Shown: piece by piece, positions 1 through 64,000 of the stretch
Numbering within the stretch: the stretch's first letter is position 1
How the letters are laid out: every line of letters starts with the position of its first letter
NCBI GenBank assembly: GCA_001783145.1
Contig: MFQT01000016.1
Span: 3,796-67,795 of the forward strand
Length of the DNA stretch: 64,000 nucleotides
Reading direction: 5' to 3'
Origin: Candidatus Magasanikbacteria bacterium RIFOXYB2_FULL_38_10
GTDB lineage: Bacteria > Patescibacteriota > Patescibacteriia > Magasanikbacterales > UBA10003
The notes under the pieces: generated by a model
Told to the model about the DNA's origin: nothing
The model's database searches: none
What the model saw: only the letters and a program-made list of their open reading frames with translations
Made by a program: the position numbers and the translations under genes

Positions 1-305
1 GGAAAATTATTGTCATAGAAGGCGTCCGACGTCTGGCTGACATCAGCTATTTAGGCCAACTTCCTAATTTTGTTTTAGTGGAAATTTTTGCTGACCCTAA
101 AATCAGATATGAACGTTTGATCAAACGTGGAGAAAATGCCGATGACACTAAAAAAACTTATGAAGAATTTTTAGCCGACCATCAGCGTTCTACCGAACTT
201 TCCATCCTAAATGTAATCACACAAGCCAAAGAAAAAATAGACAACAATGGCAATTGGGAAAACCTACACCGGCAATTAGATGATTTGGTTGCCAAATATA
301 CGTAA
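1..305 (+). CDS. C-terminal fragment of a P-loop nucleotide/nucleoside kinase-like protein (5' end outside window)
   Basis: The reading frame is open from position 3 (translation ...KIIVIEGVRRLADISYLGQLPNFVLVEIFADPKIRYERLIKRG...) and stops at 305. It resembles the lid/C-terminal part of small NMP/dephospho-CoA kinase-like proteins. No P-loop is visible because the N-terminus is missing. Confidence 0.3.
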   Translation, partial: KIIVIEGVRRLADISYLGQLPNFVLVEIFADPKIRYERLIKRGENADDTKKTYEEFLADHQRSTELSILNVITQAKEKIDNNGNWENLHRQLDDLVAKYT

Positions 306-306
306 T

Positions 307-1155
307 ATGTTAATTGATTTGCATACTCACACCACTTTTTCCGACGGGCTAATGAAAGTGGAAGAATTGGTGGAAAAAGCCGGGAAAAGACGCCTTAAAT
401 TATTGGCCTTAACCGATCATGATACAGTGGCCGGACTTTCTTTATTTTTAAAATTGTGCCGAAAAAATAAAATACCGGCCATCGTAGGAATTGAATTGAG
501 CACGGAATTGGAAGGACAGGAGTTGCATATTGTGGGATACAATTTTAATCGTTTTTTTAAACAGCTTTTACAAATTTTAAAACAACAGCAACACAAAAGA
601 ATAGAACGCGCCCGTAAAATAATTGCTCGTTTTCAAAAAATCGGCATTTATTTTGACAAAAAAACAATTCAAAACCTGCTTAGTCAACCTAATGTAGGCA
701 AACCGCAATTAGGACGTGCTATTTTGCAAGGCACCTCTAACCAAAAAATACTAAAAAGGGTTTTTAATTTTCAAGGCAATCTTTCCGATTTCATTGGCGG
801 ATTTTTGGATCAACCGGGACAATTCGGTTATGTGCCTAAGAAAAAATTGGATAGTATTAAGGCGATTAAACTTATCTCATCAGCCGGGGGGGTGGCGGCA
901 TTGGCCCATCCGGATTTGGATTTAACTAATCAACAGCGCGCTGAGTATTTTATCAAAAAATTAAAACAAGTAGGATTGTGGGGTTTAGAAAATCCACATA
1001 ATCGCTTAGAGGCGCAGCCTTTTTTTCAAAAGCTGGCGCAAAAAAATAATCTGGTTTTAACTTTTGGCTCAGATACACACAATATTAAAAATATAGGAGT
1101 AAAAATTAAAAAGGAGCAATTTAAAAATATCTTGGGGTTGTTAACGCAAAATTAA
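307..1155 (+). CDS. PHP-domain metal-dependent phosphoesterase
   Basis: N-terminal motif LIDLHTHTTFSDG is characteristic of the PHP family, with ALTDHDT and AHPD histidine motifs later. ATG at 307 is in frame with the listed ORF 280..1155 and avoids overlap with the upstream gene. Confidence 0.7.
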   Translation: MLIDLHTHTTFSDGLMKVEELVEKAGKRRLKLLALTDHDTVAGLSLFLKLCRKNKIPAIVGIELSTELEGQELHIVGYNFNRFFKQLLQILKQQQHKRIERARKIIARFQKIGIYFDKKTIQNLLSQPNVGKPQLGRAILQGTSNQKILKRVFNFQGNLSDFIGGFLDQPGQFGYVPKKKLDSIKAIKLISSAGGVAALAHPDLDLTNQQRAEYFIKKLKQVGLWGLENPHNRLEAQPFFQKLAQKNNLVLTFGSDTHNIKNIGVKIKKEQFKNILGLLTQN

Positions 1156-1221
1156 ATCCGTCTTAATCTTTTTTTAAAAAAGTAAAAAATGATCAAAAAA
1201 ATTCAAATTTTGTAATACTAT

Positions 1222-1248
1222 CCAACCCCCAACCGGGTTGGTTTTTTT
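1222..1248 (+). terminator. Rho-independent terminator after PHP gene
   Basis: CCAACCC / GGGTTGG 7-bp stem followed by a T7 run. Confidence 0.5.
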
Positions 1249-1250
1249 AT

Positions 1251-1279
1251 TTGTAAAACCACTCTGTCTATGCTACAAT
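1251..1279 (+). promoter_or_regulatory. sigma70-like promoter for thyX-tmk
   Basis: TTGTAA, 17-nt spacer, TACAAT, about 35 nt upstream of the thyX ATG. Confidence 0.5.
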
Positions 1280-1313
1280 ATCTAAACAAAAATTCTTAAT
1301 TTTACCCATAATT

Positions 1314-2786
1314 ATGGCCGAAAAAGGACCACAGGAGGAAAAAAAATCTAATGAACTTTCTGTTTACAGCTTGGATTATTTAAAACCAGAAGTGGTAGCT
1401 GTGGCCTTTGCCAAATGTTCTCGTTCGCCAGAATCTTTTGCCGATATCGCCGCGGAATTAACCGATGCCAAATCCGCTGATTTTCATGAAAAATGGGTGG
1501 TGGGCTATGGACATTCCAGTGTAGCGGAACACGCCACCTTGCATATGGCCATAGAAAACGTTTCCATTTTGGCCACCAAAGCAATAGAAGACAATCGTTT
1601 AGCCTCTTACACGGAAAAATCCACTCGCTATCAAGTTTTTGATAAAACCAAATACTACAAACCGCAAAATATTCTAAATTCATCCTTGGCTGAGGAATAT
1701 CAAAAAACCATGGATTATATTTTTGATACTTACACAGAGATGAATGAGCCTGTGAAAGAGTTCATTACCAAAAAATATCCGCGCGCAGAGGAAGAACCGG
1801 AAAAAATTTATAATGTCATTACCAAAGCGCGTATTTGTGATAATATTCGCTACCTTTTGCCCACCGCTACCCTAACTAATCTAGGTATGACCGCCAACGC
1901 TCGCGCATTTGAACACGCCATTGTTAAACTTTTGTCTCATCCCTTGGAAGAAATGCGTACTATTGGAGAACAAATGAAAAAAACAGCCCTAGAAATAACC
2001 CCCACTTTGATAAAATTCGCCAATGCCAATGAATACCTTAAACAAACTCCAACTAATTTAACCAATCTCTCCATCAATTTTTTGCCAACCGACAGCGCAC
2101 CTGTTAACCCTGTAGAAATTGTACGATACGATGAAGAGGCGGAAGACAAATTAATTACCACACTCCTTTATCGCGGTTCCAATCTTCCTTACAAACAAAT
2201 CTTAAGTGAGGTAAAAAAGATGCCCCAAGAAGCTAAAGAAAAAGTAATTGATGAAGCTTTAAAAAATCGAGCGGCTTTTGATGCTCCTTTGCGTGAACTG
2301 GAACACATCTATTATACTTTTGACATTTTAATGGATTATGGCGCTTTTCGCGACATTCAACGCCACCGCATGAATACGCAAACCAACCAGGATGTCACCA
2401 TTGTACATGGTTATGAAACTCCGGAAGAAATTGTAGAGGCCGGCTTGCAAGACAAATTTAAAGAAGTAATGAATCGCGCCGTGGATCTTTATCAAAAAAT
2501 TTATCCGATTTTCCCCAAAGAAGCACAGTATGTAGTGCCTTTGGCTTTTAGAAAACGCACACTTTTTACTTGGAATTTGCGGGAATTACACCATTTTATT
2601 TCCCTTAGAAGCGGCAAAAAGGGACACATTTCTTATCGCCGCATTGCCCAGGCTTGTTGGGAAAAATTAAACCAAGTACATCCCCTCTTAGCCAAGTATA
2701 TTAAGGTTGATATGAGCGAAGGATCCTCTTCTTGGGCCTCTACCATGTTCAAGCCGGAGTATTCTTATAAACCAAAAATGGACTAA
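1314..2786 (+). CDS. thyX: FAD-dependent thymidylate synthase ThyX, long tandem-duplicated form
   Basis: N-half has the Thy1-family block GHSSVAEHATLHMAIENVSILATKAIEDNRLASYTEKSTRY, where the RHR of the ThyX motif is replaced by DNR. C-half has a canonical FRDIQRHRMNTQTNQ (RHR...Q...) motif. The gene sits immediately upstream of tmk. Confidence 0.6.
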   Translation: MAEKGPQEEKKSNELSVYSLDYLKPEVVAVAFAKCSRSPESFADIAAELTDAKSADFHEKWVVGYGHSSVAEHATLHMAIENVSILATKAIEDNRLASYTEKSTRYQVFDKTKYYKPQNILNSSLAEEYQKTMDYIFDTYTEMNEPVKEFITKKYPRAEEEPEKIYNVITKARICDNIRYLLPTATLTNLGMTANARAFEHAIVKLLSHPLEEMRTIGEQMKKTALEITPTLIKFANANEYLKQTPTNLTNLSINFLPTDSAPVNPVEIVRYDEEAEDKLITTLLYRGSNLPYKQILSEVKKMPQEAKEKVIDEALKNRAAFDAPLRELEHIYYTFDILMDYGAFRDIQRHRMNTQTNQDVTIVHGYETPEEIVEAGLQDKFKEVMNRAVDLYQKIYPIFPKEAQYVVPLAFRKRTLFTWNLRELHHFISLRSGKKGHISYRRIAQACWEKLNQVHPLLAKYIKVDMSEGSSSWASTMFKPEYSYKPKMD

Positions 2787-2789
2787 AGT

Positions 2790-3461
2790 ATGTTTATCAT
2801 GATAGATGGCATTGATGGCAGTGGCAAAAGTTTGCAAGCAGAACTGCTGATTAACCGTCTAAAAAAAGAAAATTACCCGGTGGAAATAATTAGTTTTCCG
2901 CAGTACGGACAAAAATCCGCCGCGGCCATTGAAGAATACCTTAATGGATTGTATGGCACGGCCGAAGAGGTGGGACCGCATCGCGCCTCGGTTCTTTATG
3001 CCGTGGATAGATTTGCCGCCGCTCCTAAAATAAGAAATTGGCTGCAAGAAAACAAAATTGTTATTGCCAACCGTTATGTCTCCTCCAACATGGGACATCA
3101 AGGGGGCAAGATTAAAGATAATGAGGAAAGAAAAAAATTCTTTGAGTGGAACGATGATCTGGAGTATAATATCTTTGGGATACCCAGGCCGGATCTTAAC
3201 ATAATTTTACATGTCACCGCCTCAATCGCTCAAGAATTGGTAGATAAAAAAGCGGCCCGCGAATATTTAGGTAATACCAAAAAAAGAGATTTACACGAAG
3301 CGGATATAGAACACTTAAAAAATGCGGAAAAAACTTATTTGGAGATCTCGACCTCTTTTCCTGATTTTCATTTGATAGAATGCGTGGAGAATGAAAATAT
3401 TTTGCCTCCGGATAAAATCCATGAAAAAATTTGGGATCTAATTAAAGAAAAATTAAGTTAA
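2790..3461 (+). CDS. tmk: thymidylate kinase
   Basis: IMIDGIDGSGKS P-loop and DRF/DRY region (AVDRFAAAP) typical of dTMP kinase. It follows thyX with a 3-nt gap. Confidence 0.85.
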   Translation: MFIMIDGIDGSGKSLQAELLINRLKKENYPVEIISFPQYGQKSAAAIEEYLNGLYGTAEEVGPHRASVLYAVDRFAAAPKIRNWLQENKIVIANRYVSSNMGHQGGKIKDNEERKKFFEWNDDLEYNIFGIPRPDLNIILHVTASIAQELVDKKAAREYLGNTKKRDLHEADIEHLKNAEKTYLEISTSFPDFHLIECVENENILPPDKIHEKIWDLIKEKLS

Positions 3462-3469
3462 TTAATTTT

Positions 3470-4486
3470 ATGAATTTAAGAAACAAATACGCTCTTTTTT
3501 ATGTTTTAGGCCTCCTTAGTATTATTGTACCGGTTATTTTAATGCCGGCTTCTTTAAGACAAAACCTTAAAGCCTACATCATAATCTTTATTGTTTGGTT
3601 GGCCTTAAGAATCTACATCAACTACTGGTATGGCAAAAAAATAAATTTACCCAACACCGCTCATTTTTGGTCCAGTCTTTTTGTGGATGTGGGTTTTTTA
3701 TTCATGCTTGGATTTGATCGCCAACTTTTGCCCGCTCTTAGTATTTTTAAAGAAGCGCTTAATATCTTTAAAGTTAACTGCAAAACTTTCCTAAAAATTC
3801 TTGGCTGGCTTTTAATTCCAGCGGTGCTTTTAATCATACTTAATATTTTTGACACTTTAACGAATCTTAAATACGTTAATTACAGTTTTCCAATTTATCT
3901 TTTGTTGTCAGCTTTAAGTTTTATCATTGGACTTTGGACGCAAATTGTCTTAATCAGATTAACCAGTGCCAGCTTAACTAAAGAACCTCTTAATGAAAAA
4001 ATCCTTTACACGGAAAGCTGGAGGGACACCGCGCCATTTTTATGGATTTCTATTTTAATGGGTCTTATCATCATGGCCGGCACAATTCTTTTAGTGATTC
4101 CCGGCTTAATTTTTACCATCTGGTATTTATTTTCCCTTTACATCTTTGCTGTTGAAGGCAAGCGCGGTTATAGCGCCTTGCAAAGAAGCAAAGAACTGGT
4201 GCAAGGAAAATTTTGGGCAATAGTGTGGCGTCTGGTTGTCACTGGGTTTTTTTATGGGTTGATCATCTTTGTAATCATCGCCATTCCCACTTTAATCATT
4301 GGATTGATCACTCAATTTAATCAATTTTCTTCTGTCTTTTCTACTATGCCCTGGTGGCTAAACGCCCTGCAAAGCGTGACAGCTATCTTGGTCCTACCTT
4401 TAAATATCGGCCTCATGACTATAATGTTTAAAGATTTGAAAGATAATTCCCCCGCCCCGGAATCAATCCCGGCTAATCTAAACTAA
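3470..4486 (+). CDS. polytopic integral membrane protein, function unknown
   Basis: About 8 hydrophobic segments with no recognisable catalytic motif. Confidence 0.45.
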   Translation: MNLRNKYALFYVLGLLSIIVPVILMPASLRQNLKAYIIIFIVWLALRIYINYWYGKKINLPNTAHFWSSLFVDVGFLFMLGFDRQLLPALSIFKEALNIFKVNCKTFLKILGWLLIPAVLLIILNIFDTLTNLKYVNYSFPIYLLLSALSFIIGLWTQIVLIRLTSASLTKEPLNEKILYTESWRDTAPFLWISILMGLIIMAGTILLVIPGLIFTIWYLFSLYIFAVEGKRGYSALQRSKELVQGKFWAIVWRLVVTGFFYGLIIFVIIAIPTLIIGLITQFNQFSSVFSTMPWWLNALQSVTAILVLPLNIGLMTIMFKDLKDNSPAPESIPANLN

Positions 4487-4488
4487 TT

Positions 4489-6051
4489 ATGTATCAGCCG
4501 GTAATAGGACTAGAAATTCACCTTCAATTAAAAACTAAATCCAAAATGTTCTGCTCTTGCGATAATCGCGGAGAATATTTAGAGCCCAACACCACCATTT
4601 GTCCTATTTGTACAGGGCAGCCCGGCACGCTCCCGGTTCCTAATCAACAAGCGGCCGAGTGGGCGGTAAAAACCGCTCTGGCTTTAAATTGTCAAATTAA
4701 TAAAATCAGTAAGTTTGATCGCAAGCACTATTTTTATCCCGATTTACCCAAGGGCTATCAAATCTCCCAATACGATTTGCCTGTTGGCGAAAAAGGTTTT
4801 GTGGAAATAGAAACTAAAGAAGGAGAGGAAGCGCTGGATAAATTAGTAGAGGAGGAAATACACGGGACAGAAAAAAAATCCAAGCCTTTAAAAAATAAAA
4901 AAAAGATTAGGCTGATCAGAATGCACATGGAAGAGGACGCGGCTAAAAATATACACTTGAGTGGCGATACTTTGGTGGATTTTAATCGCGCCGGCACTCC
5001 GTTGGTAGAAATTGTGACCGAGCCGGATATTTCTTCCAGCGCCGAGGCCAAAACTTTTTTGCAGGAATTGCAAACCATTGCCAGATTTTTACATATTTCC
5101 GATGCGGATATGGAAAAAGGACATCTGCGCTGTGATGTGAACGTTTCTCTACGACCGGAAGGCGACACTAAATTTTATCCCAAGACAGAAATCAAAAATT
5201 TAAATTCTTTTAAAGCCGTGGAAAGGGCCATTGAATACGAAATAAAAAGACAAAGTGAGTTATGGGATAAAGGAGATATTCCGGAAAAATTAACCACCCG
5301 CGGCTGGAACGATGCCAAACAAATTACCGAAGAACAACGTGTTAAAGAAGGTGCCGAAGATTATCGTTATCTACCTGAACCAGATATTCCTGCTTTTGAT
5401 TTGACCAAAATTGCCGAGAGGGCTCAAGCTAATTTGCCAGAATTGCCAGCGCAAACCAGAAATCGTTTTGTAGAAGAATACGGACTTTCCAAATCCGATG
5501 CCCGCATCTTAACTTCCGAACCGGAGTGGGCGGAATTTACAGAAAATGTTTTTAGTGAAGCTTGGGAATGGCTTACTTCCCTGCCGGAGATGGAAGGAAC
5601 GGAGGACGAAATTATGGACAAAAATCGCGCCCGGTTAGGAAAACTAGTTGGCGGCTGGCTCACTTCTAAATTAATGGGGCTGATGGCGGAAAACAAAATT
5701 GATATTAAAATTTTAAAAATTACCCCGGAAAATTTTGCCGAGTTTATCAGTTTAATTTATACCAATAAAATTAACAGCGCCAACGCCCAATTATTACTGG
5801 CCAAAATGTTAGAAGCCGGCGGCGACCCTTCCATAATTATGGAAGAGAATAAATTAGGACAAGTAAAAGATGATGATTTAATTAGTAAAGCAGTGGATAA
5901 TGTAATAAAAATGAATCCGGATCAAGTAGAGCAATACAAAAACGGAAAAGTGGCCGTAATACAATTTCTGATAGGCAAAGTGATGAAGGAAACACAAGGA
6001 CAAGTTGATCCGCAGACCGCGAAGGAAATGCTGGAAGAAAAGTTGAAATAA
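4489..6051 (+). CDS. gatB: aspartyl/glutamyl-tRNA(Asn/Gln) amidotransferase subunit B
   Basis: N-terminus MYQPVIGLEIHLQLKTKSKMFCSC...CPICTGQPGTLPV...FDRKHYFYPDLPKGYQISQ is canonical GatB. A C-terminal GatB/YqeY-like tail is present. Confidence 0.9.
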   Translation: MYQPVIGLEIHLQLKTKSKMFCSCDNRGEYLEPNTTICPICTGQPGTLPVPNQQAAEWAVKTALALNCQINKISKFDRKHYFYPDLPKGYQISQYDLPVGEKGFVEIETKEGEEALDKLVEEEIHGTEKKSKPLKNKKKIRLIRMHMEEDAAKNIHLSGDTLVDFNRAGTPLVEIVTEPDISSSAEAKTFLQELQTIARFLHISDADMEKGHLRCDVNVSLRPEGDTKFYPKTEIKNLNSFKAVERAIEYEIKRQSELWDKGDIPEKLTTRGWNDAKQITEEQRVKEGAEDYRYLPEPDIPAFDLTKIAERAQANLPELPAQTRNRFVEEYGLSKSDARILTSEPEWAEFTENVFSEAWEWLTSLPEMEGTEDEIMDKNRARLGKLVGGWLTSKLMGLMAENKIDIKILKITPENFAEFISLIYTNKINSANAQLLLAKMLEAGGDPSIIMEENKLGQVKDDDLISKAVDNVIKMNPDQVEQYKNGKVAVIQFLIGKVMKETQGQVDPQTAKEMLEEKLK

Positions 6052-6067
6052 ATGAGTAGGGACATAA

Positions 6068-6095
6068 AAAGACAGATTACTTTCTGTCTTTTTTG
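6068..6095 (+). terminator. Rho-independent terminator after gatB
   Basis: AAAGACAG / CTGTCTTT stem followed by a T-run. Confidence 0.6.
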
Positions 6096-6170
6096 GTATT
6101 AAAAAAACAGCAACCGAGGAACACCTCAACCTTGCCTTTAAGCCAAAACTGCGCTAAACTGCACTTATCT

Positions 6171-8210
6171 ATGCCCCAATTTAAGATTAAAGTCAAAATT
6201 AAGCCAGCTGGAGACCAACCTCAAGCCATTGAAAAATTATCCCAAGGGTTGCAAAAAGGATACTCCGCGCAGACCTTGCTTGGCGTCACCGGCTCTGGCA
6301 AAACCTTTACCGTTGCCAATGTAATTGCCAAAACAGGGTTGCCCACTCTTGTAATTGCCCACAACAAAACTTTGGCCGCCCAGCTCTGTAATGAATTTCG
6401 TGAAATTTTTCCGGATAACGCCGTGGAATACTTTGTTTCCTATTATGATTACTACCAACCAGAGGCCTACCTTCCCTCTTCCGATACCTACATAGAAAAA
6501 GAAGCGATGATCAATCAAGAAATTGATCGCTTGCGCCATGCCTGCACCCAAGCACTACTCTCCCGCCGTGATGTTATTATCGTCGCTTCTGTTTCCGCCA
6601 TTTATGGCTTGGGCTCACCCAAAGAATATGAAAAAATTGTTTTGCATTTAAGACGCGGCCAAAAACTTAGCCGACGCGAAATGCTAGAACAACTTATTGA
6701 AATGCAATTCACCCGCACTAATAGTGAATTGAAACGCGGCTCTTTCCGCCTAACCGGACAGGTTTTTGAAATTATGCCGGTGAATGAAGAAATGATCTAT
6801 CGTTTTGAAATTGGCGAAAAAATAAATTTGATTGAACTGGTTGACCCACTTACTCGCCAAATAAAAAGAGAACTGCCCGATGCTTGGTTTTTCCCTGCTC
6901 GGCATTATGTAGCCAGCCCCGAGTCGCGAGAAATGGCTTTTAAAAGTATCCGCCAAGAACTGGAACAGCAGTTGCAACTATTTCAAAAACAAGGAAAAAT
7001 TTTAGAATACGAGCGCCTAAAACGCCGCGTTAATTACGATTTGGAACTCATTAAAAATATAGGTTATTGCAATGGCATAGAAAACTATTCTCGTCATTTT
7101 GAGGATCGCGCTACCGGCGAGCCACCTTTTACGTTACTGGACTATTTTAAAGAAGGTACTGGAAAATTTTTAACTGTGCTCGATGAATCCCACGTGACAG
7201 TTCCGCAAATCCGCGCCATGTATAGTGGAGACAAAGCCCGCAAAGATATTTTGGTAGAGCATGGCTTTCGCCTCCCCTCTGCACGTGATAATCGGCCCCT
7301 AACCTCTGATGAGTTCAACCAAAAGATTGAGCAAGTAATTTATGTCTCCGCCACGCCAGCCGAATTTGAAATCCAAAATAGTGAGCAAGTGGTGGAACAA
7401 ATTGTCCGCCCCACTGGTTTAATTGATCCGGAAATAATCATCAGCCGAATTACTGGAAAAGGAAAAGAAAAATCACAAATTGAAGATTTACTGATTAGAA
7501 TTGACGAACGCATTGCCAAAAAAGAAAGGGTTTTGGTCACCACACTCACTAAAAAAATGGCAGAAGATTTATCCGATTATCTGCTAAAGAAAAAAATTAA
7601 AGTAAAATATTTGCATAGTGGTATTGATACTTTGGAACGCATTGAAATTATTACCGCCTTGCGCAAAGGTGAGATTGATGTGATTGTGGGTGTGAATTTG
7701 CTTCGCGAAGGATTGGATTTGCCAGAAGTTACACTCGTGGCCATTTTAGACGCGGACAAAGAAGGATTTTTGCGCAGCCGCACCAGTTTAATTCAAACCA
7801 TTGGTCGCGCCGCCAGAAATGTCAACGGCCAAGTTGTTATTTACGCCGACCAAATCACTGAATCCATTAAAATAGCAGTTGGAGAAACAGAAAGACGCCG
7901 CGAGATTCAGATCGCTTATAATAAAAATCATGGTATCACACCTAAAACAATTGAAAAAACCATCCGCAACATTTTGGAAGAATTTGGCATCACCGCCAAA
8001 GCCAAAGTCCCTAAAAGACGCACGTTATCAGAAACCACCAAGTTGGATATTTTAGGAGACGGCCGACCGGTGACGGAAATCATCAAAGAAAAAGAAAAGC
8101 TGATGCGCGAGGCGTCGGCGGAATTGGAATTTGAATTAGCTGCTATTTTGCGCGATGAAATAAGTGAACTTAAAAAAATAAATGCGACCGCGCAAAAGGC
8201 TAAAAAATAA
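6171..8210 (+). CDS. uvrB: excinuclease ABC subunit B
   Basis: Walker A GVTGSGKTFT and the UvrB blocks YFVSYYDYYQPEAY and LLREGLDLPEV, with a C-terminal UvrB/UvrC-interaction motif (AILRDEISELKK). ATG at 6171 is in frame with the longer listed ORF. Confidence 0.9.
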   Translation: MPQFKIKVKIKPAGDQPQAIEKLSQGLQKGYSAQTLLGVTGSGKTFTVANVIAKTGLPTLVIAHNKTLAAQLCNEFREIFPDNAVEYFVSYYDYYQPEAYLPSSDTYIEKEAMINQEIDRLRHACTQALLSRRDVIIVASVSAIYGLGSPKEYEKIVLHLRRGQKLSRREMLEQLIEMQFTRTNSELKRGSFRLTGQVFEIMPVNEEMIYRFEIGEKINLIELVDPLTRQIKRELPDAWFFPARHYVASPESREMAFKSIRQELEQQLQLFQKQGKILEYERLKRRVNYDLELIKNIGYCNGIENYSRHFEDRATGEPPFTLLDYFKEGTGKFLTVLDESHVTVPQIRAMYSGDKARKDILVEHGFRLPSARDNRPLTSDEFNQKIEQVIYVSATPAEFEIQNSEQVVEQIVRPTGLIDPEIIISRITGKGKEKSQIEDLLIRIDERIAKKERVLVTTLTKKMAEDLSDYLLKKKIKVKYLHSGIDTLERIEIITALRKGEIDVIVGVNLLREGLDLPEVTLVAILDADKEGFLRSRTSLIQTIGRAARNVNGQVVIYADQITESIKIAVGETERRREIQIAYNKNHGITPKTIEKTIRNILEEFGITAKAKVPKRRTLSETTKLDILGDGRPVTEIIKEKEKLMREASAELEFELAAILRDEISELKKINATAQKAKK

Positions 8211-8239
8211 ATAAACGCTACAAAATTGATAATAAAAAA

Positions 8240-8263
8240 ACTCTGATCATTGCTGATCGGAGT
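8240..8263. terminator. bidirectional terminator between convergent uvrB and HD-domain gene
   Basis: ACTCTGATC / GATCGGAGT stem with one G-U pair, A-run upstream and T-run downstream. Confidence 0.55.
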
Positions 8264-8278
8264 TGTTGTTAGACTAAC

Positions 8279-9166
8279 TTACTTGAGGCCGTTCAAAACC
8301 TCAAAGTATCGCCGCGCCAAGGCCATTTCCACAGCCAGACTCATGGCGGCCGGGGTATAAATTTCCACCGAAAGATTATTATCCCGCAGGTGTCCCAATA
8401 TTCTAGGCTTCAATTCTTCCAGTTCTTTTGTCGATTTGGCCCAAGCGGCAGTACTAACGCTTGTCTTGGCCAAGCTATCCACAACAAAGAAGGCGCCAAT
8501 CTCATCAGCCATGTCAGGAGATTCCTGAATTACAGCCTCGAGCATTACCCTTGCCTCTTCACTATCCACAAAGTCAAAGGAAAAACCATTTGAAAGTCCC
8601 TTAGCAGTGGTTCGCACTTCGCCCAACTTAAAGTGTAAGGCGCAGACGCGGGCCAAATATTCCACCTGCTCATAAGTCAGCCCAAAACCAGTCAGAAAAT
8701 GCTTCATTTTCAAGACGATTTCGCCAGAGGCAATTTCATGTCCCTTGAAACGGAAATTTGGCCGTATTCCGTCCGGTTTCATTCCCTGGAACTCCCGCCG
8801 GGTGAACTTTCCTAAATCATGCAGAGCCGGTGCAATAACCAGACACAGTTCCCACTTATTAAAGTGGCCGACCAACTCCGCGCCCAATCTCATCCCAGCC
8901 GGAGAAAAAACAGGACCAATAAATTGACCAGTATATCCTCTAGCATTATCAATCTTTTTACTGTGGGTGATGACTCCCCACTCATGCCAATTGGTTTCGT
9001 GCATGCGAGGATCATCAGGGTTCAGGGCAAAAGCTTGGCGGTAAGGGTCTTTCTTATCCTGATACAATTTGTCGTTCAGGATTAAAGCCCGTGCCAGCAT
9101 GGGCATAATTTCAAAGAGCCTTGTCTGGATCGTGTCTGCATCCATCTTCTTCTGTTCAAAAATCAT
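8279..9166 (-). CDS. HD-domain phosphohydrolase-like protein, encoded in the GC-rich island
   Basis: H...HD pattern (WHEWGVITH ... ALHDLGKF). Codon usage and GC are clearly higher than in the flanking genes. Confidence 0.55.
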   Translation of the reverse strand: MIFEQKKMDADTIQTRLFEIMPMLARALILNDKLYQDKKDPYRQAFALNPDDPRMHETNWHEWGVITHSKKIDNARGYTGQFIGPVFSPAGMRLGAELVGHFNKWELCLVIAPALHDLGKFTRREFQGMKPDGIRPNFRFKGHEIASGEIVLKMKHFLTGFGLTYEQVEYLARVCALHFKLGEVRTTAKGLSNGFSFDFVDSEEARVMLEAVIQESPDMADEIGAFFVVDSLAKTSVSTAAWAKSTKELEELKPRILGHLRDNNLSVEIYTPAAMSLAVEMALARRYFEVLNGLK

Positions 9167-9192
9167 TTTCTTCTCCCTCTAAAGCTACCTTA

Positions 9193-9220
9193 ATTTTATA
9201 CTTTTTTAGGATTCTGTCAA
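9193..9220 (-). promoter_or_regulatory. sigma70-like promoter for the HD-domain gene
   Basis: On the minus strand: TTGACA, 16-nt spacer, TAAAAT, then a GAGGGAG RBS before the ATG at 9166. Confidence 0.5.
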
Positions 9221-9225
9221 GGCTA

Positions 9226-9254
9226 TTGACAAAAAGCCCAAAATGTGCTATACT
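9226..9254 (+). promoter_or_regulatory. consensus sigma70 promoter for the small-peptide operon
   Basis: Exact TTGACA (9226-9231), 17-nt spacer, TATACT (9249-9254). It is divergent from the HD-gene promoter. Confidence 0.6.
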
Positions 9255-9283
9255 TTAAGGTTAAATTTGTTATTTTAAAGCTG

Positions 9284-9340
9284 ATTTCTCCCTATTTGTG
9301 CCTTAAAAATCTTTAAGATAAGGTAGAAATAGGGAGAAAT
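9284..9340 (+). promoter_or_regulatory. 5' leader stem-loop with 14-bp perfect stem
   Basis: ATTTCTCCCTATTT (9284-9297) is the exact reverse complement of AAATAGGGAGAAAT (9327-9340), with a 29-nt loop. It lies between the promoter and the RBS (GGAGGG) of the 72-aa ORF. Confidence 0.5.
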
Positions 9341-9388
9341 CCCAAGGCAAGTGCTATACCCAATTTCCACGGGTTAAAGTGGGAAAAG

Positions 9389-9607
9389 ATGGAGGGAAAA
9401 ATGAGTCTTTCATTAAAGATCCGGTTGTGGGGATTAGCGGCTCTGGTAGTACTGGCGGGAACAGCCGCCATCATTAATGAGGGCGCGGACACTGAGCCGG
9501 CCAACAATTCCACCCAGGAGACGAATCACCACGACCCCAACAGCTTCGAGGGGTGGTGCGATTCCATCAACAACAGCAACGTGAGTTGCCCCGGCCAAGA
9601 CAAGTAG
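9389..9607 (+). CDS. small secreted/exported peptide (72 aa) with signal peptide and Cys pair
   Basis: After MEGKMSLSLKIRLWGLAALVVLAGTAAI (signal-peptide-like) comes an acidic/polar region with WCDSINNSNVSC. RBS GGAGGG is 7 nt upstream. The gene is GC-rich. Confidence 0.4.
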   Translation: MEGKMSLSLKIRLWGLAALVVLAGTAAIINEGADTEPANNSTQETNHHDPNSFEGWCDSINNSNVSCPGQDK

Positions 9608-9671
9608 TTCCCTGTGCCCTAGTGGTACCATACCCAAGTCGCGAAAAAATCGTTCAAAAACGGAGGGACTA

Positions 9672-10055
9672 ATGAATAACGGCGATCTCGTCTTCAACAG
9701 CAGCCCCAACCACATCAACGACAAAGTAGTGGAAGTCGGTGTGGTCAAGGCATGGGGGTGGGAGCAAATCTTGGGAACTCGGGGCATCTCGGCTCGAGTT
9801 GTCCAGTTCCGGTCTCCTGATGGACAATATCGGATCAACTACACCGGCGATATGCTGACAGCGGAGGAAGGCTACGAGTTCCTCAAGCAGCACTTCAAGC
9901 TACGGCAGGAGAGGTCGGGCGATGGCGACATCAAGGGGATATCCTTCCCCCGCTACCGCAAGTCCCGGACCATGAAAGAACTCGCCACCTTCGTAAAGGA
10001 GATGTTCGACACCCTGGCCAGGATCCCTGGTCATGCCTGGCTGACCGTTTCCTAG
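9672..10055 (+). CDS. hypothetical protein (127 aa) in GC-rich island
   Basis: Long ORF on the same strand as the upstream peptide gene, with plausible non-repetitive composition. No motif recognised. Confidence 0.35.
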   Translation: MNNGDLVFNSSPNHINDKVVEVGVVKAWGWEQILGTRGISARVVQFRSPDGQYRINYTGDMLTAEEGYEFLKQHFKLRQERSGDGDIKGISFPRYRKSRTMKELATFVKEMFDTLARIPGHAWLTVS

Positions 10056-10329
10056 AACAACCTGTTCCTAACTCGCCCATGGCTAACGCTGTGGGCTTTT
10101 TTATAATTGCTAGTGAGCCCACAAGCGGAAGCGTGCTTCCATTTGGGGCGAACGACGCAATTTCAAGCGCCGTGGCAGCGCTTATTTTTACGCCCTCACC
10201 ACTCATCGCCCATCTTGACTTTTCAGCCCAAAAATGTTACAGTAACAACAAACCTAACTTATCTACTACCCCCTAGCAAAATTTTGCGGGGGAATTTTGG
10301 GCTTATACAATCAATATTTAACCAATTTT

Positions 10330-12981
10330 ATGCAAGACAAAATCATTATCAAAGGCGCACGCGAACACAATTTAAAAAATATCAGTTTAGAAATTCCCCG
10401 CAACAAAATGGTGGTCTTTACTGGTTTGTCCGGCTCGGGCAAATCCTCACTCGCATTTGACACCATCTTTGCCGAAGGTCAGCGCCGCTACATAGAATCC
10501 CTATCCGCCTATGCGCGGCAGTTTTTGGGCGGCATGCAAAAACCAGATGTTGATGAAATTGAGGGTCTTTCCCCTGCTATCTCCATTGATCAAAAGGCTC
10601 ACAGCGCCAATCCCCGCTCCATCGTAGCCACTATCACGGAAATCTATGATTATCTGCGTGTTCTTTTTGCGCGTATTGGAGATCCACATTGTCCAATCTG
10701 CGGCGGAAAAATAGAAAAGATGACCACTGATGAAATCAAAGAACATATTTTTAAAAAAATAGATGAGATCAAAAAAGCCAACACGGCCAAAGATCCGTTA
10801 GAACTCTCTATTCTTTCTCCAGTAGTGCGCGGTCGCAAGGGTGAATATTATCAAATGCTTTATGATATTTATAACTCCGGATATTTGGAAGCGCGGGTGG
10901 ATGGCAAAATCAAAAGTTTGCGTAATCAAATAATTTTGGATAAAAATGCCAAACACACAATTGAAATTGTCGTGGATAAAATTCCCATGGCGGAAAAATT
11001 TAAGACAGCGCAATCGGAATTAGGAAAATACAAAGTGAAAGATTTGAGCTCCAAAGAGCGTCTGGCCGAAGCGATTGCCAATGCTGTGGAATTATCTAAC
11101 GGCATTGCCGCCGTAATTTTTCCCGATAAAAGCGAACAAATTTTTAGTACCGAATATTCTTGCCCCAACGATGGTTACAGTTTCCCAGAAATTGAGCCCC
11201 GTCTTTTCTCATTTAACAGTCCTTATGGATATTGTGAAGCCTGTACGGGACTTGGCACAGAATCTTTATGGAGTGATAATGTTTGTCCGGTTTGCCAAGG
11301 CAAAAGATTAAACCCCAACGCGCTTAATGTTAAAGTTGGCGGTAAAAATATTTGGGAAATAACAACTTTAAACGTTAGTGAAGCCCGAAACTTCTTTGAA
11401 GATTTAGCCAAAAAATTAAATACTACGGAGGAAGAAATTGCCGGAGCAATTTTAAAGGAAATTCAAAACCGCCTGGGATTTATGTTTGACGTGGGTTTGC
11501 ATTATCTAACTTTAAATCGCAAGGCTGGTACTCTTTCCGGTGGAGAGGCGCAACGCATTCGCTTGGCTTCACAAGTGGGCACTAAACTTGTCGGTGCACT
11601 TTATGTTTTGGATGAACCAACAATTGGGTTGCATCAAAAAGACAATGCTCAATTAGTTTCCACTTTGCGTAAAATTTGTGATAGTGGCAACAGTATTATC
11701 GTGGTGGAACATGATGAAGATACAATTTTAGAAAGCGATTGGATAACAGACATCGGTCCCGGAGCCGGCAAACACGGCGGGGAAATAATTTTTTCCGGCC
11801 CCTTGGAAAATTTACTGGCGAACAGCAAAACAACAAAAGAAAAATCTTCATGTCAAATTATCGGCGATCCAGCCAAATCCTTAACCGGCAAATATTTGCG
11901 CGGCGAGTTAAAAATACCGCGGCCAACACAACGCCGCAGTGTTGACAAAAGCCAACCCAGAATAAAAATAAAAGGTGCCAAAGAACATAATTTAAAAAAT
12001 ATCAATGTAGAAATACCTTTGCGCCGTTTTGTGGCCTTAACTGGAGTATCTGGATCGGGTAAATCAACTTTGATGCATGATATTTTACTTCCAACCGTGG
12101 AAAGCCGTTTGAATCGTTTAGCTTTACCCAAAAATATTTCCAGCGTGAGCGGCACAGAATATCTTGACCGCGTAATTGTTATTGATCAATCGCCCATTGG
12201 CAGAACCTCTAGAAGCAACCCCGCTACCTACACCAAGGCTTTTGATCACATCAGAGAAATTTTTGCCGCCACAGAAGAAGCCAGAATCCGCGGTTTTAAA
12301 CCTAGCCGTTTTAGTTTTAATGTGCCGGCCACACCGTCCGAGGAAGGCAGCCACAGGGGCCTGGGCGGACGCTGTGAGAATTGCGAAGGCAAAGGCGTGC
12401 TAGAAATTGAAATGCATTTTTTGCCCAGCGTGCAGATTGTTTGCGACGTTTGCAAAGGCAAAAGATTTAACCAGGAAACTTTGCAAGTGCACTACAAAAG
12501 CAAAAACATCTCTGATATTCTAAACATGACCATTGCCGAAGCTGAAGATTTTTTTAAAGATATTCCGTTCATTTATGACAAGCTCAAAATTCTTAATGAG
12601 GTGGGTTTGGATTATCTAACGCTTGGACAATCAGCCACCACCCTTTCTGGCGGCGAGGCCCAACGTATCAAATTATCACGCGAATTAGCCAAACACGGAA
12701 CTACAAAAACTCTATACTTATTAGATGAGCCCACCACCGGCTTGCATTATGATGATGTGAGAAAATTACTGGAAGTCTTGGAACGATTAGTTAATCAAGG
12801 CAATACCATAATGGTGATTGAACACAATTTGGATGTAATCAAATGCGCCGATTGGATTATTGATTTGGGCCCGGAAGGCGGCGATGGCGGCGGCGAGGTG
12901 GTGGCAGAGGGTACTCCGGAAGAAGTGGCTAGACAAGTTGGCAGTTATACGGGAAAATATTTAAAGAGGATGCTAAAATAA
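10330..12981 (+). CDS. uvrA: excinuclease ABC subunit A
   Basis: MQDKIIIKGAREHNLKNISLEIPRNKMVVFTGLSGSGKSSLAFDTIFAEGQRRY is the canonical UvrA N-terminus. It has two ABC cassettes (second Walker A TGVSGSGKST), LSGGE signatures and zinc-finger Cys clusters. Confidence 0.9.
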   Translation: MQDKIIIKGAREHNLKNISLEIPRNKMVVFTGLSGSGKSSLAFDTIFAEGQRRYIESLSAYARQFLGGMQKPDVDEIEGLSPAISIDQKAHSANPRSIVATITEIYDYLRVLFARIGDPHCPICGGKIEKMTTDEIKEHIFKKIDEIKKANTAKDPLELSILSPVVRGRKGEYYQMLYDIYNSGYLEARVDGKIKSLRNQIILDKNAKHTIEIVVDKIPMAEKFKTAQSELGKYKVKDLSSKERLAEAIANAVELSNGIAAVIFPDKSEQIFSTEYSCPNDGYSFPEIEPRLFSFNSPYGYCEACTGLGTESLWSDNVCPVCQGKRLNPNALNVKVGGKNIWEITTLNVSEARNFFEDLAKKLNTTEEEIAGAILKEIQNRLGFMFDVGLHYLTLNRKAGTLSGGEAQRIRLASQVGTKLVGALYVLDEPTIGLHQKDNAQLVSTLRKICDSGNSIIVVEHDEDTILESDWITDIGPGAGKHGGEIIFSGPLENLLANSKTTKEKSSCQIIGDPAKSLTGKYLRGELKIPRPTQRRSVDKSQPRIKIKGAKEHNLKNINVEIPLRRFVALTGVSGSGKSTLMHDILLPTVESRLNRLALPKNISSVSGTEYLDRVIVIDQSPIGRTSRSNPATYTKAFDHIREIFAATEEARIRGFKPSRFSFNVPATPSEEGSHRGLGGRCENCEGKGVLEIEMHFLPSVQIVCDVCKGKRFNQETLQVHYKSKNISDILNMTIAEAEDFFKDIPFIYDKLKILNEVGLDYLTLGQSATTLSGGEAQRIKLSRELAKHGTTKTLYLLDEPTTGLHYDDVRKLLEVLERLVNQGNTIMVIEHNLDVIKCADWIIDLGPEGGDGGGEVVAEGTPEEVARQVGSYTGKYLKRMLK

Positions 12982-13208
12982 AAAATGGTAGTAAGAGTGG
13001 TTTAAATTATTTGTAAAAAACTATAGCGGAAAAAGATCAGAAAATTAGAGATTTTTTTGAGGAAAAATAGTGGTCGGAAAACTTTTTGCTGAAGGCAAAA
13101 AGGCAAACGGGCAACCACGTAATTTTTCCGAAGTAAAAAATCCTAATTTTCAATCTCTTGAAGCGTGTTTTTTAAAAATAATTTAAGCCACTAGATAAAA
13201 CATCATTT

Positions 13209-14444
13209 ATGATCAATCTTAAAAATATTCCTAACTCCCCCGGCATCTACCTCTTTTATAATTCCCAAAAAGAGTTGATTTATGTTGGTAAAGCCACTTC
13301 CTTGAAAAATCGCGTGCGCAGTTATTTTGCTGGCCCTCAAAATCCCAGGCCAATTGAAATAATGATCCACGAAGTCATCAATATCAAATGGATCACCACT
13401 GATTCTGTTTTAGAAGCCATTATTTTAGAAGGTAATTACATTAAAAAATACCGTCCCAAATATAATATTGACTGGCGCGATGATAAAAGCTGGAATTATC
13501 TTGTTATCACTCGTGAGAAATTTCCCAAACTTTTGGCTGTGCGTGAACATGAAATAAAACAGGGTGCCAAAGTGGCGGAATCAAAATATAAATATCTCTT
13601 TGGGCCCTATCCCAATTTGAATACCCGGGCCACTTTAAAAATTTTACAAAAAATATTTTTCTTTTCCACTTGTAAGCCAAACCAAAAACGGCCGTGTTTT
13701 AATTATCAAATTGGTTTGTGTTTAGGCGTTTGCACCGGAGAAATTACAACTAAAGATTATTCACATAAAGTCATTGCGCCCTTAGTGCTTTTTCTTAAAG
13801 GCCAAAAAAAAAGTTTGCTGAAAAAATTGACGAGCGCAATGAAATTGGCGGCTAAAGAAAACAACTTTGAAGAAGCCAGCCGCTTGCGCGATCAGATTTG
13901 GAATTTACAAAAAATCCAAGACATCGCACTTTTGAATAAAGATTTTGTCAAAGAAAAAGAAGCGACTCAAAAAAAATCAGTCCTTATTGAAGGATATGAC
14001 ATCTCTAACTTGGGCACCACTGGCAAAGTTGGCAGTTTAGTTGTCTTTAATGAACTCGGTGCAATTAAATCAGAATATAAAAAATTTAATATCAAAACAG
14101 TTACTGGACAAAACGACGTAGATTGTTTAAAAGAAATTTTAAAACGCCGTCTTAATCATTGGGAGTGGCCTTTACCAGATTTAATTTTGGTTGACGGTGG
14201 CAAACCGCAAGTGAACGCGGCTAAACAGATATTAAATGAAGAAAAAATAAATTTGCCACTGGTGGGTATTGCTAAAGGTAAGGCTCGTAAAAAAAATGAA
14301 TTTCATTTTGCAGCGGCTAAGAACAGTGAGGAAATTATTAAATGGGCTTTGCAAAACAAAGATCTACTTATAAAAGTCCGCGACGAAACTCATCGTTTTG
14401 CCATTCAATTTCAAAAACAAAAAAGAAAAATCCCGCGCGGTTAA
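13209..14444 (+). CDS. uvrC: excinuclease ABC subunit C, short form lacking C-terminal HhH region
   Basis: GIY-YIG N-terminus (PGIYLFYNSQKELIYVGKATSLKNRVRSYF), UvrBC-interaction helix (EEASRLRDQIWNLQKI) and an RNase H-like endonuclease region. The protein is only 411 aa, against about 600 for canonical UvrC. Confidence 0.75.
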   Translation: MINLKNIPNSPGIYLFYNSQKELIYVGKATSLKNRVRSYFAGPQNPRPIEIMIHEVINIKWITTDSVLEAIILEGNYIKKYRPKYNIDWRDDKSWNYLVITREKFPKLLAVREHEIKQGAKVAESKYKYLFGPYPNLNTRATLKILQKIFFFSTCKPNQKRPCFNYQIGLCLGVCTGEITTKDYSHKVIAPLVLFLKGQKKSLLKKLTSAMKLAAKENNFEEASRLRDQIWNLQKIQDIALLNKDFVKEKEATQKKSVLIEGYDISNLGTTGKVGSLVVFNELGAIKSEYKKFNIKTVTGQNDVDCLKEILKRRLNHWEWPLPDLILVDGGKPQVNAAKQILNEEKINLPLVGIAKGKARKKNEFHFAAAKNSEEIIKWALQNKDLLIKVRDETHRFAIQFQKQKRKIPRG

Positions 14445-14481
14445 ACCACTGCGGGATGTTTAAAGCTAAGTTAAGAAGCTG

Positions 14482-14934
14482 TTAGTTGACTTGGAAATCG
14501 TAATCAAAGGGATTTTTCTTACCCTTAGGATAAAAATTGATCACCAACTTCTGTTGATCTCTTTCCACACGCACGGCAAATTCATAAATTACCTTGGGAC
14601 GATGGAACATCTCGCGAGACTTTTTCTCCAACCAATTGGGCTGCTGGACCTTGGCAAACCACTCTCGCAAATAAGACTGGTTATAGTATGGATCTTGAGG
14701 CACCCCAACAAAGGCGACCCAGTAATTCAAACTATGGACGATGCTGTTGTCTAATTCCACTTGCACGTTAGACAAATCTCCACCAGACTGAAGAGCCTTA
14801 TTTAGCAAACGGGTCAAGGCTAAATAAATCTTCTTCAAAGGGTCTGACTCAAAAAAAAGACTATGCTTTAAATCGCCATGCGGGTAATCCGGCGAATAAG
14901 CAATGGCACAAAAATAAACCTTAAGAACTTTCAT
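14482..14934 (-). CDS. hypothetical protein
   Basis: 150-aa ORF convergent with uvrC. No recognisable motif. Confidence 0.35.
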   Translation of the reverse strand: MKVLKVYFCAIAYSPDYPHGDLKHSLFFESDPLKKIYLALTRLLNKALQSGGDLSNVQVELDNSIVHSLNYWVAFVGVPQDPYYNQSYLREWFAKVQQPNWLEKKSREMFHRPKVIYEFAVRVERDQQKLVINFYPKGKKNPFDYDFQVN

Positions 14935-15049
14935 GATTTACTCTCCTTTGTGAAAGAACCTTTTTTTATCAATGAAGCACAAAAAAAATTAACCCCAGAC
15001 AACAGTGAAGATTACCACGTATCCTCAATAATGTCAACCCCCTCCGATT

Positions 15050-15619
15050 TTACACTCCGATTCTAGAAAAACTATATTCCCTTACCACGATCTTACCATC
15101 TCTTTCTTCTTTTAAGCATTTGAGTTTTTTAAATTCAAAAGAATTGGCAATTATTCTAACGTTTTTCCCAGCCTCTTTAATTATTTTATCTTCTAATTCC
15201 CACATCATTCTGGGTAGCAAATAAGTGAAAATTACATCGGCTTGTGATAAATCCATTGCAAATAAATCTTCTTTTTTTATAACAGCAGAAGAGCCCAGGG
15301 TTTTTCCTTTAACCCAGGCCAAAAGAAAAACACAGGGATTAACTTCTATACCCACGCATTTACTTCCCTTAATTTTAGAAGCTTCAAAAACCAAACGACC
15401 ATCTCCGCAACCCAAGTCGTAAACCGTTTCTCCTGCTTTAATATCAGCCATTTTAATCATCATCTTAATGGCCCGGCGACGCGAAGAAACGTAAGGGGCT
15501 GTATTACGACGTGTTAAATCGTTTATTAAACTGCTAAAAGGAACAATAATAAAATAAAATATGGCGATTAAAAAAAATACCGACCCTAAAATCGCCAAAA
15601 AATAAAGCGAAAAAAGCAT
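15050..15619 (-). CDS. class I SAM-dependent methyltransferase with N-terminal TM anchor
   Basis: Motif I VYDLGCGDGRL and motif II-like region, with an N-terminal hydrophobic helix. Confidence 0.6.
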   Translation of the reverse strand: MLFSLYFLAILGSVFFLIAIFYFIIVPFSSLINDLTRRNTAPYVSSRRRAIKMMIKMADIKAGETVYDLGCGDGRLVFEASKIKGSKCVGIEVNPCVFLLAWVKGKTLGSSAVIKKEDLFAMDLSQADVIFTYLLPRMMWELEDKIIKEAGKNVRIIANSFEFKKLKCLKEERDGKIVVREYSFSRIGV

Positions 15620-15622
15620 AAA

Positions 15623-16582
15623 TTATTGAGCTAAAAAAACTTTAGTTAAATCTTCTGCCTCTTCTACATTTTCAATCCATTTAATTTCCGTAATACTTTT
15701 AAACCAAGTGATTTGACGCCTGGCATAATCATGTGTTCTAAATTTTATAAATTCCTTGGCCCTTTCCAAACTAATCTCTCCCCGCAAAAACATTCCTATT
15801 TCTTTATAACCGATTCCAGACATAGAAGGTAGACTCCATTTGTACCATTTAGAAATTAATTTTTGAGTTTCTTCTACCAAACCATTCTTAATTTGTTCTT
15901 CTACGCGTTCGTCAATTCTTTGATATAAAACCTCGCGTGTCTGAGTAATGCCGAGTTCTAAAGTTTCAAACAATTTTTCTCCTTTTCGCCAATTGCCGGC
16001 AAAAGATTGTCCGGTAAAATTAGCCACTTCTAAAGCCCTGACAACACGGCGTTTATTTTTTAAATCTATTTTTTCTGACGAAACCGGATCTATTTTTTTA
16101 AGTTCCTTTACTAATTCGGCTAAATCTTTTTTTTCTAAACTTTGACGCAAATCTAAATTGGGAGCCAGCCGGGGAATTTTTAAATTTTCTACAATCGCTT
16201 TAAGATAAAAACCGGTACCTCCAACCAAAATTGGTAAATTTCCCCGTTGTATAATTTCCGCCATTACTTGAAGGGCATATTCTTTAAATTCGGCGACGGA
16301 ATAAATTTTATCAGGCTCTATTAAATCAATGCCATAATGTCGCACGCCTTCCACGTCAAAACATTCCCGACCATTTCCATCAACATTTTTTTTTCCTTCC
16401 ACTTTGGCAGTACCAATATCCATACCCTTATAAATTTGCCTTGAATCAACAGAAATTATTTCACCTTTAAATTTTTGCGCCAAAAAAATTCCCAGAGCGG
16501 TTTTTCCCGAGGCGGTCGGTCCCACTACAGCAATTATTTTAGGTAATTTTTTAAACATAAATTCATTAAACAATTTCCCCAC
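15623..16582 (-). CDS. miaA: tRNA dimethylallyltransferase
   Basis: IAVVGPTASGKTALGI P-loop and SVDSRQIYKGMDIGTAK are typical MiaA. An alternative start at 16558 (MFKKLPKII) would remove the 17-nt overlap with miaB. Confidence 0.85.
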   Translation of the reverse strand: MGKLFNEFMFKKLPKIIAVVGPTASGKTALGIFLAQKFKGEIISVDSRQIYKGMDIGTAKVEGKKNVDGNGRECFDVEGVRHYGIDLIEPDKIYSVAEFKEYALQVMAEIIQRGNLPILVGGTGFYLKAIVENLKIPRLAPNLDLRQSLEKKDLAELVKELKKIDPVSSEKIDLKNKRRVVRALEVANFTGQSFAGNWRKGEKLFETLELGITQTREVLYQRIDERVEEQIKNGLVEETQKLISKWYKWSLPSMSGIGYKEIGMFLRGEISLERAKEFIKFRTHDYARRQITWFKSITEIKWIENVEEAEDLTKVFLAQ

Positions 16583-17873
16583 GTAAAACCCACATTCCCG
16601 CTTGTTCTACTTTCATTTTAACAATTTTTCCCACCAAACTCTCCCCACCTTTAAGCTGGGCAAACTTCATTTCGTAAGTATGACCGCTACATAAGCCATT
16701 TTCACATTTTTCTACCAATACCTCTATTTCTTTATCTTTAAAAATTTGATTCTTGCGCAAAACTATTTCCTCCATTAAATTCTGCAAAACCCACCACCGA
16801 CGCTCTTTTTCTTCGCGGCTGACATCGTCTGACATTTTAAAAGCCGGGGTGCCGGAACGCGGACTATACTTGGCATTATAGGAAATATCAAAATCGGCTT
16901 GTTTATACAAATCAACTGTTTCTAAAAAATCTTCCGCGCTTTCACCGGGAAAACCAATAATGATATCCGTGCCCAGCGCTATACCAGGACGGGTTTTTTT
17001 TATTTTAGCGACTATTTCTAAATATTTTTCCTTACTATAATGACGATTCATTTGGGATAAAATTTTATCACTTCCCGCTTGCACCGGCAGATGCAAATAA
17101 TTAACTTGCTTAGACAAATTTAAAGCGGCAATTATTTCATCATTCATATATTGTGGATCAGCGGCCGTGAAATGAATCCACTTAAGACCGCCTATTTGAT
17201 TAAGTTCCCACAAAAGAGCGGCAAAATGATTTTTAAAAGGGTTGACTTTAGAAAAATTTTCCTCATCAGGAGCTTGATAGTTGTTAACTGTTTGGCCAAG
17301 CAAAATAATTTCCAAAAAACCCTTGTCTGCTAATTTTTTCACTTCCTGCAAAATTTTTTTTACCGGCCGATTACGTTCCCGGCCACGGCTATAAGGCACC
17401 ACGCAATAAGCGCAAAAATTATTACAACCGGTTTGGATTGGAATAAATGCCTGAAAATTATTGGTATATTGCGGCGTAAAATCCAAATAATCCAACGCGG
17501 AGTTGGAAACCGACAAATACACACCCAAATTTTGCAGCATCTGAGGAAGATTAACTATATCAATAATGGGAAAAAATAAATCAGCCCCGGGGAAATTTTG
17601 ACGTAATTTATTATTCTTATCTCTGCCGGGCAGACAACCGGTAACTGCTATTACCAAACGAGGATTATTTTTTTTAAGTTCTGCCAAATTTTTTACCTCG
17701 CCGATTACCCTGTCTTCCGCACTTTGCCTTACACTGCAAGAATTCAAAATAATCAAATCAGACTCTTCCGGCCTTTCAACTTTTTCCCAGCCTAAATCAC
17801 ACAAAAAACCGGCAATTCTTTCTGAATCGCTCTTATTCATCTGACAGCCGTAAGTGATAAGATAAAACTTCAT
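16566..17873 (-). CDS. miaB: tRNA methylthiotransferase (MiaB-like radical SAM MTTase)
   Basis: UPF0004 N-domain (KFYLITYGCQMN), radical-SAM CxxxCxxC (CNNFCAYCVVP) and a C-terminal TRAM region. It lies immediately upstream of miaA. Confidence 0.85.
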   Translation of the reverse strand: MKFYLITYGCQMNKSDSERIAGFLCDLGWEKVERPEESDLIILNSCSVRQSAEDRVIGEVKNLAELKKNNPRLVIAVTGCLPGRDKNNKLRQNFPGADLFFPIIDIVNLPQMLQNLGVYLSVSNSALDYLDFTPQYTNNFQAFIPIQTGCNNFCAYCVVPYSRGRERNRPVKKILQEVKKLADKGFLEIILLGQTVNNYQAPDEENFSKVNPFKNHFAALLWELNQIGGLKWIHFTAADPQYMNDEIIAALNLSKQVNYLHLPVQAGSDKILSQMNRHYSKEKYLEIVAKIKKTRPGIALGTDIIIGFPGESAEDFLETVDLYKQADFDISYNAKYSPRSGTPAFKMSDDVSREEKERRWWVLQNLMEEIVLRKNQIFKDKEIEVLVEKCENGLCSGHTYEMKFAQLKGGESLVGKIVKMKVEQAGMWVLRGEIV

Positions 17874-17951
17874 AATAACTTATATTCTACTAAAAATGAC
17901 TAAAAAATCAACCCCCTCCGCCCCTAAGACTTACTGCTTAACAAAAAAAAA

Positions 17952-17973
17952 GACCTCCGTATTAACGGAGGAC
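17952..17973. terminator. strong hairpin terminator (bidirectional) between 17979 gene and miaB
   Basis: GACCTCCGT / ACGGAGGAC stem with ATTA loop, flanked by A9 and T5. Confidence 0.6.
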
Positions 17974-17978
17974 TTTTT

Positions 17979-19226
17979 CTACTGATCTATCTTAATTTTT
18001 ACACGACTCATTTCTTTAGGTACGGACAAAATCCAAGCCGGTGATAATTTAACCACGGCCTTTTCTATCCAGGGCAAAGAACGCAAATATTCTTCTACTA
18101 TGGACTTTTTCTGACCCAAAATTTTACTTTTATCTATCACATCTTCCAAGTAACTAACTTGAGCCAGAGCATCTTGAGCTACTTTTAATTCGGCTGTTCT
18201 TGCTTTAAGATCAAACTTATTTAAACTAATCACCGGCAAATCCGGTTTGCCAACCACTACTTCATTCTCACTTAAAGCCGCCCGCAATTGTTCTGATAAA
18301 ATTTTATTCAAACTCTGACTATTGTAAAATACTCCAATCACCACAACTTCTCCGGCTATTTTAAAACTATCGGCGGCTTCGCCTAATTTGGCCGCGCTTT
18401 TGTAAGATTGCGAGGAAACCTGCCAAACCGCATTATCAAAATTGACAGTGGATGTGCTTGTTTGCTTTAATTCATCCTGCGCCTGAACGGCCAATTCTTT
18501 AATTAAAGTTTCACCGGCTGTTTTTATGTCATCATCAGTGATTGTTTTTATAAATTTTAAGCCACCGGTCATTTTTTCTTTGTTCTCCGCAAAAATTACT
18601 TTTTGCAATTCCGTCGACAACCCGGGAATAGTAAATTCAGTCGGTCCAATTTCGTTTTCCACGCCAACTTTATCAGAATAAACATCTGATTCTGCCTGTC
18701 CCCGCGCCGGTATTACTAAAGTTTTTTTCATTCTAAACAAAATATTATTTGGAGATAACAATCTGGTGGTAGCTATCAAGGTTCTATCTTGATTAGTCTG
18801 GTTGTAAATTGTCACTCTGCCAGTAGCCTGACTGGGGGTTCCTTCGCCCTCGTCAGTCACGGCAACAAACTTCTCATTTTTTATATTTTTCTGCAAAACC
18901 ATTCCATTAATTTGATTGGGGCCGGGATTTTGTGGTACTACGCCTAAAAGGAAATCCGCTTTAACATTTTTAGGTTTTAAAGATAAAGAAATTTCCGCCT
19001 TGCCCAGGGTAAAATACAAAACTCCCAAAATTAAAACCAACGCCACACCCAAAAAGGTTAAAGCAATAGTGCGATAAAAACGCGGCGAAGGATTAAAATC
19101 CTGCGGAATTATTATTGGCGCCTTAGAAAAAAACTCCTCTTCTAATTCCGGAGGCACATTAATTAACGGCTCTGAAATTATTTTTTTCTTACGCGGCCGA
19201 GCCGTGATAGTTTTGCGTGGAGGCAT
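17979..19226 (-). CDS. bitopic membrane protein with large extracytoplasmic domain, function unknown
   Basis: Basic cytoplasmic N-terminus, a single TM (TIALTFLGVALVLILGVLYF) and a 340-aa external domain. Downstream of PilB, so possibly pilus-associated. Confidence 0.4.
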   Translation of the reverse strand: MPPRKTITARPRKKKIISEPLINVPPELEEEFFSKAPIIIPQDFNPSPRFYRTIALTFLGVALVLILGVLYFTLGKAEISLSLKPKNVKADFLLGVVPQNPGPNQINGMVLQKNIKNEKFVAVTDEGEGTPSQATGRVTIYNQTNQDRTLIATTRLLSPNNILFRMKKTLVIPARGQAESDVYSDKVGVENEIGPTEFTIPGLSTELQKVIFAENKEKMTGGLKFIKTITDDDIKTAGETLIKELAVQAQDELKQTSTSTVNFDNAVWQVSSQSYKSAAKLGEAADSFKIAGEVVVIGVFYNSQSLNKILSEQLRAALSENEVVVGKPDLPVISLNKFDLKARTAELKVAQDALAQVSYLEDVIDKSKILGQKKSIVEEYLRSLPWIEKAVVKLSPAWILSVPKEMSRVKIKIDQ

Positions 19227-19309
19227 AAAAAATTAAATTTTTAAATTTTAATAACAAATTTTGTAGATAAATTGGTTAAACAGCGCAAATTGAGGGCGAA
19301 ATAAAAAAA

Positions 19310-20992
19310 CTATTCCACCACTCTAAAAACTTCTTCAACCGAAGTGATGCCTTGTAAAGCTTTTAGCAAACCGTCTTGAGCCATAGTGATCATACCATTC
19401 TTAATAGCCACCTCTTCCATAGCATAACCGGAAACATCATTTTTTAAAATTAAAGCCTCAATTTCTTTGTTCATTTCTAAAAGTTCATAGATACCAATAC
19501 GTCCTTTATAACCCAAGCCATTACATGCTTCGCAACCAACAGGACCATAAAATTTTAAATTATCTAAAATGATTTGATGCTTGGTTAAAAATTCCGCTGG
19601 TAATTTTTGTAAAGTTTCTCTAGCTTTCTTTAAAGACATTTCCTCAAGAGAAATTTCTTTTTTACAAACATTGCACAAACGACGCACCAAGCGTTGACCC
19701 ATGACCGCATTTAAAGCTGGCGCCAGCAAAAAGGGTTTAACGCCCATAGATAAAAACCTGGGCACAGCTCCAGCGGCATTATTGGTATGGATGGTAGAAA
19801 GCATAAAATGCCCGGTCAAAGCCGCTTGAATAGCCGTTTCCGCTGTTTCTAAATCTCTAATTTCACCTACCATGACAATATCCGGATCTTGACGCAACAA
19901 GGAACGCAAACCTTTGACAAAAGTATATTCACGGCTGGCATCAATTTGGCTTTGATTAACCCCCGGCATTTTATATTCCACAGGATCTTCTAAAGTAATA
20001 ATTTTTACTCCCGGTTTATTTAATTGCTGTAAAATGGCATACAAAGTGGTAGTTTTACCGGATCCAGTGGGGCCGGTTGTAATTACCATACCCGAAGGTC
20101 TTTCTATTTGTTTTTTTAAAGCCCCCAGAAGGGTGTCTTGTAAACCCAACTCTTCAAAACTTAAAGCTGACACTGATTTTAAAATGCGCATTACCACTGA
20201 TTCCCCAAAAACCGTAGGCAAAGTAGAAACACGAACATCAACTTTTGCGTTTTTCAAAACAATGGTATAACGGCCGTCTTGCGGGGTATCAATAATATTA
20301 ATTTTCAATCCCGCCAAAAGTTTGATCCTGGAAATTATCCGTGACCATAATTCTTTAGAAATTAACCCTGCTTCTTGCAAAATTCCGTCCAAACGATAGC
20401 GTACCACCGCACCCTCTTCTTCAGATTCCACGTGAACATCCGAAGCCTCCAATTTTAAAGCAGCCGCCACCAACAGAGTAACCGAGTCTGTCACATTATC
20501 AAGATTGGCCAATTGTTTTTTAAACTCTATTAAAGAATTGATGCTGGAGCCTAAACGTTCCAAATCTTGTTCCGTGATACTAACATCTTTGGTGATTGGT
20601 TTAATAACAGGCAGAGCGGAATAAAATTTAACCGCTTCTTTAAAGCTGTTTTCCGAAATTAAATAAATAACGCCGCGGCTGTGATGCCTTTCTTCCAGAA
20701 CATGCAAAAGTTCTTTGGCTTCTTCTTTTTGTGGATTGATGGCGCCCAACCTAATTTCCGATCCGGTAAACAAAAAACACACGACCTTCTTTTTTTGCGC
20801 TTCAATCTCGGGAATTAAACTAATGGCTTCCGCTGTAATTGGAAAACGAAAAAGATTAATATAAGGCGCGCCCAAAGACCCCGCCAATTTTTCCGCCTCG
20901 GTCTCTTTTTCTTTAATGACAATATCATGCATCTTGCCGGCCAATTTGGCGGCCGATTCATCAGAGGCTAATTTTAAAGACACTTTAGGCAT
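19310..20992 (-). CDS. pilB: type IV pilus / type II secretion assembly ATPase (PilB/GspE family)
   Basis: Walker A GPTGSGKTTT, Asp/His boxes and a C-terminal tetracysteine (CNVCKK...CEAC) typical of PilB/GspE. Confidence 0.85.
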   Translation of the reverse strand: MPKVSLKLASDESAAKLAGKMHDIVIKEKETEAEKLAGSLGAPYINLFRFPITAEAISLIPEIEAQKKKVVCFLFTGSEIRLGAINPQKEEAKELLHVLEERHHSRGVIYLISENSFKEAVKFYSALPVIKPITKDVSITEQDLERLGSSINSLIEFKKQLANLDNVTDSVTLLVAAALKLEASDVHVESEEEGAVVRYRLDGILQEAGLISKELWSRIISRIKLLAGLKINIIDTPQDGRYTIVLKNAKVDVRVSTLPTVFGESVVMRILKSVSALSFEELGLQDTLLGALKKQIERPSGMVITTGPTGSGKTTTLYAILQQLNKPGVKIITLEDPVEYKMPGVNQSQIDASREYTFVKGLRSLLRQDPDIVMVGEIRDLETAETAIQAALTGHFMLSTIHTNNAAGAVPRFLSMGVKPFLLAPALNAVMGQRLVRRLCNVCKKEISLEEMSLKKARETLQKLPAEFLTKHQIILDNLKFYGPVGCEACNGLGYKGRIGIYELLEMNKEIEALILKNDVSGYAMEEVAIKNGMITMAQDGLLKALQGITSVEEVFRVVE

Positions 20993-21001
20993 AAATAAAA
21001 A

Positions 21002-21961
21002 CTAACGACGAAATAATTGATTAGCTAAACGATGTAATTTGGCTGTGGCCGTTCCTTCTTCCATTCGTTTAAAAAGCAAAGTCCAAGCCACGGTATGGAA
21101 GGTCCCTAAAAATCCGGCCAACCATAAAATTAAGAGGATAGAAAATAAGGTTCCTAAGAAAAAAGCCACGTTGGTTAAAACAGGAAAAAGGATTAATAAA
21201 CCAAAAAAAACAAAAAGAAAAGTAGGAATAGCAATAATAAACAAACCAAAAATCGTTAAAATACCAAATAAAAAATTAAGCAAAAAAATCACCACGGCCA
21301 TTTCTAAACTGGTTAACCAATTTTTTATAAAAAGAAACCAAGCCATCTTTAAAGATTTTAACAAAGGATACTTCTTAATAGTGGCATAAGCCCCGGCCAG
21401 AACCATTAAAAGTGAAGCAATGATGGTAATAACTACCCCCAAAATAAAGAGAATGGGATAAATCCAAGGCCAGATATTGGAATTGTAGCCGCTCCAAATA
21501 AGCCACAGAGGAAAAATACTTAATAAAATGGCCAACCCCACAATGATTTTTAAGACTAGCAAAGGCCAAAAAACCAACCAAAAATTTTTATTAGTTTGCT
21601 GCCAAATTTTTCCCAAATCCATTTTTTTACCTTCATATTTATCCGTAGCCAAAATTAAAGTGGCAAAAGAACGAACAATCATCAGAACAAAAAAAACAGC
21701 CAAGCCCAAGCAAAGAAGAAACAACATTATTAACAAAGGAATTTTTGACCAACCACCAACAAAGTGCATTTCTGCTCGCCAAAAAAATGGCAAATGGGGA
21801 GTGAAAATCATTTGAACATTGCGGCTAAAAATTTCTAAAGCGCCGCCAGTGGCGATAAAGGCACTAAAAATACCAAAAACCCACATCATTTTATGATGCC
21901 AGGAAATTTTCCAAGCCTGACTGATAATTTGACGATAAAGAGAAGAATGTTTGGTAGACAT
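21002..21961 (-). CDS. polytopic integral membrane protein, unknown function
   Basis: Eight or more hydrophobic segments. It sits immediately upstream of pilB on the same strand. Confidence 0.4.
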   Translation of the reverse strand: MSTKHSSLYRQIISQAWKISWHHKMMWVFGIFSAFIATGGALEIFSRNVQMIFTPHLPFFWRAEMHFVGGWSKIPLLIMLFLLCLGLAVFFVLMIVRSFATLILATDKYEGKKMDLGKIWQQTNKNFWLVFWPLLVLKIIVGLAILLSIFPLWLIWSGYNSNIWPWIYPILFILGVVITIIASLLMVLAGAYATIKKYPLLKSLKMAWFLFIKNWLTSLEMAVVIFLLNFLFGILTIFGLFIIAIPTFLFVFFGLLILFPVLTNVAFFLGTLFSILLILWLAGFLGTFHTVAWTLLFKRMEEGTATAKLHRLANQLFRR

Positions 21962-22072
21962 AAAGAACTAAGATAAACAAAAAATAATTAAGTTAATTTA
22001 ACTTAATGTTATTATACCAAATTTTAAAATTTGGGTCTAACAAACATGCCTAAGCATCTTTAAATTAAAAAA

Positions 22073-22092
22073 CGCTCCTTAAATAAGAAGCG
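22073..22092. terminator. terminator downstream of ftsH
   Basis: CGCTCCTT / AAGAAGCG stem with one mismatch, flanked by A/T runs on both strands. Confidence 0.45.
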
Positions 22093-22113
22093 CTTTTTAA
22101 TTTAAAATTTTTT

Positions 22114-23934
22114 TTACCCCTTCATTATCTCTTTAAACTCTTCTTGTTCCACCACTTCTTTTTCTAACAGCACTTTAACCAATTTGTCCATCTGTACACG
22201 ATATCGGCCAATTATTTCCCCGGCTTTGTTTTTAGCCTCTTCCAAAATTCTAGAAATCTCCGCGTCAATTAGCTCAGCTGTCTTTTCACTATAACTTTTC
22301 TTCTCATGAATTTCTTGAGCCAAAAAAATCAATTCTTCATTATCAGCAAACATTCTGGGTCCTAATTTGTCACTCATGCCAAAACGCATTACCATAGAAG
22401 TGACTGACTGTGTGACTTTTTTTAAATCACTAGAAGGTCCGGTAGAAAGCTGGTCCTCACCATAAATAATTTTTTCTGCCATAAATCCGCCAAGCATCAT
22501 AGATAAATTATCTTTCATTTTGGACAAAGTTTGATAATGTACATCTTTTTCCGGCATAGATAAAGTATAGCCCCCGGCTAATCCCCGACCGACAATAGAA
22601 ACCTTGCGCACAGGATCACAGCCTGGCAAAAAATTGGCTACCACGGCATGTCCGGCTTCGTGATAAGCAGTCATTGTCTTATCTTTTTCTGTCATCACGC
22701 GAGACTTTTTCTCCGGGCCCAAAATTACTTTTTCTATGCTCTCTAAAATTTCTTCTTCGCCTACTTGTTTTTTACCGCGGCGCACTGCTAAAATAGCCGC
22801 CTCATTTAAAAGATTAGCCAAATCCGCTCCGGAAAAGCCTGGAGTACGCTCGGCAATTTTACGCAAAGAAACATTTTTAGCCAGCGGCTTACCTTTGGCG
22901 TGAACAAACAAAATTTCTTCTCTGTCTTGAATATCCGGCATGTCAATTATTACGCGACGGTCAAAACGACCCGGACGCAACAGGGCTGGATCTAAAACAT
23001 CCGGTCTGTTGGTGGCCGCAATCACGATAACACCCAAATTGGGTTCAAAACCATCCATTTCTACCAAAATTTGATTTAAAGTTTGTTCTCTTTCATCATG
23101 CGAACCACCCAGCCCTGCTCCACGGCGACGTCCCACAGCGTCAATCTCATCAATGAAAACAATGGCTGGGGCTTCTTTCTTGGCGCGCTTGAACAAATCG
23201 CGCACGCGGGAGGCGCCTACACCCACAAACATTTCCACAAATTCCGAACCGGACATGTGCAAGAACGGCACATTGGCTTCTCCGGCCACAGCTTTAGCTA
23301 ACAAAGTTTTGCCGGTACCAGGAGCACCCATCAATAAAACTCCCTTGGGGATCTTAGCACCCATCTCGGCAAATCTTTTAGGAGTGATTAAAAATTCCAC
23401 CACTTCTTGCAGTTCTTCTTTGGCTTCGCGCGCTCCAGCCACATCTTTAAAAGTTTTTTTGTTTTTATCATCTTTGCCGGTTTCTCTGGCAGTGGATTGG
23501 CCAAAACCCATAGCCCGAGAATTAACCCCTTGCACTTGGCGCGTCATAAAATACAACAAAACGCCCAAAAGCAAAAAGGGTAAAACAAAAGGGAGCAAGT
23601 TGCTGATCCAAAAGGCCCAACCGTGATCATTTTTAATGGAGACTTGCACATCTTTTAATTTGGCCTGATCAACATTGTAGTTTTTAACCAAACTGCTTAA
23701 GGTATCACCGGCTTCTTTTTTAGCCTCTTGTACCGTATCATTCTTTAAAGTGGCGCGCAAAACATCGCCCTCCACTTCTATTTTTTTAATGTCTTGAGTT
23801 TGCAACTCGGCGATGATTTTATCCAAGCTAACTTGATCCACTTTGGTTTTGTTGGCGCTAAAACCGCCAAAAACCAAAGATAAAACCACCAACACGCCAA
23901 CAAATAAAAGCAGGTTTTTAACAAATGGTGACAT
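22114..23934 (-). CDS. ftsH: ATP-dependent zinc metalloprotease FtsH
   Basis: N-terminal TM pair, AAA+ module ([27 protein letters not shown]), SRH region and HEAGHAV zinc site. Confidence 0.95.
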
Positions 23935-24000
23935 AGTTTTAATTTTAGATTAACAAATTTTAAACCTCCGGGCGGTCAAAATTAGTTAGTTAAAGAAAGA

Positions 24001-25122
24001 CTAATTTTTTTCTTCTTTCTTTTGATGAGGTTCCTCCTGTCCAAACAATTTTAAACCCAAGCGATGTTTAGCCGGTTCAATAGAGATGATTTCAAAATCC
24101 AACAAATCCCCTTCTTTGGGATTTAATTCTCCCAAGCTGGAAACGTGCGCCAAACCTTGAATATCTTTATCTAATTCCACAAACAAGCCAAAAGGATTAA
24201 CTTTTAAAACCTTACCTTTAACTTGCTGGCCCAAACCGTAGCGTTCTTTAATGCCTTCCCAAGGATCTTGAGTTAATTTTTTCATTGATAAGAAAATTTT
24301 GGCTCCTTCAATTTGAATGATTTCAGCTTTGATTTTTTCACCCACTTTTAAGATGTCTTTAGGATGATCTAATCTTTGCCAAGCGATTTCGGAAATATGA
24401 ATAAGGCCTTCCACTTCATCAAATTTTACAAAAGCGCCGAAGTCGGTTAACGCGGTGATGGTGCCTTCTACAATATCCCCTACTTTATAAGAGCTGAGCA
24501 TGCTGCGTTTTTCTTCTTCCCAAGCCGCCTTTTCGGAAACAATCAATTTATTTTCTTTTTCATTGATGTCTAAAACTTTCACGGAAAACATTTGACCAAT
24601 GTAAGATTTTAATCTTTCCAAAATTCTGTTTTTATCACCGCCGGCTACGCGTGGATAATGTTCCGGATTTAATTGCGAGACAGGCAAAAAGCCGGAAACG
24701 GAATCCAAGCCCACCATTAAACCACCGCGGTTAGCATCTTTAATTTTAACTTGCACGATTTTGCCTTCTTTTAACAAACCGGCCAAAGCTTCCCAAGATT
24801 TGCGGGAACCTGCTTCTTTAAAGGAAAGCTCCATCTCGCCATTTTCATTTTCCAATGACAAAATAGTGGCTTCCACTTCATCGCCAGGTTTTAAATTAAC
24901 AAAATCAGGAGACTCATACAATTCTTCACCGCGCACCACACCGGTTCTAAAACCCGGAAAATTAATGCGCACCAAAGAACGGCTTACGGAAAGCACTTCG
25001 CCCTTAACTAAGTCACTAATTTTAGGCACTTTGGTAAATTGCGCGTCGGCAATAAGTTGCTTAAAATTATTATTTTTCTTGTCCTCCATCACTCCTTTAA
25101 TTTCTTCTTTTAAGGTAGTCAT
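24001..25122 (-). CDS. rpsA: 30S ribosomal protein S1 (four S1 domains)
   Basis: Repeated S1/OB motifs (GxxVxGxVxxIxxFGAFV...). It is shorter than E. coli S1, as is common in small genomes. Confidence 0.75.
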   Translation of the reverse strand: MTTLKEEIKGVMEDKKNNNFKQLIADAQFTKVPKISDLVKGEVLSVSRSLVRINFPGFRTGVVRGEELYESPDFVNLKPGDEVEATILSLENENGEMELSFKEAGSRKSWEALAGLLKEGKIVQVKIKDANRGGLMVGLDSVSGFLPVSQLNPEHYPRVAGGDKNRILERLKSYIGQMFSVKVLDINEKENKLIVSEKAAWEEEKRSMLSSYKVGDIVEGTITALTDFGAFVKFDEVEGLIHISEIAWQRLDHPKDILKVGEKIKAEIIQIEGAKIFLSMKKLTQDPWEGIKERYGLGQQVKGKVLKVNPFGLFVELDKDIQGLAHVSSLGELNPKEGDLLDFEIISIEPAKHRLGLKLFGQEEPHQKKEEKN

Positions 25123-25382
25123 AAAACTATTTTATCCTTCAGTCTGAGGCCTTGGGATAATAAAAAGAGTTTCTCAACTCTTTCTAAAAGAAAGAATTAG
25201 CCGAAAATTATCTTGGCGGGAATTGGTGCTAAGCAAGTAAAATTGCGGCAACCATCTCCTTAGTTTAGCCATTTTTTGATAATTTCAGCCCCCATTTCTC
25301 GGGGTTTAATTAAGTTAAATACAGTATAGCAGTATATACGTAGGCAGTCAAGATTTAGGCAATCCCCCGTAACCTTACCCAC

Positions 25383-25411
25383 TTGCACCCCCAGCCTAAA
25401 TTTAGTATAAT
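25383..25411 (+). promoter_or_regulatory. sigma70-like promoter for MBL-fold gene
   Basis: TTGCAC, 17-nt spacer, TATAAT. Confidence 0.5.
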
Positions 25412-25447
25412 ATATGTACATTTTAATATCTTGAAATCTTAAAAACT

Positions 25448-26080
25448 ATGCATATTTCCTGGCTTGGTAATTCTGCCTTTAAAATAGAAACCAAAACTCC
25501 CCTTAAAGAAGAGGTCTCTATTCTCATCAACCCCTATAATCTACCCAAAGCTGATTTACCGCGCAATTTAAAAAGCGACATTGTGCTTTTAACAAATGGT
25601 GCAGAAAACACTATCACCCTATCGGGCGAACCTTTTGTTATTTCCACTCCGGGCGAATATGAAATTCAAGGCGTAATGATTTATGCCATCCCCCTGCCCA
25701 AAGTAGACAAAGAGGAGCCTCAACTCATTTATCATTTTGAAACAGAACTGATGTCCTTAACTTTTTTGGGCACTTTTAAAGGAAAACTCACCGATGAGCT
25801 TATAGAAAAATTAGGTGTGGTTGATATTGCCTTGCTTCCCATCGGTGGCAAAACTGTTTTGTCAGCCGATGAAGCCAATGATTTAATAGGCCAAATTGAA
25901 CCACGCCTAGTAATTCCTCATTCTTTTAATTCGCCCGGACAAAATTTGCCCTTTGATAACGCAGATAAATTTGCCAAACTCATGGGACAAAAAGATGTTG
26001 AATGGTTACCCAAACTAAAAGTTAACAAAAGAGATTTGCCACAAGAAGAAACTAAATTAGTTCTATTAAGCAAGGGTTAA
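25448..26080 (+). CDS. MBL-fold metal-dependent hydrolase (UPF0173-like)
   Basis: N-terminus MHISWLGNSAFKIE is typical of the UPF0173 / beta-lactamase-fold family. Confidence 0.55.
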   Translation: MHISWLGNSAFKIETKTPLKEEVSILINPYNLPKADLPRNLKSDIVLLTNGAENTITLSGEPFVISTPGEYEIQGVMIYAIPLPKVDKEEPQLIYHFETELMSLTFLGTFKGKLTDELIEKLGVVDIALLPIGGKTVLSADEANDLIGQIEPRLVIPHSFNSPGQNLPFDNADKFAKLMGQKDVEWLPKLKVNKRDLPQEETKLVLLSKG

Positions 26081-26110
26081 TTTTTGCGTCTCGGCGATTA
26101 GCCCTAAAAT

Positions 26111-26548
26111 ATGTTTTATCAATCTATTTCTAAAGAAAAATTAGAAAAAGAAAAAAACAAATCTTTAAAAAAAAATTTGGTCAATTTAAATTCAACAAAT
26201 AATTTTAATCGGCAAAGAAATATTTGGCTATGGGCAGGCACAGGTATAGTAATGTTAGCTATTTTATTTTTTTGGGTCCATACTCTGTCTGGTCAATTAC
26301 AGATATCGGCATTGGGAAAAAGTATGGCCACGGATATTTTTCAAAATAACCAAAACGGATTAGAAAATCTTTTACAAGATTCCACCAGTGATTTAAATAA
26401 TTTAAAAAAAGCGGCGGGTTCAATTTTAACAGAAATGAGAACAGCTTCTTCTACAGTTAAAAATTCCACCACTGCCCCCGCCGCCACTTTACCAACGCTT
26501 ACCTCAGAACAAATTAAAGAATTAAAAAATAAAATAGAAAAAAAATAA
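26111..26548 (+). CDS. hypothetical single-pass membrane protein
   Basis: One TM ([19 protein letters not shown]) followed by a polar, coiled tail. Confidence 0.35.
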
Positions 26549-26555
26549 AATAATT

Positions 26556-29048
26556 ATGCCGAGAATCAAAGCCTTCTCAAAACAAGAAAAATTACCGGAT
26601 ATTGATCCTTTAGCAAACATAGGCAAAATTGTTATTCAGCCAATTATAAATGAAGTACAGGAATCATACTTAAATTATGCCATGAGTGTTATTATCGCCC
26701 GCGCCCTACCGGATGTGCGCGACGGTTTAAAACCGGTGCATCGCCGTATTTTGTACGCCATGTGGGAATCTGGATTACGCGCCGGTTCTAAATTCCGTAA
26801 GTCCGCCACCATCGTGGGTAATGTTTTAAGTTTGTATCACCCCCACGGCGACATGGCGGTTTATGATTCCATGGTGCGTATGGCCCAAGATTTTTCCTTG
26901 CGTTATCCTTTGGTGCATGGGCAGGGTAATTTTGGCTCTATGGATGGAGACTCGGCTGCCGCTTATCGTTATACCGAAGCCAAATTAGCCAAAATTGCCG
27001 AAGAATTACTTTTGGATATTGAATCCGAAACAGTGGATTTTTCCGCCAACTACGACGGCACGCACCAAGAACCACAAGTTTTACCGGCTAAACTTCCCAA
27101 CTTGTTATTAAACGGCTCCATGGGTATTGCCGTAGGTATGGCCACCAATATTCCACCCCATAACTTAACCGAATTATGCGATGGCATCATTCATTTAATA
27201 GATCATCCTGATGCCGAAATAGAAGAGTTGACGGAATTTGTCAAAGGCCCGGACTTTCCTACCGGTGGTATTATTTATGATAAAAAAGAAATTGCTCAGG
27301 CCTACGCCACAGGCCGCGGTCGCGTAGTAATGCGCGCCAAAACAGAAATTGTAGAAGACAAAGCCGGTCAATTTAAAATTATTGTCACCGAAATCCCCTA
27401 TCAAGTCAACAAGGCCACCTTAGTAGAAAGAATTGCCGAATTGGTGCACGAAAAAAAATTAGAAGGCATTAAAGATTTGCGCGATGAATCCAACAAAGAA
27501 GGCGTGCGCGTGGTAATAGAACTTAAAAAAGATTCCTACCCCAAAAAGATTTTGAATCAGCTTTTTAATCAAACTCAACTACAAGACACTTTCAATTTTA
27601 ATATGCTGGCTTTGGTGGATGGCATTCAACCGCGCATCTTAAATTTAAAAACAATTTTGGAGGAGTACATCAAGCATCGCAAAAATGTAGTCCGCCGCCG
27701 CACTGAATTTTATTTAAAAAAAGCCGAAGAGCGCGCTCATATTTTGAAGGGTTTAAAAATTGCTTTGGACAATATTGATGCTATCATCAAAACCATTAAA
27801 AGCTCCAAAGACAAAGATGCGGCCCGCATTAATTTGATGGTCAAATTTAAATTAACGGAAATTCAGGCCAATGCCATTTTGGAAATGAAATTACAACAAC
27901 TGGCCAACCTAGAAAGGCAAAAAGTGGAAGATGAATTAAAAGAAAAATTGGCCTTGATAAAAGAATTGCAAGCCATTTTGGCCTCCACTAAAAAAATTCA
28001 AGAAATTGTTAAAAAAGAAATTTTAGAAATCAAAGAAAAATTTGGCGATGAACGCCGCACGCAAATTGTCGCTCACGGGGTAAAAGAATTTTCCAGTGAA
28101 GATTTAATCCCTAATGAAGACACCATTGTCATGATTACGCAAGATGGCTACATTAAACGCTTACCGCCCGATACCTTTAAGACTCAGCATCGCGGTGGCA
28201 AGGGTGTGATTGGTGTCACCACCAAAGAAGAAGACGTGGTGGAACATTTATTCTCCACCACCACCCACGCGGATTTATTATTTTTCACCACCAAAGGCCG
28301 TGTCTTTCAATTAAAAGCCTATGAGGTGCCACAGGGATCCAGAACTGCCAAAGGCCAGGCCATTGTGAACTTTTTACAATTGGCTCCTGACGAAAAGATT
28401 TCCGCTGTGTTATCTTTAACCGATTTGGGAGACTTTAAGTATTTAGTAATGGTAACCAAAGAAGGTGTCACCAAAAAAGTGGACATTAAAGATTTTTCCA
28501 ATGTGCGCCGCTCGGGCCTAATCGCTTTAAAATTAAAAGGTAGCGATACTTTAATGTGGGTCAAACCCTCTACCGGCTCTGATGAAATAATGCTCATCAC
28601 CTCTGGCGGACAATCCATCCGTTTTAAAGAAAAACTAATTCGCGCCATGGGTCGCAATGCTTCCGGCGTCCGCGGTATCAGATTAAAAGGCAGTGATAAA
28701 ATTATCGGCATGGATATAGTTGATCCTAATTTAGCCAAGTCTTTTCAATTATTCATTATTTCCGAAGAGGGTCTGGGGAAACGCACACCTCTCGCCCAAT
28801 ATCGCCTTCAAGGACGTGGCGGCTCAGGTATCAAAACCGCTAAAGTGACCAAAAAAACAGGCAAAATTATTGGCGCTTACGTGGTAAATGCCAAAGATGA
28901 AAGGGACTTGATGATTATGTCTAACAAAGGACAAATTATCAGATTACCATTTGGTACAGTGTCTGTTTCCGGACGCGCTACCCAAGGCGTCAGATTAATG
29001 CGCTTTAAAGAAACTAATGACAAAGTAGCCAGCGTGACTTTAGTATAA
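26556..29048 (+). CDS. gyrA: DNA gyrase subunit A
   Basis: [28 protein letters not shown] with the active-site Tyr region, a GyrA-box-like QGRGGSG and C-terminal beta-pinwheel repeats. Confidence 0.95.
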
Positions 29049-29055
29049 ACCAATT

Positions 29056-29090
29056 TAAAAACGGAGCGTTCTAAAGCCCCGTTTTTAAAT
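29056..29090 (+). terminator. terminator after gyrA
   Basis: AAAAACGG ... CCGTTTTT stem followed by a T-run. Confidence 0.45.
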
Positions 29091-29120
29091 TATGGAAGCT
29101 TAAAAAATTGAATAATCATT

Positions 29121-29486
29121 ATGAATTTGTATTACAAAAAAGTAAAGGACAAGGGACGGGGAGTATTTTCTAAAAACAAAATTACAAAAGGGACAATAAT
29201 AGAAGTATGTCCAGTGATTCCCCTATCTAAAAAAGAATTAAAGTTTATAGAAAAAACTCGTTTGGACAAATACTATTATTGCTGGGGAAAAGGATTTAAA
29301 GAAGGATCTTTGCCTTTAGGTTTTGGCTTGCTTTACAACCATTCTTACCATTCCAACGCCAATTACAAATTTGATCTTAAAAAACAGACTATTACTTATT
29401 TTGCAGTAAAAAATATCCCCGCTAATGAAGAAATAACAGTGAATTACAATAGCAGTCCGGATGACGAAACACCATTTAATCTTTAA
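29121..29486 (+). CDS. SET-domain protein (putative protein lysine methyltransferase)
   Basis: LLYNHSYHSNANY resembles the SET NHSCxPN motif, and EEITVNYN resembles the SET E-L-T-x-D/NY motif. The size (121 aa) is typical of minimal bacterial SET proteins. Confidence 0.55.
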   Translation: MNLYYKKVKDKGRGVFSKNKITKGTIIEVCPVIPLSKKELKFIEKTRLDKYYYCWGKGFKEGSLPLGFGLLYNHSYHSNANYKFDLKKQTITYFAVKNIPANEEITVNYNSSPDDETPFNL

Positions 29487-29533
29487 GGTAATAATTTTAA
29501 AAACCACTTTGGAGATTCCAAGGTATTTTTTAT

Positions 29534-29562
29534 TGCCAAAAAGCTTCAAGTGTCGTATAATA
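29534..29562 (+). promoter_or_regulatory. sigma70-like promoter for xerC/xerD-like gene
   Basis: TTGCCA, 17-nt spacer, TATAAT, 8 nt before the ATG region. Confidence 0.5.
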
Positions 29563-29569
29563 TTAGCAT

Positions 29570-30568
29570 ATGAATATTGCCGATGCCTTGCGACAATTCC
29601 TAGAATACTTGGAAATCGAAAAAAATCGTTCACCTAAAACCGTGCACAACTATGAATTTTATTTGCAACGTTTTATAAACCAAACCGATATAAAAAATCC
29701 GGCCGATATTACCTTAGAAGTGGTACGTCAATTTAGACTTTGGCTACATCGCCAAAAAGAAGCCACTGCCGGCAGAGAAATCAAAACCTCCACTCAAAAC
29801 TATCATTTAATTGCTCTGCGTTCCTTTTTAAAATACCTTTCCAAACGCGACATTAAAACTTTGGCTCCGGAAAAAATAGAATTAGCTAAAATGCCGGAGC
29901 GTCAAATTTCTTTTTTAGAGGGCGGTGATTTGGATAGATTTTTAGAGGCGCCCCTGCAAAAAAAGACAGCGGGGAAAAGCGGAGAACTTATTAAATTGCG
30001 AGATAAAGCTCTTTTAGAAATGCTTTTTAGCACAGGACTCCGCGTCTCCGAATTAGCTAATCTTAAAAAAGACGACATCAACCTAAACAAAGAAGAGTTC
30101 TCCGTTCGCGGCAAGGGTGGAAAGATACGCGTGGTATTTTTAAATAATCAGGCTAAATACTGGCTTAAAAAATATTTGGACAGCCGGCAGGATATGAGTC
30201 CTTTTATTTTTGTGCCGCTGGACAGGGCGGAAAAGGGCAGGGAAAAGCAGGAAGGGAGAGAACGAGCCGGCGGGGTCTTGATTAAACTTGGAAAAAATGA
30301 TAAAATAATGGCCAATGGCTTAACTCCCCGTAGCATTCAAAGGATGATAGAAGGATACGCCCGTGCCGCCGGTATTACCAAAAAAATTACGCCCCATGTC
30401 TTGCGCCACAGTTTTGCCACTGATTTACTGCACAATGGAGCGGATATTAGAAGCGTGCAGGCCATGCTGGGTCACTCTTCCATCACCACCACCCAAATTT
30501 ATACCCACATTACAGATAAAGGCTTAAGAGACGTTTACAAAGCCTTTCATGGCAAAAAAAGAGGATAA
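29570..30568 (+). CDS. tyrosine site-specific recombinase XerC/XerD family
   Basis: N-terminal SAM-like core-binding domain, and a catalytic domain with R...HxxR...Y (LRHSFATDLLHNGADIRSVQAMLGHSSITTTQIYTH). It contains a Lys/Glu-rich insertion. Confidence 0.85.
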   Translation: MNIADALRQFLEYLEIEKNRSPKTVHNYEFYLQRFINQTDIKNPADITLEVVRQFRLWLHRQKEATAGREIKTSTQNYHLIALRSFLKYLSKRDIKTLAPEKIELAKMPERQISFLEGGDLDRFLEAPLQKKTAGKSGELIKLRDKALLEMLFSTGLRVSELANLKKDDINLNKEEFSVRGKGGKIRVVFLNNQAKYWLKKYLDSRQDMSPFIFVPLDRAEKGREKQEGRERAGGVLIKLGKNDKIMANGLTPRSIQRMIEGYARAAGITKKITPHVLRHSFATDLLHNGADIRSVQAMLGHSSITTTQIYTHITDKGLRDVYKAFHGKKRG

Positions 30569-30575
30569 AAATTAT

Positions 30576-30647
30576 GGCTCCGTAGTTCAATGGATAGAAC
30601 GAGGGACTTCTAATCCCTAGATCAAGGTTCGATTCCTTGCGGAGTCA
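30576..30647 (+). tRNA. tRNA-Arg (anticodon TCT)
   Basis: Cloverleaf parsed by eye. Acceptor GGCTCCG/CGGAGTC, D-stem GTTC/GAAC, anticodon stem AGGGA/TCCCT with loop CTTCTAA, T-arm CAAGG-TTCGATT-CCTTG. 72 nt with no encoded CCA. Confidence 0.85.
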
Positions 30648-30860
30648 AGAAAAAAAGCTCATTAATTTATGGGCTTTTTTTGTCTTTTTAAAAAATTTTT
30701 CAAAAAATTAGCAAAACTTACTTGACTTGTGGAAAACTCTGCGATAAAATTTATAGTGGATTGACGAAAAAAAATGAAAAGAGACATTATTGATCGCTAC
30801 CGGAGGAAGCAGATCACAAATTCTAATCCGCAAAACAAACAACTTACCTTTTTGATAACG

Positions 30861-30879
30861 GTCAATTTTTAAAATTGAC
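30861..30879. promoter_or_regulatory. perfect 9-bp palindrome GTCAATTTT-T-AAAATTGAC upstream of PP-loop gene
   Basis: Exact palindrome followed by T6. It could be an operator or a weak terminator. A TTGACT-17-TAAAAT promoter-like element lies at 30722..30750. Confidence 0.35.
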
Positions 30880-30945
30880 TTTTTTATTTTGGTTTCCTGA
30901 AGACCGACCAAGGATGACGCGGTGCGAAGTTGATTTTTTTTTAAA

Positions 30946-32310
30946 ATGAAAAACAAACAATTAAAAATAACAATTAAACAAAAAGATAACAGCTTTATAG
31001 TAAAAGCAAAAGATTTTTTTACTGCTAAAATTACTTATCCTAAAAATTTTTTTGACAACCAAGATGTAATTTCCCGTCAAAATTTAATAGCTAACTTTGC
31101 TTTTAATCGAACACGCCAGTTAGGTTTATATTTCCCTAAAATTAGCTATAATTACCCCAAACCAATTATCAAAAATTTTGTGGAGCAAGGAGTAAGACAA
31201 GACTTGCCTTATATAAATTACGATAAAAAAATAAAAGTTTCGGAACAAATCAAAACTTTTAACCAAACGGAAATAAAATTTACCAAAAAAAATGATTTTA
31301 ATCGTGTCGTACCCATTAAATCGCCGCTTAAAGATAACATTATTTTATCCATGTCTTTTGGCAAAGACTCTTTACTTTCTTATGCCTTATGCAAAGAAAT
31401 TGGCTTGGACCCCAAATTAGTTTTTATTAATGACATGGCCACTTGGAATCCCCAAGAAGCCGTGCTTAAGCACCAAATAATGAAAAATTTCGGTGAAGAC
31501 CAAAAAAAAGAAATCTTATTTGTAGAAGACAATAGCGATGACATTTACGATAAAAAAAATTTAAAAAATATTAATGAAGATTTAGCCGCCACCAATGCCA
31601 TGTTGGCTTTTGCGTTGCAGTTGATTCCTGTAGCCTATCATTACCGCGCCAAATATATTATGTTTGGTAATGAAAAAAATCTTGATGATTATTTTATTGA
31701 CGGAGAAAATTTTAAAACCTACCTTTCCAGCGATCAATCCACCACTTACATGCGCGGACAGAATAAGTATCTCAACCTTTTAACCGAGGGCAATATCAAA
31801 GTAATAAGTATTATAAAACCGCTCTTTAATTTGGCTGAAATGCAGATAATTAACCATCGCTACCCTTATTTGTTCAAATATTTAATGTCTTGCACCTCCC
31901 AAAAAATAACTACGGAAAAAGGCTGTTGCAACTGTATTACCTGTGCCTGGACTTATCTTTATGGCCAGGCTTTGGGCTACGATCCGCGCAATTTAGGCTT
32001 AAAAGCTAACATGTTTGAAAAAAAATATCGTCGACATTTTGTACTCTTTAATAAAAAAATGGATGTGGTCTCAGAAGTTGTACCCAACGCTCACGATGAA
32101 CAATTACTGGCTTTTTTAATGGCCATGCGCCGGGGCGGCAAGGGATATTTAATCAATGAATTTAAAAAACACTTCTTAAGCGAAGCCTTAAGAAAAGAAA
32201 AAAAACTACGCCATAAATTTTTTGGCATTCATTCCGCGGAAATGATTCCAGAGGAATACAGGGAAAAGATACTTAATATCTATAAACAAGAGTTGCATCA
32301 TCTGCGCTAA
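30946..32310 (+). CDS. PP-loop ATP pyrophosphatase superfamily protein (PAPS-reductase/TtcA/DndC-like) with CxxC cluster
   Basis: ILSMSFGKDSLLSYAL resembles the SFSGGKDS PP-loop of the PAPS-reductase family. A later GCCNCITCAW Cys cluster is present. The N-terminal domain of about 130 aa is unrecognised. Confidence 0.5.
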   Translation: MKNKQLKITIKQKDNSFIVKAKDFFTAKITYPKNFFDNQDVISRQNLIANFAFNRTRQLGLYFPKISYNYPKPIIKNFVEQGVRQDLPYINYDKKIKVSEQIKTFNQTEIKFTKKNDFNRVVPIKSPLKDNIILSMSFGKDSLLSYALCKEIGLDPKLVFINDMATWNPQEAVLKHQIMKNFGEDQKKEILFVEDNSDDIYDKKNLKNINEDLAATNAMLAFALQLIPVAYHYRAKYIMFGNEKNLDDYFIDGENFKTYLSSDQSTTYMRGQNKYLNLLTEGNIKVISIIKPLFNLAEMQIINHRYPYLFKYLMSCTSQKITTEKGCCNCITCAWTYLYGQALGYDPRNLGLKANMFEKKYRRHFVLFNKKMDVVSEVVPNAHDEQLLAFLMAMRRGGKGYLINEFKKHFLSEALRKEKKLRHKFFGIHSAEMIPEEYREKILNIYKQELHHLR

Positions 32311-32315
32311 ATTAT

Positions 32316-33308
32316 ATGAAAATTGCCATTACATCCAATTTAAGAACCCGGGAAACCGAGGATCAGGCGGAATTTGATTCTTTGGAAACAATTGATTTTA
32401 TGTCCCGGAATTTAAAAGACCTGGGCCACGAAGTTAAATTCATAGAATTGACCCGTCCGCTGACTGAAGTAATTAAGGATTTGCAAAATTATCAGCCGGA
32501 TTTAATTTTTAACACCAGTGAAGGCACCAAAGGGAAATATCGCGAATCTTTTTGGCCGGGTATCTTTGAAGAATTAGGACTTATTTACACCGGCTCAGAT
32601 CCCTTTACACTAGCTTTAAGTTTAGATAAAAATCTAACCAAAGAAATAGTAGCTAAGCAGGGCGTACCAACACCCCGGGCAGAAATGGTTTACCCTGGTC
32701 TTTTACCCAGCTTAAATCATTTACATTTTCCCATCATCGCCAAGCCAAATTACGAAGGATCTTCTAAAGGAATCACCCAAGACAGCGTTATAGAAAATTT
32801 AGAAACATTGCAAAAACGTTTACCGGAGATGTTACAAAAATATCCGGATGGAATTTTAATTGAAGAATATATTTTTGGCAAAGATATCACCATTCCTTTC
32901 CTAGAAAACCTTGAGGATCCCATATTAGATGTGGTAGAATATGTTATAGATCCGGAATTTTCCAAAAAGATACGCTATCAAATCTATGATTACGAAATGA
33001 AAAATAATTTTTATGATAGTGTAAATATACAAATCGCTAATTTAGATGAAAAATTGCAACAACAAATTAAAGAAATATCCCAAAAAATAATTAAAGGAAT
33101 AAACTGCCGCGATTTAGGTAGAATGGATTTTCGCTTAACACCGGATGGAAAAATTTATTTCTTAGAAATCAACTGTCTGCCTTATTTAGATGAAGGAGTA
33201 AGTTTGTACCTCGCGGCGGAAAAACGAGGACTTAGCACTAAAGAAGTATTTAATCACATTATCCAAAGCGCAATTAAGCGCAAAACTCAAACCTTTTCCA
33301 GGGTTTAA
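32316..33308 (+). CDS. ATP-grasp ligase, D-Ala-D-Ala-ligase-like family (paralog 1)
   Basis: Ddl-like layout. The N-domain has an SEG...LGLIYTGSDP block in place of HG..GEDG..LGIPYVGS. The central KEIVAKQGVPTP and PIIAKPNYEGSSKGIT (ATP-grasp K/S motif) and C-terminal INCLPYL (metal-binding E/N) follow. Confidence 0.65.
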   Translation: MKIAITSNLRTRETEDQAEFDSLETIDFMSRNLKDLGHEVKFIELTRPLTEVIKDLQNYQPDLIFNTSEGTKGKYRESFWPGIFEELGLIYTGSDPFTLALSLDKNLTKEIVAKQGVPTPRAEMVYPGLLPSLNHLHFPIIAKPNYEGSSKGITQDSVIENLETLQKRLPEMLQKYPDGILIEEYIFGKDITIPFLENLEDPILDVVEYVIDPEFSKKIRYQIYDYEMKNNFYDSVNIQIANLDEKLQQQIKEISQKIIKGINCRDLGRMDFRLTPDGKIYFLEINCLPYLDEGVSLYLAAEKRGLSTKEVFNHIIQSAIKRKTQTFSRV

Positions 33309-33314
33309 ACTAAA

Positions 33315-34436
33315 ATGGAAACAAAAAAATTAAACTTGGCATTTGTCTACAATGTTCGCCATAAAAAACCTTGCCTTGCCGACGAACAAGCCGTAGCCGA
33401 GGCTGAATTTGACGAGCCGGTGACTATTAACGGGATTGCCCATTCTTTAAGAAAATTAGGCCATGAAGTATACCGAATTGAAGCTAATGAAGAGGCTTAT
33501 CTTAAATTAAAAAACCTAAAAAACAAGTTGGATTTGGTTTTTAATGTTGCCGAGGGCTTGCAGAACCATGACAGAGAAGCTCAAATTCCCGCCATGCTTG
33601 AGAATTTGAATATTCCCTATGTTGGTTCCAAGCCCTTAACGCAAGCACTGTGTTTAAACAAGGCTTACACCAAAAAAGTTTTAGCCTATCATCAAATAAC
33701 CACCCCCCGCTTCCAAATGTTTTACAATCCTAATGAGAAACTTTCTCGCAAAATGCGTTTTCCTTTAATTGTTAAGCCTGTTTCCGAAGGTTCTTCCAAA
33801 GGCATTACCAATGATTGTTTAGTGAACAATCAAATGGAATTATATAAAAAAATTGGCGAACTTATAGAAAAATTTAATCAACCGGCTTTGGTGGAAGAAT
33901 TTTTAAACGGACGAGAATTTACTGTTTCCTTGATTGGCAATGATCCGGTGGAAGTTTTACCACCTGTAGAAATTTTATTTGATCATTTGCCCAATAATTT
34001 GGCGCCTATGGATTCTTACGAAGTAAAATGGATAATTGATAATCCGGAAAGCCAAATCCAAACCATTTCCTGTCCGGCCCAACTTGATTATAAAAAGTTC
34101 CTACAAATTAAAAAACTTTGTTTAAGAACGAAGCAAGCTTTGGATATTTTAGATTGGTGCCGCATTGACGTGCGCATGGACAGCGAGGGTTGCCCGCATG
34201 TTTTAGAAATTAATCAAATTCCCGGCATTATTCCCGATCCTAAAGAGAACTCCCGCTTCCCCCTAGCCGCCAGAACGGCTGGCTATACTTACGAGGAGAT
34301 GATCCACAAGATCATTAAAGCGGCTTGTGACAGACACAACATTCCTCTTTCTCCGGCTTTAGAACCCGCACCGGAAAAAGCCACCAATTGGCTGGTAAAA
34401 ACCTTCTCTGGACAAAAAGCCTTTAAGCCGATATAA
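33315..34436 (+). CDS. ATP-grasp ligase, D-Ala-D-Ala-ligase-like family (paralog 2)
   Basis: Same architecture as the upstream paralog (AEGLQNHDREAQIPAMLENLNIPYVGSKP; LIVKPVSEGSSKGIT; LEINQIPGI). Confidence 0.65.
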   Translation: METKKLNLAFVYNVRHKKPCLADEQAVAEAEFDEPVTINGIAHSLRKLGHEVYRIEANEEAYLKLKNLKNKLDLVFNVAEGLQNHDREAQIPAMLENLNIPYVGSKPLTQALCLNKAYTKKVLAYHQITTPRFQMFYNPNEKLSRKMRFPLIVKPVSEGSSKGITNDCLVNNQMELYKKIGELIEKFNQPALVEEFLNGREFTVSLIGNDPVEVLPPVEILFDHLPNNLAPMDSYEVKWIIDNPESQIQTISCPAQLDYKKFLQIKKLCLRTKQALDILDWCRIDVRMDSEGCPHVLEINQIPGIIPDPKENSRFPLAARTAGYTYEEMIHKIIKAACDRHNIPLSPALEPAPEKATNWLVKTFSGQKAFKPI

Positions 34437-34449
34437 TAGCGCTACCCAC

Positions 34450-34524
34450 GGTGACTATGGTGTAGCGGTAGCACAGCAGTTTGTGGCACTGCTAGTGAGG
34501 GTCCAACTCCCTCTAGTCACCCCA
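34450..34524 (+). tRNA. tRNA-His (anticodon GTG) with G(-1) and encoded CCA
   Basis: G-1 at 34450. Acceptor GTGACTA/TAGTCAC, D-stem GTGT/GCAC, anticodon stem GCAGT/ACTGC with loop TTGTGGC, T-arm GAGGG-TCCAACT-CCCTC, discriminator C then CCA. Confidence 0.85.
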
Positions 34525-34628
34525 CCAGAAACAACCCCCTAAAAGGGGTGTTTTTGTTTGTAAAAAGCGCTATAATATAGGTACAAGTTGAAGATGCGGA
34601 GGTTATCAAATTATTAAAATAACAAGAT

Positions 34629-35510
34629 ATGATTTTGTTTTCTTTTCCCATTTACGATTATTTAGCTAAATCCTTATTTAAAAATTCTGTTTTTAAAAAA
34701 GGAAAATTTGAAACAAGACGTTTTGCCAACGGAGAGATGCAAATTATTTTAAAAACCAAAATTAAAGGCAAAAAATGTGTAATTCTAGGCACCACCGCAC
34801 CGCCAGACACTAACATCATGTCCTTTCTTCTTTTGGCCCATACTCTTAAAAAAGAAGGAGCCACTTCAATAACCGCCCTAATCCCCTATTTAGGCTACAG
34901 CCGCCATGACAAAAATGAAGAAGATAAAAGTTTAGGTTTTGCTTGGCTAGGCAAGATGATGAAAGCCTCGGGGATTGATGAGATTGTAACGATTGACACC
35001 CACAGCGAATTAGATAAGAAACTTTTTGCTCTGCCGCTTATTTCTTTGCCTTTTGCCGATTTATTAACTTCTGATTTAAAAAAAATACAAGCGAAAAAAA
35101 TTGCTTTAGTGGCGCCGGATGGCGGAGCAGTGGACAATTGCCTGGCCATACAAAAAACTTTAAACAGTAAGTTGCCTCTTATTTTGTTTAAAAAAATAAG
35201 AACCCCCAATGGAGTTACCGTTTCGACCCCACCGGGATTGACGCCTAAAAAAGTAATAATGATTGATGATATTTTAGATACCGGAGAAACCCTTGTTAAA
35301 GCGACGGAAAAATTGCGCCAGATGGGAACTAAAGAAATTTATATAGTTGCAACCCACGGACTTTTCACTGGGCAAAAATGGCAGAAACTCTGGCAATTGG
35401 GGGTGAAAAAAATTTTTTGCACCAATACCAACCCGGATGTTTTAAAAAGAAACAATAAAAGAATCATCATTGTTTCTTGCTTAAGATCTATTCAAGGATA
35501 TTTTAAATAA
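34629..35510 (+). CDS. prs: ribose-phosphate pyrophosphokinase
   Basis: PRPP-binding motif VIMIDDILDTGETL and a flag region. N-terminus is Prs-like. Confidence 0.8.
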   Translation: MILFSFPIYDYLAKSLFKNSVFKKGKFETRRFANGEMQIILKTKIKGKKCVILGTTAPPDTNIMSFLLLAHTLKKEGATSITALIPYLGYSRHDKNEEDKSLGFAWLGKMMKASGIDEIVTIDTHSELDKKLFALPLISLPFADLLTSDLKKIQAKKIALVAPDGGAVDNCLAIQKTLNSKLPLILFKKIRTPNGVTVSTPPGLTPKKVIMIDDILDTGETLVKATEKLRQMGTKEIYIVATHGLFTGQKWQKLWQLGVKKIFCTNTNPDVLKRNNKRIIIVSCLRSIQGYFK

Positions 35511-35511
35511 C

Positions 35512-37050
35512 ATGAAAATTTGGCAAAAGCAAAATTTACTTCTGCTTCTGTTTTTTTTAATCGTGGCTGTCTATTTTAGCCTGCTTCAAGGATCGCCTCA
35601 TTTTGTCGATCCCGATTCTTTTTATCATGCCAAAATGGGGTTTTTAATGCAAAAAGATATAATCATTAAAAACTTCCCTTGGATTAAATTTGCGCCTTTT
35701 ACTCAAAATTTTACCGACCATCAATTTATTTATCATTTATTACTAATACCTTTCACTTTCTTTTTTTCACCCCTTTTAGGCACTAAAATAGCCGCCATCA
35801 TTTTGGCTGTAACGGCTTTTGCAATTTTTTATTTTTTCTTAAAAAAATGGCAAATAAAATATCCTCTTTTTTATATTCTCATTCTTTTAACATCCATTTC
35901 TTTTGTTTTTAGAATGAATTTGGCCAAAACTAGCTCCCTTTCTTTAATTATTCTTCTTTTAACGCTTAATTTTATCTGGCAACGCCGCTTTATCCCCTTA
36001 TTTTTAGCTTCTTTTGTTTATGTTTGGTGCTACGGCGGCTGGGGAATGCTTTTAGGGCTTATTTTTAGTCTAACACTGGGTGATTTAATTATTAATAAAA
36101 AAATCATTGGGAGTAACATTTTAGCAATTTTACTGGGACTGCTGGCCGGGATTATTATTAATCCTTATTTCCCCCATAATATTCAATTTTACTGGCAACA
36201 AGTGGTGCAAATAGGCCTGATTAATTATAAAGACCAAATAGCCGTAGGTATGGAATGGTATCCCCCGGATATTTTAAATTTTCTGGGCAGTGAAATTTTT
36301 ATATTCTTACTGGGGATATTGGCTCTTTTTTTATTTTTTATAAAAATTAAGACAAAAAAAAATAATAATTTAGAGGATGAGAGATCTCTCCACAAAATTT
36401 TTTCCAAAATCATTGGCTTATTTATTTTTGCCGGTCTGCTTTTTGTCCTAACTTTAAAATCCCAACGCTTTATAGAATATTTCGTACCTTTTAGTGTTTT
36501 AGCTTGCGCCTTTTTAATAAATTTTTCTTTGCCCAAAAATTTTTCCTTAAAAGAATCACTATATTTTTGGCTTACTAAAAATAAATATCTTAATAAAGCT
36601 TTTTTAGTTTATTTTTTAGCCATTATGGTTGGTTTTTTTTCTTTAAACAGCTTAAAATTAAACCAACAATTTACCTCGCGTTATAATTGGAACTATTTAA
36701 AAAATTCTTCCGCTTGGCTTAAAGAAAATACACCACCAAAAACAACTGTTTTTCACACCAGCTGGGCAGACTGGCCAATGCTCTTTTATCATAATTCACA
36801 AAATACCTATTTAAGCGGCCTAGATCCTACCTTTTTTTATTTAAAAGATAAAAATTTGTATAAAGAATGGATACAAATAGGCAATGGTCAAATACAAGAT
36901 AAATTAGATGAAAAAATTAAAAAAAATTTTAGCGCTAATTGGATTTTAATCAAGAACAATGAGATAAAGCTGTTAAAAGCAATCAAATCAAATGACAAAT
37001 TTTCTTTAGTTTACCGGGATGATGAAGCTCAAATTTTTTTTCTACGTTAA
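35512..37050 (+). CDS. large polytopic membrane protein, GT-C-type (PMT/ArnT-like) glycosyltransferase candidate
   Basis: About 12 TM segments with an acidic first-loop motif (HFVDPDSFYHAKMG) resembling the DxD/DE loop of GT39/GT83 enzymes, plus a C-terminal soluble domain. Confidence 0.4.
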   Translation: MKIWQKQNLLLLLFFLIVAVYFSLLQGSPHFVDPDSFYHAKMGFLMQKDIIIKNFPWIKFAPFTQNFTDHQFIYHLLLIPFTFFFSPLLGTKIAAIILAVTAFAIFYFFLKKWQIKYPLFYILILLTSISFVFRMNLAKTSSLSLIILLLTLNFIWQRRFIPLFLASFVYVWCYGGWGMLLGLIFSLTLGDLIINKKIIGSNILAILLGLLAGIIINPYFPHNIQFYWQQVVQIGLINYKDQIAVGMEWYPPDILNFLGSEIFIFLLGILALFLFFIKIKTKKNNNLEDERSLHKIFSKIIGLFIFAGLLFVLTLKSQRFIEYFVPFSVLACAFLINFSLPKNFSLKESLYFWLTKNKYLNKAFLVYFLAIMVGFFSLNSLKLNQQFTSRYNWNYLKNSSAWLKENTPPKTTVFHTSWADWPMLFYHNSQNTYLSGLDPTFFYLKDKNLYKEWIQIGNGQIQDKLDEKIKKNFSANWILIKNNEIKLLKAIKSNDKFSLVYRDDEAQIFFLR

Positions 37051-37077
37051 AATAAAAATGGTATAAAATTAAAAATT

Positions 37078-38667
37078 ATGAAACGTCAAGAATGGATTTT
37101 TATCTCTATTATTTCCGGACTACTAATTATTATCACCGCCGTCCCCTATCTTTACGGTTGGCTGATGACCCCTCCCAATTATTCTTTTTTGGGCAACGGA
37201 TTCTTTAACTCCCACGACAATCATGTTTATTATGCTTATATAGAACAGGTCAAGGCTGGTCATTTTTTATTAAAAGACGTCTTCACATCGGAAACACAAA
37301 AACCATTTTTAAATATATTCTGGTTACTGGCCGGATTGCTGGCCAGCTTTTTTCATTTAGGACCAATTTTTACTCTTCATTTTTTAAGAATAATTTTAAT
37401 TCCGCTTTTTGTTATAATAGCTTACAAATTTGCCTTGTTAGCTTATGAAAATGATGCCAAAAAAGAATTAAAAATAAGGTTAGCAATTTTGTTTTTATTT
37501 TTTACCGCCGGATTTGGCGGTTTAATTTGTTTATTTAACAAAAATTTTTCCTCACCTTTGGAAGTTTGGTGGCCGGAAGCCTATGCTTTTTTAAGCAGTT
37601 ATTTTTCACCTCATTTTATAGCTTCCTGGACCTTATTATTACTCTCTTTTTATTTCTTAATTAAAGGGTTGAAAGAAAACAGTTATAAAAAAATTTGTTA
37701 TGCGGGTCTCTTTGGGCTTTTTTTAATTCAATTTCACACTTTTTATTTAGCTTTAATCGCCCCCGTAAGTTTAATTTTTCTTATTTACTCTAAAAATTTA
37801 ATCAAGGATGCGGTTAAAAAAATAATTTTGTATAATTTATTTTTTGTTCCGGCCGTAGCCTATTATTTTTTTATGATTGCCAGTGATGAAGTGATGGGGC
37901 AAAGATTATTTAATAATTTAATGCTCACTCCTAATTCACCGACTAAAATTATTTTAGCCTTTGGCTTAATCATCCCCTTAGCCATAATAGCTTTTTTAAA
38001 TTTGCTTAAAGAAAAAAATAATTTAGCAAAAATTTTCTTAAATATTTGGTTTATCAGTGTGCCATTTTTAATACTCTCTAAATTACCTTTCGAAAGAAGA
38101 TTGATTGAAGGGTGGCAATTTCCAGCTATAATCTTAGCCGTGGATTCAATTTTTCTCATTAAAAATAAATTTGCGCCCTTTAAAAAAATATCTGCTTTAA
38201 TTTTTAACAGACTAACTTTTTTCTTAATATTTATTTTTCCACTTATTTTTATTTATTTTATTTTATTTAATGTCTATTATAATCCCGGGGAAAGGCAATT
38301 TTATCTACCTAATGAAGTAAAAGATTCGCTGGTCTGGTTAAAAAATAAGGGAACTTACGATGATATTGTTTTATCTTCCACTTACACCGGACTGGCGGCC
38401 GCTTTTATGGCGGATAAAACTGTTTTTATTGGGCATGGTTTTGAGACTCTTGATTCAAGAAAAAAAATGAAACAGATGGCATGGTTTTTTCAAACCAACA
38501 CAGAAGACGATTTAAAAAAAGAAATGCTCAAAAATTGGAATATTAAGTACTTAATTTTTGGTCCTTATGAAAAGGCGCTCAATTCAATCTATGAACCGGA
38601 TCAAAAAAAATATTTAACAAAAATTTACAGCCAAAAAGGAGTAGAAATTTACCAAACTGCCAATTGA
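37078..38667 (+). CDS. second large polytopic membrane protein, GT-C-like
   Basis: Architecture matches the upstream gene (multi-TM core plus C-terminal globular domain), so likely a paralogous glycosyltransferase. Confidence 0.4.
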   Translation: MKRQEWIFISIISGLLIIITAVPYLYGWLMTPPNYSFLGNGFFNSHDNHVYYAYIEQVKAGHFLLKDVFTSETQKPFLNIFWLLAGLLASFFHLGPIFTLHFLRIILIPLFVIIAYKFALLAYENDAKKELKIRLAILFLFFTAGFGGLICLFNKNFSSPLEVWWPEAYAFLSSYFSPHFIASWTLLLLSFYFLIKGLKENSYKKICYAGLFGLFLIQFHTFYLALIAPVSLIFLIYSKNLIKDAVKKIILYNLFFVPAVAYYFFMIASDEVMGQRLFNNLMLTPNSPTKIILAFGLIIPLAIIAFLNLLKEKNNLAKIFLNIWFISVPFLILSKLPFERRLIEGWQFPAIILAVDSIFLIKNKFAPFKKISALIFNRLTFFLIFIFPLIFIYFILFNVYYNPGERQFYLPNEVKDSLVWLKNKGTYDDIVLSSTYTGLAAAFMADKTVFIGHGFETLDSRKKMKQMAWFFQTNTEDDLKKEMLKNWNIKYLIFGPYEKALNSIYEPDQKKYLTKIYSQKGVEIYQTAN

Positions 38668-38674
38668 TTTAATT

Positions 38675-39382
38675 ATGTCTTTAATCAACATTACAATTCC
38701 TGTTTTTAACGAAGAAATTATTTTAGAATCCAGTCTTAAAAAATTATCTGACTTTTGCGCTAAAAGTTTAAAAGACGACTGGTTTATGGTGGTGGTTAAT
38801 AACAATTCAACGGATGCCACAGCTTTAATTTGTAAAAGAATATCTCAAAACAATACCCGCATTAAATGCCTTAATCTGCCTCAAAAAGGCAAGGGCTTGG
38901 CCATTCAGGAAGGTTGGCAAAGTTTTTCCGCTGACTATTACATTTTTATGGATGCTGATTTAGCCACAGATTTGGAGGCCTTGCCAAAAATGATAGAGGA
39001 ATTAAAAAAAGGAGCCCCTGCAATAATTGGTTCACGCCGCTTGCCCCTTTCCCAAGTAGAAAGATCCGTATTACGCGATCTTGTTTCTTTAACTTATTTA
39101 AAAATAGCTAATTTAATGCTTAACCTTAAGTTAAGCGATTTAGCCTGCGGTTTTAAGGGAGTAAACAACGAAATTAAAGAAAAAATACTGCCCAAGATAA
39201 AAGACAGGGCTTGGTTTTGGGACACAGAAATGCTTTTTTGGGCCAAACGAGCGGGATTTAAAATAAAAGAAATCCCGGTCATTTGGACCGAGACTCCTGA
39301 TCAAAAAAGAAAAAGCAAAGTGGGAATTTTAAAGGTGGGTTTTAAAAATTTTCTGTCACTGTTTAAAATCCGCTATTTATAA
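38675..39382 (+). CDS. GT2 polyprenol-phosphate glycosyltransferase (Dpm1/GtrB-like)
   Basis: ITIPVFNEE...VVVNNNSTDAT...FMDADL is the classic GT-A fold DxD of dolichol/polyprenol-phosphate mannosyl/glucosyltransferases. Confidence 0.75.
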   Translation: MSLINITIPVFNEEIILESSLKKLSDFCAKSLKDDWFMVVVNNNSTDATALICKRISQNNTRIKCLNLPQKGKGLAIQEGWQSFSADYYIFMDADLATDLEALPKMIEELKKGAPAIIGSRRLPLSQVERSVLRDLVSLTYLKIANLMLNLKLSDLACGFKGVNNEIKEKILPKIKDRAWFWDTEMLFWAKRAGFKIKEIPVIWTETPDQKRKSKVGILKVGFKNFLSLFKIRYL

Positions 39383-39843
39383 AATGATTGGGTTTCCGCA
39401 GGAAGAATATCAGACGCTGCTGTTTCCGGAGCATAGGTTGTACTGCGTAAAAGAAAAAGAGTAATTAATAAAACAATACCATAAGCGGCGAGGACAATAA
39501 CAAGTCCGATGACGCCGTTTTTTAAATATTTCTGAGCCTCTTCTACTTTTTTAGACTCTCCGGCAGAGGTCATCCATAAAAAACCGGCGTAAACAATCAA
39601 GCCCAAGAAAATTATACCCACGATTCCCAAAAAAACTTTAATCAGATTAGCGACTGTTTGTCGCGGGTCTTGGGTGCTCAAACCAGCCACATTGGTTGCC
39701 GCGCTAAATTGTTGATTAATAATATTGATTACTTTATCGCTCCCTCCTGATTCGTCGGCTGAAACATTTTTTACAAAAAAAGTATTTATAAAAAAGCTTA
39801 AGGCTAAAAAAAGAGGAAAAAATAAAAAAAATATTTTTCTCAT
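39373..39843 (-). CDS. TrbC/VirB2-like pilin-family small membrane protein (array member 9)
   Basis: Signal peptide followed by a variable region, then the conserved hairpin VFLGIVGIIFLGLIVYAGFLWMTSAGESKKVEEAQKYLKNGVIGLVIVLAAYGIV. Confidence 0.6.
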   Translation of the reverse strand: MRKIFFLFFPLFLALSFFINTFFVKNVSADESGGSDKVINIINQQFSAATNVAGLSTQDPRQTVANLIKVFLGIVGIIFLGLIVYAGFLWMTSAGESKKVEEAQKYLKNGVIGLVIVLAAYGIVLLITLFLLRSTTYAPETAASDILPAETQSFYK

Positions 39844-39853
39844 AATTTTGTAA

Positions 39854-40270
39854 TTAAACGGGATTCAAATAAAAAATTGCCAAAACTCTGACCAGAACAA
39901 AACGGGTAATACCCGCAGCGGCTAAAACAATAATTAAGCCGATAATTCCATTTTTTAAATATTTTTGGGCATCCTCCACTTTCTTAGGCTCTCCACCGGC
40001 TGTCATCCATAAATATCCGGCAAAAACCACCAAACCTAAAAAAACTACACCCAAAAGACCCAGAACCGCATAAATAACAAATCCTATAATCTCAGACAAG
40101 GTCATTTCATTAGCCTGTCCATAACCACTTTCTCTTTGCACATTTTGCAATAAAGTACCAGGACCATCCACTGCAGAGCAAAAACTGCTCCAAGAAAAAA
40201 ATAGGTTGGCTACCAAACTAAAAATTAAAACCCCCCAACTAATATTTTTAAAATTAAAAAATTTAAACAT
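39854..40270 (-). CDS. TrbC/VirB2-like pilin-family protein (array member 8)
   Basis: Conserved block LGVVFLGLVVFAGYLWMTAGGEPKKVEDAQKYLKNGIIGLIIVLAAAGI. Confidence 0.6.
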   Translation of the reverse strand: MFKFFNFKNISWGVLIFSLVANLFFSWSSFCSAVDGPGTLLQNVQRESGYGQANEMTLSEIIGFVIYAVLGLLGVVFLGLVVFAGYLWMTAGGEPKKVEDAQKYLKNGIIGLIIVLAAAGITRFVLVRVLAIFYLNPV

Positions 40271-40278
40271 AAAATTAT

Positions 40279-40701
40279 TCAGGAGTTGTCCCCCCCCCCC
40301 CCAAATTCAATACCGCTGGCACCGGTTAAATAAAAAACTACAAAATAAGTAATAGCGTAAGCGGCTACCACAATTATTAAACCAACGATAGATCTTTTAA
40401 TTATATCCTGTGCTTCATCCACTTCTTTAGATTCACCCCTGGCTAACATCCACTTAAAACCGCCGTAAATCATTAAAATCAAAAATATCACCCCCAACAA
40501 AACTAAAGCCGCCTCAATTATACCCCCCACAACAGCTTCTAATTGTTTAGGTTCTCCGCCGTAAGCTGGTGCCAGTTTTCCAAGTTCTGTTCCGGCATTT
40601 TTTATAGTAGGGTTATCTTGCGCCAAAGCTTGCAACTGACTAAAAATAAAAAAACCGGAAATAATAAGGAAAAAACTATAAAACAAAACTTTTTTAAACA
40701 T
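40279..40701 (-). CDS. TrbC/VirB2-like pilin-family protein (array member 7) with 3' poly-G tract
   Basis: Conserved block LLGVIFLILMIYGGFKWMLARGESKEVDEAQDIIKRSIVGLIIVVAAYAI. The C-terminal ...IEFGGGGDNS is encoded by a G13 homopolymer. Confidence 0.6.
   Translation of the reverse strand: MFKKVLFYSFFLIISGFFIFSQLQALAQDNPTIKNAGTELGKLAPAYGGEPKQLEAVVGGIIEAALVLLGVIFLILMIYGGFKWMLARGESKEVDEAQDIIKRSIVGLIIVVAAYAITYFVVFYLTGASGIEFGGGGDNS
40290..40302 (-). repeat. 13-nt homopolymeric G tract (C13 on the plus strand) inside the 3' end of array member 7
   Basis: Counted directly as gtc + cccccccccc + cc. It encodes the GGGG near the stop codon. The next pilin paralog starts 9 nt downstream. Confidence 0.9.
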
Positions 40702-40705
40702 AAAA

Positions 40706-41098
40706 TTATGTTGTTACAGCGGCTACAATCCTGGTTATTAAAAATTGAGAAATGGCGTAAGCTAAAATAACCACTATTATACCAATAATAGCCATAGTAA
40801 TGGTATCTTTAGCCGTTTCCACATCTTTAGTGTCTCCTTTGGCCAGCATCCACTTAAAACCGCCGTAAATCATTAAAACAAAAAAGATTATGCCAATTAA
40901 AGACAGGGCGTAGCCGGTTAAACGCGTGACATAAGCTTCTACAGTTGAATTTTCAGACGTATTTAAGCCGGTTTTTTGAGCCGATTGATTAGTAATTTCC
41001 AAAGCATTTTTAAAATTACCAAGTTGCGCCACAGCCGGTGTTAGGATAGTTAAACAAAATAAAATTGACAAAGAAAAAACAAATATTTTTTTAAACAT
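40706..41098 (-). CDS. TrbC/VirB2-like pilin-family protein (array member 6)
   Basis: Conserved block LIGIIFFVLMIYGGFKWMLAKGDTKDVETAKDTITMAIIGIIVVILAYAI. The start is set at MFKKIF (41098) to avoid overlap with the upstream gene. Confidence 0.6.
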   Translation of the reverse strand: MFKKIFVFSLSILFCLTILTPAVAQLGNFKNALEITNQSAQKTGLNTSENSTVEAYVTRLTGYALSLIGIIFFVLMIYGGFKWMLAKGDTKDVETAKDTITMAIIGIIVVILAYAISQFLITRIVAAVTT

Positions 41099-41102
41099 AC
41101 TT

Positions 41103-41447
41103 TTATTGAGCCACAGCAAAGACATATTTAGTAATTACGTATGAGGCGGCCACAATAATAATACCAATAATAGAATTGATAATGATATCCTTAGCTTCTC
41201 CGGTTTGTTTGGTGTCGCCTCTGGCAGTCATCCACAAAAAACCGCCGTAAATCATTAAAGCAAAAAAGATCACGCCTATTAAAGACAAGCCGGCTCCCAA
41301 AATTTGCCCTACCCTGGTCTGAATAGTGCCCTCCATAGGAACACCGGCTCCCTTAGCCGTTTCTTGCAGGCCATATTGTGCCAAACAATAAGGAGCCAAA
41401 GCAAAAGAGGAAAAAATTACCGCTAACCAAGAAAAAATTTTTTTCAT
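41103..41447 (-). CDS. TrbC/VirB2-like pilin-family protein (array member 5)
   Basis: Conserved block LIGVIFFALMIYGGFLWMTARGDTKQTGEAKDIIINSIIGIIIVAASYVI. Confidence 0.6.
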   Translation of the reverse strand: MKKIFSWLAVIFSSFALAPYCLAQYGLQETAKGAGVPMEGTIQTRVGQILGAGLSLIGVIFFALMIYGGFLWMTARGDTKQTGEAKDIIINSIIGIIIVAASYVITKYVFAVAQ

Positions 41448-41718
41448 AATTTATTCGGAGATAATTGGAAATTTTGGAAAATAATTGTTTTAAATATGAC
41501 ACAGATTCTTTGCCTGCGGCTCAAGATAACGTGTAAAAAGCTGGCAATGAAACGCCTAACGATAAACTCACAACAATCAATTTCCAAAATTTCTAATCTC
41601 TTAAGGGACGGGTGCTTTAAAAAAGCCCAAAGATCTAGACTTAAGTTTCCGCTTAAGCCTTAGGCCTTAGAAACCTATTTCCAAATCTTTTTCCCGTCCC
41701 TCAAACATTTTCAAAATA

Positions 41719-42117
41719 CTATGGAGTGGTGGTTGCATTAACCAAACTGTTCACCACGAAGCTGGCAATAGCGTAAGCCGCTAAAATAATAGCCAAACCA
41801 ATTACACCATACATAATTCTCTTTTTGGCTTCGTCTGTAGCTTTTTCATTGCCTCCGGCAGTCATCCATTCAAAGCCGCCAATTAAGATAATAACCACGG
41901 CTACGATACCAAGAAGCCCCATGGCTGTTTTGATAATTGTAGCTACTGTCTGACGAACATCTTTGGTGCCAAGTCCGGTATAGGTGCCATAAGAAATACC
42001 CAAATCATTGGCATTAATAAGCCCTTGAGCTGAAGCGGCCACTGGCAAAACCAAGAGCGCCATAACAAACAGGCTGAGTCCGAAAGAAACAATTTTATTT
42101 GCGTTCATTTGATTCAC
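41719..42117 (-). CDS. TrbC/VirB2-like pilin-family protein (array member 4)
   Basis: Conserved block LLGIVAVVIILIGGFEWMTAGGNEKATDEAKKRIMYGVIGLAIILAAYAI. Confidence 0.6.
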   Translation of the reverse strand: MNQMNANKIVSFGLSLFVMALLVLPVAASAQGLINANDLGISYGTYTGLGTKDVRQTVATIIKTAMGLLGIVAVVIILIGGFEWMTAGGNEKATDEAKKRIMYGVIGLAIILAAYAIASFVVNSLVNATTTP

Positions 42118-42158
42118 CTCCCTTCTTAAAAATTTGATTTTGATTATTTATCTATAAG

Positions 42159-42674
42159 TTATTCTACCGGACAAATAGACAAGTCTTTACAAAGTCCCGG
42201 AACCAGAACACCTCTTGGGCAGGAAGCGGAAGTATCTTTAATATCAGCCGTAGTGGTAAGCTGTGAACACTGATAAACAGGATCCTGAATCACACAACAT
42301 TTAGGACCGGGGGTGCCCGTTGTCAATCCCCTGATTAAAAAATCCACTAAAAAATAACTGCTAAAAATTATAGCTAAACCCACTACCGACCATAAAAAAA
42401 CATCCCTACCTTTCTTAATTTTAGCAGGTTCACCCTGCGAGGTCAACCACAAAAAACCGCCATAAATAAAAAGTAAAAGGGCAATGGAACCACTAACGGC
42501 AATGGCTCCTTTAGCCACCTTGCCGGCAAAAGTCAAAACGCTCTGTTTGGTAATTTCTTGCTGACCCAAAGGGTTAGGAAGGCCTTGCTGTGCCCAAACT
42601 TGAGCCGAGAAACCCAAAATAAAAATTAAGGACAAGACCAAAATTATTTTTTTAATTTTTTTCTGCTGTTTCAT
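42159..42674 (-). CDS. TrbC/VirB2-like pilin-family protein (array member 3) with Cys-rich C-terminal extension
   Basis: Conserved block SIALLLFIYGGFLWLTSQGEPAKIKKGRDVFLWSVVGLAIIFSSYFLV, followed by a 6-Cys tail (KCCVIQDPVYQCSQ...SCPRGVLVPGLCKDLSICPVE). Confidence 0.55.
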   Translation of the reverse strand: MKQQKKIKKIILVLSLIFILGFSAQVWAQQGLPNPLGQQEITKQSVLTFAGKVAKGAIAVSGSIALLLFIYGGFLWLTSQGEPAKIKKGRDVFLWSVVGLAIIFSSYFLVDFLIRGLTTGTPGPKCCVIQDPVYQCSQLTTTADIKDTSASCPRGVLVPGLCKDLSICPVE

Positions 42675-42677
42675 ATT

Positions 42678-43223
42678 TTATGAGGATAAGGCGGTAAAAA
42701 CAAAATTCAAAATAAAATAACTGCTAAAAATAACAATCAAACCTATGCCGGCCCAAAGCATTGTTTGGGTGGCTTTTTTAATTTGTTCTGATTTCCCCGC
42801 AGAAGTAAGCCAAAGAAAACCGGCGTAAACAAAAAGAATAAAGGCAATAGTACCCAAAAAACCCATCACGGCCATAATAATATTGCTAATAAGGCCCTGT
42901 ACAGTTAAGCCATACAAGGGATTGACAATGGTTCCAATATTACTTGGGGAATAGGCGGCCGCGGTTTTACAATTACCCAAAGCCTCAATAAATTGAGTTT
43001 CACAATTCCTTCTGTTTTCTTCTGTCTGTGCTGGATAGCCACCTTCAATAGAGGCTGCCTGAGAATAAACTTTATCTAAACAAGCCGTATTAGCTTCTTG
43101 AGCTTTTTCGGAACAATCTTTTTCTGCGGATTTGGCCAAAGAAACAAAACTTAAATTAAAAATTAAGGCCAAAAGAAACAAAACTAAATTGACTTTAATT
43201 CCCTTTACCAAAAATCTCCGCAT
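42678..43223 (-). CDS. TrbC/VirB2-like pilin-family protein (array member 2) with Cys-containing N-terminal ectodomain
   Basis: Signal peptide, a 4-Cys ectodomain, then the conserved block FLGTIAFILFVYAGFLWLTSAGKSEQIKKATQTMLWAGIGLIVIFSSYFIL. Confidence 0.55.
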   Translation of the reverse strand: MRRFLVKGIKVNLVLFLLALIFNLSFVSLAKSAEKDCSEKAQEANTACLDKVYSQAASIEGGYPAQTEENRRNCETQFIEALGNCKTAAAYSPSNIGTIVNPLYGLTVQGLISNIIMAVMGFLGTIAFILFVYAGFLWLTSAGKSEQIKKATQTMLWAGIGLIVIFSSYFILNFVFTALSS

Positions 43224-43230
43224 AATTTTA

Positions 43231-43752
43231 CTATTTTATTTCCACGTTAATACTGCCGGTAGGTAAACTAACCGAGGTGCTTCCTCCGGCTTTAATTACG
43301 GTGTCTAAAATAAAACTTAACAAAAGCTGGGCAGAAAAAATTATAACTAAACCAATAGCCGCCGCCACCAAGGTTTCCTTACCTTTTTTAACTCTTTCCC
43401 CACCGGCCGCGGTTAAAATTACAAACCCGCCATAAATAAAAAATAATAAAGCCACACCGCCCACTACTTCAAAAGCAACATTAACTACATTAACCAAAAG
43501 CTGTAAAAAAACATTAATATTGCGGCAACCGCAGGTTTTTTCTTTAGAAGTTCCCTCAAAATAAACGCAATCGGGAAAGAACCAAGAAGGGTTGCCGGAT
43601 GAGTACAGGGGAATTCCCTTATCGTCTTTTAATTGTTTTAAATCACAAACAATCGGCTCGGTTCCTGTTTGTGCCAAAGCCTTAAAAGGTAAAGCTAAAA
43701 TAATTACCCCTAAAAAAGCAACCAGTATTCCCTTATATATTTTGCCCTCCAT
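43231..43752 (-). CDS. TrbC/VirB2-like pilin-family protein (array member 1) with Cys-containing ectodomain
   Basis: Signal peptide, a Cys-containing domain (CDLK...CVYFEG...CGC), then the block GGVALLFFIYGGFVILTAAGGERVKKGKETLVAAAIGLVIIFSAQLLL. Confidence 0.55.
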   Translation of the reverse strand: MEGKIYKGILVAFLGVIILALPFKALAQTGTEPIVCDLKQLKDDKGIPLYSSGNPSWFFPDCVYFEGTSKEKTCGCRNINVFLQLLVNVVNVAFEVVGGVALLFFIYGGFVILTAAGGERVKKGKETLVAAAIGLVIIFSAQLLLSFILDTVIKAGGSTSVSLPTGSINVEIK

Positions 43753-43754
43753 AT

Positions 43755-45158
43755 TTACATTGTTTGATTAACCCCGGCCACGGCATTCTCCACGGCTTTG
43801 CGGTAAGCGGCTGGATCATTTAAAAACTCTTTATCCAAAATATTATCAATCATTTTAATAAAATATTTATCTGCAACAGCCGCATCTTTTCCTTTATACC
43901 AAGTTTTAGCCGTTAAAAGTTGACCCGCAAAAACCGCTAGATCCGGATTTTGCATTTGAGTTGGAATAAGTTCACGCAAAGCGGTAATCTTTCCGGTTTT
44001 ATTAAGATATTTTACCACATTTTTAGGATCACTGGCAAAAAGTAAAAAATCCCAGGCTTCATTGGCATTTTGAGTCTTTTTGGAAACTGTTTCTGCCCAA
44101 AACAAACCAAAATTAACCGGTCGTTCTGGATTGATTTGCGGCAAGGACACTACATTATAATTTAATTTTGGCGCGCGAGCCTTAATAAAAGCTTGATTAT
44201 AACCATAACCTATATAAAAAGCGGCCTGCCCACGAGTAAAAGAATCCAAAGAATTAGGCATCTTGCTGTTCCAAGTATAAACCTGCTTAGTGGGCTGGGC
44301 AAAATCGGTATAAAACTGCAAGGCCTGATCTGCCGGCGGCACGGATCCGCTCCAACCGGATGGCGTTTGATTAAAAGTGGGATAACCGTTGTCGCTAGTC
44401 ATTGGTACTCCGTTTTGCATCATCAAAACAGACAAAATATCCCCCGCTCTGTCTACGTTTTGACTAGTGCCCAGAGCCGCTCCGGCTCTTAAGATATTAT
44501 TCTGTTGGTCAATCTTAGTAATCGCAATGACATCTTTTTGAAAATCAGTCCAAGTTTTGGGAGCTTCGGCAATACCCGCTTGATCTAACATTTCTTTATT
44601 ATAAAACAAAGCTAAAGTGTCTACCGACAAAGGCAGACCGTAAATCAATTTGCTGGTTTGGCCAGTCGCAGGATCAAAAGTGGGAATAATTATATTATCG
44701 GCTACTGCGCCAATATATCTATCTTGAATATTTTTAGCCGAAGGAGTGGTGACAGTTTTAATATCCACTACTAATTCTTTTTTAAGTGTTCCCTGCATGC
44801 TTTGAAAAGCCTCTTTGACCGTAGAGGGCATTGGTAAAATTTTGCTTTGATATTTTCTAAGCCAATCATTTTGAATGGAGAACATATCCGGACCTCGATC
44901 TTCAGCCAAAGCATTAAGCAATTCCTGTTCAAAGTCTTCTATTCTTAATTTACGATAATTAATGACGATATTAGGATGCAAAGCCTGATAAGCAGTAATA
45001 ATTTCACCAAAAGAATCAGAATCATCCAAAACACGCCAATAATTTAAAGTAATGGGTTTGATGGCATTTTGCTGTTCTGCGGTTAAACCTTGTTTACAAC
45101 CCAAACCGGAGGTGATTAAAAAAGAAAAGATTAAAGCAAAGGGCAAAAATTTTTTCAT
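43755..45158 (-). CDS. extracellular solute-binding lipoprotein (ABC transporter SBP family 1, sugar-type), orphan
   Basis: Lipobox (ITSGLGC), MalE-like size and pattern. No permease or ATPase gene is adjacent. Confidence 0.65.
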   Translation of the reverse strand: MKKFLPFALIFSFLITSGLGCKQGLTAEQQNAIKPITLNYWRVLDDSDSFGEIITAYQALHPNIVINYRKLRIEDFEQELLNALAEDRGPDMFSIQNDWLRKYQSKILPMPSTVKEAFQSMQGTLKKELVVDIKTVTTPSAKNIQDRYIGAVADNIIIPTFDPATGQTSKLIYGLPLSVDTLALFYNKEMLDQAGIAEAPKTWTDFQKDVIAITKIDQQNNILRAGAALGTSQNVDRAGDILSVLMMQNGVPMTSDNGYPTFNQTPSGWSGSVPPADQALQFYTDFAQPTKQVYTWNSKMPNSLDSFTRGQAAFYIGYGYNQAFIKARAPKLNYNVVSLPQINPERPVNFGLFWAETVSKKTQNANEAWDFLLFASDPKNVVKYLNKTGKITALRELIPTQMQNPDLAVFAGQLLTAKTWYKGKDAAVADKYFIKMIDNILDKEFLNDPAAYRKAVENAVAGVNQTM

Positions 45159-45166
45159 AGATAAAA

Positions 45167-46048
45167 TTATTTTATCTTTTTAATATATTCTTTAATTCCT
45201 TCGGCCAGTTCCGGACGACGCAAAGCAAAATCTAAATTAGCCTTTAAATACTCCAACTTATTGCCTGTATCATAATAGTAACTATTTTTTATCTCACAAG
45301 CATAAACGGGAAATTCTTTTTGAATCAATTTCTCTATGGCATCGGCGAGCCACAATTCTCCTCCCTTGCCCGGCTTTAAATCTTGTAAAATAGGAAAAAT
45401 TTCTCCGGGCAAAATATAAGCGCCGTGGGTGGCCAAATTAGATGGCGCTTCCCCTGCTTTGGGCTTCTCCACTATCTTTTTTATTTTAAAAATATTGTCT
45501 TCTACCGGTTCCACATCGGCAATACCATAACGGCTTAAATTTTCTTCCTCCACCCGCACCGCAGAAATTATGGCTCCGCCTTTTTTTTCATAAACATCTA
45601 CCATCTGTTTTAAACGCGGCGGATTGGCATAAATAAATTCATCACCCCACATTACGGCAAAATTCTCATCATCATCTATTAAATGGCGACAACAATAAAC
45701 GGGGGTGGCGTTGCCATAGGGCCCTTTTTGGCGAACATAAACAAAATTAGCCATTTCGGCAATATGACGCACTTCTGCTAACTCTTTTAGTTTACCGGCC
45801 TCCTCCAAACGTTTCTCCAATTCAAAAGAATGATCAAAATAATCTTCTATGGCCCTTTTATGCCAACCCGTGACAATAATAATATCTTTAATGCCGGCGG
45901 CCACGGCTTCTTCTACCACATATTGAATCACCGGTTTATCCACAATTGGCATCATTTCTTTAGGCATGGATTTGGTAGCGGGTAAAAATCTGGTGCCAAA
46001 ACCGGCGGCAGGAATAATAGCTTTAGTTATTTTTCTATGATTTTTCAT
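45167..46048 (-). CDS. galU: UTP--glucose-1-phosphate uridylyltransferase
   Basis: KAIIPAAGFGTRFLPATKSMPKEMMPIVDKPVIQYVVEEA is the canonical GalU N-terminus. Confidence 0.85.
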   Translation of the reverse strand: MKNHRKITKAIIPAAGFGTRFLPATKSMPKEMMPIVDKPVIQYVVEEAVAAGIKDIIIVTGWHKRAIEDYFDHSFELEKRLEEAGKLKELAEVRHIAEMANFVYVRQKGPYGNATPVYCCRHLIDDDENFAVMWGDEFIYANPPRLKQMVDVYEKKGGAIISAVRVEEENLSRYGIADVEPVEDNIFKIKKIVEKPKAGEAPSNLATHGAYILPGEIFPILQDLKPGKGGELWLADAIEKLIQKEFPVYACEIKNSYYYDTGNKLEYLKANLDFALRRPELAEGIKEYIKKIK

Positions 46049-46129
46049 ATTTTACTTGTAAGACTGAATATTTTGTTCAAAAACTTGTGTCTAAATTGTA
46101 TCATTTTAAAGCAATTGACACAACTTAAC

Positions 46130-47515
46130 CTATTTAATTTCTCTCCAAGAAATTAAATGATATTCGGTTCCCACAAAAAAGGACGGGGGAGGAGAATAAG
46201 TTAAATTAGCATCGTAATTGGTAAAAGTATTGCGATAACCTGAAACCACAGAACCTCCTTGCGTCACCCAACTCCAAGTCCAAATACCTTTAGAAATAAC
46301 ACTGCCGTAAATAGTTAAATCATTCAGAATATTACCGGAATAATAAAATCTTTGGGCACTGCCGTTTTGTGCCACTACTGCGGCATCAATTTCTAAATCA
46401 TTTGGAGAATAACGCGGAATTAAAATATCTTTTTGAGCAATTAAACCTAAGGAATCAGAGCCGTCCTTAGCCGTATAAACAATATTATTAGGAATAACAA
46501 TAGTAGTGTAAGTGTTAGGATTAACGGGAAACTTGCCTGAACCCACAGTCAAATGACCTTTAACTGTCCCCTCCACCCAAACCTTATCCTCAATAAAAAT
46601 TAAACCGTTAGCAGGATTAGCAAAGTTACCTTGTAAAGTTTCATTTTTAACATCATAGGATTCATAATGTTTCACACCATTCACATCTTTGCCATAACCT
46701 GGAGAAGGAACTGGTTTTAAAGATGTCACTTTATAAAGATCAAAGGTACTGTTGCTCTTAAATTTTATATGATAACCATAGGCTCCGGAAGAAGAACGAT
46801 AAAAGCCGTCGCTCTGCGCTCCGGTCCTGACATTGGATAAATCTATAGTAATGCCATCAAAATCAAAAGCCGGTATGGGAAATTGCCAAAAATTAGTTGG
46901 GCCTCCGGCGCCCCAAATACCCGGCTTGGTGGTATTATTGCATCCCGAACCAAAAATGGGTTTACAAACATAAGTTGGTTTAGCCGAGGTAATCGGCGCA
47001 TCAGCCGTACCATCAAACCTAATACCACCGTTGGCATGTAATTTTCCGTGAATAATTTCATTATCACCAATCCAAACATCCGAATTGGTTAAAAAAGCAA
47101 AATCAGCCAAAGAAGGAAGACCCATTCTGATTTGAACTTTTCTTTTAGTATTAGGTTGATCCAACGTATAACCGGTGGAAACAATAGTGACAACAGAAGA
47201 GCCAGTGGTCGGCGGGGTTATTTCCAAACTAAATCTGCCAATAATATTGCCATCTTTATCCAGATAATCATGAACATAGGGTCCGGGGCCGCCTGTGCCG
47301 TCCTGATAATCAGTACCACTGTGCGCCAAATGCCAGCGGTAATATTCAGCACCAGCTTCGGCAATTTGAAAGGCCTGCTCATTATTTTGATTAAAATGAG
47401 CCGCTCTGTTTTCCATCACTCCGAAAACAGCCACACCATTAAAAATGGCAGTGACGGCCATGGCTCCAAAAACCAGCGCAATCAGCAAAATATTTCCCTT
47501 TTTTTTACTCGGCAT
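46130..47515 (-). CDS. PilX-N-domain-like pilus assembly / minor pilin-associated protein
   Basis: N-terminal TM (ILLIALVFGAMAVTAIF), then QAFQIAEAGAEYY resembling the PilX_N AEAG motif, then a large Gly/Thr/Asn-rich beta domain. Confidence 0.5.
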   Translation of the reverse strand: MPSKKKGNILLIALVFGAMAVTAIFNGVAVFGVMENRAAHFNQNNEQAFQIAEAGAEYYRWHLAHSGTDYQDGTGGPGPYVHDYLDKDGNIIGRFSLEITPPTTGSSVVTIVSTGYTLDQPNTKRKVQIRMGLPSLADFAFLTNSDVWIGDNEIIHGKLHANGGIRFDGTADAPITSAKPTYVCKPIFGSGCNNTTKPGIWGAGGPTNFWQFPIPAFDFDGITIDLSNVRTGAQSDGFYRSSSGAYGYHIKFKSNSTFDLYKVTSLKPVPSPGYGKDVNGVKHYESYDVKNETLQGNFANPANGLIFIEDKVWVEGTVKGHLTVGSGKFPVNPNTYTTIVIPNNIVYTAKDGSDSLGLIAQKDILIPRYSPNDLEIDAAVVAQNGSAQRFYYSGNILNDLTIYGSVISKGIWTWSWVTQGGSVVSGYRNTFTNYDANLTYSPPPSFFVGTEYHLISWREIK

Positions 47516-48116
47516 ATTTTAAATTTCTTATCTCGGCCTTGGCATTAATAGTAATGGGCAAAGGAGAAAGTCCGGGCTTTTGATCTATCACCAGACTCAT
47601 TTGTACCATACGCACGTCTAAAACATTAATTGGAAAAGATAAAGCGGAACCAAGACCGGTATAATTTTTATTAAAATAAGAAAAAGGTTGCTGGTCGGCT
47701 GTTAAGTCATGAACCACACCGGTGATTACTTCTGTTGAATCATTATAAGATAAGGGATTGCCCGAGGGTTTGATGACTCCTTTTTTAAAAAGCGACCCCG
47801 AAACAAAATATCTTACTTTTTCCGCGTAGCTATCAGAATCAATATCACTATAGAAAGCAAAAGAAGTGGGAGTGGCTTCGGCCACCATATAAGAACCAAT
47901 GCTGGAGGCTGAGGCGTTACGTAATTCTTTAACAAAATCCGCGGCTACGCGTCTGGCTTCCTTTTGAGCCGTCAGTTGATTATAAATAATATTATTAGAA
48001 GAAAAAATGGTGCTAATGAATAAAGCGGCCACGGTAATAAACAAAATAAAAATGCCTAAAGAAACCAAAACTTCTATTAAAGTAAAACCGGAAAATTTTT
48101 TAAAAATTAAAAGCAT
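47505..48116 (-). CDS. type IV prepilin-like protein (minor pilin / pseudopilin)
   Basis: N-terminal prepilin cleavage/methylation motif FSGFTLIEVLVSLGIFILF. Confidence 0.65.
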   Translation of the reverse strand: MLLIFKKFSGFTLIEVLVSLGIFILFITVAALFISTIFSSNNIIYNQLTAQKEARRVAADFVKELRNASASSIGSYMVAEATPTSFAFYSDIDSDSYAEKVRYFVSGSLFKKGVIKPSGNPLSYNDSTEVITGVVHDLTADQQPFSYFNKNYTGLGSALSFPINVLDVRMVQMSLVIDQKPGLSPLPITINAKAEIRNLKYAE

Positions 48117-48122
48117 AAAAAA

Positions 48123-49913
48123 TTACGGGCTCATTAATACTTCCACCTGAGAGCGGCCACTGACATCGGCCGTGGTGATTACGTTTTGATAACCAGGGAG
48201 AGTTACCGTTAAATTGTAAGTTCCCGAATCTAAACCGTAAAAAAAAGATTGGCCCGGGGGCGTGCAACCCGAGGTATAACTAATGGACACTTCTGATAAT
48301 TGCGGAGAAAAATTTTGATTAGCGGTTGATAAACTTATTTTATAACGCAAAAATCTGTCACCATTATGCACTGCGGAAATATTGCTATCACTGACAGTAT
48401 AATAAGTTTCTCCGGTTCCGTCCGGACCTAAAAAATTCCAAGAACTTGGCGCCGAGGAACTGGCCGTAGCAATTTGAAATTTAATAGAATCAACTCCGGT
48501 TTGAGCTGGCTGACTTAAGGGTTCCCAAATGATATTGGTAAAATTGCTGGCTGTTCCAAAGTCAATGGTGGAGGAGATTAATTCGCCGCTCCATTGATAT
48601 TTATTGCCGATTTTTTTTAAATACAAATCACCGGCGGGGCTATTTGTTTCCACTCCTCCATCTTGTAAAAAATAGCCTGTTTCGTCTATAAAGTTTTCTT
48701 GTCCCGAACCGCCCGACCAATCTGTTTGTCTTAAATAACCGCGTCCGGTAACCAAGGAATCGCTAAATGTCCCTTTATCAATAGAAACCGCGGCGTTAGT
48801 TAAAGGAAGTTTGGTGGCGCTATCTTTAATTGTTAAAAGCAAAGAGTTGGTTGTGTGTGAATGCAAGATTACAGATAAGTTTTGAGTAGCATCGGGAACT
48901 AAAAAAACCGGCAAGGTGGGAATGGTTCCGGCCACATCGTAACTTCCGTTAGACAAATTAAAACTATAAGTGTCCCATTCCAAATTATCTAAAACTTTTG
49001 TTCCCTCACTATTGGTGGAAACGGTTTGATCATAACGGTAAACATTAGGGTTTTCACCAATCACCTTGGAGCCACTGACGGAGAAAGAAATGTTGGAAAG
49101 GCCACTGCATTGCGGATTGATAGCAGAAAAATTGATGGTAGAAATTTTATCAATGGAAAAAGAAAGATTAGTGACGGTTTGTGAAGCCACGGTAGCCAAG
49201 GGTTTGACTGGATTAGGATTATTGACAGTTTCGGGAATAGTGTAATCGGTTGTGTAGCCATTTTTAGAAACAACAACAGAATACCCCTCGGTAGAAGTGG
49301 CTATGTCAATTATTTTTAATTCCCCATTAGTGTTAGTGGTATCGGTAAGATCAACATTGGGATTAACTAAAGTATTGGTAATATGAACTGTGGCCCCAGG
49401 CACCAGCAGGCCGGAAGCATCAAAAACTTTAATAAAAAGAGAACCGTTTTGGGAATCGGCTTCCGTATTTTTAGGAGAGATTCGAGCGGTTAAAATTGTA
49501 GGCCTTACCTGTCCGCCGGTGCAAGACGAACAAAAAACACGGACCTCGGCCAATTTAAAGTCGGCCGGAGAGGTATCATTGGGAGAACCTCCGGCCAAAC
49601 CGTCAAAAGGATCATCTATATTACGGATGGTTGTTTGTACTAAAAAAGACGCTCCATTACGCAAGGTGGTAGTGGTTTGCGGCCACACCCCATTAGGCAC
49701 CCCACCAATGGTTCCGGTACTTTCATAGGGCAAATTACGTAGAGTTTCTATAACTTCATTAGCTACTTGTGTTTCCAAAACTTGCACGCGAGAAATGTAG
49801 GTGACTTTAAAAACATAAATAATCACCGCATAAACTCCGGATAGAATAACGGCAAAAATGGCAATAGAAACTAAAATTTCAATTAAAGTAAATCCTTTTT
49901 TAATCCTGGTCAT
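48123..49913 (-). CDS. large type IV prepilin-like protein with carboxypeptidase-regulatory-like beta-sandwich domains
   Basis: N-terminal KKGFTLIEILVSIAIFAVIL prepilin motif. Internal GATVHITN...TNGELKIIDIATSTEGYSVVVSKNGY resembles a CarbopepD_reg fold. Rich in T/S/N. Confidence 0.65.
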   Translation of the reverse strand: MTRIKKGFTLIEILVSIAIFAVILSGVYAVIIYVFKVTYISRVQVLETQVANEVIETLRNLPYESTGTIGGVPNGVWPQTTTTLRNGASFLVQTTIRNIDDPFDGLAGGSPNDTSPADFKLAEVRVFCSSCTGGQVRPTILTARISPKNTEADSQNGSLFIKVFDASGLLVPGATVHITNTLVNPNVDLTDTTNTNGELKIIDIATSTEGYSVVVSKNGYTTDYTIPETVNNPNPVKPLATVASQTVTNLSFSIDKISTINFSAINPQCSGLSNISFSVSGSKVIGENPNVYRYDQTVSTNSEGTKVLDNLEWDTYSFNLSNGSYDVAGTIPTLPVFLVPDATQNLSVILHSHTTNSLLLTIKDSATKLPLTNAAVSIDKGTFSDSLVTGRGYLRQTDWSGGSGQENFIDETGYFLQDGGVETNSPAGDLYLKKIGNKYQWSGELISSTIDFGTASNFTNIIWEPLSQPAQTGVDSIKFQIATASSSAPSSWNFLGPDGTGETYYTVSDSNISAVHNGDRFLRYKISLSTANQNFSPQLSEVSISYTSGCTPPGQSFFYGLDSGTYNLTVTLPGYQNVITTADVSGRSQVEVLMSP

Positions 49914-50011
49914 AAAATGATTATAACATTTTTTTTAAAGCCTGTCGCTAAAATTTATTAGTCCAATTTAAACATTAAGCAGTTTCCACGGACACGTCAC
50001 CCAAATAAAAC

Positions 50012-50036
50012 ACCGCCCAGCATTACACCGGGCGGT
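50012..50036. terminator. bidirectional hairpin terminator downstream of the cNMP-MBL gene
   Basis: ACCGCCC / GGGCGGT stem, T-rich on both sides. Confidence 0.55.
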
Positions 50037-50057
50037 TTATTTTGTTAAAAACTAAAT

Positions 50058-52223
50058 TTATTCTTTCAGGCGACTTTCCGCCAGCACCATCAGCATCATA
50101 CTGAAAATCGGCGCTTCTTCGCGCAAACGATCAAAATCATCCTTAGCCAAAGAAAAAACTACCAGATCGGTTTTGGCCACCACATCAGCTATTCTTTTTT
50201 GGCCCTTAACCAGGGCGATTTCGCCAAACAGCTGATTAGTACCAAGAGTAGCCACATGCCGAATGTTGCCTCTTCCATCGTCATGCAGCACTTCAGCTTC
50301 TCCCTCAATAATGCCATACATATTATCCGCGTCTGTCCCTTGGGCAATAATCCTTGTTCCAACTGGAATAATTATCTTCTTAGCACGAACAAAAATCTTA
50401 TTCTGTGTACTAACCGAAAGTTCTCTAAACTGGTGGAACTGCATGAAGATGGGACGGAACTGGTGAATCTTCATCAGCATTTCCATAATCCTGGTATCCT
50501 TAATCAGCAGATTAAAGATTTCCTTGCCAATCTCCAACAACCGCACCGGCGTGTTAGTTCTGACAGAGGCGTTGCAAGGGACGCCAAACATAATAGACAT
50601 TTCACCAAAAAAGTCTCCGGTGGAAAGCTGGGCTATTACTTCATCTTTCTGCAAGACGGAAAGAGTCCCGGCTATAACGATGTAAAAATTCTTGCCTTCT
50701 TTGCCCAATTCCAACAAGTTGTGATTGATGGGATATTCCCTTACTCTTCCTTGATGCAAAATAACATTGAGCCACATGGGCGAAAGACCAGCCAAAATTG
50801 GAGCGTTCTGCACCTGCCTAAAGGCATTGACATCCCAGCTTTTGGCTTCTACAAAAGTCCAGCTCTGTCCCGGCGTTAAACTTTGGAACAGGTGCTGGAG
50901 ATTAGGGGGTACTTTGGAAAGGTGCGTGGGTACAATCACCCGACGCAGTTGCGGTGGCAGAGCGGCCAATTCTTCAATGTCAGGGTGAATGAGTCCGCCA
51001 CCGGCGTCAAAAAAAGTCAAATCCGATCCCATCTCCGGAATGTGCTGGATAAAATCGTGAAGTTCATGGGAAATAGCGCCCTTTTCCAAAAGCGCAGTCA
51101 GTTTTTTACCCCAAAGCGTATCACCACTATAAATGATGGAGCGGCCATTCAAGGTTACTCTGAACCCCAGCGTGGGCACAGTGTGCACCGCGCGCCAAAA
51201 TTCAAACCTGGCGCCGTACCAATCAAAGGGCTTTCCCAATTCAATTCGTACCTGCCTGATGTAATGTTTCACCTCTTCAACCGGCCGATCCAAAGTCAGA
51301 GCAATTTTAGTAACAATACACCAGTAACCAAGATCATCTGACATGGCATAGGAAACCTTGCCATTAACTACCAATCCAAAAATGTTGCAATGGTCCTCGT
51401 GAATATGGGTATCAATGAATACGAAGACTTCATGTGAGTTAATACCGAGGTGACGCAAGTGTTCTTTGGTCCAAGCCGAACTATCCACCAAAGCAAACAT
51501 ACCGTTGAGCGAGAGCAGCACGCCCGAGGTGTAGCCGGTAGGATCAAAACCAGTGGTGCATTTGCTCAAGGCAATCGCACCAAAAGTAGACCTATCAGCA
51601 AATAATTCCGGCATAACAATAGGCAAAGGAGGCCTCTGCGGTTCGTTGATGGTAATGTCTACTGTCCAAGTTTCTTCACCATTCGTGAACTCAAAAATAT
51701 TGGGCGCCAGAATTTTAACCTTCACGCCCTGGTATTCCAGTGTCCCGTCCGCAGCAAAACAAACAAATTCCACCAAGTCATCAATGCCCGCTACTTCGTC
51801 AGTACCCTTCTTGTGGATGGCCAAGGCATCAGACATTGTGCGGAATTCCACTTGCGTGGCTTTATCAATGCCCCACTTGTCCATATCCTCATACGAAGGG
51901 CCAAGCAAAGTCAAACGCAAAATTTTACGCAGGCGTTCAATCTGTTCGGCAGTGCCAAAAACAGTCGGGCGCTTACCCTGGAAATAATACTGCTTGAAAA
52001 ACAACATCTTAAAGATAGGGAATTCCAAGGCGGCTTGCACAATGCCGTATTGATACATTAGAGCCGGCAAAAAAATCTTGTCGGGCAACTGCAGGCCCTT
52101 AATTTCCAAAACCTTCACAATTTCCGAAGGACAACCAAGCAAGGCTTCAAAAGCCGAAGTGTGAGAAATTTTGCACCCGGGCATGACATCAGTGACCCTA
52201 ATCAAAGGCGTTTGACTGGACAT
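50058..52223 (-). CDS. multidomain protein: N-terminal unknown domain + MBL-fold hydrolase + two C-terminal cyclic-nucleotide-binding domains
   Basis: MBL HxHxDH (DTHIHEDH) plus downstream His/Asp ligands, then two CNB domains (GDFFGEMSIMFGVPCNASVRT and NQLFGEIALVKGQKRIADVVA). The start is set at MSSQTPL (52223), 7 nt after an AGGAGAAAAA RBS. The gene is clearly GC-richer than its neighbours. Confidence 0.6.
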   Translation of the reverse strand: MSSQTPLIRVTDVMPGCKISHTSAFEALLGCPSEIVKVLEIKGLQLPDKIFLPALMYQYGIVQAALEFPIFKMLFFKQYYFQGKRPTVFGTAEQIERLRKILRLTLLGPSYEDMDKWGIDKATQVEFRTMSDALAIHKKGTDEVAGIDDLVEFVCFAADGTLEYQGVKVKILAPNIFEFTNGEETWTVDITINEPQRPPLPIVMPELFADRSTFGAIALSKCTTGFDPTGYTSGVLLSLNGMFALVDSSAWTKEHLRHLGINSHEVFVFIDTHIHEDHCNIFGLVVNGKVSYAMSDDLGYWCIVTKIALTLDRPVEEVKHYIRQVRIELGKPFDWYGARFEFWRAVHTVPTLGFRVTLNGRSIIYSGDTLWGKKLTALLEKGAISHELHDFIQHIPEMGSDLTFFDAGGGLIHPDIEELAALPPQLRRVIVPTHLSKVPPNLQHLFQSLTPGQSWTFVEAKSWDVNAFRQVQNAPILAGLSPMWLNVILHQGRVREYPINHNLLELGKEGKNFYIVIAGTLSVLQKDEVIAQLSTGDFFGEMSIMFGVPCNASVRTNTPVRLLEIGKEIFNLLIKDTRIMEMLMKIHQFRPIFMQFHQFRELSVSTQNKIFVRAKKIIIPVGTRIIAQGTDADNMYGIIEGEAEVLHDDGRGNIRHVATLGTNQLFGEIALVKGQKRIADVVAKTDLVVFSLAKDDFDRLREEAPIFSMMLMVLAESRLKE

Positions 52224-52306
52224 TTTTTCTCCTGTTTTAGTTGTCAAAGTACCTTTTAAACTTAGCAAGTTTAAGGGTACATGTCAATCATTTTTAACTT
52301 AAACAA

Positions 52307-52338
52307 AACATCACCCCGTTCTCTGACAGGGTGATGTT
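52307..52338 (-). terminator. Rho-independent terminator of metK
   Basis: AACATCACCC / GGGTGATGTT 10-bp stem with a 12-nt loop. On the minus strand it is followed by TTTTGTTT. Confidence 0.65.
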
Positions 52339-52349
52339 TGAAATGCTAA

Positions 52350-53498
52350 TTACTGAATAATTGCCTTTTGCAATTCATCCACTTTGTCTATTTTTTCCCA
52401 AGGAAATTCCGGGCGGCCAAAGTGGCCATAAGCGGAAGTGGCGCGATAGATTGGACGGCGCAAATCCAAATGTTCAATAATTTTTCCCGGACGAAAATCA
52501 AAAACTTTGGCAACTGCTTTTTCTAATTCTTCATCACCAAACTTTCCGGTACCAAAAGTTTGCACGCGAATGCTGGTTGGTTCAGCGCGTCCGATAACAT
52601 AAGAAACCTGCACTTCGCACTTATCAGCCAAATCGGCAGCTACAATATTTTTAGCCGTATAACGCGCCATATAGGCGCCGGAGCGGTCCACCTTACTAGG
52701 ATCCTTGCCGGAAAAACATCCGCCTCCATGCCGTCCCATGCCGCCATAAGTATCCACGATTATTTTTCTACCAGTAAGTCCGGTGTCACCGTGGGGTCCG
52801 CCCACTACAAACCGACCGGTCATATTAATAAAATATTCCGTCTCCGCATCCAAATATTTTTCGCAAATCGGTTTGATTACCTGTTCTAAAATATCTTGAC
52901 GCAATTGTTCGGTTGTAACGTCATCATTATGTTGGGCGGCAATCACCACATTTCTTAAACGCATCGGCTTATCATCCACATATTCCACCGCCACTTGCGA
53001 CTTACCGTCCGGACGCAAATATTTTAAAATTCCTTTTTTCCTCACTTCAGTCAAACGCTGAGCTAATTTTTGCGCCAAAATTATGGGTAGAGGCATCAAT
53101 TCTTCTGTTTCCTTAACGGCATAACCAAACATCAAACCTTGATCCCCTGCTCCCTGATCTTCCGCCATAGTTTGTGTGACGCCCTGCGCAATATCCGGCG
53201 ATTGTTCATGAATGGCGGACAAAACACCGGCATGTTCGGCATCAATCCCATAATTAGAATCCGTATAGCCGATTTCATTTAAAACTTGGCGAGTAATTTT
53301 TTGGGTATCAACATAACCCTTGGAGGTCACTTCACCTGCAATTATTACCAGACCGGTAGTGGTAAAAGTTTCCACCGCCACTCGGGAATTAGGATCTTGT
53401 TCCAGATAAGAATCCAAAATGGCATCAGAAACTTGGTCGCAAATTTTGTCAGGGTGCCCTTCTGTCACAGATTCGGATGTAAAAATATATTTAGACAT
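52350..53498 (-). CDS. metK: S-adenosylmethionine synthetase
   Basis: [29 protein letters not shown] and [19 protein letters not shown] are the MetK signature blocks. Confidence 0.95.
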
Positions 53499-53840
53499 AA
53501 AAATAAAAATTATGCGGAAAAACCGGCTCTTGCAAGAACCAAACTACCGCCTCAAGCGACGGAGGGAAGTTATTGATTAGTATCGACTTTTAATATTAAC
53601 AAACCAATAACTAACACTGTCACTTGGAATAAATTATAAAAATCCTCTTTTAGAAATCCTCTGCAATAAATTAAAACCAAATCAATTTTATCACCAAAAT
53701 AACGATTAGTAAAATAAAAACCCGAATTATGTTTCTTAATGGGACAAATTAACTTCCGTTTGACAGCAAATTGCTCTTCTTGACTTATAAAATATAATTT
53801 GGCATAATTAAAATCAATAAACTCTTGTAAGGGGTTCTGA

Positions 53841-54185
53841 ATGAGTGTTTGGGAAGAACTCAAACAATTGACTGGTAAGGATTTAAAGGGGTTTCAGATT
53901 CTTTTAATGGCCGAAGTTTACAAAAAAAACGAGGACGGACGCAAAACGGGATCCGTTGGTTTCTTTAAAAATCCTGCTATTGCCCAGGCTTTTGTTGGTG
54001 AGCAAAACGATGCTCCTTGGCACGGCATTGCTGGCGTATATGTTTTGACCAATGGCAAGGTGGGCTATGTTCTTGATACGGGAGAAAAAGTAACGTTCTT
54101 TGATGACGAACAAGAAGCCGTCAGACTTCGGCAGAAGATCCTTGAAAAACTTACACCAGGGCAACGCGCCCTTCTTGGAGTGTAA
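53841..54185 (+). CDS. hypothetical protein (114 aa)
   Basis: Clean ORF with elevated GC. It is followed by an imperfect hairpin plus T-run at about 54217..54244. No motif recognised. Confidence 0.35.
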   Translation: MSVWEELKQLTGKDLKGFQILLMAEVYKKNEDGRKTGSVGFFKNPAIAQAFVGEQNDAPWHGIAGVYVLTNGKVGYVLDTGEKVTFFDDEQEAVRLRQKILEKLTPGQRALLGV

Positions 54186-54420
54186 GAAAGTAATTTTATA
54201 GAACCGTTCTTTCAACAGCACCAAGCCTTAGGCAAGGTGTTTTTTATTTAGGCATAAGGTACATATTTACTCTGTCTAAATAGTTAAGCCTATTTTGACG
54301 TTCCGGCTTTTATCCAGAAAATATACTAAAATTTCCTTTATTCGCAGATAACAATAAAAATATATTGACAAACGATAAAAGATAAATTAAATTGTAGTTA
54401 TCGCTAACCAAAAATCATCT

Positions 54421-54906
54421 ATGAAAAAAAGCTCAACAATATTTCTTCAGGTCGTAATCATGCTTATCGGCATTGTGGCACTGGCCATTATGATCCGGTT
54501 TCCTTTGACCGAAGGAAGGGCCGCGAACTTAGACCTGTTTAGTATTTATGCTGACCCTTTCATAATCTATGGATATCTCGCGTCTATCGCGTTTTTCGTT
54601 GCGCTGTATCAGGCGTTTAAATTACTCGGATACATCAGACAAAATAAAGTATTCTCACTAGAATCCGTGAAGTCTTTAAGGAATATAAAATATTGCGCAA
54701 TCGTACTGAGTTGCTTTATTGTAATAGCGGCAATATACATAAGGGTATCTTTTAATGGCAACGCAGATGACGATCCGGCGGGTTTTATTGCCGTGTCTAT
54801 TGTGGCCATTTTTATTTCTATCGTTATCGCCACTGCCGCGGCCGTGTTTGAAAAAACTTTGCAAAGTGCCGTAGATATCAAGTCTGAGAACGACTTAACC
54901 ATTTAA
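54421..54906 (+). CDS. DUF2975-like four-TM membrane protein
   Basis: Four hydrophobic helices and a size typical of DUF2975, paired with the downstream small HTH regulator. A TTGACA-17-TAAATT promoter-like element lies at about 54366..54394. Confidence 0.5.
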   Translation: MKKSSTIFLQVVIMLIGIVALAIMIRFPLTEGRAANLDLFSIYADPFIIYGYLASIAFFVALYQAFKLLGYIRQNKVFSLESVKSLRNIKYCAIVLSCFIVIAAIYIRVSFNGNADDDPAGFIAVSIVAIFISIVIATAAAVFEKTLQSAVDIKSENDLTI

Positions 54907-54910
54907 CGCT

Positions 54911-55114
54911 ATGGCAATCATTATTAACATTGATATCATGTTGGCGAAGCGGAAGATGAGCGTCACCGAGCTCGCCGAGAAAGTTGGTATCACAATGGCT
55001 AACCTCTCTATATTGAAAAACGGAAAGGCAAAAGCAATTCGCCTTTCAACTTTGGAAGCTATTTGCAAAGCTTTAGATTGCCAGCCCGGGGACATTTTGG
55101 AATATAAGAAGTAA
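54911..55114 (+). CDS. XRE-family (Cro/C1-type) HTH transcriptional regulator, YozG-like
   Basis: MSVTELAEKVGITMANLSILKNGKAKAIRLSTLEAICKALDCQPGDIL is the canonical short HTH_XRE protein found with DUF2975. Confidence 0.75.
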   Translation: MAIIINIDIMLAKRKMSVTELAEKVGITMANLSILKNGKAKAIRLSTLEAICKALDCQPGDILEYKK

Positions 55115-55135
55115 CGACAAATTTGACTATAAAAA

Positions 55136-55167
55136 AGAAAAAGAGCAGCACAAACCGCTCTTTTTTA
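55136..55167 (+). terminator. Rho-independent terminator after the XRE gene
   Basis: AAAAAGAGC / GCTCTTTTT stem followed by a T-run. Confidence 0.6.
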
Positions 55168-55390
55168 TTGATATTTTATAGACAAGCCAAATTTTTTCTA
55201 CGACAATCAAAAAACATTCACCTTTCCCAAAACTTGCTTAACATTTTGTTTATAACTATGAACTTTCTCTCGAGCGGCGAGGGATTTTTGCGGAGCGCGG
55301 ACACGAGGCGGCCGCTCGGAGCCGCCCTTTCAAATCGCGAAGTTTATATTAGCGGAGAGTCGTGGACGATGTCAGAACTGCCTTACTATT

Positions 55391-55705
55391 TTAGGATTCC
55401 ATTCGTTTAAGAGCTCTAAGAACAGTAGAAGCAACAAAATCTTTTCGCGCAGCGGCCAACACTGGCAACGTTGCGAGCACAGATGCATTTTTAGTAGGCA
55501 ACAATTCTACCTTTCCTCCGTTATAATCGGTAAGTTGCATTAAGAATTCATCGAGCCAAGATGGTGTTACTGTGAGTACTTGGTCAAAATCAATTTGGAC
55601 AGACACATCAGGATTAAGTTGTGGACGAATTGCATTAAAGGCCTCCAAACCTGCCGGGCGAGAAATAAGCACAGTGCCAAATTTTTTGAGTTGGATCATT
55701 TGCAT
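55391..55705 (-). CDS. STAS-like (DUF4325-type) small protein, putative partner of the upstream GHKL ATPase
   Basis: 104-aa protein with a STAS/anti-sigma-antagonist-like alpha/beta pattern. It lies immediately downstream of, and co-oriented with, the MerR-GHKL gene (12-nt gap). Confidence 0.45.
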   Translation of the reverse strand: MQMIQLKKFGTVLISRPAGLEAFNAIRPQLNPDVSVQIDFDQVLTVTPSWLDEFLMQLTDYNGGKVELLPTKNASVLATLPVLAAARKDFVASTVLRALKRMES

Positions 55706-55717
55706 ATTTATTATATT

Positions 55718-56446
55718 TTAAAATTGTATAACAGCATATGTTCCGCGGATATTTCCATCAGTCATCATAATTTGCATCAATCCTGGATGCAGAGGGATAT
55801 TAACTAGACCAATTCCCGAACGAAATAAAAGGCCGATTTCATTTGATTCTGCCACACTACGAACAACCTTGAGCCCGTTGCCGCGTTTCTCTGGATTTCT
55901 CCCCGAAACAATTTCTGTAAAAGCCACTTTAAGCGCTTCAATATCAGTTGCGAGATTTGGTCTGATTTGTTGAAGCGTTGTTTTGACACCGCGCCCTCGG
56001 TCCGCAAGAACTATAATACGCTTATCGATATTATACCCAAAAAATAAACCTGGAACATCAGGCCAGTTGCCAACATTATGTGCAAAAGAATTATCGCCGA
56101 TTTCTCCCGCAACAAGAGTGAGAAGCGAAGCCATATTTTCCGACACATTTCCGGCTTTTTGGAGCTCAGCACCCATCCTGGTCACTCGATTTGTGAAACG
56201 GTCTGCCCGTTCGCAATAATATTCACTTGGTAGTTCTGGTGGGATTGCGCTTGTGGCCCATGCTAGTCCTAATATTTTAAGATCAAGAGTAAAGTTGTTA
56301 AGATCTCGCAGCGCGTAAAAACGTTGTTTACCTTCACTTCGTCCAGCACGAAGTTTGCCGGATTTTTCCCAGTTGCGTAGAGTTTGCACCGAAACACCAA
56401 GTATTTTTGCCGCCTTTCCTATTCGTACGTTTTGCCCATTTATCAT
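55718..56446 (-). CDS. fusion protein: MerR-family HTH + GHKL (HATPase_c, RsbW/SpoIIAB-like) ATPase domain
   Basis: N-terminus MINGQNVRIGKAAKILGVSVQTLRNWEKSGKL is a MerR-type HTH. The C-terminal part has GHKL N-box (EIGDNSFAHN), G1 (DRGRGV) and G2 (GNGLKV)-like motifs. The start is set at the ATG at 56446, because the listed upstream GTG lies inside the promoter. Confidence 0.55.
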   Translation of the reverse strand: MINGQNVRIGKAAKILGVSVQTLRNWEKSGKLRAGRSEGKQRFYALRDLNNFTLDLKILGLAWATSAIPPELPSEYYCERADRFTNRVTRMGAELQKAGNVSENMASLLTLVAGEIGDNSFAHNVGNWPDVPGLFFGYNIDKRIIVLADRGRGVKTTLQQIRPNLATDIEALKVAFTEIVSGRNPEKRGNGLKVVRSVAESNEIGLLFRSGIGLVNIPLHPGLMQIMMTDGNIRGTYAVIQF

Positions 56447-56454
56447 ATAAAAAT

Positions 56455-56483
56455 ATAATACCACAAAAACCTATAAAAGTCAA
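56455..56483 (-). promoter_or_regulatory. sigma70-like promoter of the MerR-GHKL gene, with repeat/palindrome in and around the -35
   Basis: Minus strand TTGACT, 17-nt spacer, TATTAT, about 8 nt before the ATG. CTATAAAA / TTTTATAG inverted repeats flank the -35. Confidence 0.45.
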
Positions 56484-56560
56484 GGGAGTTTTTATAGATT
56501 ACAGCATAAAACCTATAAAATCTAGCATTTCTTTATATATTTACTAAGAAAACCTATAAA
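56466..56560. repeat. three phased direct repeats AAAACCTATAAA(A)
   Basis: Copies at 56466..56478, 56508..56520 and 56549..56560, spaced 42 and 41 nt. The first has an inverted partner TTTTATAG at 56492..56499. Confidence 0.8.
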
Positions 56561-56599
56561 CTGGACAAATTCCCCTTAACAAAAACAAAAAGTGAAAAT

Positions 56600-56689
56600 T
56601 GGCGGTGGGGGTGAGATTCGAACTCACGATACTCTTGCGAGTATAGCGGTGTTCGAGACCGCCGCATTCGACCACTCTGCCACCCCACC
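56600..56689 (-). tRNA. tRNA-Ser (anticodon CGA), type II, encoded CCA
   Basis: Acceptor GGTGGGG/CCCCACC, anticodon stem GCGGT/ACCGC with loop CTCGAAC, long variable arm, T-arm GTGAG-TTCGAAT-CTCAC, discriminator G then CCA. Confidence 0.85.
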
Positions 56690-56860
56690 AACCACTTAAA
56701 TTTAACAAAAAAAACCGCCAAAAGCAAGAAAACCCTGCCAGATCACCTAGCAGGATTATAAATGTAATAAGTTCAAACAAAAAAGTTATTAAAAGCTGTC
56801 CAATCGTGCCAATCTCCGCCATTGCACCCACACCCATCTTACCGTAAGCCAATTCCCAAT

Positions 56861-58150
56861 TTACAGATTAATCTTTTTACCTTCTAACTCTTCTATTTTC
56901 TTTTTCAATTCAATCATTTTTAACTCCCTACCTGATAAAATTTTATTAAGTCTTTCCACTTCCTCTAACTCTTGTTCCAAATTTTCCCTGGTTCTTTTCA
57001 AATCTTTTGTCCTATCTTCTACTTTTTGCTCCAAATTTTCATATGATTCTTTTAATTTAACTACCATCTCATTAAAAACTTTAATCAAAAAACCCATTTC
57101 ATCTTTTCTATTATAGCGGCTAGCAACAAAAATCACTTCATCAAAATCGCTCTGTGATAATTTTTGGGCTACGCGCGATAAATACAAAAGAGGATTGATC
57201 AACCAACGAGAAAATAACAAAGAAATTATTAAAACCGAAATTTCGGTAATAATAAAAATAATTAAAAAATAATTAAAAAGTTGCTTGAGCGGTTGATAAG
57301 CCTCATCTCTATTAATTTTTACCACCAAACCCCAATCTGCTCTAAGCGCATATCTGGTAGCCGCTATTACAGGAGTTCCTTTATAGTCAACAATATTATT
57401 TTCAACCAACAGAGTCTCGTGTCCGTTAGTTGCCGGTACGATGGGGACATTAATTTTATCTTTCGTGACAATACGAGTTAAAGAAGCATTAGGATCAAAA
57501 CGCGTAGGGGTAACAAAAAGCGCATCACCCTCTTTATTTTTTTGGGCTATCAGCATTTCGCCGGTTTCTCCTAAGCCAATAAAATCACTGGTGATTTTAA
57601 GCACTGGATCAAAAAAATTTATAACGGCAATAAAACCAATATTTTGATTATCTAAAATCAAAGGCGCAGTAAAAAGAAAACGAGGAATATTATCTACATC
57701 TTTAAAAATACCCTGGTATTTTTCTTTTTCTTGCGGACTTTGAAGCAGAGGCCACAGAGCCTTGTTCTTCTCTATCTCAGAATCGGTAGAGACAACTAAC
57801 CTATTTTCTTTGTCAAAGACAGAGATTGATTGAATTTCAGAAACGACCAAAGAAGCATCTCTAATAATTTCGTAAATTTTGTTCAAATTTTGCTGATCTT
57901 TATTTTTAGAATAATCTTGGAGATTAGTTTTTAAACTGGTGCGGGAACTGGTTAATTTTAAAATGTTAAAGTAAGAATTTAAAACCTCATTTATTTCTTG
58001 TTTTTTGGAATTGGCTAAAGAAATTAATTGTCCATTAACTTGATTGGAGATGGTGTCACGCATTTGCCAATAAAATAACGCGGTGATAACAATGAGAGGT
58101 ACGATGGTAATACCCACTAATAATAAAATAAGTTTGGTAAAAAATTTCAT
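56861..58150 (-). CDS. membrane sensor-domain protein (Cache-like periplasmic domain + HAMP + coiled coil) lacking a catalytic output domain
   Basis: TM1, then a periplasmic domain of about 250 aa, then TM2 (LIIFIITEISVLIISLLF) and a HAMP-like region, ending in a heptad coiled coil (LKESYENLEQKVEDRTKDLKRTRENLEQELEEVERL...). There is no HisKA/HATPase or MCP signalling domain. Confidence 0.5.
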   Translation of the reverse strand: MKFFTKLILLLVGITIVPLIVITALFYWQMRDTISNQVNGQLISLANSKKQEINEVLNSYFNILKLTSSRTSLKTNLQDYSKNKDQQNLNKIYEIIRDASLVVSEIQSISVFDKENRLVVSTDSEIEKNKALWPLLQSPQEKEKYQGIFKDVDNIPRFLFTAPLILDNQNIGFIAVINFFDPVLKITSDFIGLGETGEMLIAQKNKEGDALFVTPTRFDPNASLTRIVTKDKINVPIVPATNGHETLLVENNIVDYKGTPVIAATRYALRADWGLVVKINRDEAYQPLKQLFNYFLIIFIITEISVLIISLLFSRWLINPLLYLSRVAQKLSQSDFDEVIFVASRYNRKDEMGFLIKVFNEMVVKLKESYENLEQKVEDRTKDLKRTRENLEQELEEVERLNKILSGRELKMIELKKKIEELEGKKINL

Positions 58151-58264
58151 AGTTTCTTGAGCGAAATTATAAAATTCGCTGATAAAAAAATAATAAAGGC
58201 ACTTTTATTATACCAATCCAATTTGGAAAAACAAAAAATCCCCTGCACAATGCAGAGGTTTTTT

Positions 58265-58340
58265 TGGTTGCGGGACCCGGACTCGAACCGGGAACCTTCG
58301 GGTTATGGGCCCGACGAGCTACCAATTGCTCTATCCCGCG
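58265..58340 (-). tRNA. initiator tRNA-fMet (anticodon CAT), encoded CCA
   Basis: C1:A72 mismatch at the acceptor end, three G:C pairs at the base of the anticodon stem (TCGGG/CCCGA) and loop CCCATAA. These are the hallmarks of bacterial initiator tRNA. Confidence 0.85.
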
Positions 58341-58483
58341 TCATTAACTTAAACTAAATTATAAAGGTTTTTTTATCTTTTGTCAAATCCCTGTACTGTA
58401 ATATAAAGTGAGCCAAATGAGGCATGAGTTAAACGGATCTTAATAAAAGAAAAAAACGCTATTTTTCAATAGTGCTTTTTTCT

Positions 58484-58558
58484 TGGAGCGGGTAACGGGA
58501 GTCGGACCCGTATCTCGTCCTTGGCAAGGACGCATAATAGCCGCTATACTATACCCGC
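58484..58558 (-). tRNA. tRNA-Gly (anticodon GCC), encoded CCA
   Basis: Acceptor GCGGGTA/TACCCGC, anticodon stem CGTCC/GGACG with loop TTGCCAA, T-arm ACGGG-TCCGACT-CCCGT. Confidence 0.8.
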
Positions 58559-58608
58559 GAAGTGAGGAATAAGGCGGCCAAGCTTGCTTGGACATCTTTT
58601 CCGAACGA

Positions 58609-58707
58609 GTGGGTATACGAAAGTATACCCACGAAATGAGGGGCAAAATGAATAAATTTTTTTATTCATTTTCTCCGAATGAGCGGATATATGGAACATA
58701 TATCCGC
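58609..58707. other. structured intergenic segment with three strong hairpins
   Basis: GTGGGTATAC-GAAA-GTATACCCAC (10-bp perfect stem with GNRA loop, 58609..58632). GAATAAA-TTTTT-TTTATTC (58651..58669). GCGGATATAT-GGAAC-ATATATCCGC (10-bp perfect stem, 58683..58707). Confidence 0.6.
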
Positions 58708-58748
58708 AAAATATTACTCCTACAATATACTCTTATTCTAAACGGAGG

Positions 58749-59936
58749 TCAAGGGGCTATGCCAGCGGCTTTCTTCCTCATCCCCTCCCACAGCAAAAAC
58801 AGCAAAATCAAAAAACCCACTAAAGAACCTGCAGAAGAAAAAGCAAAAGCATAGGCCGGGGAAGCATTATCCCAAATTTTACCAAGAAAAAATCCGCCCG
58901 CAATTACGGCCAACCCTACAAAAGTATTAAAAATGGCATAAGCGCTACCTCGCGCTTCGACCGTGACTAAATCAGCTATAATGGCGCGAGCAGAACCTTC
59001 TGTTAAGGCATAAAATAAACCATAGAAAGCAAAAAGGATCAAAGCTACACCGATGGTTGAATCAAAGATAAACCCCAATTCCACTAAGGATAACACCAGC
59101 CAGCCCAACATTATAAAAGGCATTTTACCAAACCGATCACTTAAAATTCCAACCGGATAAGAAAGAACGGCGTAAATCAAAGTGAAACCGGCAAAGAGCA
59201 CGGGAATCCACCGCGCTGTAATGCCCAGATCCTGCGCCCTAATCAAAAACAGAGAATCATTAATTTTGGTAAGCATAGCCAAAGTCATACCTAACACAAA
59301 CACCCAAAACTGCCAGGGAAAAGACTGGTTTGTTTTCACCACCGTGGCCATCTTATTTTCCGGTTCTTTAATACCAAAAAAAATTAAAGACAAAGCGATC
59401 AGACCGGGAATAACGGCCAAAGCAAAAATTAAACGATAAGAATGTAAAGAAGGCGTGAGAGCAAACAAGATTGCCGCCGCTAAAAGCGGACCTAAAACTG
59501 AACCGGCCGTATCTACCAAGCGATGAAAACCAAAAGCCCTGCCCCGATATTCAACGGCCGCAGAATCGGCCACCAAGGCGTCGCGAGGCGAGTCCTTCAT
59601 ACCTTTGCCGACCCCATCAACCGAACGCAAAATGGCTATGCCGGCAAAAGAATTAGTCAAAGCTAAAATTGGCCTGGCCACGGACGAAAAAGTATAACCT
59701 AAAAAAATGAAAAATTTGCGATTGCGAAATCTGTCGGATAAAATTCCGGAAACAAATCTAAACAAACTGGTAAAACCTTGAAGCAAACCATCTATTACAC
59801 CCACACCGGCATGGCCAATTCCCAAAGTCAAAAGATAGGCGGGCAGAACAGGCGTAATCAAATCTTGACCTAACCCGGAAAAAAGGGCCACAAAAGCTAC
59901 AATTAAAACATTGCGTGAAATTTTAGGCTTGGACAT
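58749..59936 (-). CDS. MFS transporter
   Basis: 12-TM profile with the MFS loop 2-3 motif (GILSDRFRNRK). Confidence 0.75.
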   Translation of the reverse strand: MSKPKISRNVLIVAFVALFSGLGQDLITPVLPAYLLTLGIGHAGVGVIDGLLQGFTSLFRFVSGILSDRFRNRKFFIFLGYTFSSVARPILALTNSFAGIAILRSVDGVGKGMKDSPRDALVADSAAVEYRGRAFGFHRLVDTAGSVLGPLLAAAILFALTPSLHSYRLIFALAVIPGLIALSLIFFGIKEPENKMATVVKTNQSFPWQFWVFVLGMTLAMLTKINDSLFLIRAQDLGITARWIPVLFAGFTLIYAVLSYPVGILSDRFGKMPFIMLGWLVLSLVELGFIFDSTIGVALILFAFYGLFYALTEGSARAIIADLVTVEARGSAYAIFNTFVGLAVIAGGFFLGKIWDNASPAYAFAFSSAGSLVGFLILLFLLWEGMRKKAAGIAP

Positions 59937-60004
59937 AAAAAAATCTTGGGAGTAATAGCCTTAAAATAATATTAAAAGAAGAATCTTTTATATTATACCA
60001 AATT

Positions 60005-63000
60005 TTAAACTTTATCTCTTTTTTTCCAAAAAGCTATTTTACCAATAAAACCAAAAGCTATTGCCTTAGCTATGGCCCCGCGACCCTTGGCCAATAAAGC
60101 CAGCAACAAACTAGTCACTCCACCAGCCGTAGCGGTTAAATATTTTTCCGTCACATCAGCAGTAGTCCCATTGTCTATTGGCTTGCCTACATCTAAAATG
60201 TTGACATCTTCTGCTCCACGGGGCCAAAGAACCCAGGTATCTTTGCTTTTACCAATAATTCCTGTCACTTTTACTTTGTCCCCCACGCTAGCCACTTTGC
60301 CTTTTAGTCCGGTTCTACTTTTTAATTGCACTTGAATTTCCCCCATCTCATCGCCCAAATAAAAATAACCGCTACCCGTTTCTAAAACTTCACCTTCCAT
60401 TTGCACCAAAGAAAAAAATTTATCATCATCAATGTCTCCGGTGTTTACTGCCAATGGTTCTTTTAAATTATCAATAGATAAAATATCAATATCCTTTTTT
60501 TCTTTAATTTTTACGCGGACAGTGCCTAAATATGTTCCCAATTCACCAGTCACTTCTACCTCATCGCCAATTTTAATTGGGGGAAAATCTCTGCTGTTCA
60601 TATACACAGGTAAGCCCGCGCCGCTTAAAGGATCTACAATAAAAAACATTTGGGTACTAAAATTTCCCGGCGGAACCTTTACCACACCTTTGGTTTTTAC
60701 CATAGTTAAAGGTGCCAAGGCAGAAATTTTATCTAAAGAAGCAACAACTAAACTTTTTATTTTTTTAGCCGCGGAATTAACAGAATTTTTAGAAGAAACC
60801 ACGGCTATATTTTCTTCTTCATCGGTTTCCACATAAATTTTAAGCGCTTGTTTAACTTCGCCGCCTTGATTATCTTTAACCACTAAAGAAATCTTTTTAT
60901 TTCCTTTTGTTTGATAAATATGATTAACAATTTCTCCTTCCCCATTTGTCCCGTCGCCAAAATCCCAAAAAAAGCCAAGCGGATTATTATCCGGGTCAAA
61001 AGAATCCGAAGCGTCAAAAACAATTTCCTCGCCGGTTAAAACAACACTGGGTAAAGAAACCGCCACCAAAGGCAAAGAGTTGGGTGGAACCATTATGTTT
61101 TCTCGGCCCGGCGTCACGGCCACTGTCCAATCCCAAAGAGAACTTGTAGTCCCAGCTCTAGCCCAAGAAACACCATCCAAAGCGGTATCTTCAAATGTTG
61201 CCCTATCTAACAAACGATTGTCCGAATCGTAAAGTTCTAAATTTTCCGCATTATTTTTTAAAATTAAGTTGCTCTCTTTTCTTTTAACCACTAAAAATTC
61301 CCCTAGCCCAATAAAAGTGGAGGAAGCAAATTTGTATTTACGCCGGCTGGAATTGAGAAGATAAAAATTTTGCAGATTTATTTTCTCCGTGCCAATATTT
61401 TTTAATTCTATAAACTCCCCTTCTTGATCTGATCCTTTGGGATTGGGAAAAATTTCGTTGATGATGATACAGCTAGAAATGGGCGGGGTATTATTATTTA
61501 CGCTAGAATTATCAGCAGAATAATCTTCCGCTAAAAAAACATTGAAATTTCCCAATGTAGGAGTAGCGCAAACCGCCCAACTTTCTTTATTGACGCCAGA
61601 CTCAAAATTTTTTCTTCCCGCACTTTTGCTATCGTAAGGCGCCGAGGCATTGTCGGAGATGTTGCCGTCGTTCCAATTACCATAAGCAACTCTATCCACC
61701 AGGCGGCCAAAAGCATCATACAAAAAAATCACATCGCCGGAATTATTTAAATTTCCCTTGGGGCTATAAACCACGAAATAACCGTGTGGTTTAATTGTGC
61801 CTTGTAAAAAAGTTTGTTCCTCCGAACCCTCCTCCAGCCGCCAATTATTTAAATTGATCTCTTCGGCGGAATTGTTGTACAACTCCAGCCATTCTTTTTC
61901 GCCGCTATTGGGATCAGCAACAAATTCATTGATGAAAATTTTTCCGTAAGAAGCAGCAAGTAGATTGGCACTGCCACCGGAACTGGCCGCTGAGGACGAA
62001 TTTTCCATTTGTTCTGGAAGTAGAGTAATAACATTGGATTGGCTTTTAGTTGGCGTCAAAGTAAGAGCAAAATCTGATTTATCAAAATCAGTATCACTGC
62101 CATCACTTGAACGCGCCAAGGATTCACCGATCGATGGCGCAGGGGCATTGTCCATTAAATTATCATCATCAAAATTTCCATAAGATATTTGGTCAATAAT
62201 TTCTCCAACACTATTTTTTAAAATCACAATATCACCACTATTATTAAAACGACTAGAAAATTCTAAAACTAAAAATCCACCGGAAATAATTTCACCCCCC
62301 AAAGTAGTAGTAGAAGAATTATCTTGCAAAGTCCAACCAGCCAAATTGGCAGTAGAAGTAGCAGGGTTAAAAAACTCCACCCATTCTTTTTCCGCAGAAG
62401 TGGCGGTGACAGGATAAATCTCATTGATTTTAATGTGATAATTTGATCCGGTGGAAGTGGAAATACTTTCTAGCGGTGCTGGTGGCGTGATCAGGGCTTC
62501 ACTTTTTACTGCGCCAGGAGTACCACCCACCACATAACTTTCCTGCCAATTATCTGCTGTGCCAAAACCGGTTTCGTCTTTTTTCTCCAGAGTTTTGCTA
62601 TTTCCGGAAGCACCCCAACTGTTAGAATAATTCACCTCTGACCACAATGGCCCATCTGAACCAACTCTCAAGGCCACAGTGCCAGAGGCATTGCTTAAAC
62701 TAAAAGAAGATTTTAAAATTTTTCCCCAATAATTTGGATAATTAGAGGCAAAAGTGGCTTCATCTTGTACCACGGCACAATATTCTCCTGCTTCCAAAAT
62801 AGTGCTGGTGGAAAAAGTATGATTAGACCCGTCAAACAAACGCCAAGCGATGGCGCTTGAGCCGCCCACAATTTCTAAAGGTGAGGCGCCGGAATTTTTA
62901 ATTTCCACCCACTCATTTTTGGTATCCGAACCGCTGGGGTCACACATTATCTCTGTAATCTGCAAGTCGCTTTCGGCCGCCCAAATTCGTGAGGCAAAAA

Positions 63001-63061
63001 TAAAAAAACCACCGATTAAAAAAACGCTGGTTATTAAAAAACAAATTTTCCCCCTTGTCAT
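60005..63061 (-). CDS. large secreted, C-terminally anchored protein with three lamin-tail (LTD) domains and a PKD domain
   Basis: Signal peptide. Three LTD repeats (ITEIMCDP...EWVEIKNSG...; INEIYPV...EWVEFFNPA...GWTL; INEFVADP...EWLELYNNS...NWRL). A PKD-like block (GFFWDFGDGTNGEGEIVNHIYQTKGNKKISLVVKDNQGG). A C-terminal hydrophobic anchor plus KKRDKV. Confidence 0.65.
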   Translation of the reverse strand: MTRGKICFLITSVFLIGGFFIFASRIWAAESDLQITEIMCDPSGSDTKNEWVEIKNSGASPLEIVGGSSAIAWRLFDGSNHTFSTSTILEAGEYCAVVQDEATFASNYPNYWGKILKSSFSLSNASGTVALRVGSDGPLWSEVNYSNSWGASGNSKTLEKKDETGFGTADNWQESYVVGGTPGAVKSEALITPPAPLESISTSTGSNYHIKINEIYPVTATSAEKEWVEFFNPATSTANLAGWTLQDNSSTTTLGGEIISGGFLVLEFSSRFNNSGDIVILKNSVGEIIDQISYGNFDDDNLMDNAPAPSIGESLARSSDGSDTDFDKSDFALTLTPTKSQSNVITLLPEQMENSSSAASSGGSANLLAASYGKIFINEFVADPNSGEKEWLELYNNSAEEINLNNWRLEEGSEEQTFLQGTIKPHGYFVVYSPKGNLNNSGDVIFLYDAFGRLVDRVAYGNWNDGNISDNASAPYDSKSAGRKNFESGVNKESWAVCATPTLGNFNVFLAEDYSADNSSVNNNTPPISSCIIINEIFPNPKGSDQEGEFIELKNIGTEKINLQNFYLLNSSRRKYKFASSTFIGLGEFLVVKRKESNLILKNNAENLELYDSDNRLLDRATFEDTALDGVSWARAGTTSSLWDWTVAVTPGRENIMVPPNSLPLVAVSLPSVVLTGEEIVFDASDSFDPDNNPLGFFWDFGDGTNGEGEIVNHIYQTKGNKKISLVVKDNQGGEVKQALKIYVETDEEENIAVVSSKNSVNSAAKKIKSLVVASLDKISALAPLTMVKTKGVVKVPPGNFSTQMFFIVDPLSGAGLPVYMNSRDFPPIKIGDEVEVTGELGTYLGTVRVKIKEKKDIDILSIDNLKEPLAVNTGDIDDDKFFSLVQMEGEVLETGSGYFYLGDEMGEIQVQLKSRTGLKGKVASVGDKVKVTGIIGKSKDTWVLWPRGAEDVNILDVGKPIDNGTTADVTEKYLTATAGGVTSLLLALLAKGRGAIAKAIAFGFIGKIAFWKKRDKV

Positions 63062-63107
63062 AAATTTTATAAATTATTTTTTCTTATTATAAAAATAAGA
63101 CAACGTC

Positions 63108-63137
63108 TTGTCAAATTGGTATTTTTTGGTAGAATAA
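63108..63137 (+). promoter_or_regulatory. promoter-like element upstream of tRNA-Leu
   Basis: TTGTCA, 16-nt spacer, TAGAAT, about 8 nt before the tRNA 5' end. Confidence 0.4.
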
Positions 63138-63145
63138 GAACAATT

Positions 63146-63231
63146 GCCGGAGTGGCGAAATGGCAGACGCACCAGCTTTAGGAGCTGACGCCCGCAAGGG
63201 CATGAGGGTTCAAGTCCCTCCTCCGGCACCA
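63146..63231 (+). tRNA. tRNA-Leu (anticodon TAG), type II, encoded CCA
   Basis: Acceptor GCCGGAG/CTCCGGC, anticodon loop TTTAGGA, long variable arm, T-arm GAGGG-TTCAAGT-CCCTC, discriminator A then CCA. Confidence 0.8.
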
Positions 63232-63274
63232 AAATAACTTTATGTTGCACCAACTTGTAGCCAAAATACGGCAA

Positions 63275-64000
63275 ATGAGGAAATTCCAAAACCAGCGCGA
63301 AACTCTAATCACCATAGAAATTAGCCGGGATGCCCTGCTTAACAATTTACACAACTTGCAAAAATTAGCTCCGCATTGGCAATTAGCTCCGGTTTTAAAA
63401 AGCAATGCTTACGGACACGGCAGCAATTTAATTGCTGACATTTTAAAAAAGGAAGATCATCTGCCTTTTTTTTGTATTGATTCTTATTTTGAAGCAGAAC
63501 AGTTAAAACATCACAGCTTAAACAAACCACTTTTAATTTTGGGCTACACTCCTACAACACTAATAGTTAAAAACAAATTAAAAAATTTGCAATTTGTCGT
63601 GGGATCTTTGGAGCAATTAAAAATTTTAGTGGACAAAAAAATTAAACAAACTATTCAGATTAAATTTGATACAGGCATGCATCGCCAAGGCATTCCCTAT
63701 AATTTTCTGATTGAAGTTTTGGAAATCCTTCAAAAAAATACTACTCTAAAAATTAGCGGCGTTTTATCGCACCTCTCTGATGCGGAAAATTCCAATTCGG
63801 AAATAACCAAAAAACAAATCACTAATTGGAATGAGCTGGCCAAAAAAATGCAAGAAATTTTTCCCACCATCAAATATTATCATTTAACTAATTCTGCTGG
63901 TTTGGCTTTTTCTCAAAATATTGTTGCCAATGTAGGCCGTAGCGGTTTAGCGCTTTACGGAATCAACCCAGGAAATCTGCCCATCAATTTACATCCGATT
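63275..64000 (+). CDS. alr: alanine racemase (N-terminal part; 3' end beyond window)
   Basis: The frame is open from the ATG at 63275 to the window end. The PLP-Lys motif APVLKSNAYGHG is characteristic of Alr. It is absent from the ORF table only because no stop codon lies within the window. Confidence 0.75.
   Translation, partial: MRKFQNQRETLITIEISRDALLNNLHNLQKLAPHWQLAPVLKSNAYGHGSNLIADILKKEDHLPFFCIDSYFEAEQLKHHSLNKPLLILGYTPTTLIVKNKLKNLQFVVGSLEQLKILVDKKIKQTIQIKFDTGMHRQGIPYNFLIEVLEILQKNTTLKISGVLSHLSDAENSNSEITKKQITNWNELAKKMQEIFPTIKYYHLTNSAGLAFSQNIVANVGRSGLALYGINPGNLPINLHPI

Follow-up and report, generated by a model that had tools for sequence, protein, structure and literature searches.

The window, by which we mean the whole 64-kb stretch of Magasanikbacteria DNA analyzed here, carries on its minus strand nine tandem VirB2-like T4SS_pilin paralogs (39373..43752). 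All nine ORFs score above the PF18895 gathering cutoff (32.1–44.5 bits against 26.6), and several paralogs match TrbC (PF04956) just below threshold (26.8 against a cutoff of 27.9). An identity as type IV (PilA-type) pilins was set aside, as the genes are VirB2/TrbC-like T4SS pilins of the PF18895 family; the label "VirB2-like" rests on the Pfam profile and on the predicted hairpin architecture. Junctions within the array are mostly 2–10 nt long and lack Shine–Dalgarno (SD) sequences. The only array gene with a clear SD is gene 4 (41719..42117, minus strand), which is followed by a gap of 271 nt. The neighbors of the array include an SBP, a sugar-nucleotide (NTP) transferase, a GT2, large membrane proteins, and type IV pilus-like N_methyl proteins, while PilB, GyrA, and UvrABC are encoded farther away. 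A search among 20 large ORFs of the 64-kb window turned up none for VirB4, VirB6, or any further T4SS component. Patescibacteria are reported to carry 441 VirB2-like pilin arrays of 2–11 genes that are not always located beside virB4, with a pilin near virB4 in only ~58% of assemblies (PMC12102498). The present locus resembles these arrays in its nine tandem PF18895 genes, low paralog identity, combination of signal peptide and hairpin, and CPR host.

Gene 7 of the array (40279..40701, minus strand) encodes 140 aa in the frame found in the window, matches PF18895 at 33.2 bits (cutoff 26.6), and has its exact protein on eight public contigs. Relatives at E ≤ 1e-3 number 19,294. An AlphaFold2 model based on 56 homologs places helices at residues 2–25 (the signal peptide), 54–86, and 91–129, which agrees with the hydropathy profile of a signal peptide and a hairpin of two hydrophobic helices with a short charged loop between them. 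The pLDDT is above 90 over about residues 61–120 and below 50 for residues 135–140, which belong to the disordered C-terminal tail of 11–15 residues. In the family alignment, a GGFxWM...G core is conserved; the 0 to ~14 residues after the second helix are unconserved and form the least conserved, lowest-confidence part of the protein. A comparison of gene 7 with solved structures returned no PDB sequence match, and the best Foldseek matches in the PDB were generic helical hairpins (E > 0.6). The next gene, gene 8 (39854..40270, minus strand), encodes a complete 138-aa PF18895 prepilin with its own signal peptide and has no SD-like sequence upstream.

The tail of gene 7 bears a homopolymer of 13 G on the coding strand, an exact C13 on the plus strand at 40290..40302, which we call the hypermutable tract. 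Translation of the 3′ end of the gene shows that it supplies four GGG codons and the first G of GAC. The first-pass annotation had reported a 13-nt poly-G run lying in frame at the 3′ end of array member 7, with the C terminus ...FGGGGDNS*, and both the run and its placement in the seventh of the nine PF18895 ORFs were reproduced here. That such a run exceeds chance was likewise upheld: the number of runs of at least 13 nt expected in the window is 7e-5 under an independent-base model and ~0.002 under a first-order Markov model. The accompanying GC estimate of about 33% was too low, with the window measuring 38.8%. No other G/C run in the 64-kb window is longer than 7 nt, the next longest being one G7 and four C6. 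Among the Gly codons of the window, GGG is also the least used (125 of 1217, or 10.3%), and the three other runs of at least three Gly residues use mixed or GGC codons, none of them homopolymeric. A further long G/C tract or notable tandem repeat was looked for across the 64 kb and none was found, so that nothing in the window points to contingency loci as a genome-wide strategy.

In silico, changes in tract length lead to three defined products. With G12 (3n), gene 7 ends in ...GGGGTTPE* after 141 aa, at a TAA (40275..40277, minus strand) located 4 nt before the gene 8 ATG (40268..40270). With G13 (3n+1, the window), it ends in ...IEFGGGGDNS* after 140 aa, at a TGA (40279..40281, minus strand) located 8 nt before the same ATG, and not 9 nt as annotated earlier. 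With G14 or G11 (3n+2), no stop is met, and the frame runs as ...GGGGGQLLNNF-MFKFFNFK... across the gene 8 ATG and then through the whole of gene 8, giving a gene 7::gene 8 fusion of 282 or 281 aa. A gain or loss of one G had been proposed to swap the tail or, depending on the frame, to carry ribosomes into gene 8; translation bears out the first for loss of one G, with G12 and its TAA, and the second for gain of one G, with the 282-aa fusion, which also occurs in a protein collection as P0064. Peptides diagnostic of the terminating products would be ...GIEFGGGGDNS and ...GIEFGGGGTTPE at the C terminus, with the junction peptide QLLNNFMFK marking the fusion. By hydropathy, the fusion comprises a signal peptide and five hydrophobic segments, against a signal peptide and four in natural di-pilins, and it keeps the internal signal peptide of pilin 8 intact. 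The gene 7/8 junction of the G12 form, TAATTTTATG, is identical to the gene 6/7 junction. Among the stop codons of the window, TGA is used least; reading it as sense (code 25) was rejected, given that it ends 3 of 47 ORFs, the ORFs are otherwise intact in code 11, and the host is a Magasanikbacterium.

Alleles of the tract were compared as assembly consensus sequences of one Rifle-aquifer Magasanikbacteria population, with the DNA found by exact-protein look-ups. They represent a lower bound, six or seven further similar contigs lying outside the set. The G13-ACAAC of the window recurs in Logan SRR3989311 (L027). G12 is present in ENA ERZ909595 (SRR1658466; L002/L014/L020) and in NCBI GCA_000996105.1 (L015/L018/L021), the latter with an additional 21-nt deletion in gene 8; these two G12 assemblies may share the same source reads. 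JGI 3300025308 (L001/L013/L019) has G11-A-G, which equals G13 in length and protein, and Logan SRR3309152 (L023) has G10-A-G on a contig that begins inside the tract. A 1.5-kb contig of ENA ERZ909596 (L022) reads G14-CAAC, an A>G change at the tract edge that leaves the length unchanged. The 282-aa fusion P0064, known as protein only and encoded on two JGI/ENA contigs, the longer one 458 kb, has a junction that reads "...FGGGGRQLLNNFMFKFF...", also given as "...IEFGGGGRQLLNNFMFKFFNFK...", from which G12-A-G was deduced. A single 90%-identity protein cluster holds all three predicted products, including KKS57146.1 and OGH85333.1 (140 aa) and KKR48602.1 (the 141-aa TTPE form). The length variants among strains that the first-pass annotation had proposed to look for are therefore present in public consensus sequences as G12, G13, G11AG, and G12AG, and variation by one nucleotide occurs in both the uninterrupted (G12/G13) and the A-interrupted (G11AG/G12AG) lineage. 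Searches of metagenome and genome contig collections with the tract flanks separated by a variable-length gap gave no matches, and protein-based scans of the same two collections, neither of which contains the species, returned only distant pilins (40–64% identity).

At least six contigs, drawn from five or six independent data sets (JGI, ENA, NCBI, Logan), contain the tract between two stretches of unique flanking sequence. We are nearly certain that it is real and no assembly artefact, an objection that had been raised in advance and that fails on the recurrence of the tract in independent assemblies. A dark-cycle poly-G artefact was rejected, since unique flanking sequence runs on both sides in many assemblies. 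Around the tract, the contigs are 99.99–100% identical across 20.4 kb. Aligned to the window over 20,427 columns, L002 shows 0 mismatches and a sole gap of 1 nt, located at the tract; L018 has 0 mismatches and two gaps, namely the tract and the 21-nt deletion ~40 nt downstream; and L001 has two mismatches in 20,423 bp, of which one falls within the tract and the other 12 nt upstream. Over ~72 kb of aligned contigs, all differences fall within ~70 nt of the tract. Contig ends gather there as well, with at least five contigs from four or five assemblies breaking at the tract or within ~22 nt. L016 stops at the first G and L025, from the same JGI sample, opens just past the tract, while L024 starts just past it, L023 inside it, and L026 ~22 nt beyond.

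Library PCR, Illumina base calling, and assembly all tend to err at homopolymers of 11–14 G, and this pattern could in principle be technical: a real tract of one fixed length in vivo, with the differences and breaks produced by PCR or cluster slippage, phasing, and the assembler. Differences that cluster at or beside the tract are what error hot spots produce, as are the five or more contigs that break at it or close by. The A>G change in L022 sits exactly at the tract edge of a short contig, typical of a phasing error, and the contig end of L026 carries a miscall. All alleles are known as assembly consensus only; even so, a consensus at tens-fold coverage normally yields the modal length, and two assemblers both gave G12 for GWC2/SRR1658466-type data, with other samples giving G13. 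Errors also fit poorly with G11-A-G, which appears in three data sets (L001, L023, P0064) tied to a second SNP; this recurrence together with the linked SNP implies that the lineages are distinct and real. Within the G11-A-G lineage, the +1 change is found too, and the fusion call sits on a 458-kb contig. On balance, we consider a purely technical origin unlikely and the length differences probably biological. Should the variation nevertheless be technical, the locus would still serve as a useful warning, as GenBank gene calls here (140, 141, and 282 aa) differ solely through the homopolymer.

The history of the tract was approached through the syntenic ortholog L029 of a 78%-identical species. 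At the corresponding position L029 reads TTT GGG ACA ACT ACC CAA TAA (FGTTTQ*), with the next pilin ATG 5 nt after the stop, and the G12 allele reads TTT (GGG)4 ACA ACT CCT GAA TAA. Given the G3 of the ortholog and the homologous TAA, the ancestor had a single GGG, making the tract a 9-nt expansion and the G12/TAA form the native frame. By this comparison, the G13 of the window is a +1 derivative of the native G12 frame, and the tract is a recent and lineage-specific expansion. Gly-rich tails of the homologs P0049 and P0031 use mixed codons. Recurrent poly-G tails elsewhere in the family were not found among the homologs checked, where the only comparable run was a G8 in one unrelated pilin. 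Absent from the nearest ortholog and from the other homologs, the tract shows no conservation that would argue for selection.

These observations also suit a neutral hot spot, in which the tract would slip in vivo without any role, having expanded by chance in a dispensable tail where most changes are harmless. Its extreme 3′ position means that two of the three frames alter only 3–4 unconserved tail residues; throughout the family this tail lacks conservation and is disordered, the closest ortholog and other homologs do without the tract, it is the sole tract in the window, and both genes are intact in most alleles seen (the G13 type and G12). The third frame is harder to accommodate, for it fuses two genes, which is not obviously harmless, and yet it is the consensus in two contigs. 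Growth from G3 to G12–13 through the rarest Gly codon at 39% GC would be difficult without slippage run-away or selection. Moreover, long G/C tracts in low-GC genomes concentrate in surface contingency genes, as this one does. We therefore hold a neutral hot spot to be possible, at a weight well short of even.

Another way to obtain several products from this site is recoding at the RNA level, whereby transcriptional slippage or ribosomal frameshifting on one allele would yield a fixed mixture of the DNS, TTPE, and fusion forms. The three frames do correspond to three defined products, GGG GGG GGG is slippery for tRNA-Gly, and runs exceeding the RNA:DNA hybrid realign without loss of pairing, as established in bacteria for A/T runs of at least 9. 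Efficient elongation slippage is, however, documented mainly for A/T runs. The same weak mRNA hairpin is predicted at every tract length, which provides no length-dependent stimulatory structure, and terminator-like matches at the tract lie within about two standard deviations of shuffled sequences. Recoding also leaves the DNA differences between assemblies unexplained, and we regard it as highly improbable.

Our preferred reading is that the tract is hypermutable by slipped-strand mispairing and forms a heritable, reversible three-state switch acting on the pilin repertoire, an interpretation to which we assign about an even chance. To our knowledge, G/C homopolymers of at least 8 nt slip at high rates in every bacterium measured; slippage makes G/C tracts of this length hypermutable in Campylobacter, Haemophilus, Neisseria, and Helicobacter, and in low-GC genomes long G/C tracts are typically contingency loci for surface structures. 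Under the switch model, the tract would have grown from one GGG codon and would shift in length by slipped-strand mispairing, so that the population would hold all three frames. We infer that slippage in vivo gives rise to the alleles and would be reversible. The termini of conjugative pilins face the outside of the filament. By analogy with these, the 3n (G12) and 3n+1 (G13) states would differ only in a 3–4 residue tail that is probably surface-exposed.

The 3n+2 state would have larger consequences, removing pilin 8 and probably pilin 7 as well. The lack of SD sequences, the 2–10 nt gaps, and the shared TAATTTTATG junction suggest coupling by termination–reinitiation. Pilin 8 would then probably be made by reinitiation after the gene 7 stop, and in the frame without that upstream stop, translation of free pilin 8 would not start. 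Once its first signal peptide is cleaved off, the fusion would have five rather than four membrane segments. From this odd number and the intact internal signal peptide we infer an inverted second hairpin, which would thus be upside-down, or else misprocessed, with a probable loss of function. Judged from its sequence, the fusion is less likely to work as a di-pilin than to represent an altered or OFF state.

The locus has clear parallels among the G/C-tract loci of Campylobacter jejuni, Helicobacter pylori, Neisseria, and Haemophilus, which share with it an intragenic G11–14 run in a surface-structure gene of a low-GC genome and alleles that, here at the level of consensus sequences, differ by one nucleotide in otherwise clonal DNA; an interrupted variant (G11AG) also exists here. 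As in poly-G genes of C. jejuni and H. pylori, which are often annotated in this way, one frame joins two adjacent ORFs. The differences are equally clear. In the pathogen loci the tract lies in the 5′ part of the gene or in the promoter, whereas here it occupies the last codons and sets no simple ON/OFF state: two "ON" frames carry different tails of 3–4 residues, and the third fuses two complete paralogs, each with a signal peptide, instead of restoring one split gene. The present example furthermore comes from an uncultured CPR host, has one tract in 64 kb, and is known from sequence.

Fusion of pilin units into one polypeptide has natural counterparts. The poly-pilins P0065–P0069, P0080, P0082, and P0086 contain 2–6 PF18895-like units per ORF and, like the slippage fusion, place at least two hairpins on one chain; among the best 150 relatives, ~38 have at least two matched stretches and thus appear multi-hairpin. 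Some linkers in P0065 and P0066 resemble decayed signal-peptidase sites, which suggests that poly-pilins originated by fusion of neighboring paralogs. The natural poly-pilins inspected lack an internal signal peptide, and their segments are even in number, whereas the slippage fusion has an intact internal signal peptide and five segments. It is also one of three alternating alleles, unlike the natural forms.

Variable pilin repertoires are known from other VirB2 families. Those of Bartonella and Anaplasma, as cited in PMC12102498, likewise consist of multiple tandem paralogs and are thought to diversify the surface pilus. Variation in these two genera stems from paralog choice or recombination, in contrast to the homopolymer found here. 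For the Patescibacteria arrays themselves, the same paper describes variation through paralog diversity only, with no simple-sequence tract or frame switching (PMC12102498). A full-text literature search found no paper in which phase variation and homopolymers are brought together with the Candidate Phyla Radiation or Patescibacteria. The nearest case was a Gracilibacterium gene with a hypervariable 9-mer repeat, for which slipped-strand mispairing is discussed (PMC6851277).

Deep reads of this nearly clonal population already exist in the Rifle aquifer time series, so that the switch is directly testable. The locus also offers a natural marker for how adjacent pilin genes might fuse. A life attached to host cells is presumed for CPR bacteria, or Patescibacteria. 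In a tentative, broader interpretation, which we consider rather doubtful at present, the slippage-prone G tract would be the first contingency locus of the CPR/Patescibacteria and would reversibly remodel pilins for host contact or for evasion of phage or host. This interpretation includes swapping of surface tails, reversible fusion of neighboring prepilins, and a route to poly-pilins via fixation. A pilin array can matter to such cells: the VirB2-like array of Ca. Southlakia epibionticum is essential and, as cited in PMC12102498, is among the few CPR surface systems with experimentally supported importance. If the interpretation is correct, fixation of the fusion followed by decay of its internal signal peptide would constitute a route to the common multi-hairpin poly-pilins, and CPR bacteria would use the contingency-locus strategy of host-adapted pathogens.

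Of the nine tandem pilin genes (window 39373..43752, − strand), eight have AT-rich starts that lack a Shine-Dalgarno sequence and lie 2-10 nt past, or overlap, the end of the preceding gene. A clear Shine-Dalgarno sequence (AAGGGAG) is present only at gene 4 (41719..42117), which has a GTG start. Because gene 4 is followed by a 271-nt gap, the array may consist of two translationally coupled blocks. A few kb away from this VirB2-like array, at window 47505..49913 and 19310..20992, are genes of the type IV pilus type; they include a PilB/T2SSE ATPase and two N_methyl prepilin-like proteins, one of which is 596 aa long and carries a CarboxypepD_reg domain. No T4SS ATPase was found within the 64-kb window.

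Several sequence differences between assemblies were observed at or near the G13 tract (40290..40302). Over 20.4 kb, the JGI 3300025308 contig (L001/L013/L019) differs from the window by only two substitutions, a GGT>GGC change at 40314 and a G>A change at 40291. The first lies 12 nt upstream of the tract, the second within it. Their clustering at the tract suggests local error-prone repair, a small conversion patch, or a sequence-specific base-calling error. In the NCBI assembly (LBYK01000004.1; L018/L021), 21 nt of gene 8 (window 40232..40252, − strand; codons 7-13), located downstream of the tract at a distance of about 40 nt, are missing. The encoded 131-aa protein, P0063, consequently lacks residues FKNISWG, which lie in the n-region of the pilin 8 signal peptide, and the deletion is flanked by TTTTAAT direct repeats. 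The ENA assembly (ERZ909595), which shares the G12 allele, retains these 21 nt. The deletion could be a further polymorphism of the slippage type, or it could be a difference in assembly.

A chimeric pilin (L028 1..240) precedes gene 9 on a 1767-nt ENA contig (ERZ27254812 k141_230856). The first 137 nt have no match anywhere in the window; at the conserved IIGLIIV region the pilin becomes 100% identical to gene 8 and remains so thereafter. Two pilin paralogs, or two strains, may have recombined here; alternatively, the contig itself may be a chimera.

Among homologs, a single case (L008, Ga0209515_10009244), on an unrelated contig of higher GC content, carries a G8 run (2754..2761) directly after the predicted signal-peptide cleavage site (..ARA ADNLGGAGN..). 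A frameshift there would act as a true ON/OFF switch. Within a library of 1.8 billion proteins, many of the closest relatives are multi-hairpin pilin ORFs; P0065-P0069, P0080, P0082, and P0086 each contain 2-6 tandem T4SS_pilin hairpins within a single ORF of 230-555 aa and lack internal signal peptides. Since some linkers (P0065 and P0066) resemble decayed signal-peptidase sites, these sequences suggest that multi-hairpin pilins originated by fusion of neighbouring pilin genes.

What the first reader, a model, noticed from the sequence alone, without database searches (positions are those of the whole stretch)
46130..49913. T4P-like prepilin/PilX genes co-operonic with galU, an orphan sugar-binding lipoprotein and the pilin array
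One minus-strand unit runs 49913 to 39373 with gaps of 10 nt or less. It holds a large prepilin (596 aa, with CarbopepD-like beta-sandwich), a prepilin (203 aa), a PilX-N-like protein, GalU, an SBP lipoprotein without transporter partners, then the nine pilin-family genes. The transcript converges on a GT-C/GT-C/Dpm1-like glycosylation trio. UDP-glucose synthesis (GalU) and a sugar-binding lipoprotein embedded in a pilus operon, next to a polyprenol-phosphate-sugar synthase, suggests a glycosylated surface filament or a filament-linked nutrient/host-glycan capture apparatus. The cognate PilB ATPase lies separately at 19310..20992. No pilC, pilT or pilM-Q genes are in the window.
Basis: partly seen in the sequence, partly recalled or inferred. 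Interest (0 to 1): 0.55.

Follow-up and report, generated by a model that had tools for sequence, protein, structure and literature searches.

The report
Pilus-tip operon beside T4SS-pilin array
In this ultra-small groundwater bacterium (Candidatus Magasanikbacteria), the three genes that build the tip of a type IV pilus, one shaped like a known DNA-binding tip protein, lie in a conserved block next to a separately promoted set of sugar-activation, sugar-binding and nine conjugation-type pilin genes; this links two different surface-filament systems but is not the single glycosylated-pilus operon first proposed.

Summary
The genes are real and at the stated coordinates, but two points need correcting.

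- **The nine "pilin" genes** are VirB2/TrbC-like type IV secretion (T4SS) pilins (PF18895). They are not type IV pilus (T4P) pilins.
- **The unit is not uniformly tight.** It has gaps of 81, 41 and 271 nt. The 81-nt gap before galU carries an extended -10 promoter, which recurs before galU in 32 of 43 related loci.

The 596-, 203- and 461-aa proteins form a T4P minor-pilin trio, complete and in the same order in 65 of 66 assessable related loci. In other Patescibacteria the trio sits inside pilB-pilC-trio-pilMNO operons. The 596- and 203-aa proteins have canonical G|FTLIE prepilin signals. The 461-aa protein lacks E+5, and its high-confidence model matches Thermus ComZ, a GspK-like tip pilin with a beta-solenoid that binds DNA.

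In 33 of 56 assessable species the trio is followed by GalU, a sugar-binding lipoprotein and 4-12 position-conserved VirB2-like genes, and often a distal glycosyltransferase. The genes flanking this block differ between species.

VirB2 arrays in Patescibacteria are already published. The ComZ-like tip pilin and the conserved block were not found in the literature searched.

Verdict: a new variant of known kinds, of moderate interest. Function is inferred, not shown.

The parts
50012..50036 (-). Intrinsic terminator of the upstream cNMP-binding gene; marks the 5' boundary of the block
   Evidence: 11-bp stem with 7 GC pairs followed by a T-run
49920..49948 (-). Promoter-like site of the minor-pilin operon: GCGACA-17-TGtTATAAT. 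The -10 box ends 6 nt before the ATG, which implies a leaderless or near-leaderless mRNA.
   Evidence: An extended -10 motif lies within 80 nt upstream of the 596-aa family gene in 35 of 71 related loci.
48123..49913 (-). 596-aa modular type IV prepilin. It has the leader KKG|FTLIE, an N-terminal helix, a pilin head, then about five beta-sandwich or jelly-roll domains (CarboxypepD_reg 162-225, PEGA-like C-terminus).
   Evidence: Pfam and NCBIfam. AlphaFold model with pLDDT 86.6. Foldseek matches Gram-positive pilin CnaB/Ig domains such as TIE, SpaA, BcpA and PitA. The family has 2294 or more members, with G7, F8 and E12 nearly invariant.
47505..48116 (-). 203-aa type IV prepilin (minor pilin) with leader FSG|FTLIE
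   Evidence: N_methyl hit, and weak ComGF/ComGE/GspI/GspJ N-terminal hits. G-1 and E+5 are invariant in 31 orthologues. The profile matches only the N-terminal helices of solved type IV pilins.
46130..47515 (-). 461-aa ComZ/GspK-like tip (cap) pilin. It has a non-canonical leader (KKKG|NILLIA, no E+5), a 60-residue N-terminal helix, a pilin-like sheet and a large beta-solenoid.
   Evidence: Model pLDDT 90.2. The top three Foldseek PDB hits are chains of 6QVI ComZ (E 1e-12, probability 1.0), followed by ice-binding-protein beta-helices including 4NU2. These are the same relatives reported for ComZ itself (PMC6561018). No sequence-level hit to PDB or Pfam.
46095..46123 (-). Internal promoter-like site upstream of galU: TTGTGT-17-TGaTACAAT
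   Evidence: Read from the sequence. Extended -10 motif present in 32 of 43 related loci, against 0 of 81 before the 461-aa-family gene and 3.2 of 43 in shuffles.
45167..46048 (-). GalU, UTP-glucose-1-phosphate uridylyltransferase
   Evidence: TIGR01099 at 325.2 bits (cutoff 326.8); PF00483 at 128 bits
43755..45158 (-). Sugar-type solute-binding lipoprotein (SBP_bac_1, lipobox LGC) with no adjacent permease or ATPase
   Evidence: Pfam at 91 bits. The nearest solved relatives are sugar or oligosaccharide SBPs (best E 6.5e-14). 39 orthologues share invariant Trp and aromatic residues.
43231..43752 (-). VirB2/TrbC-like T4SS pilin paralogue 1 (173 aa, 4 Cys in the N-terminal ectodomain)
   Evidence: PF18895 at 39.6 bits. 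Positional orthologue at array position 1 (position 2 where a pil2-like gene precedes the SBP) in the related loci compared.
42678..43223 (-). VirB2-like paralogue 2 (181 aa, 4 Cys)
   Evidence: PF18895 at 36 bits
42159..42674 (-). VirB2-like paralogue 3 (171 aa, Cys-rich C-terminal tail)
   Evidence: PF18895 at 32.1 bits
41719..42117 (-). VirB2-like paralogue 4 (132 aa); the most conserved across species, typically 50-70% identity
   Evidence: Precomputed PF18895
41448..41718 (-). 271-nt non-coding gap inside the array that folds into an unusually stable structure, with a possible promoter (TTGAGC-18-CATATT) near its 3' end
   Evidence: MFE -90.3 kcal/mol, z = -6.8. No ORF of note. No Rfam hit. 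No other copy in the window or related loci.
41103..41447 (-). VirB2-like paralogue 5 (114 aa)
   Evidence: PF18895 at 36.6 bits
40706..41125 (-). VirB2-like paralogue 6 (139 aa)
   Evidence: Precomputed PF18895; topology
40279..40701 (-). VirB2-like paralogue 7 (140 aa)
   Evidence: PF18895 at 33.2 bits
39854..40270 (-). VirB2-like paralogue 8 (138 aa)
   Evidence: Precomputed PF18895; topology
39373..39843 (-). VirB2-like paralogue 9 (156 aa); its 3' end overlaps the convergent GT2 gene by 10 nt
   Evidence: PF18895 at 41.2 bits
39268..39298 (-). Terminator-like hairpin about 75 nt past the last pilin gene, lying inside the convergent GT2 gene
   Evidence: 13-bp stem with 6 GC pairs followed by a T-run
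38675..39382 (+). GT2 glycosyltransferase, polyprenol-phosphate-sugar-synthase-like. It is convergent with the array and a possible consumer of UDP-glucose.
   Evidence: PF00535 at 82.9 bits. NCBIfam hits to PgfS, AglJ, ArnC and PpgS are all below cutoff.
35512..38667 (+). Two polytopic membrane proteins (512 and 529 aa) upstream of the GT2. They are GT-C candidates only.
   Evidence: No family or PDB hit. 9-10 hydrophobic segments. A homologue of the first follows the array in L009.
19310..20992 (-). PilB-type T4P extension ATPase, 26 kb from the trio
   Evidence: T2SSE at 398.6 bits plus MshEN

Best explanation
The region is two adjacent modules that form one conserved block in the Magasanikbacteria lineage of Patescibacteria.

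**Module 1 (49913-46130)** is a single operon with its own, possibly leaderless, promoter. It encodes the priming and tip complex of a type IV pilus.
- Two subunits are processed by prepilin peptidase. The 596-aa one carries a long stalk of Ig-like and jelly-roll domains. The 203-aa one is a small GspI/J- or ComGF-like subunit.
- The third is a 461-aa ComZ/GspK-like cap without E+5, whose beta-solenoid would sit at the pilus tip.
- By analogy with GspIJK and ComZ-PilA2, the three would nucleate assembly on the PilB/PilC machine. PilB is at 19310-20992; the other parts lie outside the window.
- They would then present the solenoid and stalk as the first point of contact with DNA and/or a host-cell surface.

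**Module 2 (46048-39373)** starts from its own extended -10 promoter.
- It encodes GalU (UDP-glucose supply), a lipid-anchored sugar-binding protein, and nine ancient, position-conserved VirB2/TrbC-like subunits.
- These subunits presumably serve the relaxase-less, monoderm-type T4SS encoded elsewhere.
- A UDP-sugar-using membrane glycosyltransferase usually lies at the distal end.

**What is shown:** gene identities, signal motifs, fold matches, block conservation and the internal promoter motif.

**What is inferred:** tip location, DNA or host binding, use of UDP-glucose for an envelope or filament glycoconjugate, and any functional coupling between the two modules. The likely coupling is co-deployment at the cell-contact or DNA-uptake site.
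For: **Trio as a T4P unit**
- It is complete and in the same order in 65 of 66 related loci.
- It is embedded in PilB-PilC-trio-PilM-PilN-PilO in L053 and followed by PilM-PilN in L014.
- G-1 and E+5 are conserved in the 596- and 203-aa families.
- No promoter motif lies before the 203-aa gene (4 of 79 loci) or the 461-aa gene (0 of 81), while 35 of 71 loci have one before the 596-aa gene.

**ComZ-like cap**
- Model pLDDT is 90.2. The top Foldseek hit is 6QVI ComZ at E 1e-12, followed by ice-binding-protein solenoids.
- This mirrors the published description of ComZ.

**Module 2**
- PF18895 in all nine genes, with VirB2-like topology.
- An extended -10 motif lies before galU in 32 of 43 loci.
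- In 15 of 33 loci a VirB2-like gene sits between galU and the SBP, which ties both genes to the array.
- The paralogues are collinear across species.
- A distal glycosyltransferase is present in 17 loci.

**Block conservation**
- The block is present in 33 of 56 loci, while the upstream neighbour family is shared by at most 8 of 31.
- Related genomes carrying the block (the L089 and L040 genomes) have VirB4 elsewhere.
Against: - No experiment or transcript data exist. Promoters are consensus matches only, and no strong terminator separates the modules, so read-through co-transcription is possible.
- The ComZ match is structural only. TM-score is about 0.3 for the whole chain, and there is no sequence-level hit. 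The DNA-binding residues cannot be mapped.
- In other lineages the trio (T4P operon), the VirB2 array (next to VirB4/VirB6 in Saccharibacteria) and GalU lie apart, so the coupling is lineage-specific and may not be functional.
- The SBP's ligand and partners are unknown.
- The type of glycosyltransferase at the distal end varies, and it is absent in L021 and L023.
- PilC, PilD, PilM-O, the major pilin and the T4SS core of this genome were not seen, because they lie outside the window.
Confidence: 0.6

Rival explanations
1. One long operon encodes a single, glycosylated T4P-like filament. The prepilins, the PilX-like protein and the nine pilins are all subunits of it, GalU and the GT trio supply the glycan, and the SBP captures sugars.
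For: Most intergenic gaps are 10 nt or less, and no strong internal terminator was found. GalU and a glycosyltransferase bracket the array in many species.
Against: - The nine genes are VirB2/TrbC-like with Sec-type signals, not class III prepilins. A T4P machine cannot polymerise them as far as is known.
- A conserved promoter lies before galU.
- Gaps of 81 and 271 nt exist.
- The GT-C/GT-C/GT2 trio is not conserved next to the array.
Confidence: 0.07
2. Conserved neighbours without shared function. The minor-pilin operon was translocated next to a pre-existing GalU-SBP-VirB2 region in an ancestor of Magasanikbacteria, and the order has persisted by inertia. GalU and the SBP are housekeeping genes.
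For: - The modules have separate promoters.
- In other Patescibacteria the trio sits in the T4P operon, and the array sits beside VirB4/VirB6 with GalU elsewhere.
- The array-to-rpsO adjacency is shared with Saccharibacteria, which suggests old synteny.
Against: - The block survives in 33 species whose 461-aa proteins are only 43-57% identical to the window's.
- Over the same range the genes on its upstream side have been reshuffled, with at most 8 of 31 sharing a neighbour.
- A VirB2-like gene lies between galU and the SBP in 15 loci.
Confidence: 0.22
3. DNA-import super-module. The ComZ-like T4P tip captures extracellular DNA. The VirB2-like subunits belong to a relaxase-less T4SS that works inward, as in Helicobacter ComB or archaeal Ced, to feed a nucleotide-auxotrophic cell.
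For: - The 461-aa protein has a ComZ-like fold, and ComZ binds DNA and is needed for transformation.
- Patescibacterial T4SS clusters mostly lack relaxases.
- In class ABY1 these clusters co-localise with comF, recG and radA.
Against: - There is no sequence similarity to ComZ, so DNA-binding residues are unverified.
- Beta-solenoids more often bind or cut glycans.
- GalU, the SBP and the glycosyltransferases have no obvious role in DNA uptake.
- No comEC, comF or virB4 is present in the window.
Confidence: 0.11

Closest known systems
ComZ-PilA2 competence pilus tip of Thermus thermophilus (PDB 6QVI; PMC6561018)
   Same: - The 461-aa protein has the same two-part build: an N-terminal hydrophobic helix, a GspK-like pilin domain and a large ice-binding-protein-like beta-solenoid.
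- It is not recognisable as a canonical prepilin.
- It is encoded directly after smaller canonical minor pilins.
   Different: - No detectable sequence similarity.
- It is shorter (461 aa, against crystallised ComZ chains of about 500-520 residues).
- The organism is presumably monoderm, so presumably lacks a secretin.
- The partner set includes a 596-aa multi-domain pilin that is absent in Thermus.
- DNA binding is untested.
GspI-GspJ-GspK pseudopilus tip, and the core minor pilins (PilV/W/X, ComGD-GG) of T4P and competence pili
   Same: Three co-transcribed subunits: two with G-1/E+5 and one cap without E+5. There are weak NCBIfam N-terminal hits to GspI/J, PilV and ComGE/GF. In relatives the trio sits between pilC and pilM.
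   Different: The globular domains are unrelated at sequence level. One subunit carries about 450 residues of adhesin-type beta-sandwich domains. The cap carries a solenoid rather than the alpha-helical insert of GspK.
PilX1 and PilX2 tip minor pilins of Saccharibacteria TM7x (PMC11623550)
   Same: These are large patescibacterial minor pilins without a predicted PilD signal. They carry an accessory domain, are proposed to sit at the tip, and are implicated in host binding.
   Different: Their accessory domains are a beta-jelly-roll and a beta-propeller, not a beta-solenoid. Their loci are not next to a VirB2 array.
VirB2-like pilin arrays of Patescibacteria (PMC12102498; essential series SEML1_0014-0019 in Southlakia epibionticum, PMC10633639)
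   Same: Tandem PF18895 genes numbering 2-11 per array, with strongly diverged paralogues, on the chromosome.
   Different: - Here the array is not beside virB4 or virB6.
- It is preceded by GalU, an SBP and the T4P tip operon.
- The paralogues are positionally orthologous across species, which fits fixed, distinct subunits better than the published suggestion of host-range variation.
Three-component extracytoplasmic glycosylation (GtrB/CsbB-type GT2 plus a GT-C transferase) and UgtP/MGDG-synthase glycolipid synthesis in monoderms
   Same: GalU would supply UDP-glucose. The window has a polyprenol-phosphate-sugar-synthase-like GT2 next to two polytopic proteins. Relatives have a GT28 MGDG-synthase-like gene inside the array.
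   Different: No flippase was identified, the GT-C identity is unverified, and the acceptor is unknown. The enzyme type differs between species.

Membership tests
Type IV pilin (class III signal peptide), 596-aa and 203-aa proteins | Short basic leader ending in Gly(-1), a hydrophobic residue at +1, Glu at +5, and a hydrophobic N-terminal helix of about 20 or more residues | tested here: met
   The leaders are KKG|FTLIE and FSG|FTLIE. PF07963 scores 34.1 and 22.6 bits against a cutoff of 21.2. G and E are invariant or nearly invariant in the family alignments. The models show helices at residues 10-59.
Type IV pilin (class III signal peptide), 596-aa and 203-aa proteins | Cleavage and N-methylation by a PilD prepilin peptidase, and incorporation into a pilus | not testable with these tools
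   No PilD is present in the window; this needs the whole genome or an experiment.
T4P minor-pilin (priming/tip) set | Encoded with the T4P assembly genes | tested here: met
   L053 has PilB-PilC-trio-PilM-PilN-PilO. L014 has trio-PilM-PilN. PilB lies upstream of the trio in about 10 loci. In the window itself PilB is 26 kb away.
ComZ-like / GspK-like tip pilin, 461-aa protein | Pilin-like domain with an inserted ice-binding-protein-type beta-solenoid, an N-terminal helix lacking E+5, and an adjacent partner pilin | tested here: met
   Foldseek finds 6QVI at E 1e-12 with probability 1.0, then 4NU2 and other ice-binding proteins. The leader is KKKG|NILLIA. The gene overlaps the 203-aa gene by 11 nt. 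The exact insertion point of the solenoid was not checked, because model coordinates could not be inspected.
ComZ-like / GspK-like tip pilin, 461-aa protein | Sequence homology to ComZ | tested here: not met
   A profile of 51 family members finds no ComZ chain in the PDB at E up to 1.
ComZ-like / GspK-like tip pilin, 461-aa protein | Binds dsDNA and is required for transformation | not testable with these tools
   Needs EMSA or genetics.
PilX_N (PF14341) | Pfam hit above threshold | tested here: inconclusive
   The window protein has no hit at E up to 0.1. A few orthologues carry a precomputed PF14341 hit or the NCBI name "PilX N-terminal domain-containing".
VirB2/TrbC T4SS pilin (PF18895/PF04956), nine array genes | Family HMM above the gathering score; Sec signal plus two hydrophobic helices joined by a short charged loop | tested here: met
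   Six genes scanned here score 32-41 bits against a cutoff of 26.6. All nine carry a precomputed PF18895 hit. Topology; the alignment is.
VirB2/TrbC T4SS pilin (PF18895/PF04956), nine array genes | Encoded with T4SS core genes (VirB4, VirB6, VirB3/PrgI) | tested here: not met
   None is present in the 64-kb window. Related genomes have VirB4 elsewhere.
GalU (TIGR01099) | Equivalog HMM at or above the trusted cutoff | tested here: inconclusive
   325.2 bits against a cutoff of 326.8, full length; PF00483 at 128 bits. Very probably GalU.
ABC-transporter solute-binding protein (SBP_bac_1) | SBP fold family hit and a lipoprotein signal | tested here: met
   91.2 bits against a cutoff of 26. The lipobox is ...SGLGC. 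PDB relatives are sugar SBPs.
ABC-transporter solute-binding protein (SBP_bac_1) | Adjacent permease and ATPase genes | tested here: not met
   None is adjacent in the window (the only ABC_tran hit is UvrA), and no recurrent transporter-like ORF family lies within or just after the block in 36 related loci.
Single operon 49913-39373 | No internal promoters or terminators; short gaps throughout | tested here: not met
   Gaps of 81, 41 and 271 nt exist. A conserved extended -10 lies before galU (32 of 43 loci), and the same motif is found before the SBP in 20 of 41 loci. No strong internal terminator was found, so read-through is not excluded.
GT-C glycosyltransferases (35512-37050 and 37078-38667) | Family HMM or structural match | tested here: inconclusive
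   No Pfam, NCBIfam or PDB sequence hit. The polytopic topology is compatible.

The most novel reading that the evidence does not exclude
In the Magasanikbacteria lineage, a ComZ-like type IV pilus tip and a fixed set of nine distinct VirB2-like subunits of a relaxase-less T4SS act together as one contact organelle. This organelle imports DNA or nucleotides (ComB/Ced-like) from the environment or a host cell. GalU and the distal glycosyltransferase supply a glucolipid or glycan that is built into or around the VirB2-type filament. The block would then be the genetic signature of a hybrid T4P-T4SS uptake apparatus.
Probability: 0.1. Interest if true: 0.85.

Novelty: new variant of a known kind. 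Interest (0 to 1): 0.5.

Why it matters
Patescibacteria make up a large share of bacterial diversity. They cannot make nucleotides, lipids or many sugars, and they live by contact with other cells. How they attach and take up material is largely unknown.

- **A candidate receptor.** The family of ComZ-like, solenoid-bearing pilus-tip proteins is widespread: relatives in 562 or more species-representative genomes, and 393 sequence clusters at E up to 1e-30. This gives a concrete candidate for the DNA or host receptor of their type IV pili.
- **A conserved link between two systems.** In one major lineage the tip operon is tied to UDP-glucose synthesis, an orphan sugar-binding lipoprotein and an ordered set of nine T4SS-type pilins. 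This points to coordination between two filament systems that are usually studied apart.
- **Fixed subunits, not variants.** The positional conservation of the paralogues suggests the published "VirB2 arrays" are fixed multi-subunit sets rather than variation cassettes.

All of this can be tested with recombinant proteins, multimer modelling and existing groundwater metatranscriptomes.

Tried and rejected
- **Sequence link to ComZ.** A profile of the 461-aa family against PDB sequences found nothing relevant, so the ComZ relation rests on fold only.
- **PilX_N and other families for the 461-aa protein.** No hit in Pfam or NCBIfam.
- **GT-C identity of the two polytopic proteins.** No Pfam, NCBIfam or PDB hit, so this is left unverified.
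- **The array as T4P pilins.** Rejected: only two class III motifs exist in the window.
- **The 271-nt structured gap.** No Rfam family, no repeat copies in the window or in 83 related loci (L007-L089), and no pilin remnant in translation. It remains unexplained.
- **The GT trio as a conserved partner of the block.** Rejected: a homologue of the window's first polytopic protein follows the array only in L009 and related GT2 genes lie at the array's end in L008, L017 and L041, whereas nine loci end in rpsO.
- **Upstream neighbours as possible major pilins.** They turned out to be a coiled-coil protein, SSB and trigger factor.
- **Literature.** No paper in the held library links ComZ to Patescibacteria. 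The main paper on patescibacterial T4SS does not mention GalU, solute-binding proteins or prepilins.

Full report
**Source.** The window comes from Candidatus Magasanikbacteria bacterium GW2011_GWC2_4x, a groundwater member of the Patescibacteria (CPR). The 461-aa protein is identical to UT86_C0004G0079, and the same stretch occurs on JGI, Logan and ENA contigs.

**Observation.**
- The 596-aa protein has the prepilin N-methylation motif, a CarboxypepD_reg domain and a weak PEGA-like C-terminus.
- The 203-aa protein has the N_methyl motif.
- The 461-aa protein has no Pfam or NCBIfam hit.
- 45167-46048 is GalU (TIGR01099 at 325 bits, cutoff 326.8).
- 43755-45158 is an SBP_bac_1 lipoprotein with lipobox LGC.
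- PilB at 19310-20992 is confirmed.
- No pilC, pilM/N/O or second ATPase was found among the window's larger ORFs.

*Correction 1: the gaps.* The unit is not uniformly tight. There are gaps of 81 nt (46049-46129), 41 nt (42118-42158) and 271 nt (41448-41718).

*Correction 2: the nine genes.* The nine small genes at 39373-43752 are PF18895 "T4SS_pilin", that is TrbC/VirB2-like.
- Each has a Sec-type signal segment followed by two hydrophobic helices.
- Only two class III prepilin motifs (G|FTLIE) exist in all six frames of the window, and they belong to the 596- and 203-aa proteins.
- So two different filament systems are juxtaposed.

**The trio is a T4P minor-pilin set.**
- *Family size.* Both large proteins belong to big, well-conserved patescibacterial families: more than 3800 and more than 2200 hits, with the top 120 at 47% identity or more over the full length. 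A profile of the 461-aa family finds 393 clusters at E up to 1e-30 among 1.84 billion representatives. A scan of one genome per GTDB species found relatives in at least 562 species.
- *Gene order.* I annotated the 80 retrieved loci with HMMs built from the window's proteins. The order 596-like, 203-like, 461-like held in 65 of 66 loci with enough upstream sequence.
- *T4P context.* In L053 the trio lies inside PilB-PilC-trio-PilM-PilN-PilO. In L014 it is followed by PilM-PilN. About ten more loci have PilB just upstream.
- *Signal motifs.* G-1 and E+5 are invariant or nearly so in the 596- and 203-aa families. The 461-aa family keeps the Gly but has no E+5, as is established for cap subunits such as GspK.

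**Structures.**
- *The 461-aa protein.* The AlphaFold model of the 461-aa protein (51-sequence alignment, pLDDT 90.2) has a 60-residue N-terminal helix, a small pilin-like sheet and a long beta-solenoid.
- *Its PDB matches.* Against the PDB, its three best matches are the three chains of 6QVI, the competence-associated pilin ComZ of Thermus thermophilus (E 1e-12, probability 1.0). They are followed by ice-binding-protein beta-helices, including FfIBP 4NU2.
- *Agreement with the literature.* The ComZ authors report this same pair of relationships for ComZ: a GspK-like pilin domain plus an ice-binding-protein-like solenoid. They also report that ComZ binds the neighbouring pilin PilA2 and dsDNA, and that it can only fit at the pilus tip (PMC6561018).
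- *Limits of the match.* The whole-chain TM-score is low (about 0.3), and a family profile finds no ComZ sequence. The relation is one of fold and architecture, not demonstrable homology.
- *The 596-aa protein.* Its model (pLDDT 86.6) is a pilin helix and head followed by a string of beta-sandwich domains. These domains match the CnaB/Ig domains of Gram-positive sortase pilins and adhesins.

**The downstream module and the block.**
- *Frequency.* Of 56 species-representative loci with at least 6 kb downstream of the 461-aa homologue, 33 continue with GalU, the SBP and 4-12 (mostly 9-12) PF18895 genes. The other 23 have none of these.
- *Where it occurs.* Array-bearing loci are mostly labelled Magasanikbacteria. 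Array-less loci include Doudnabacteria, Paceibacter, Veblenbacteria and UBA lineages.
- *GalU and the SBP belong to the array.* In 15 of the 33 loci a pil2-like PF18895 gene sits between galU and the SBP gene.
- *Flanks.* The block is more stable than its surroundings. The most common upstream neighbour family is shared by only 8 of 31 loci, and the neighbours are housekeeping genes such as SSB, trigger factor and FtsK.
- *Positional orthology.* The paralogues keep their positions across species. Position 1 matches pil1 (shifted to position 2 where a pil2-like gene precedes the SBP) and the next two positions match pil2/pil3. Position 4 matches pil4, typically at 50-70% identity. The rest follow in roughly the window's order.
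- This pattern fits a fixed set of distinct subunits better than a rapidly varying cassette.

**One operon or several?**
- An 11-bp terminator stem at 50036-50012 and a TGtTATAAT promoter at 49948-49920 delimit the start. The -10 box ends 6 nt before the ATG, which implies a leaderless-type mRNA.
- The 81-nt gap before galU contains TTGTGT-17-TGaTACAAT at 46123-46095.
- Across related loci I counted an extended -10 motif within 80 nt upstream of each gene class:

| Upstream of | Loci with motif |
|---|---|
| galU | 32 of 43 |
| 461-aa family gene | 0 of 81 |
| 203-aa family gene | 4 of 79 |
| 596-aa family gene | 35 of 71 |
| SBP gene | 20 of 41 |
| array (pil) genes | 39 of 339 |
| shuffled galU upstream regions (mean) | 3.2 of 43 |

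- The trio is therefore one operon, and galU very likely starts a new unit.
- I found no strong terminator between the two, so read-through remains possible.

**Sugar chemistry.**
- The window's convergent GT2 resembles polyprenol-phosphate-sugar synthases (PgfS, AglJ, ArnC, PpgS), with all hits below cutoff.
- The two polytopic proteins before it have no detectable family, so "GT-C" is unverified.
- This trio is not a conserved neighbour. However, a membrane-associated glycosyltransferase recurs at the distal end of the array:
  - a GT28 MGDG-synthase-like gene on the opposite strand, before or just after the last pilin gene, in 14 loci;
  - a GT2 in 3 loci.
- L021 and L023 reach rpsO without any glycosyltransferase.
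- A UDP-glucose source at one end and a UDP-sugar user at the other is consistent with an envelope or filament glycoconjugate. That is inference only.

**Comparison with what is published.**
- VirB2-like arrays in Patescibacteria are known: 441 arrays of 2-11 genes in 383 assemblies (PMC12102498).
- A series of six is essential in Southlakia epibionticum. There it lies beside VirB4, PrgI and VirB6, with GalU elsewhere (PMC10633639).
- In that genome a further PF18895 gene is followed by rpsO, as in several of my loci. The array-rpsO link is therefore old, and the upstream partner differs by lineage.
- Table S1 of PMC12102498 scores the genomes of L089 and L040 as VirB4-positive. VirB4 is nevertheless not within 10 kb of the block in L089.
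- The same paper notes that ABY1 T4SS loci often include comF, recG and radA. This makes a DNA-uptake role for both modules worth testing.
- I found no paper linking ComZ to Patescibacteria. The T4SS paper does not mention GalU, solute-binding proteins or prepilins.
- The tip pilins described in Saccharibacteria carry jelly-roll or propeller domains instead.

**Verdict.**
- The single glycosylated-filament operon is not supported.
- The best reading is a T4P tip operon with a ComZ-like cap, fused in one lineage into a conserved block with a separately promoted GalU-SBP-VirB2-like module.
- Functional coupling between the modules is plausible but unproven. Persistence of gene order without shared function remains a serious rival.

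Noticed in passing
window 41448-41718 (minus strand): A 271-nt non-coding gap inside the VirB2-like array folds into a very stable structure (-90.3 kcal/mol, z = -6.8). A long GGGACGGG...CCCGTCCC stem encloses nested hairpins. It has no Rfam match and no other copy in the window or in the related loci compared (L007-L089).
   Followed up: partly
window 49913-49948; also L043, L060, L064, L070 and L075 upstream of galU: The -10 box of the promoter-like site ends only 6-9 nt before the start codon, with no room for a Shine-Dalgarno sequence. This suggests leaderless mRNAs for these surface-structure genes.
   Followed up: no
window 50058-52268 (minus strand): A 736-aa protein has a metallo-beta-lactamase-fold region (with a faint precomputed Anti-Pycsar Apyc1 hit) fused to two cNMP-binding domains. 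Its GC content is about 0.46, against about 0.38 for the surroundings. It may be a horizontally acquired cyclic-nucleotide phosphodiesterase or sensor.
   Followed up: no
L007, L015, L016, L028, L032-L035, L061, L077, L080, L082, L088: A GT28 MGDG-synthase-like glycosyltransferase of about 370 aa, usually on the opposite strand, lies just before or just after the last VirB2-like gene. Where the locus extends far enough, rpsO follows the array.
   Followed up: partly
L013 1253-11356: Two complete minor-pilin trios lie in tandem. The first large pilin is 1322 aa and carries 12 LVIVD repeats in addition to CarboxypepD_reg.
   Followed up: partly
L065 10708-11082; L043 10317-10787, and similar ORFs in L080, L083, L089, L060, L064: Small ORFs of the "23S rRNA intervening sequence protein" and PD-(D/E)XK (PDDEXK_3) families are inserted in the region between the 461-aa gene and the end of the array in several species.
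   Followed up: no
window 17979-19226 and 21002-21961 (minus strand): PilB is flanked by two proteins with no family hit. One is 415 aa with a single transmembrane segment, and the other is a 319-aa polytopic membrane protein. They could be lineage-specific T4P platform or alignment parts.
   Followed up: no
window 60005-63061 (minus strand): A 1018-aa protein with four lamin-tail domains, a PKD domain and an OB-fold / DUF5689-like C-terminus. It is probably a surface protein and may bind nucleic acid.
   Followed up: no
L009 11431-12867: In the closest diverged relative examined for this (69% identity), a 478-aa protein with a weak SLT (lytic transglycosylase) hit is inserted between the ComZ-like gene and galU.
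   Followed up: no
L011 (69% identity locus): This is the only locus of 66 that lacks a 596-aa homologue upstream of the 203- and 461-aa genes, even though 10 kb of upstream sequence is available.
   Followed up: partly

Follow-up and report, generated by a model that had tools for sequence, protein, structure and literature searches.

Two adjacent genes on the minus strand, here called A and B, lie beside a tRNA-Ser gene in the window, a 64 kb stretch of DNA from a member of the CPR/Patescibacteria. The original prediction held that the product of A fuses a DNA-binding domain to a kinase-like domain, that B encodes its antagonist, that the two form a self-contained partner-switching pair wired directly to DNA binding, and that such pairs often belong to mobile or defence-associated modules. 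This raises the question of whether A–B is a regulatory system of the chromosome or a passenger upon it, and of what its DNA-binding domain would recognize. The reading favoured here, with a probability of about 0.6, is that of a chromosomal, vertically maintained and autoregulated two-gene module of the CPR/Patescibacteria, which resembles a partner switch. Features of the locus are listed in Table 1.

Table 1. Positions of A–B locus features in the window
Feature	Position	Strand	Description
Intrinsic-terminator-like hairpin, then T-run	55138..55165	minus	Likely end of the A–B transcript
Gene B	55391..55705	minus	104 aa; divergent DUF4325 (STAS-like)
S49 codon of B	55559-55561	minus	Candidate phospho-acceptor
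Gene A	55718..56446	minus	242 aa, stop codon included; MerR-type wHTH + divergent GHKL (Bergerat-fold) ATPase/kinase domain
GHKL domain of A	55721..56149	minus	Residues about 100-242; invariant columns, fold matches
ATP lid + G2 of A (SGRNPEKRGNGLK)	55868-55906	minus	Motif alignment
G1 of A, DRGRG	55988-56002	minus	Invariant columns
N-box of A, E115..N119..H123	56075-56104	minus	Invariant columns
MerR-type winged HTH of A	56288..56425	minus	Residues 8-53; recognition helix QTLRNWEKSGKL; Pfam, Foldseek
Sigma-70-type promoter TTGACT-17-(TGn)TATTAT	56455..56483	minus	Geometry kept in homologous loci
O1, left half-site TTTATAGGTTT	56466..56478	minus	Abuts -35 and fills the -35/-10 spacer; predicted operator
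O2, dyad TTTATAGGTTT-N7-TAATCTATAAA	56491..56519	minus	41 bp upstream of O1; predicted operator
O3, dyad TTTATAGGTTT-N7-AAATATATAAA	56532..56560	minus	82 bp upstream of O1; predicted operator
tRNA-Ser(cga)	56600-56689	minus	Upstream of A; outside the module

The A and B proteins

Gene A begins at ATG 56446, which gives a protein of 242 aa, as in homologues. The open reading frame list places the start at GTG 56464 (248 aa), a codon that falls between the -35 and -10 elements; this start was rejected, as the homologues begin at ATG 56446. The MerR-type DNA-binding domain expected in the upstream protein is present: residues 8–44 match PF00376 (E 1.8e-12; 47.3 bits, cut-off 28.2), PF13411 is also matched (37.6 bits, cut-off 21.6), and Foldseek pairs the helix-turn-helix with those of RacA and NmlR. 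The MerR_1 match covers only profile positions 2–47 of 69. By the Pfam profile and the AlphaFold model (pLDDT 85), the MerR coiled-coil dimerization helix and C-terminal effector-binding region are absent from A; in the model, short helices follow the HTH and lead into the GHKL domain. Thus A shares its N-terminal winged HTH and the TLRxWE signature with minimal MerR regulators (HspR, BldC, RacA, NmlR and excisionase-like HTH_17 proteins), but differs from the MerR family in having a GHKL domain in place of the coiled-coil helix and effector pocket. An HspR-like heat-shock repressor was considered and rejected on the grounds that the HTH-only match is far below cut-off, the operator is a different one and there are no chaperone neighbours.

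The GHKL portion is recognized by its motifs and fold. In 49 fused homologues the motifs read E115-xxx-N119-xxx-H123, D149-R-G-R-G153 and G189-N-G-L192; there is no variation at E115, N119, D149, G151, G153, N190, G191 or L192, and at least 90% have G189. Alignment, the proposed check for ATP-lid and G-box residues, thus finds the N-box, G1 and G2 present and conserved. The 35 stand-alone relatives, which have no HTH, are invariant at the positions of window residues 115, 119, 149, 151, 153, 189, 191 and 192. Protein A of the window has no HATPase_c* match in Pfam; among relatives, HATPase_c is found in 13 of 35 and HATPase_c_2 in 12 of 35, the best E value being about 5e-4, below cut-off. A search with the GHKL profile returned no sequence relatives of solved structure. 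With Foldseek, the model of A matches the ATPase domains of Hsp90, TRAP1, GyrB and topo II (E 5e-4 to 4e-3, probability 0.97–1.0). That the top structural matches are Hsp90, GyrB and topo II, and not SpoIIAB, counts against an analogy with SpoIIAB. The fusion itself is borne out by the invariant motifs and by fold matches with a probability of about 1. By sequence and model, A is a MerR-type winged HTH joined to a small, divergent GHKL domain that is predicted to bind ATP.

The narrower label, RsbW/SpoIIAB-like, holds in part. The SpoIIAB N-box (ExxxNxxxH) and G1 (DxGxG) are in register with those of A, but the alignment as a whole falls short of significance (hhalign P 0.015, probability 3%; the B. 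subtilis SpoIIAB sequence was checked against PDB 1TIL and 1L0O).

Protein B had been described as a STAS or DUF4325-like domain, and it is the DUF4325 assignment that stands. The window protein itself is below the cut-off for DUF4325 (PF14213; E 0.0048, 17 bits against 23), but 35 of its 38 close homologues match the profile, with a best E value of 9.8e-6, and the partners of stand-alone GHKL forms carry precomputed PF14213 matches. When the structure of B is compared with BFVD, ranks 1, 2 and 4 are DUF4325 proteins, with E values of only about 0.1–0.2; ranks 1 and 4 have TM scores of 0.53 and 0.62 (probability 0.97) and rank 2 has 0.45 (probability 0.57). B therefore shares both profile and best structural matches with the DUF4325 proteins of other bacteria and phages, a family of the STAS clan, and by these measures is a member of a divergent DUF4325 subfamily. 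The link to STAS proper is looser. The order of secondary structure elements in the model (pLDDT 92) fits STAS (beta1-beta2-alpha1-beta3-alpha2-beta4-alpha3-alpha4), but matches to PDB STAS domains, those of prestin and SPDT, are weak (TM 0.42–0.54, E 2–3); a profile search found no match to B among PDB sequences, and there is no detectable similarity to SpoIIAA (hhalign probability 0.1%). B does resemble SpoIIAA-type proteins in having an invariant serine at the N-terminus of helix 2. This residue, S49, lies at the helix N-cap within an invariant P48-S49-W50, and is invariant also in the partners of the stand-alone forms.

The published settings of DUF4325 differ from that of B, which is paired with a GHKL protein on CPR chromosomes. 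DUF4325 genes outside the context of the CPR pair are coupled to PIN/VapC genes (PMC5499597), and prophage accessory genes include DUF4325 (PMC7924643). The papers found on DUF4325 do not deal with the A–B pair, and a search joining CPR, MerR, STAS, GHKL and partner switching found nothing relevant.

Promoter and repeat elements

The predicted promoter, TTGACT-17-TATTAT with an almost leaderless ATG, was found at 56483..56455. As the -10 element is 8 nt from the ATG of gene A, the transcript, judged by this geometry, is leaderless or nearly so. The phased repeats noted earlier are also present. AAAACCTATAAA occurs in three exact copies starting at 56466, 56508 and 56549, which are 42 and 41 nt apart, with an inverted copy at 56490–56500; the rest of the 64 kb window has no exact copy. 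The repeats resolve into the half-site O1 and the two dyads O2 and O3. The right arm of O1 is degenerate in the window, and the -10 element is found in its place. O3 is confined to closer relatives of the window locus.

The same arrangement is found across homologous loci. In clade-1 promoters, the left half-site of O1 is present in 51 of 54, and the left and right half-sites of O2 in 43 and 44 of 54, respectively; TTGAC lies directly 5′ of the O1 left half-site. Upstream of A there are 19.4 half-sites per kb, and in the rest of the loci 1.27 per kb. The window and loci together, about 820 kb, contain 67 dyads, each of which lies at an A promoter. In a clade with ~48% identity, the dyads are replaced by three direct TTGCATAG(T/A)TT repeats spaced 20–21 bp apart, and in this same clade the recognition helix changes from QTLRNWE to DTLRRWD and the wing residue from Q to H. 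TTTATAGGTTT with QTLRNWE and TTGCATAGTTT with DTLRRWD are thus predicted to be natural specificity variants. Because the repeat sequence and the recognition helix co-vary between clades, A is predicted to bind its own promoter, and this co-variation is the argument for such binding.

This has a bearing on the possibility that the repeats are bound by another protein, either the regulator encoded by the HTH_26 gene 280 bp beyond B or a general CPR factor, while the HTH of A targets other sites. Binding by A is a prediction from sequence and the HTH_26 gene is close by, but the repeats accompany A in loci that do not have the HTH_26 cassette, their sequence changes along with the A recognition helix, and the motif is found nowhere else in about 820 kb. 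A different binding protein is therefore very improbable.

When the window was scanned with a position weight matrix, the only matches were the three sites at the promoter and single ones within coding regions. No operator outside the A promoter was found in the 64 kb window and about 760 kb of loci. A scan of the whole metagenome collection for perfect dyads revealed no coherent second target: 13 of the 46 stretches are A promoters, and the remainder are mostly longer, unrelated hairpins beside unrelated genes, on contigs with GC contents of 0.23–0.64. The regulon probably has more members beyond the A promoter.

The promoter of A is partly that of a MerR-family regulator, in that an operator half-site lies within the -35/-10 spacer. 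It differs in its spacer of 17 bp, not 19–20 bp, so that one would not expect activation by DNA distortion, and in its operators, which form several dyads spaced at 41 bp or direct repeats spaced at 20–21 bp. At the other end of the operon, the terminator-like hairpin is common to A–B and the convergent DUF2975/HTH_26 genes. An RNA element between B and this terminator was considered and rejected, with no Rfam match and a fold z-score of -0.1.

Conservation and genomic setting

Eighty loci were examined for linkage of the two genes, and two of these are cut by contig ends, which leaves 78 that can be scored. B is directly downstream of A in all 78, the suggested co-occurrence check; in 78 of the 80 loci the genes are on the same strand, with a gap of 6–143 nt. 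The pair is thus self-contained, as had been claimed; partner switching itself is plausible. Stand-alone GHKL genes of 191 aa, without the HTH, are likewise followed directly by a DUF4325 gene (3/3), so GHKL plus DUF4325 is the core module and DNA binding is not its universal output. These stand-alone pairs have housekeeping neighbours such as SerRS, Ddl, GAPDH and MiaA.

Outside the CPR/Patescibacteria the family is all but absent. The neighbours of A–B vary; in some loci there are type I R-M, Fic or serine-recombinase genes among them. There is no conserved third gene: of 81 neighbourhoods, no more than 9 share any gene cluster apart from A and B, and the neighbourhoods examined have no PP2C phosphatase or sigma-factor gene. 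No paralogue of A or B was found in the window or loci.

Synonymous sites of A and B are saturated or have dS >1, dN is 0.08–0.2, and omega (dN/dS) for the pair is about 0.05–0.1. In the genome pairs tested, A and B are 60–87% identical, while MetK, a PilB-like ATPase, an NTP-transferase and a solute-binding protein are 39–57% identical. Recent horizontal transfer as the cause of the high A–B identity was rejected, given the saturated synonymous sites. By these sequence comparisons, the pair is under strong, long-term purifying selection.

A mobile or defence-associated origin is not supported. Neither direct nor inverted repeats of the tRNA-Ser 3′ end, as expected of an att site, were found in the window, and no integrase, transposase or other mobile gene is nearby. 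Adjacency to tRNA-Ser is common only to loci L004, L011, L012 and L035, and to L037 in the opposite orientation; synteny with the tRNA gene is limited to a few close relatives. A mobile island at tRNA-Ser was rejected on these three grounds. A phage origin was likewise rejected, since a scan of 2.9 million viral contigs found no relative of A–B. PADLOC matches on the pair involve the HTH alone, via the mad1 and MTase_II models, and a defence system identity was rejected on this basis. Nor is the DNA particularly GC-elevated, as had been thought: A has a GC content of 0.433, compared with an open reading frame mean of 0.387 (sd 0.040), and 7 of 54 frames are higher. The purifying selection also weighs against the mobile or defence claim.

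Partner switch or other mechanism

In several respects A–B is like SpoIIAB–SpoIIAA and RsbW–RsbV, which also have a small single-domain GHKL protein beside a ~100-aa beta-alpha protein of STAS type; the spoIIA and rsb operons are autoregulated, as the A–B operon is predicted to be. A–B differs in having no sigma-factor gene or PP2C phosphatase nearby, and in that the kinase-like A carries its own HTH, so that output would be by direct DNA binding. Gene order is also reversed. In spoIIAA-spoIIAB and rsbV-rsbW the antagonist gene precedes the kinase gene, whereas in A–B the kinase-like gene comes first.

The mechanism proposed is as follows. A would oligomerize via its GHKL domain and then bind the operators. 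Because the -35/-10 spacer is already optimal, A would act as a repressor that keeps RNA polymerase off its own promoter, and not by MerR-style activation through DNA distortion. B would bind the GHKL domain of A in a nucleotide-dependent manner, and its invariant Ser49 may be phosphorylated, as SpoIIAA is by SpoIIAB. B may thereby alter the oligomeric state or DNA affinity of A, and could either relieve or reinforce repression. In that case the operon could serve as a homeostatic switch, sensing either ATP/ADP or a signal from an upstream phosphatase or kinase. Partner switching by A–B, argued by analogy, is plausible; in this pair, an HTH carried by the kinase-like protein would take the place of the sigma-factor output.

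Perhaps GHKL plus DUF4325 is a CPR-specific, sigma-independent partner switch, in which the MerR-fused kinase-like protein is a repressor that responds to the energy or phosphorylation state of the cell and, as a master regulator, controls a further regulon, e.g. one that distinguishes free from host-attached states. This wider proposal is tentative; it would explain why A–B is more conserved than core enzymes. An unlikely alternative is a mechanism with no kinase activity, in which the GHKL domain acts as an ATP-driven clamp as in GyrB, MutL, Hsp90 and MORC. ATP would dimerize two A molecules and join their HTHs on the dyads, such that promoter occupancy reports cellular ATP, and B would be a co-chaperone-like co-regulator of the ATPase cycle that is never phosphorylated. 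The best structural matches of A (Hsp90/TRAP1, GyrB and topo II ATPase domains) point this way, as do the relatives, which match the general HATPase_c as often as HATPase_c_2, and the dissimilarity of B to SpoIIAA; furthermore, as A has no MerR coiled-coil, dimerization must come from elsewhere. But A has neither the transducer domain nor the N-terminal strap of clamp-type GHKL ATPases, its GHKL domain is SpoIIAB-sized with that family's ExxxNxxxH N-box, and B has an invariant serine at the position where SpoIIAA is phosphorylated.

A toxin–antitoxin-like or defence module would make A a HipA-style kinase toxin with its own HTH, and B the antitoxin or pseudosubstrate, under hipBA-type autoregulation. 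The hipBA promoter has several palindromic operators in phase across its -35 and -10. A–B shares this arrangement over its own promoter, forms a compact operon of two genes, and has neighbours that vary, with genes for type I R-M, Fic or a serine recombinase at times among them; elsewhere, DUF4325 is coupled to PIN/VapC (PMC5499597) and found in prophage (PMC7924643). The kinase fold of hipBA is, however, unrelated, and nothing about A–B points to a toxin or a mobile element. An omega of about 0.05–0.1 with saturated dS, conservation above that of MetK, PADLOC matches to the HTH only, the lack of relatives in 2.9 million viral contigs and of paralogues in the window or loci, and stand-alone pairs amid housekeeping genes (SerRS, Ddl, GAPDH, MiaA) all make such a module improbable.

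CPR/Patescibacteria have very few transcription factors and are hard to grow, and to our knowledge almost nothing is known of their gene regulation. At the A–B locus, the regulator, putative operator and partner are all defined from sequence, together with two natural specificity variants. If the GHKL–DUF4325 pair is a partner switch, the DUF4325 family would gain a function, and with output through a fused HTH, partner switching would reach beyond sigma-factor control. The strong conservation of A–B suggests an important role in the reduced genomes of CPR bacteria.

A conserved gene pair of CPR bacteria

Genes A and B, which encode a MerR helix-turn-helix (HTH)-GHKL fusion protein and its 104-aa DUF4325 (STAS-like) partner, are separated by 12 nt on the minus strand of the window. 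The open reading frame list starts gene A at a GTG (56464) that falls between the -35 and -10 hexamers; 49 homologues align from the ATG at 56446 onwards, which makes protein A 242 aa long. To judge from its sequence, a hairpin followed by a T-run is the likely terminator. Between this terminator and the stop codon of B, a 225-nt tail includes a GC-rich, hairpin-prone stretch that has no Rfam match and folds no better than shuffled sequence.

Features of the A-B locus, protein A and neighbouring genes in the window (operators in gene-strand reading)
Feature	Position	Strand	Description
Gene A	55718-56446	minus	ORF list, start set by homologue alignment; 242 aa
Gene B	55391-55705	minus	ORF list; head-to-tail with gene A
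tRNA-Ser(cga)	56600-56689	minus	upstream of gene A, same strand
Hairpin then T-run	55138-55165	minus	candidate terminator of A-B operon
GC-rich stretch	55266-55330		hairpin-prone
AAAACCTATAAA copies	starts 56466, 56508, 56549		exact
O3 (putative)			TTTATAGGTTT-N7-AAATATATAAA; window promoter
O2 (putative)			TTTATAGGTTT-N7-TAATCTATAAA; window promoter
O1 (putative)			TTGACT then directly TTTATAGGTTT, filling -35/-10 spacer; window promoter
N-box	protein A 115-123		E115-I-G-D-N119-S-F-A-H123; 49-homologue alignment
G1 box	protein A 149-153		D149-R-G-R-G153; 49-homologue alignment
Lid and G2 box	protein A 181-193		S181-G-R-x-P-E-K-R-G-N-G-L-K193; 49-homologue alignment
DUF2975/HTH_26 cassette	54421-55114	plus	DUF2975 membrane protein (E 1.2e-32); 67-aa HTH_26 Cro/C1-type regulator (E 2.8e-26)
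429-aa protein	56861-58150	minus	just past tRNA-Ser; dCache_1 (under cut-off), HAMP, coiled-coil tail
736-aa protein	50058-52268	minus	two C-terminal cyclic-nucleotide-binding domains
Large surface protein; pilin-like protein	60005-63061; 48123-49913	minus	four lamin-tail domains and PKD domain; N-terminal methylation motif

A pattern-seeded scan with one genome per species revealed a relative in 312 genomes. Record titles name CPR/Patescibacteria lineages in 67 of the 80 loci kept, including Uhr-, Magasanik-, Adler-, Kaiser-, Nomura-, Komeili-, Kerfeld-, Doudna- and Berkelbacteria. Nine loci (L023, L037, L046, L051, L052, L055, L060, L068 and L077), one of them a 127-kb contig, carry non-CPR titles (Gammaproteobacteria, Ignavibacteriae, Omnitrophica, Bdellovibrionales and Roseivirgaceae); mis-binning or mislabelling seems likely. 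Gene B lies directly downstream of A in 78/80 loci, and contig ends truncate the other two, which bears out the self-contained pair proposed in the original prediction. Apart from A and B, no gene cluster is shared by more than 9 of the 81 neighbourhoods. A literature search found no published description of the pair.

A and B are 60-87% identical in genome pairs where other proteins diverge further (MetK 41-47%, PilB-type ATPase 39-57%, NTP-transferase 46-53%, solute-binding protein 45%). The pair is under strong, long-term purifying selection. Synonymous divergence is greater than 1 or saturated in all comparisons except that with the nearest relative (dN 0.08-0.2), which rules out recent transfer as the source of the high identity across CPR classes.

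The DUF2975/HTH_26 cassette is convergent with the A-B operon, and is also found within a few kb of the pair in L015, L026 and L032, at varying distance and orientation; in L044 the HTH_26 protein is found alone near the pair. This protein is 80-92% identical among these genomes, a conservation even above that of A. The 429-aa protein has no recognisable output domain in a domain search, and the 736-aa protein displays, by eye, an HxHxDH metallo-beta-lactamase-like motif mid-protein. The surface and pilin-like proteins are of a cell-surface kind usual in CPR bacteria; neither is the product of a mobile-element gene.

Promoter and putative operators

The best promoter-like site upstream of A is, as predicted, TTGACT-17-TATTAT, which carries a TGn extension. 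The -10 lies just 8 nt from the ATG, so the A mRNA has no leader or almost none. The phased repeats expected here are present as three exact copies of AAAACCTATAAA, with no other exact copy in the 64 kb window, together with the dyads O2 and O3. Putative operators are numbered from the ATG, L and R denoting left and right half-sites. In clade-1 loci, whose A proteins share at least 56% identity with that of the window, half-sites counted from the ATG occur near -112(+), -95(-), -71(+), -54(-) and -30(+), with a further one at -12(-) in many loci. Of the 54 clade-1 promoters, 51 have O1L, 43 O2L, 44 O2R, 15 O1R, 11 O3L and 12 O3R. TTGAC is immediately 5' of O1L, and in lineages with O1R this arm doubles as the -10 (TAAACT), the ATG being 7 nt further on. 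Clade-2 promoters (about 48% identity) display three direct TTGCATAG(T/A)TT repeats with a spacing of 20-21 bp, the last of which supplies the -35; the clade-2 HTH differs from that of clade 1 at the recognition helix and wing.

The repeats are assigned to protein A itself as putative operators, mainly because operator and HTH co-vary between clades, and also because all 67 dyads in about 820 kb of sequence sit at A promoters. Binding by a protein other than A is very improbable. No further targets of A were found in the window (~64 kb), in up to 12 kb per other genome or in a wider metagenome dyad scan. Perfect TTATAGGTTT-N7-AAACCTATAA dyads lacking an adjoining A gene occur in L088, L090 and L120/L125, which are Hainich groundwater contigs except for L090, one further metagenome contig. 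Some have extra half-site-like sequences close by. These dyads could be further regulator targets or chance palindromes.

Protein domains and the GHKL-DUF4325 core

Of the HMM searches suggested originally, that for MerR gave a match above the curated cut-off (Pfam PF00376, residues 8-44, E 1.8e-12), but the remaining ~180 residues of protein A have no Pfam match. The GHKL landmarks, ATP-lid and G-box residues included, are all invariant or near-invariant in 49 homologues. The AlphaFold2 model (pLDDT 85.3, pTM 0.78; low confidence only in the lid, residues 184-187) resembles the ATPase domains of Hsp90/TRAP1, GyrB and ASFV topoisomerase II (Foldseek; E 5e-4 to 4e-3, probability ~1), and its HTH resembles RacA and NmlR. 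HTH-less relatives match HATPase_c (13/35) or HATPase_c_2 (12/35), all weakly. The C-terminal part is truly a GHKL domain, though a divergent one, and the predicted fusion holds. The proposed RsbW/SpoIIAB likeness survives in part: the domain shares size and N-box style with SpoIIAB, and the B. subtilis sequence, which agreed with PDB entries, aligns in register with the GHKL profile from the N-box, where E, N and H each find their counterpart, through G1, but this is below significance (P 0.015) and SpoIIAB is not in the top 50 Foldseek matches.

Protein B had been described as a STAS-type antagonist resembling DUF4325. The window protein is under the DUF4325 cut-off (E 0.0048), but 35/38 close homologues match, and the best BFVD matches of its model (pLDDT 92; beta-beta-alpha-beta-alpha-beta-alpha-alpha) are DUF4325 proteins (TM 0.53-0.62, probability up to 0.97). 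The STAS assignment is weaker: a PDB search gave nothing significant, the prestin and SPDT STAS domains scoring TM 0.42-0.54 with E values of 2-3, and sequence comparison with SpoIIAA detected no similarity. P48-S49-W50-x-D52-E53 is invariant, distant partners included, and Ser49 caps helix 2 in the model. In SpoIIAA this position is that of Ser58, which is phosphorylated.

Searching exhaustively with just the GHKL domain yielded only 284 clusters at 50% identity, and a profile search 4967 proteins, the named ones again CPR. The domain is found with the MerR HTH (about 242 aa), stand-alone (about 191 aa), and in single cases fused to a MarR-type wHTH (P0317) or a cytidylyltransferase-like domain (P0283). 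All three stand-alone genes inspected have a DUF4325 gene directly downstream (products 37-40% identical to B), with housekeeping genes around. The conserved unit is therefore GHKL plus DUF4325, to which one subfamily adds the MerR HTH. The P0283 fusion mirrors a CTP_transf_like-then-GHKL gene order in L082 (3541-4582); a functional link to a nucleotidyltransferase is possible. On a Berkelbacteria contig, a stand-alone GHKL-DUF4325 pair has a diversity-generating retroelement (bAvd and reverse transcriptase; L084, 7046-8567) 2.5 kb away.

Proposed regulatory mechanism and alternatives

The suggested mobile or defence association and GC-elevated DNA were not borne out. No integrase, transposase or att-like repeat was found around the pair in the window, its GC is inside the window's normal range, and no A relatives were found in viral contigs. 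PADLOC models do match protein A, but only in the HTH. The evidence argues against both a mobile and a defence element, and a TA-like or defence module is unlikely. An ATP-driven clamp devoid of kinase activity has somewhat more in its favour, the closest folds being those of Hsp90/TRAP1 and GyrB; with the in-register SpoIIAB motifs and the invariant Ser49 on the other side, it is a minority possibility.

The partner switch originally proposed is plausible but only partly supported: GHKL/DUF4325 pairing fits it, but similarity to SpoIIAB is not significant and to SpoIIAA undetected. Domain make-up, obligate gene pairing, operator layout, operator/HTH co-variation and strong selection are established. 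In the partner-switch reading, an A oligomer held via the GHKL domain would bind the operators and occlude its own leaderless promoter, resulting in self-repression; MerR-type activation is unlikely because the spacer is 17 bp. Binding of B to the GHKL domain would depend on nucleotide, and B may be phosphorylated on Ser49; its action would change DNA binding by A and so close a feedback loop.
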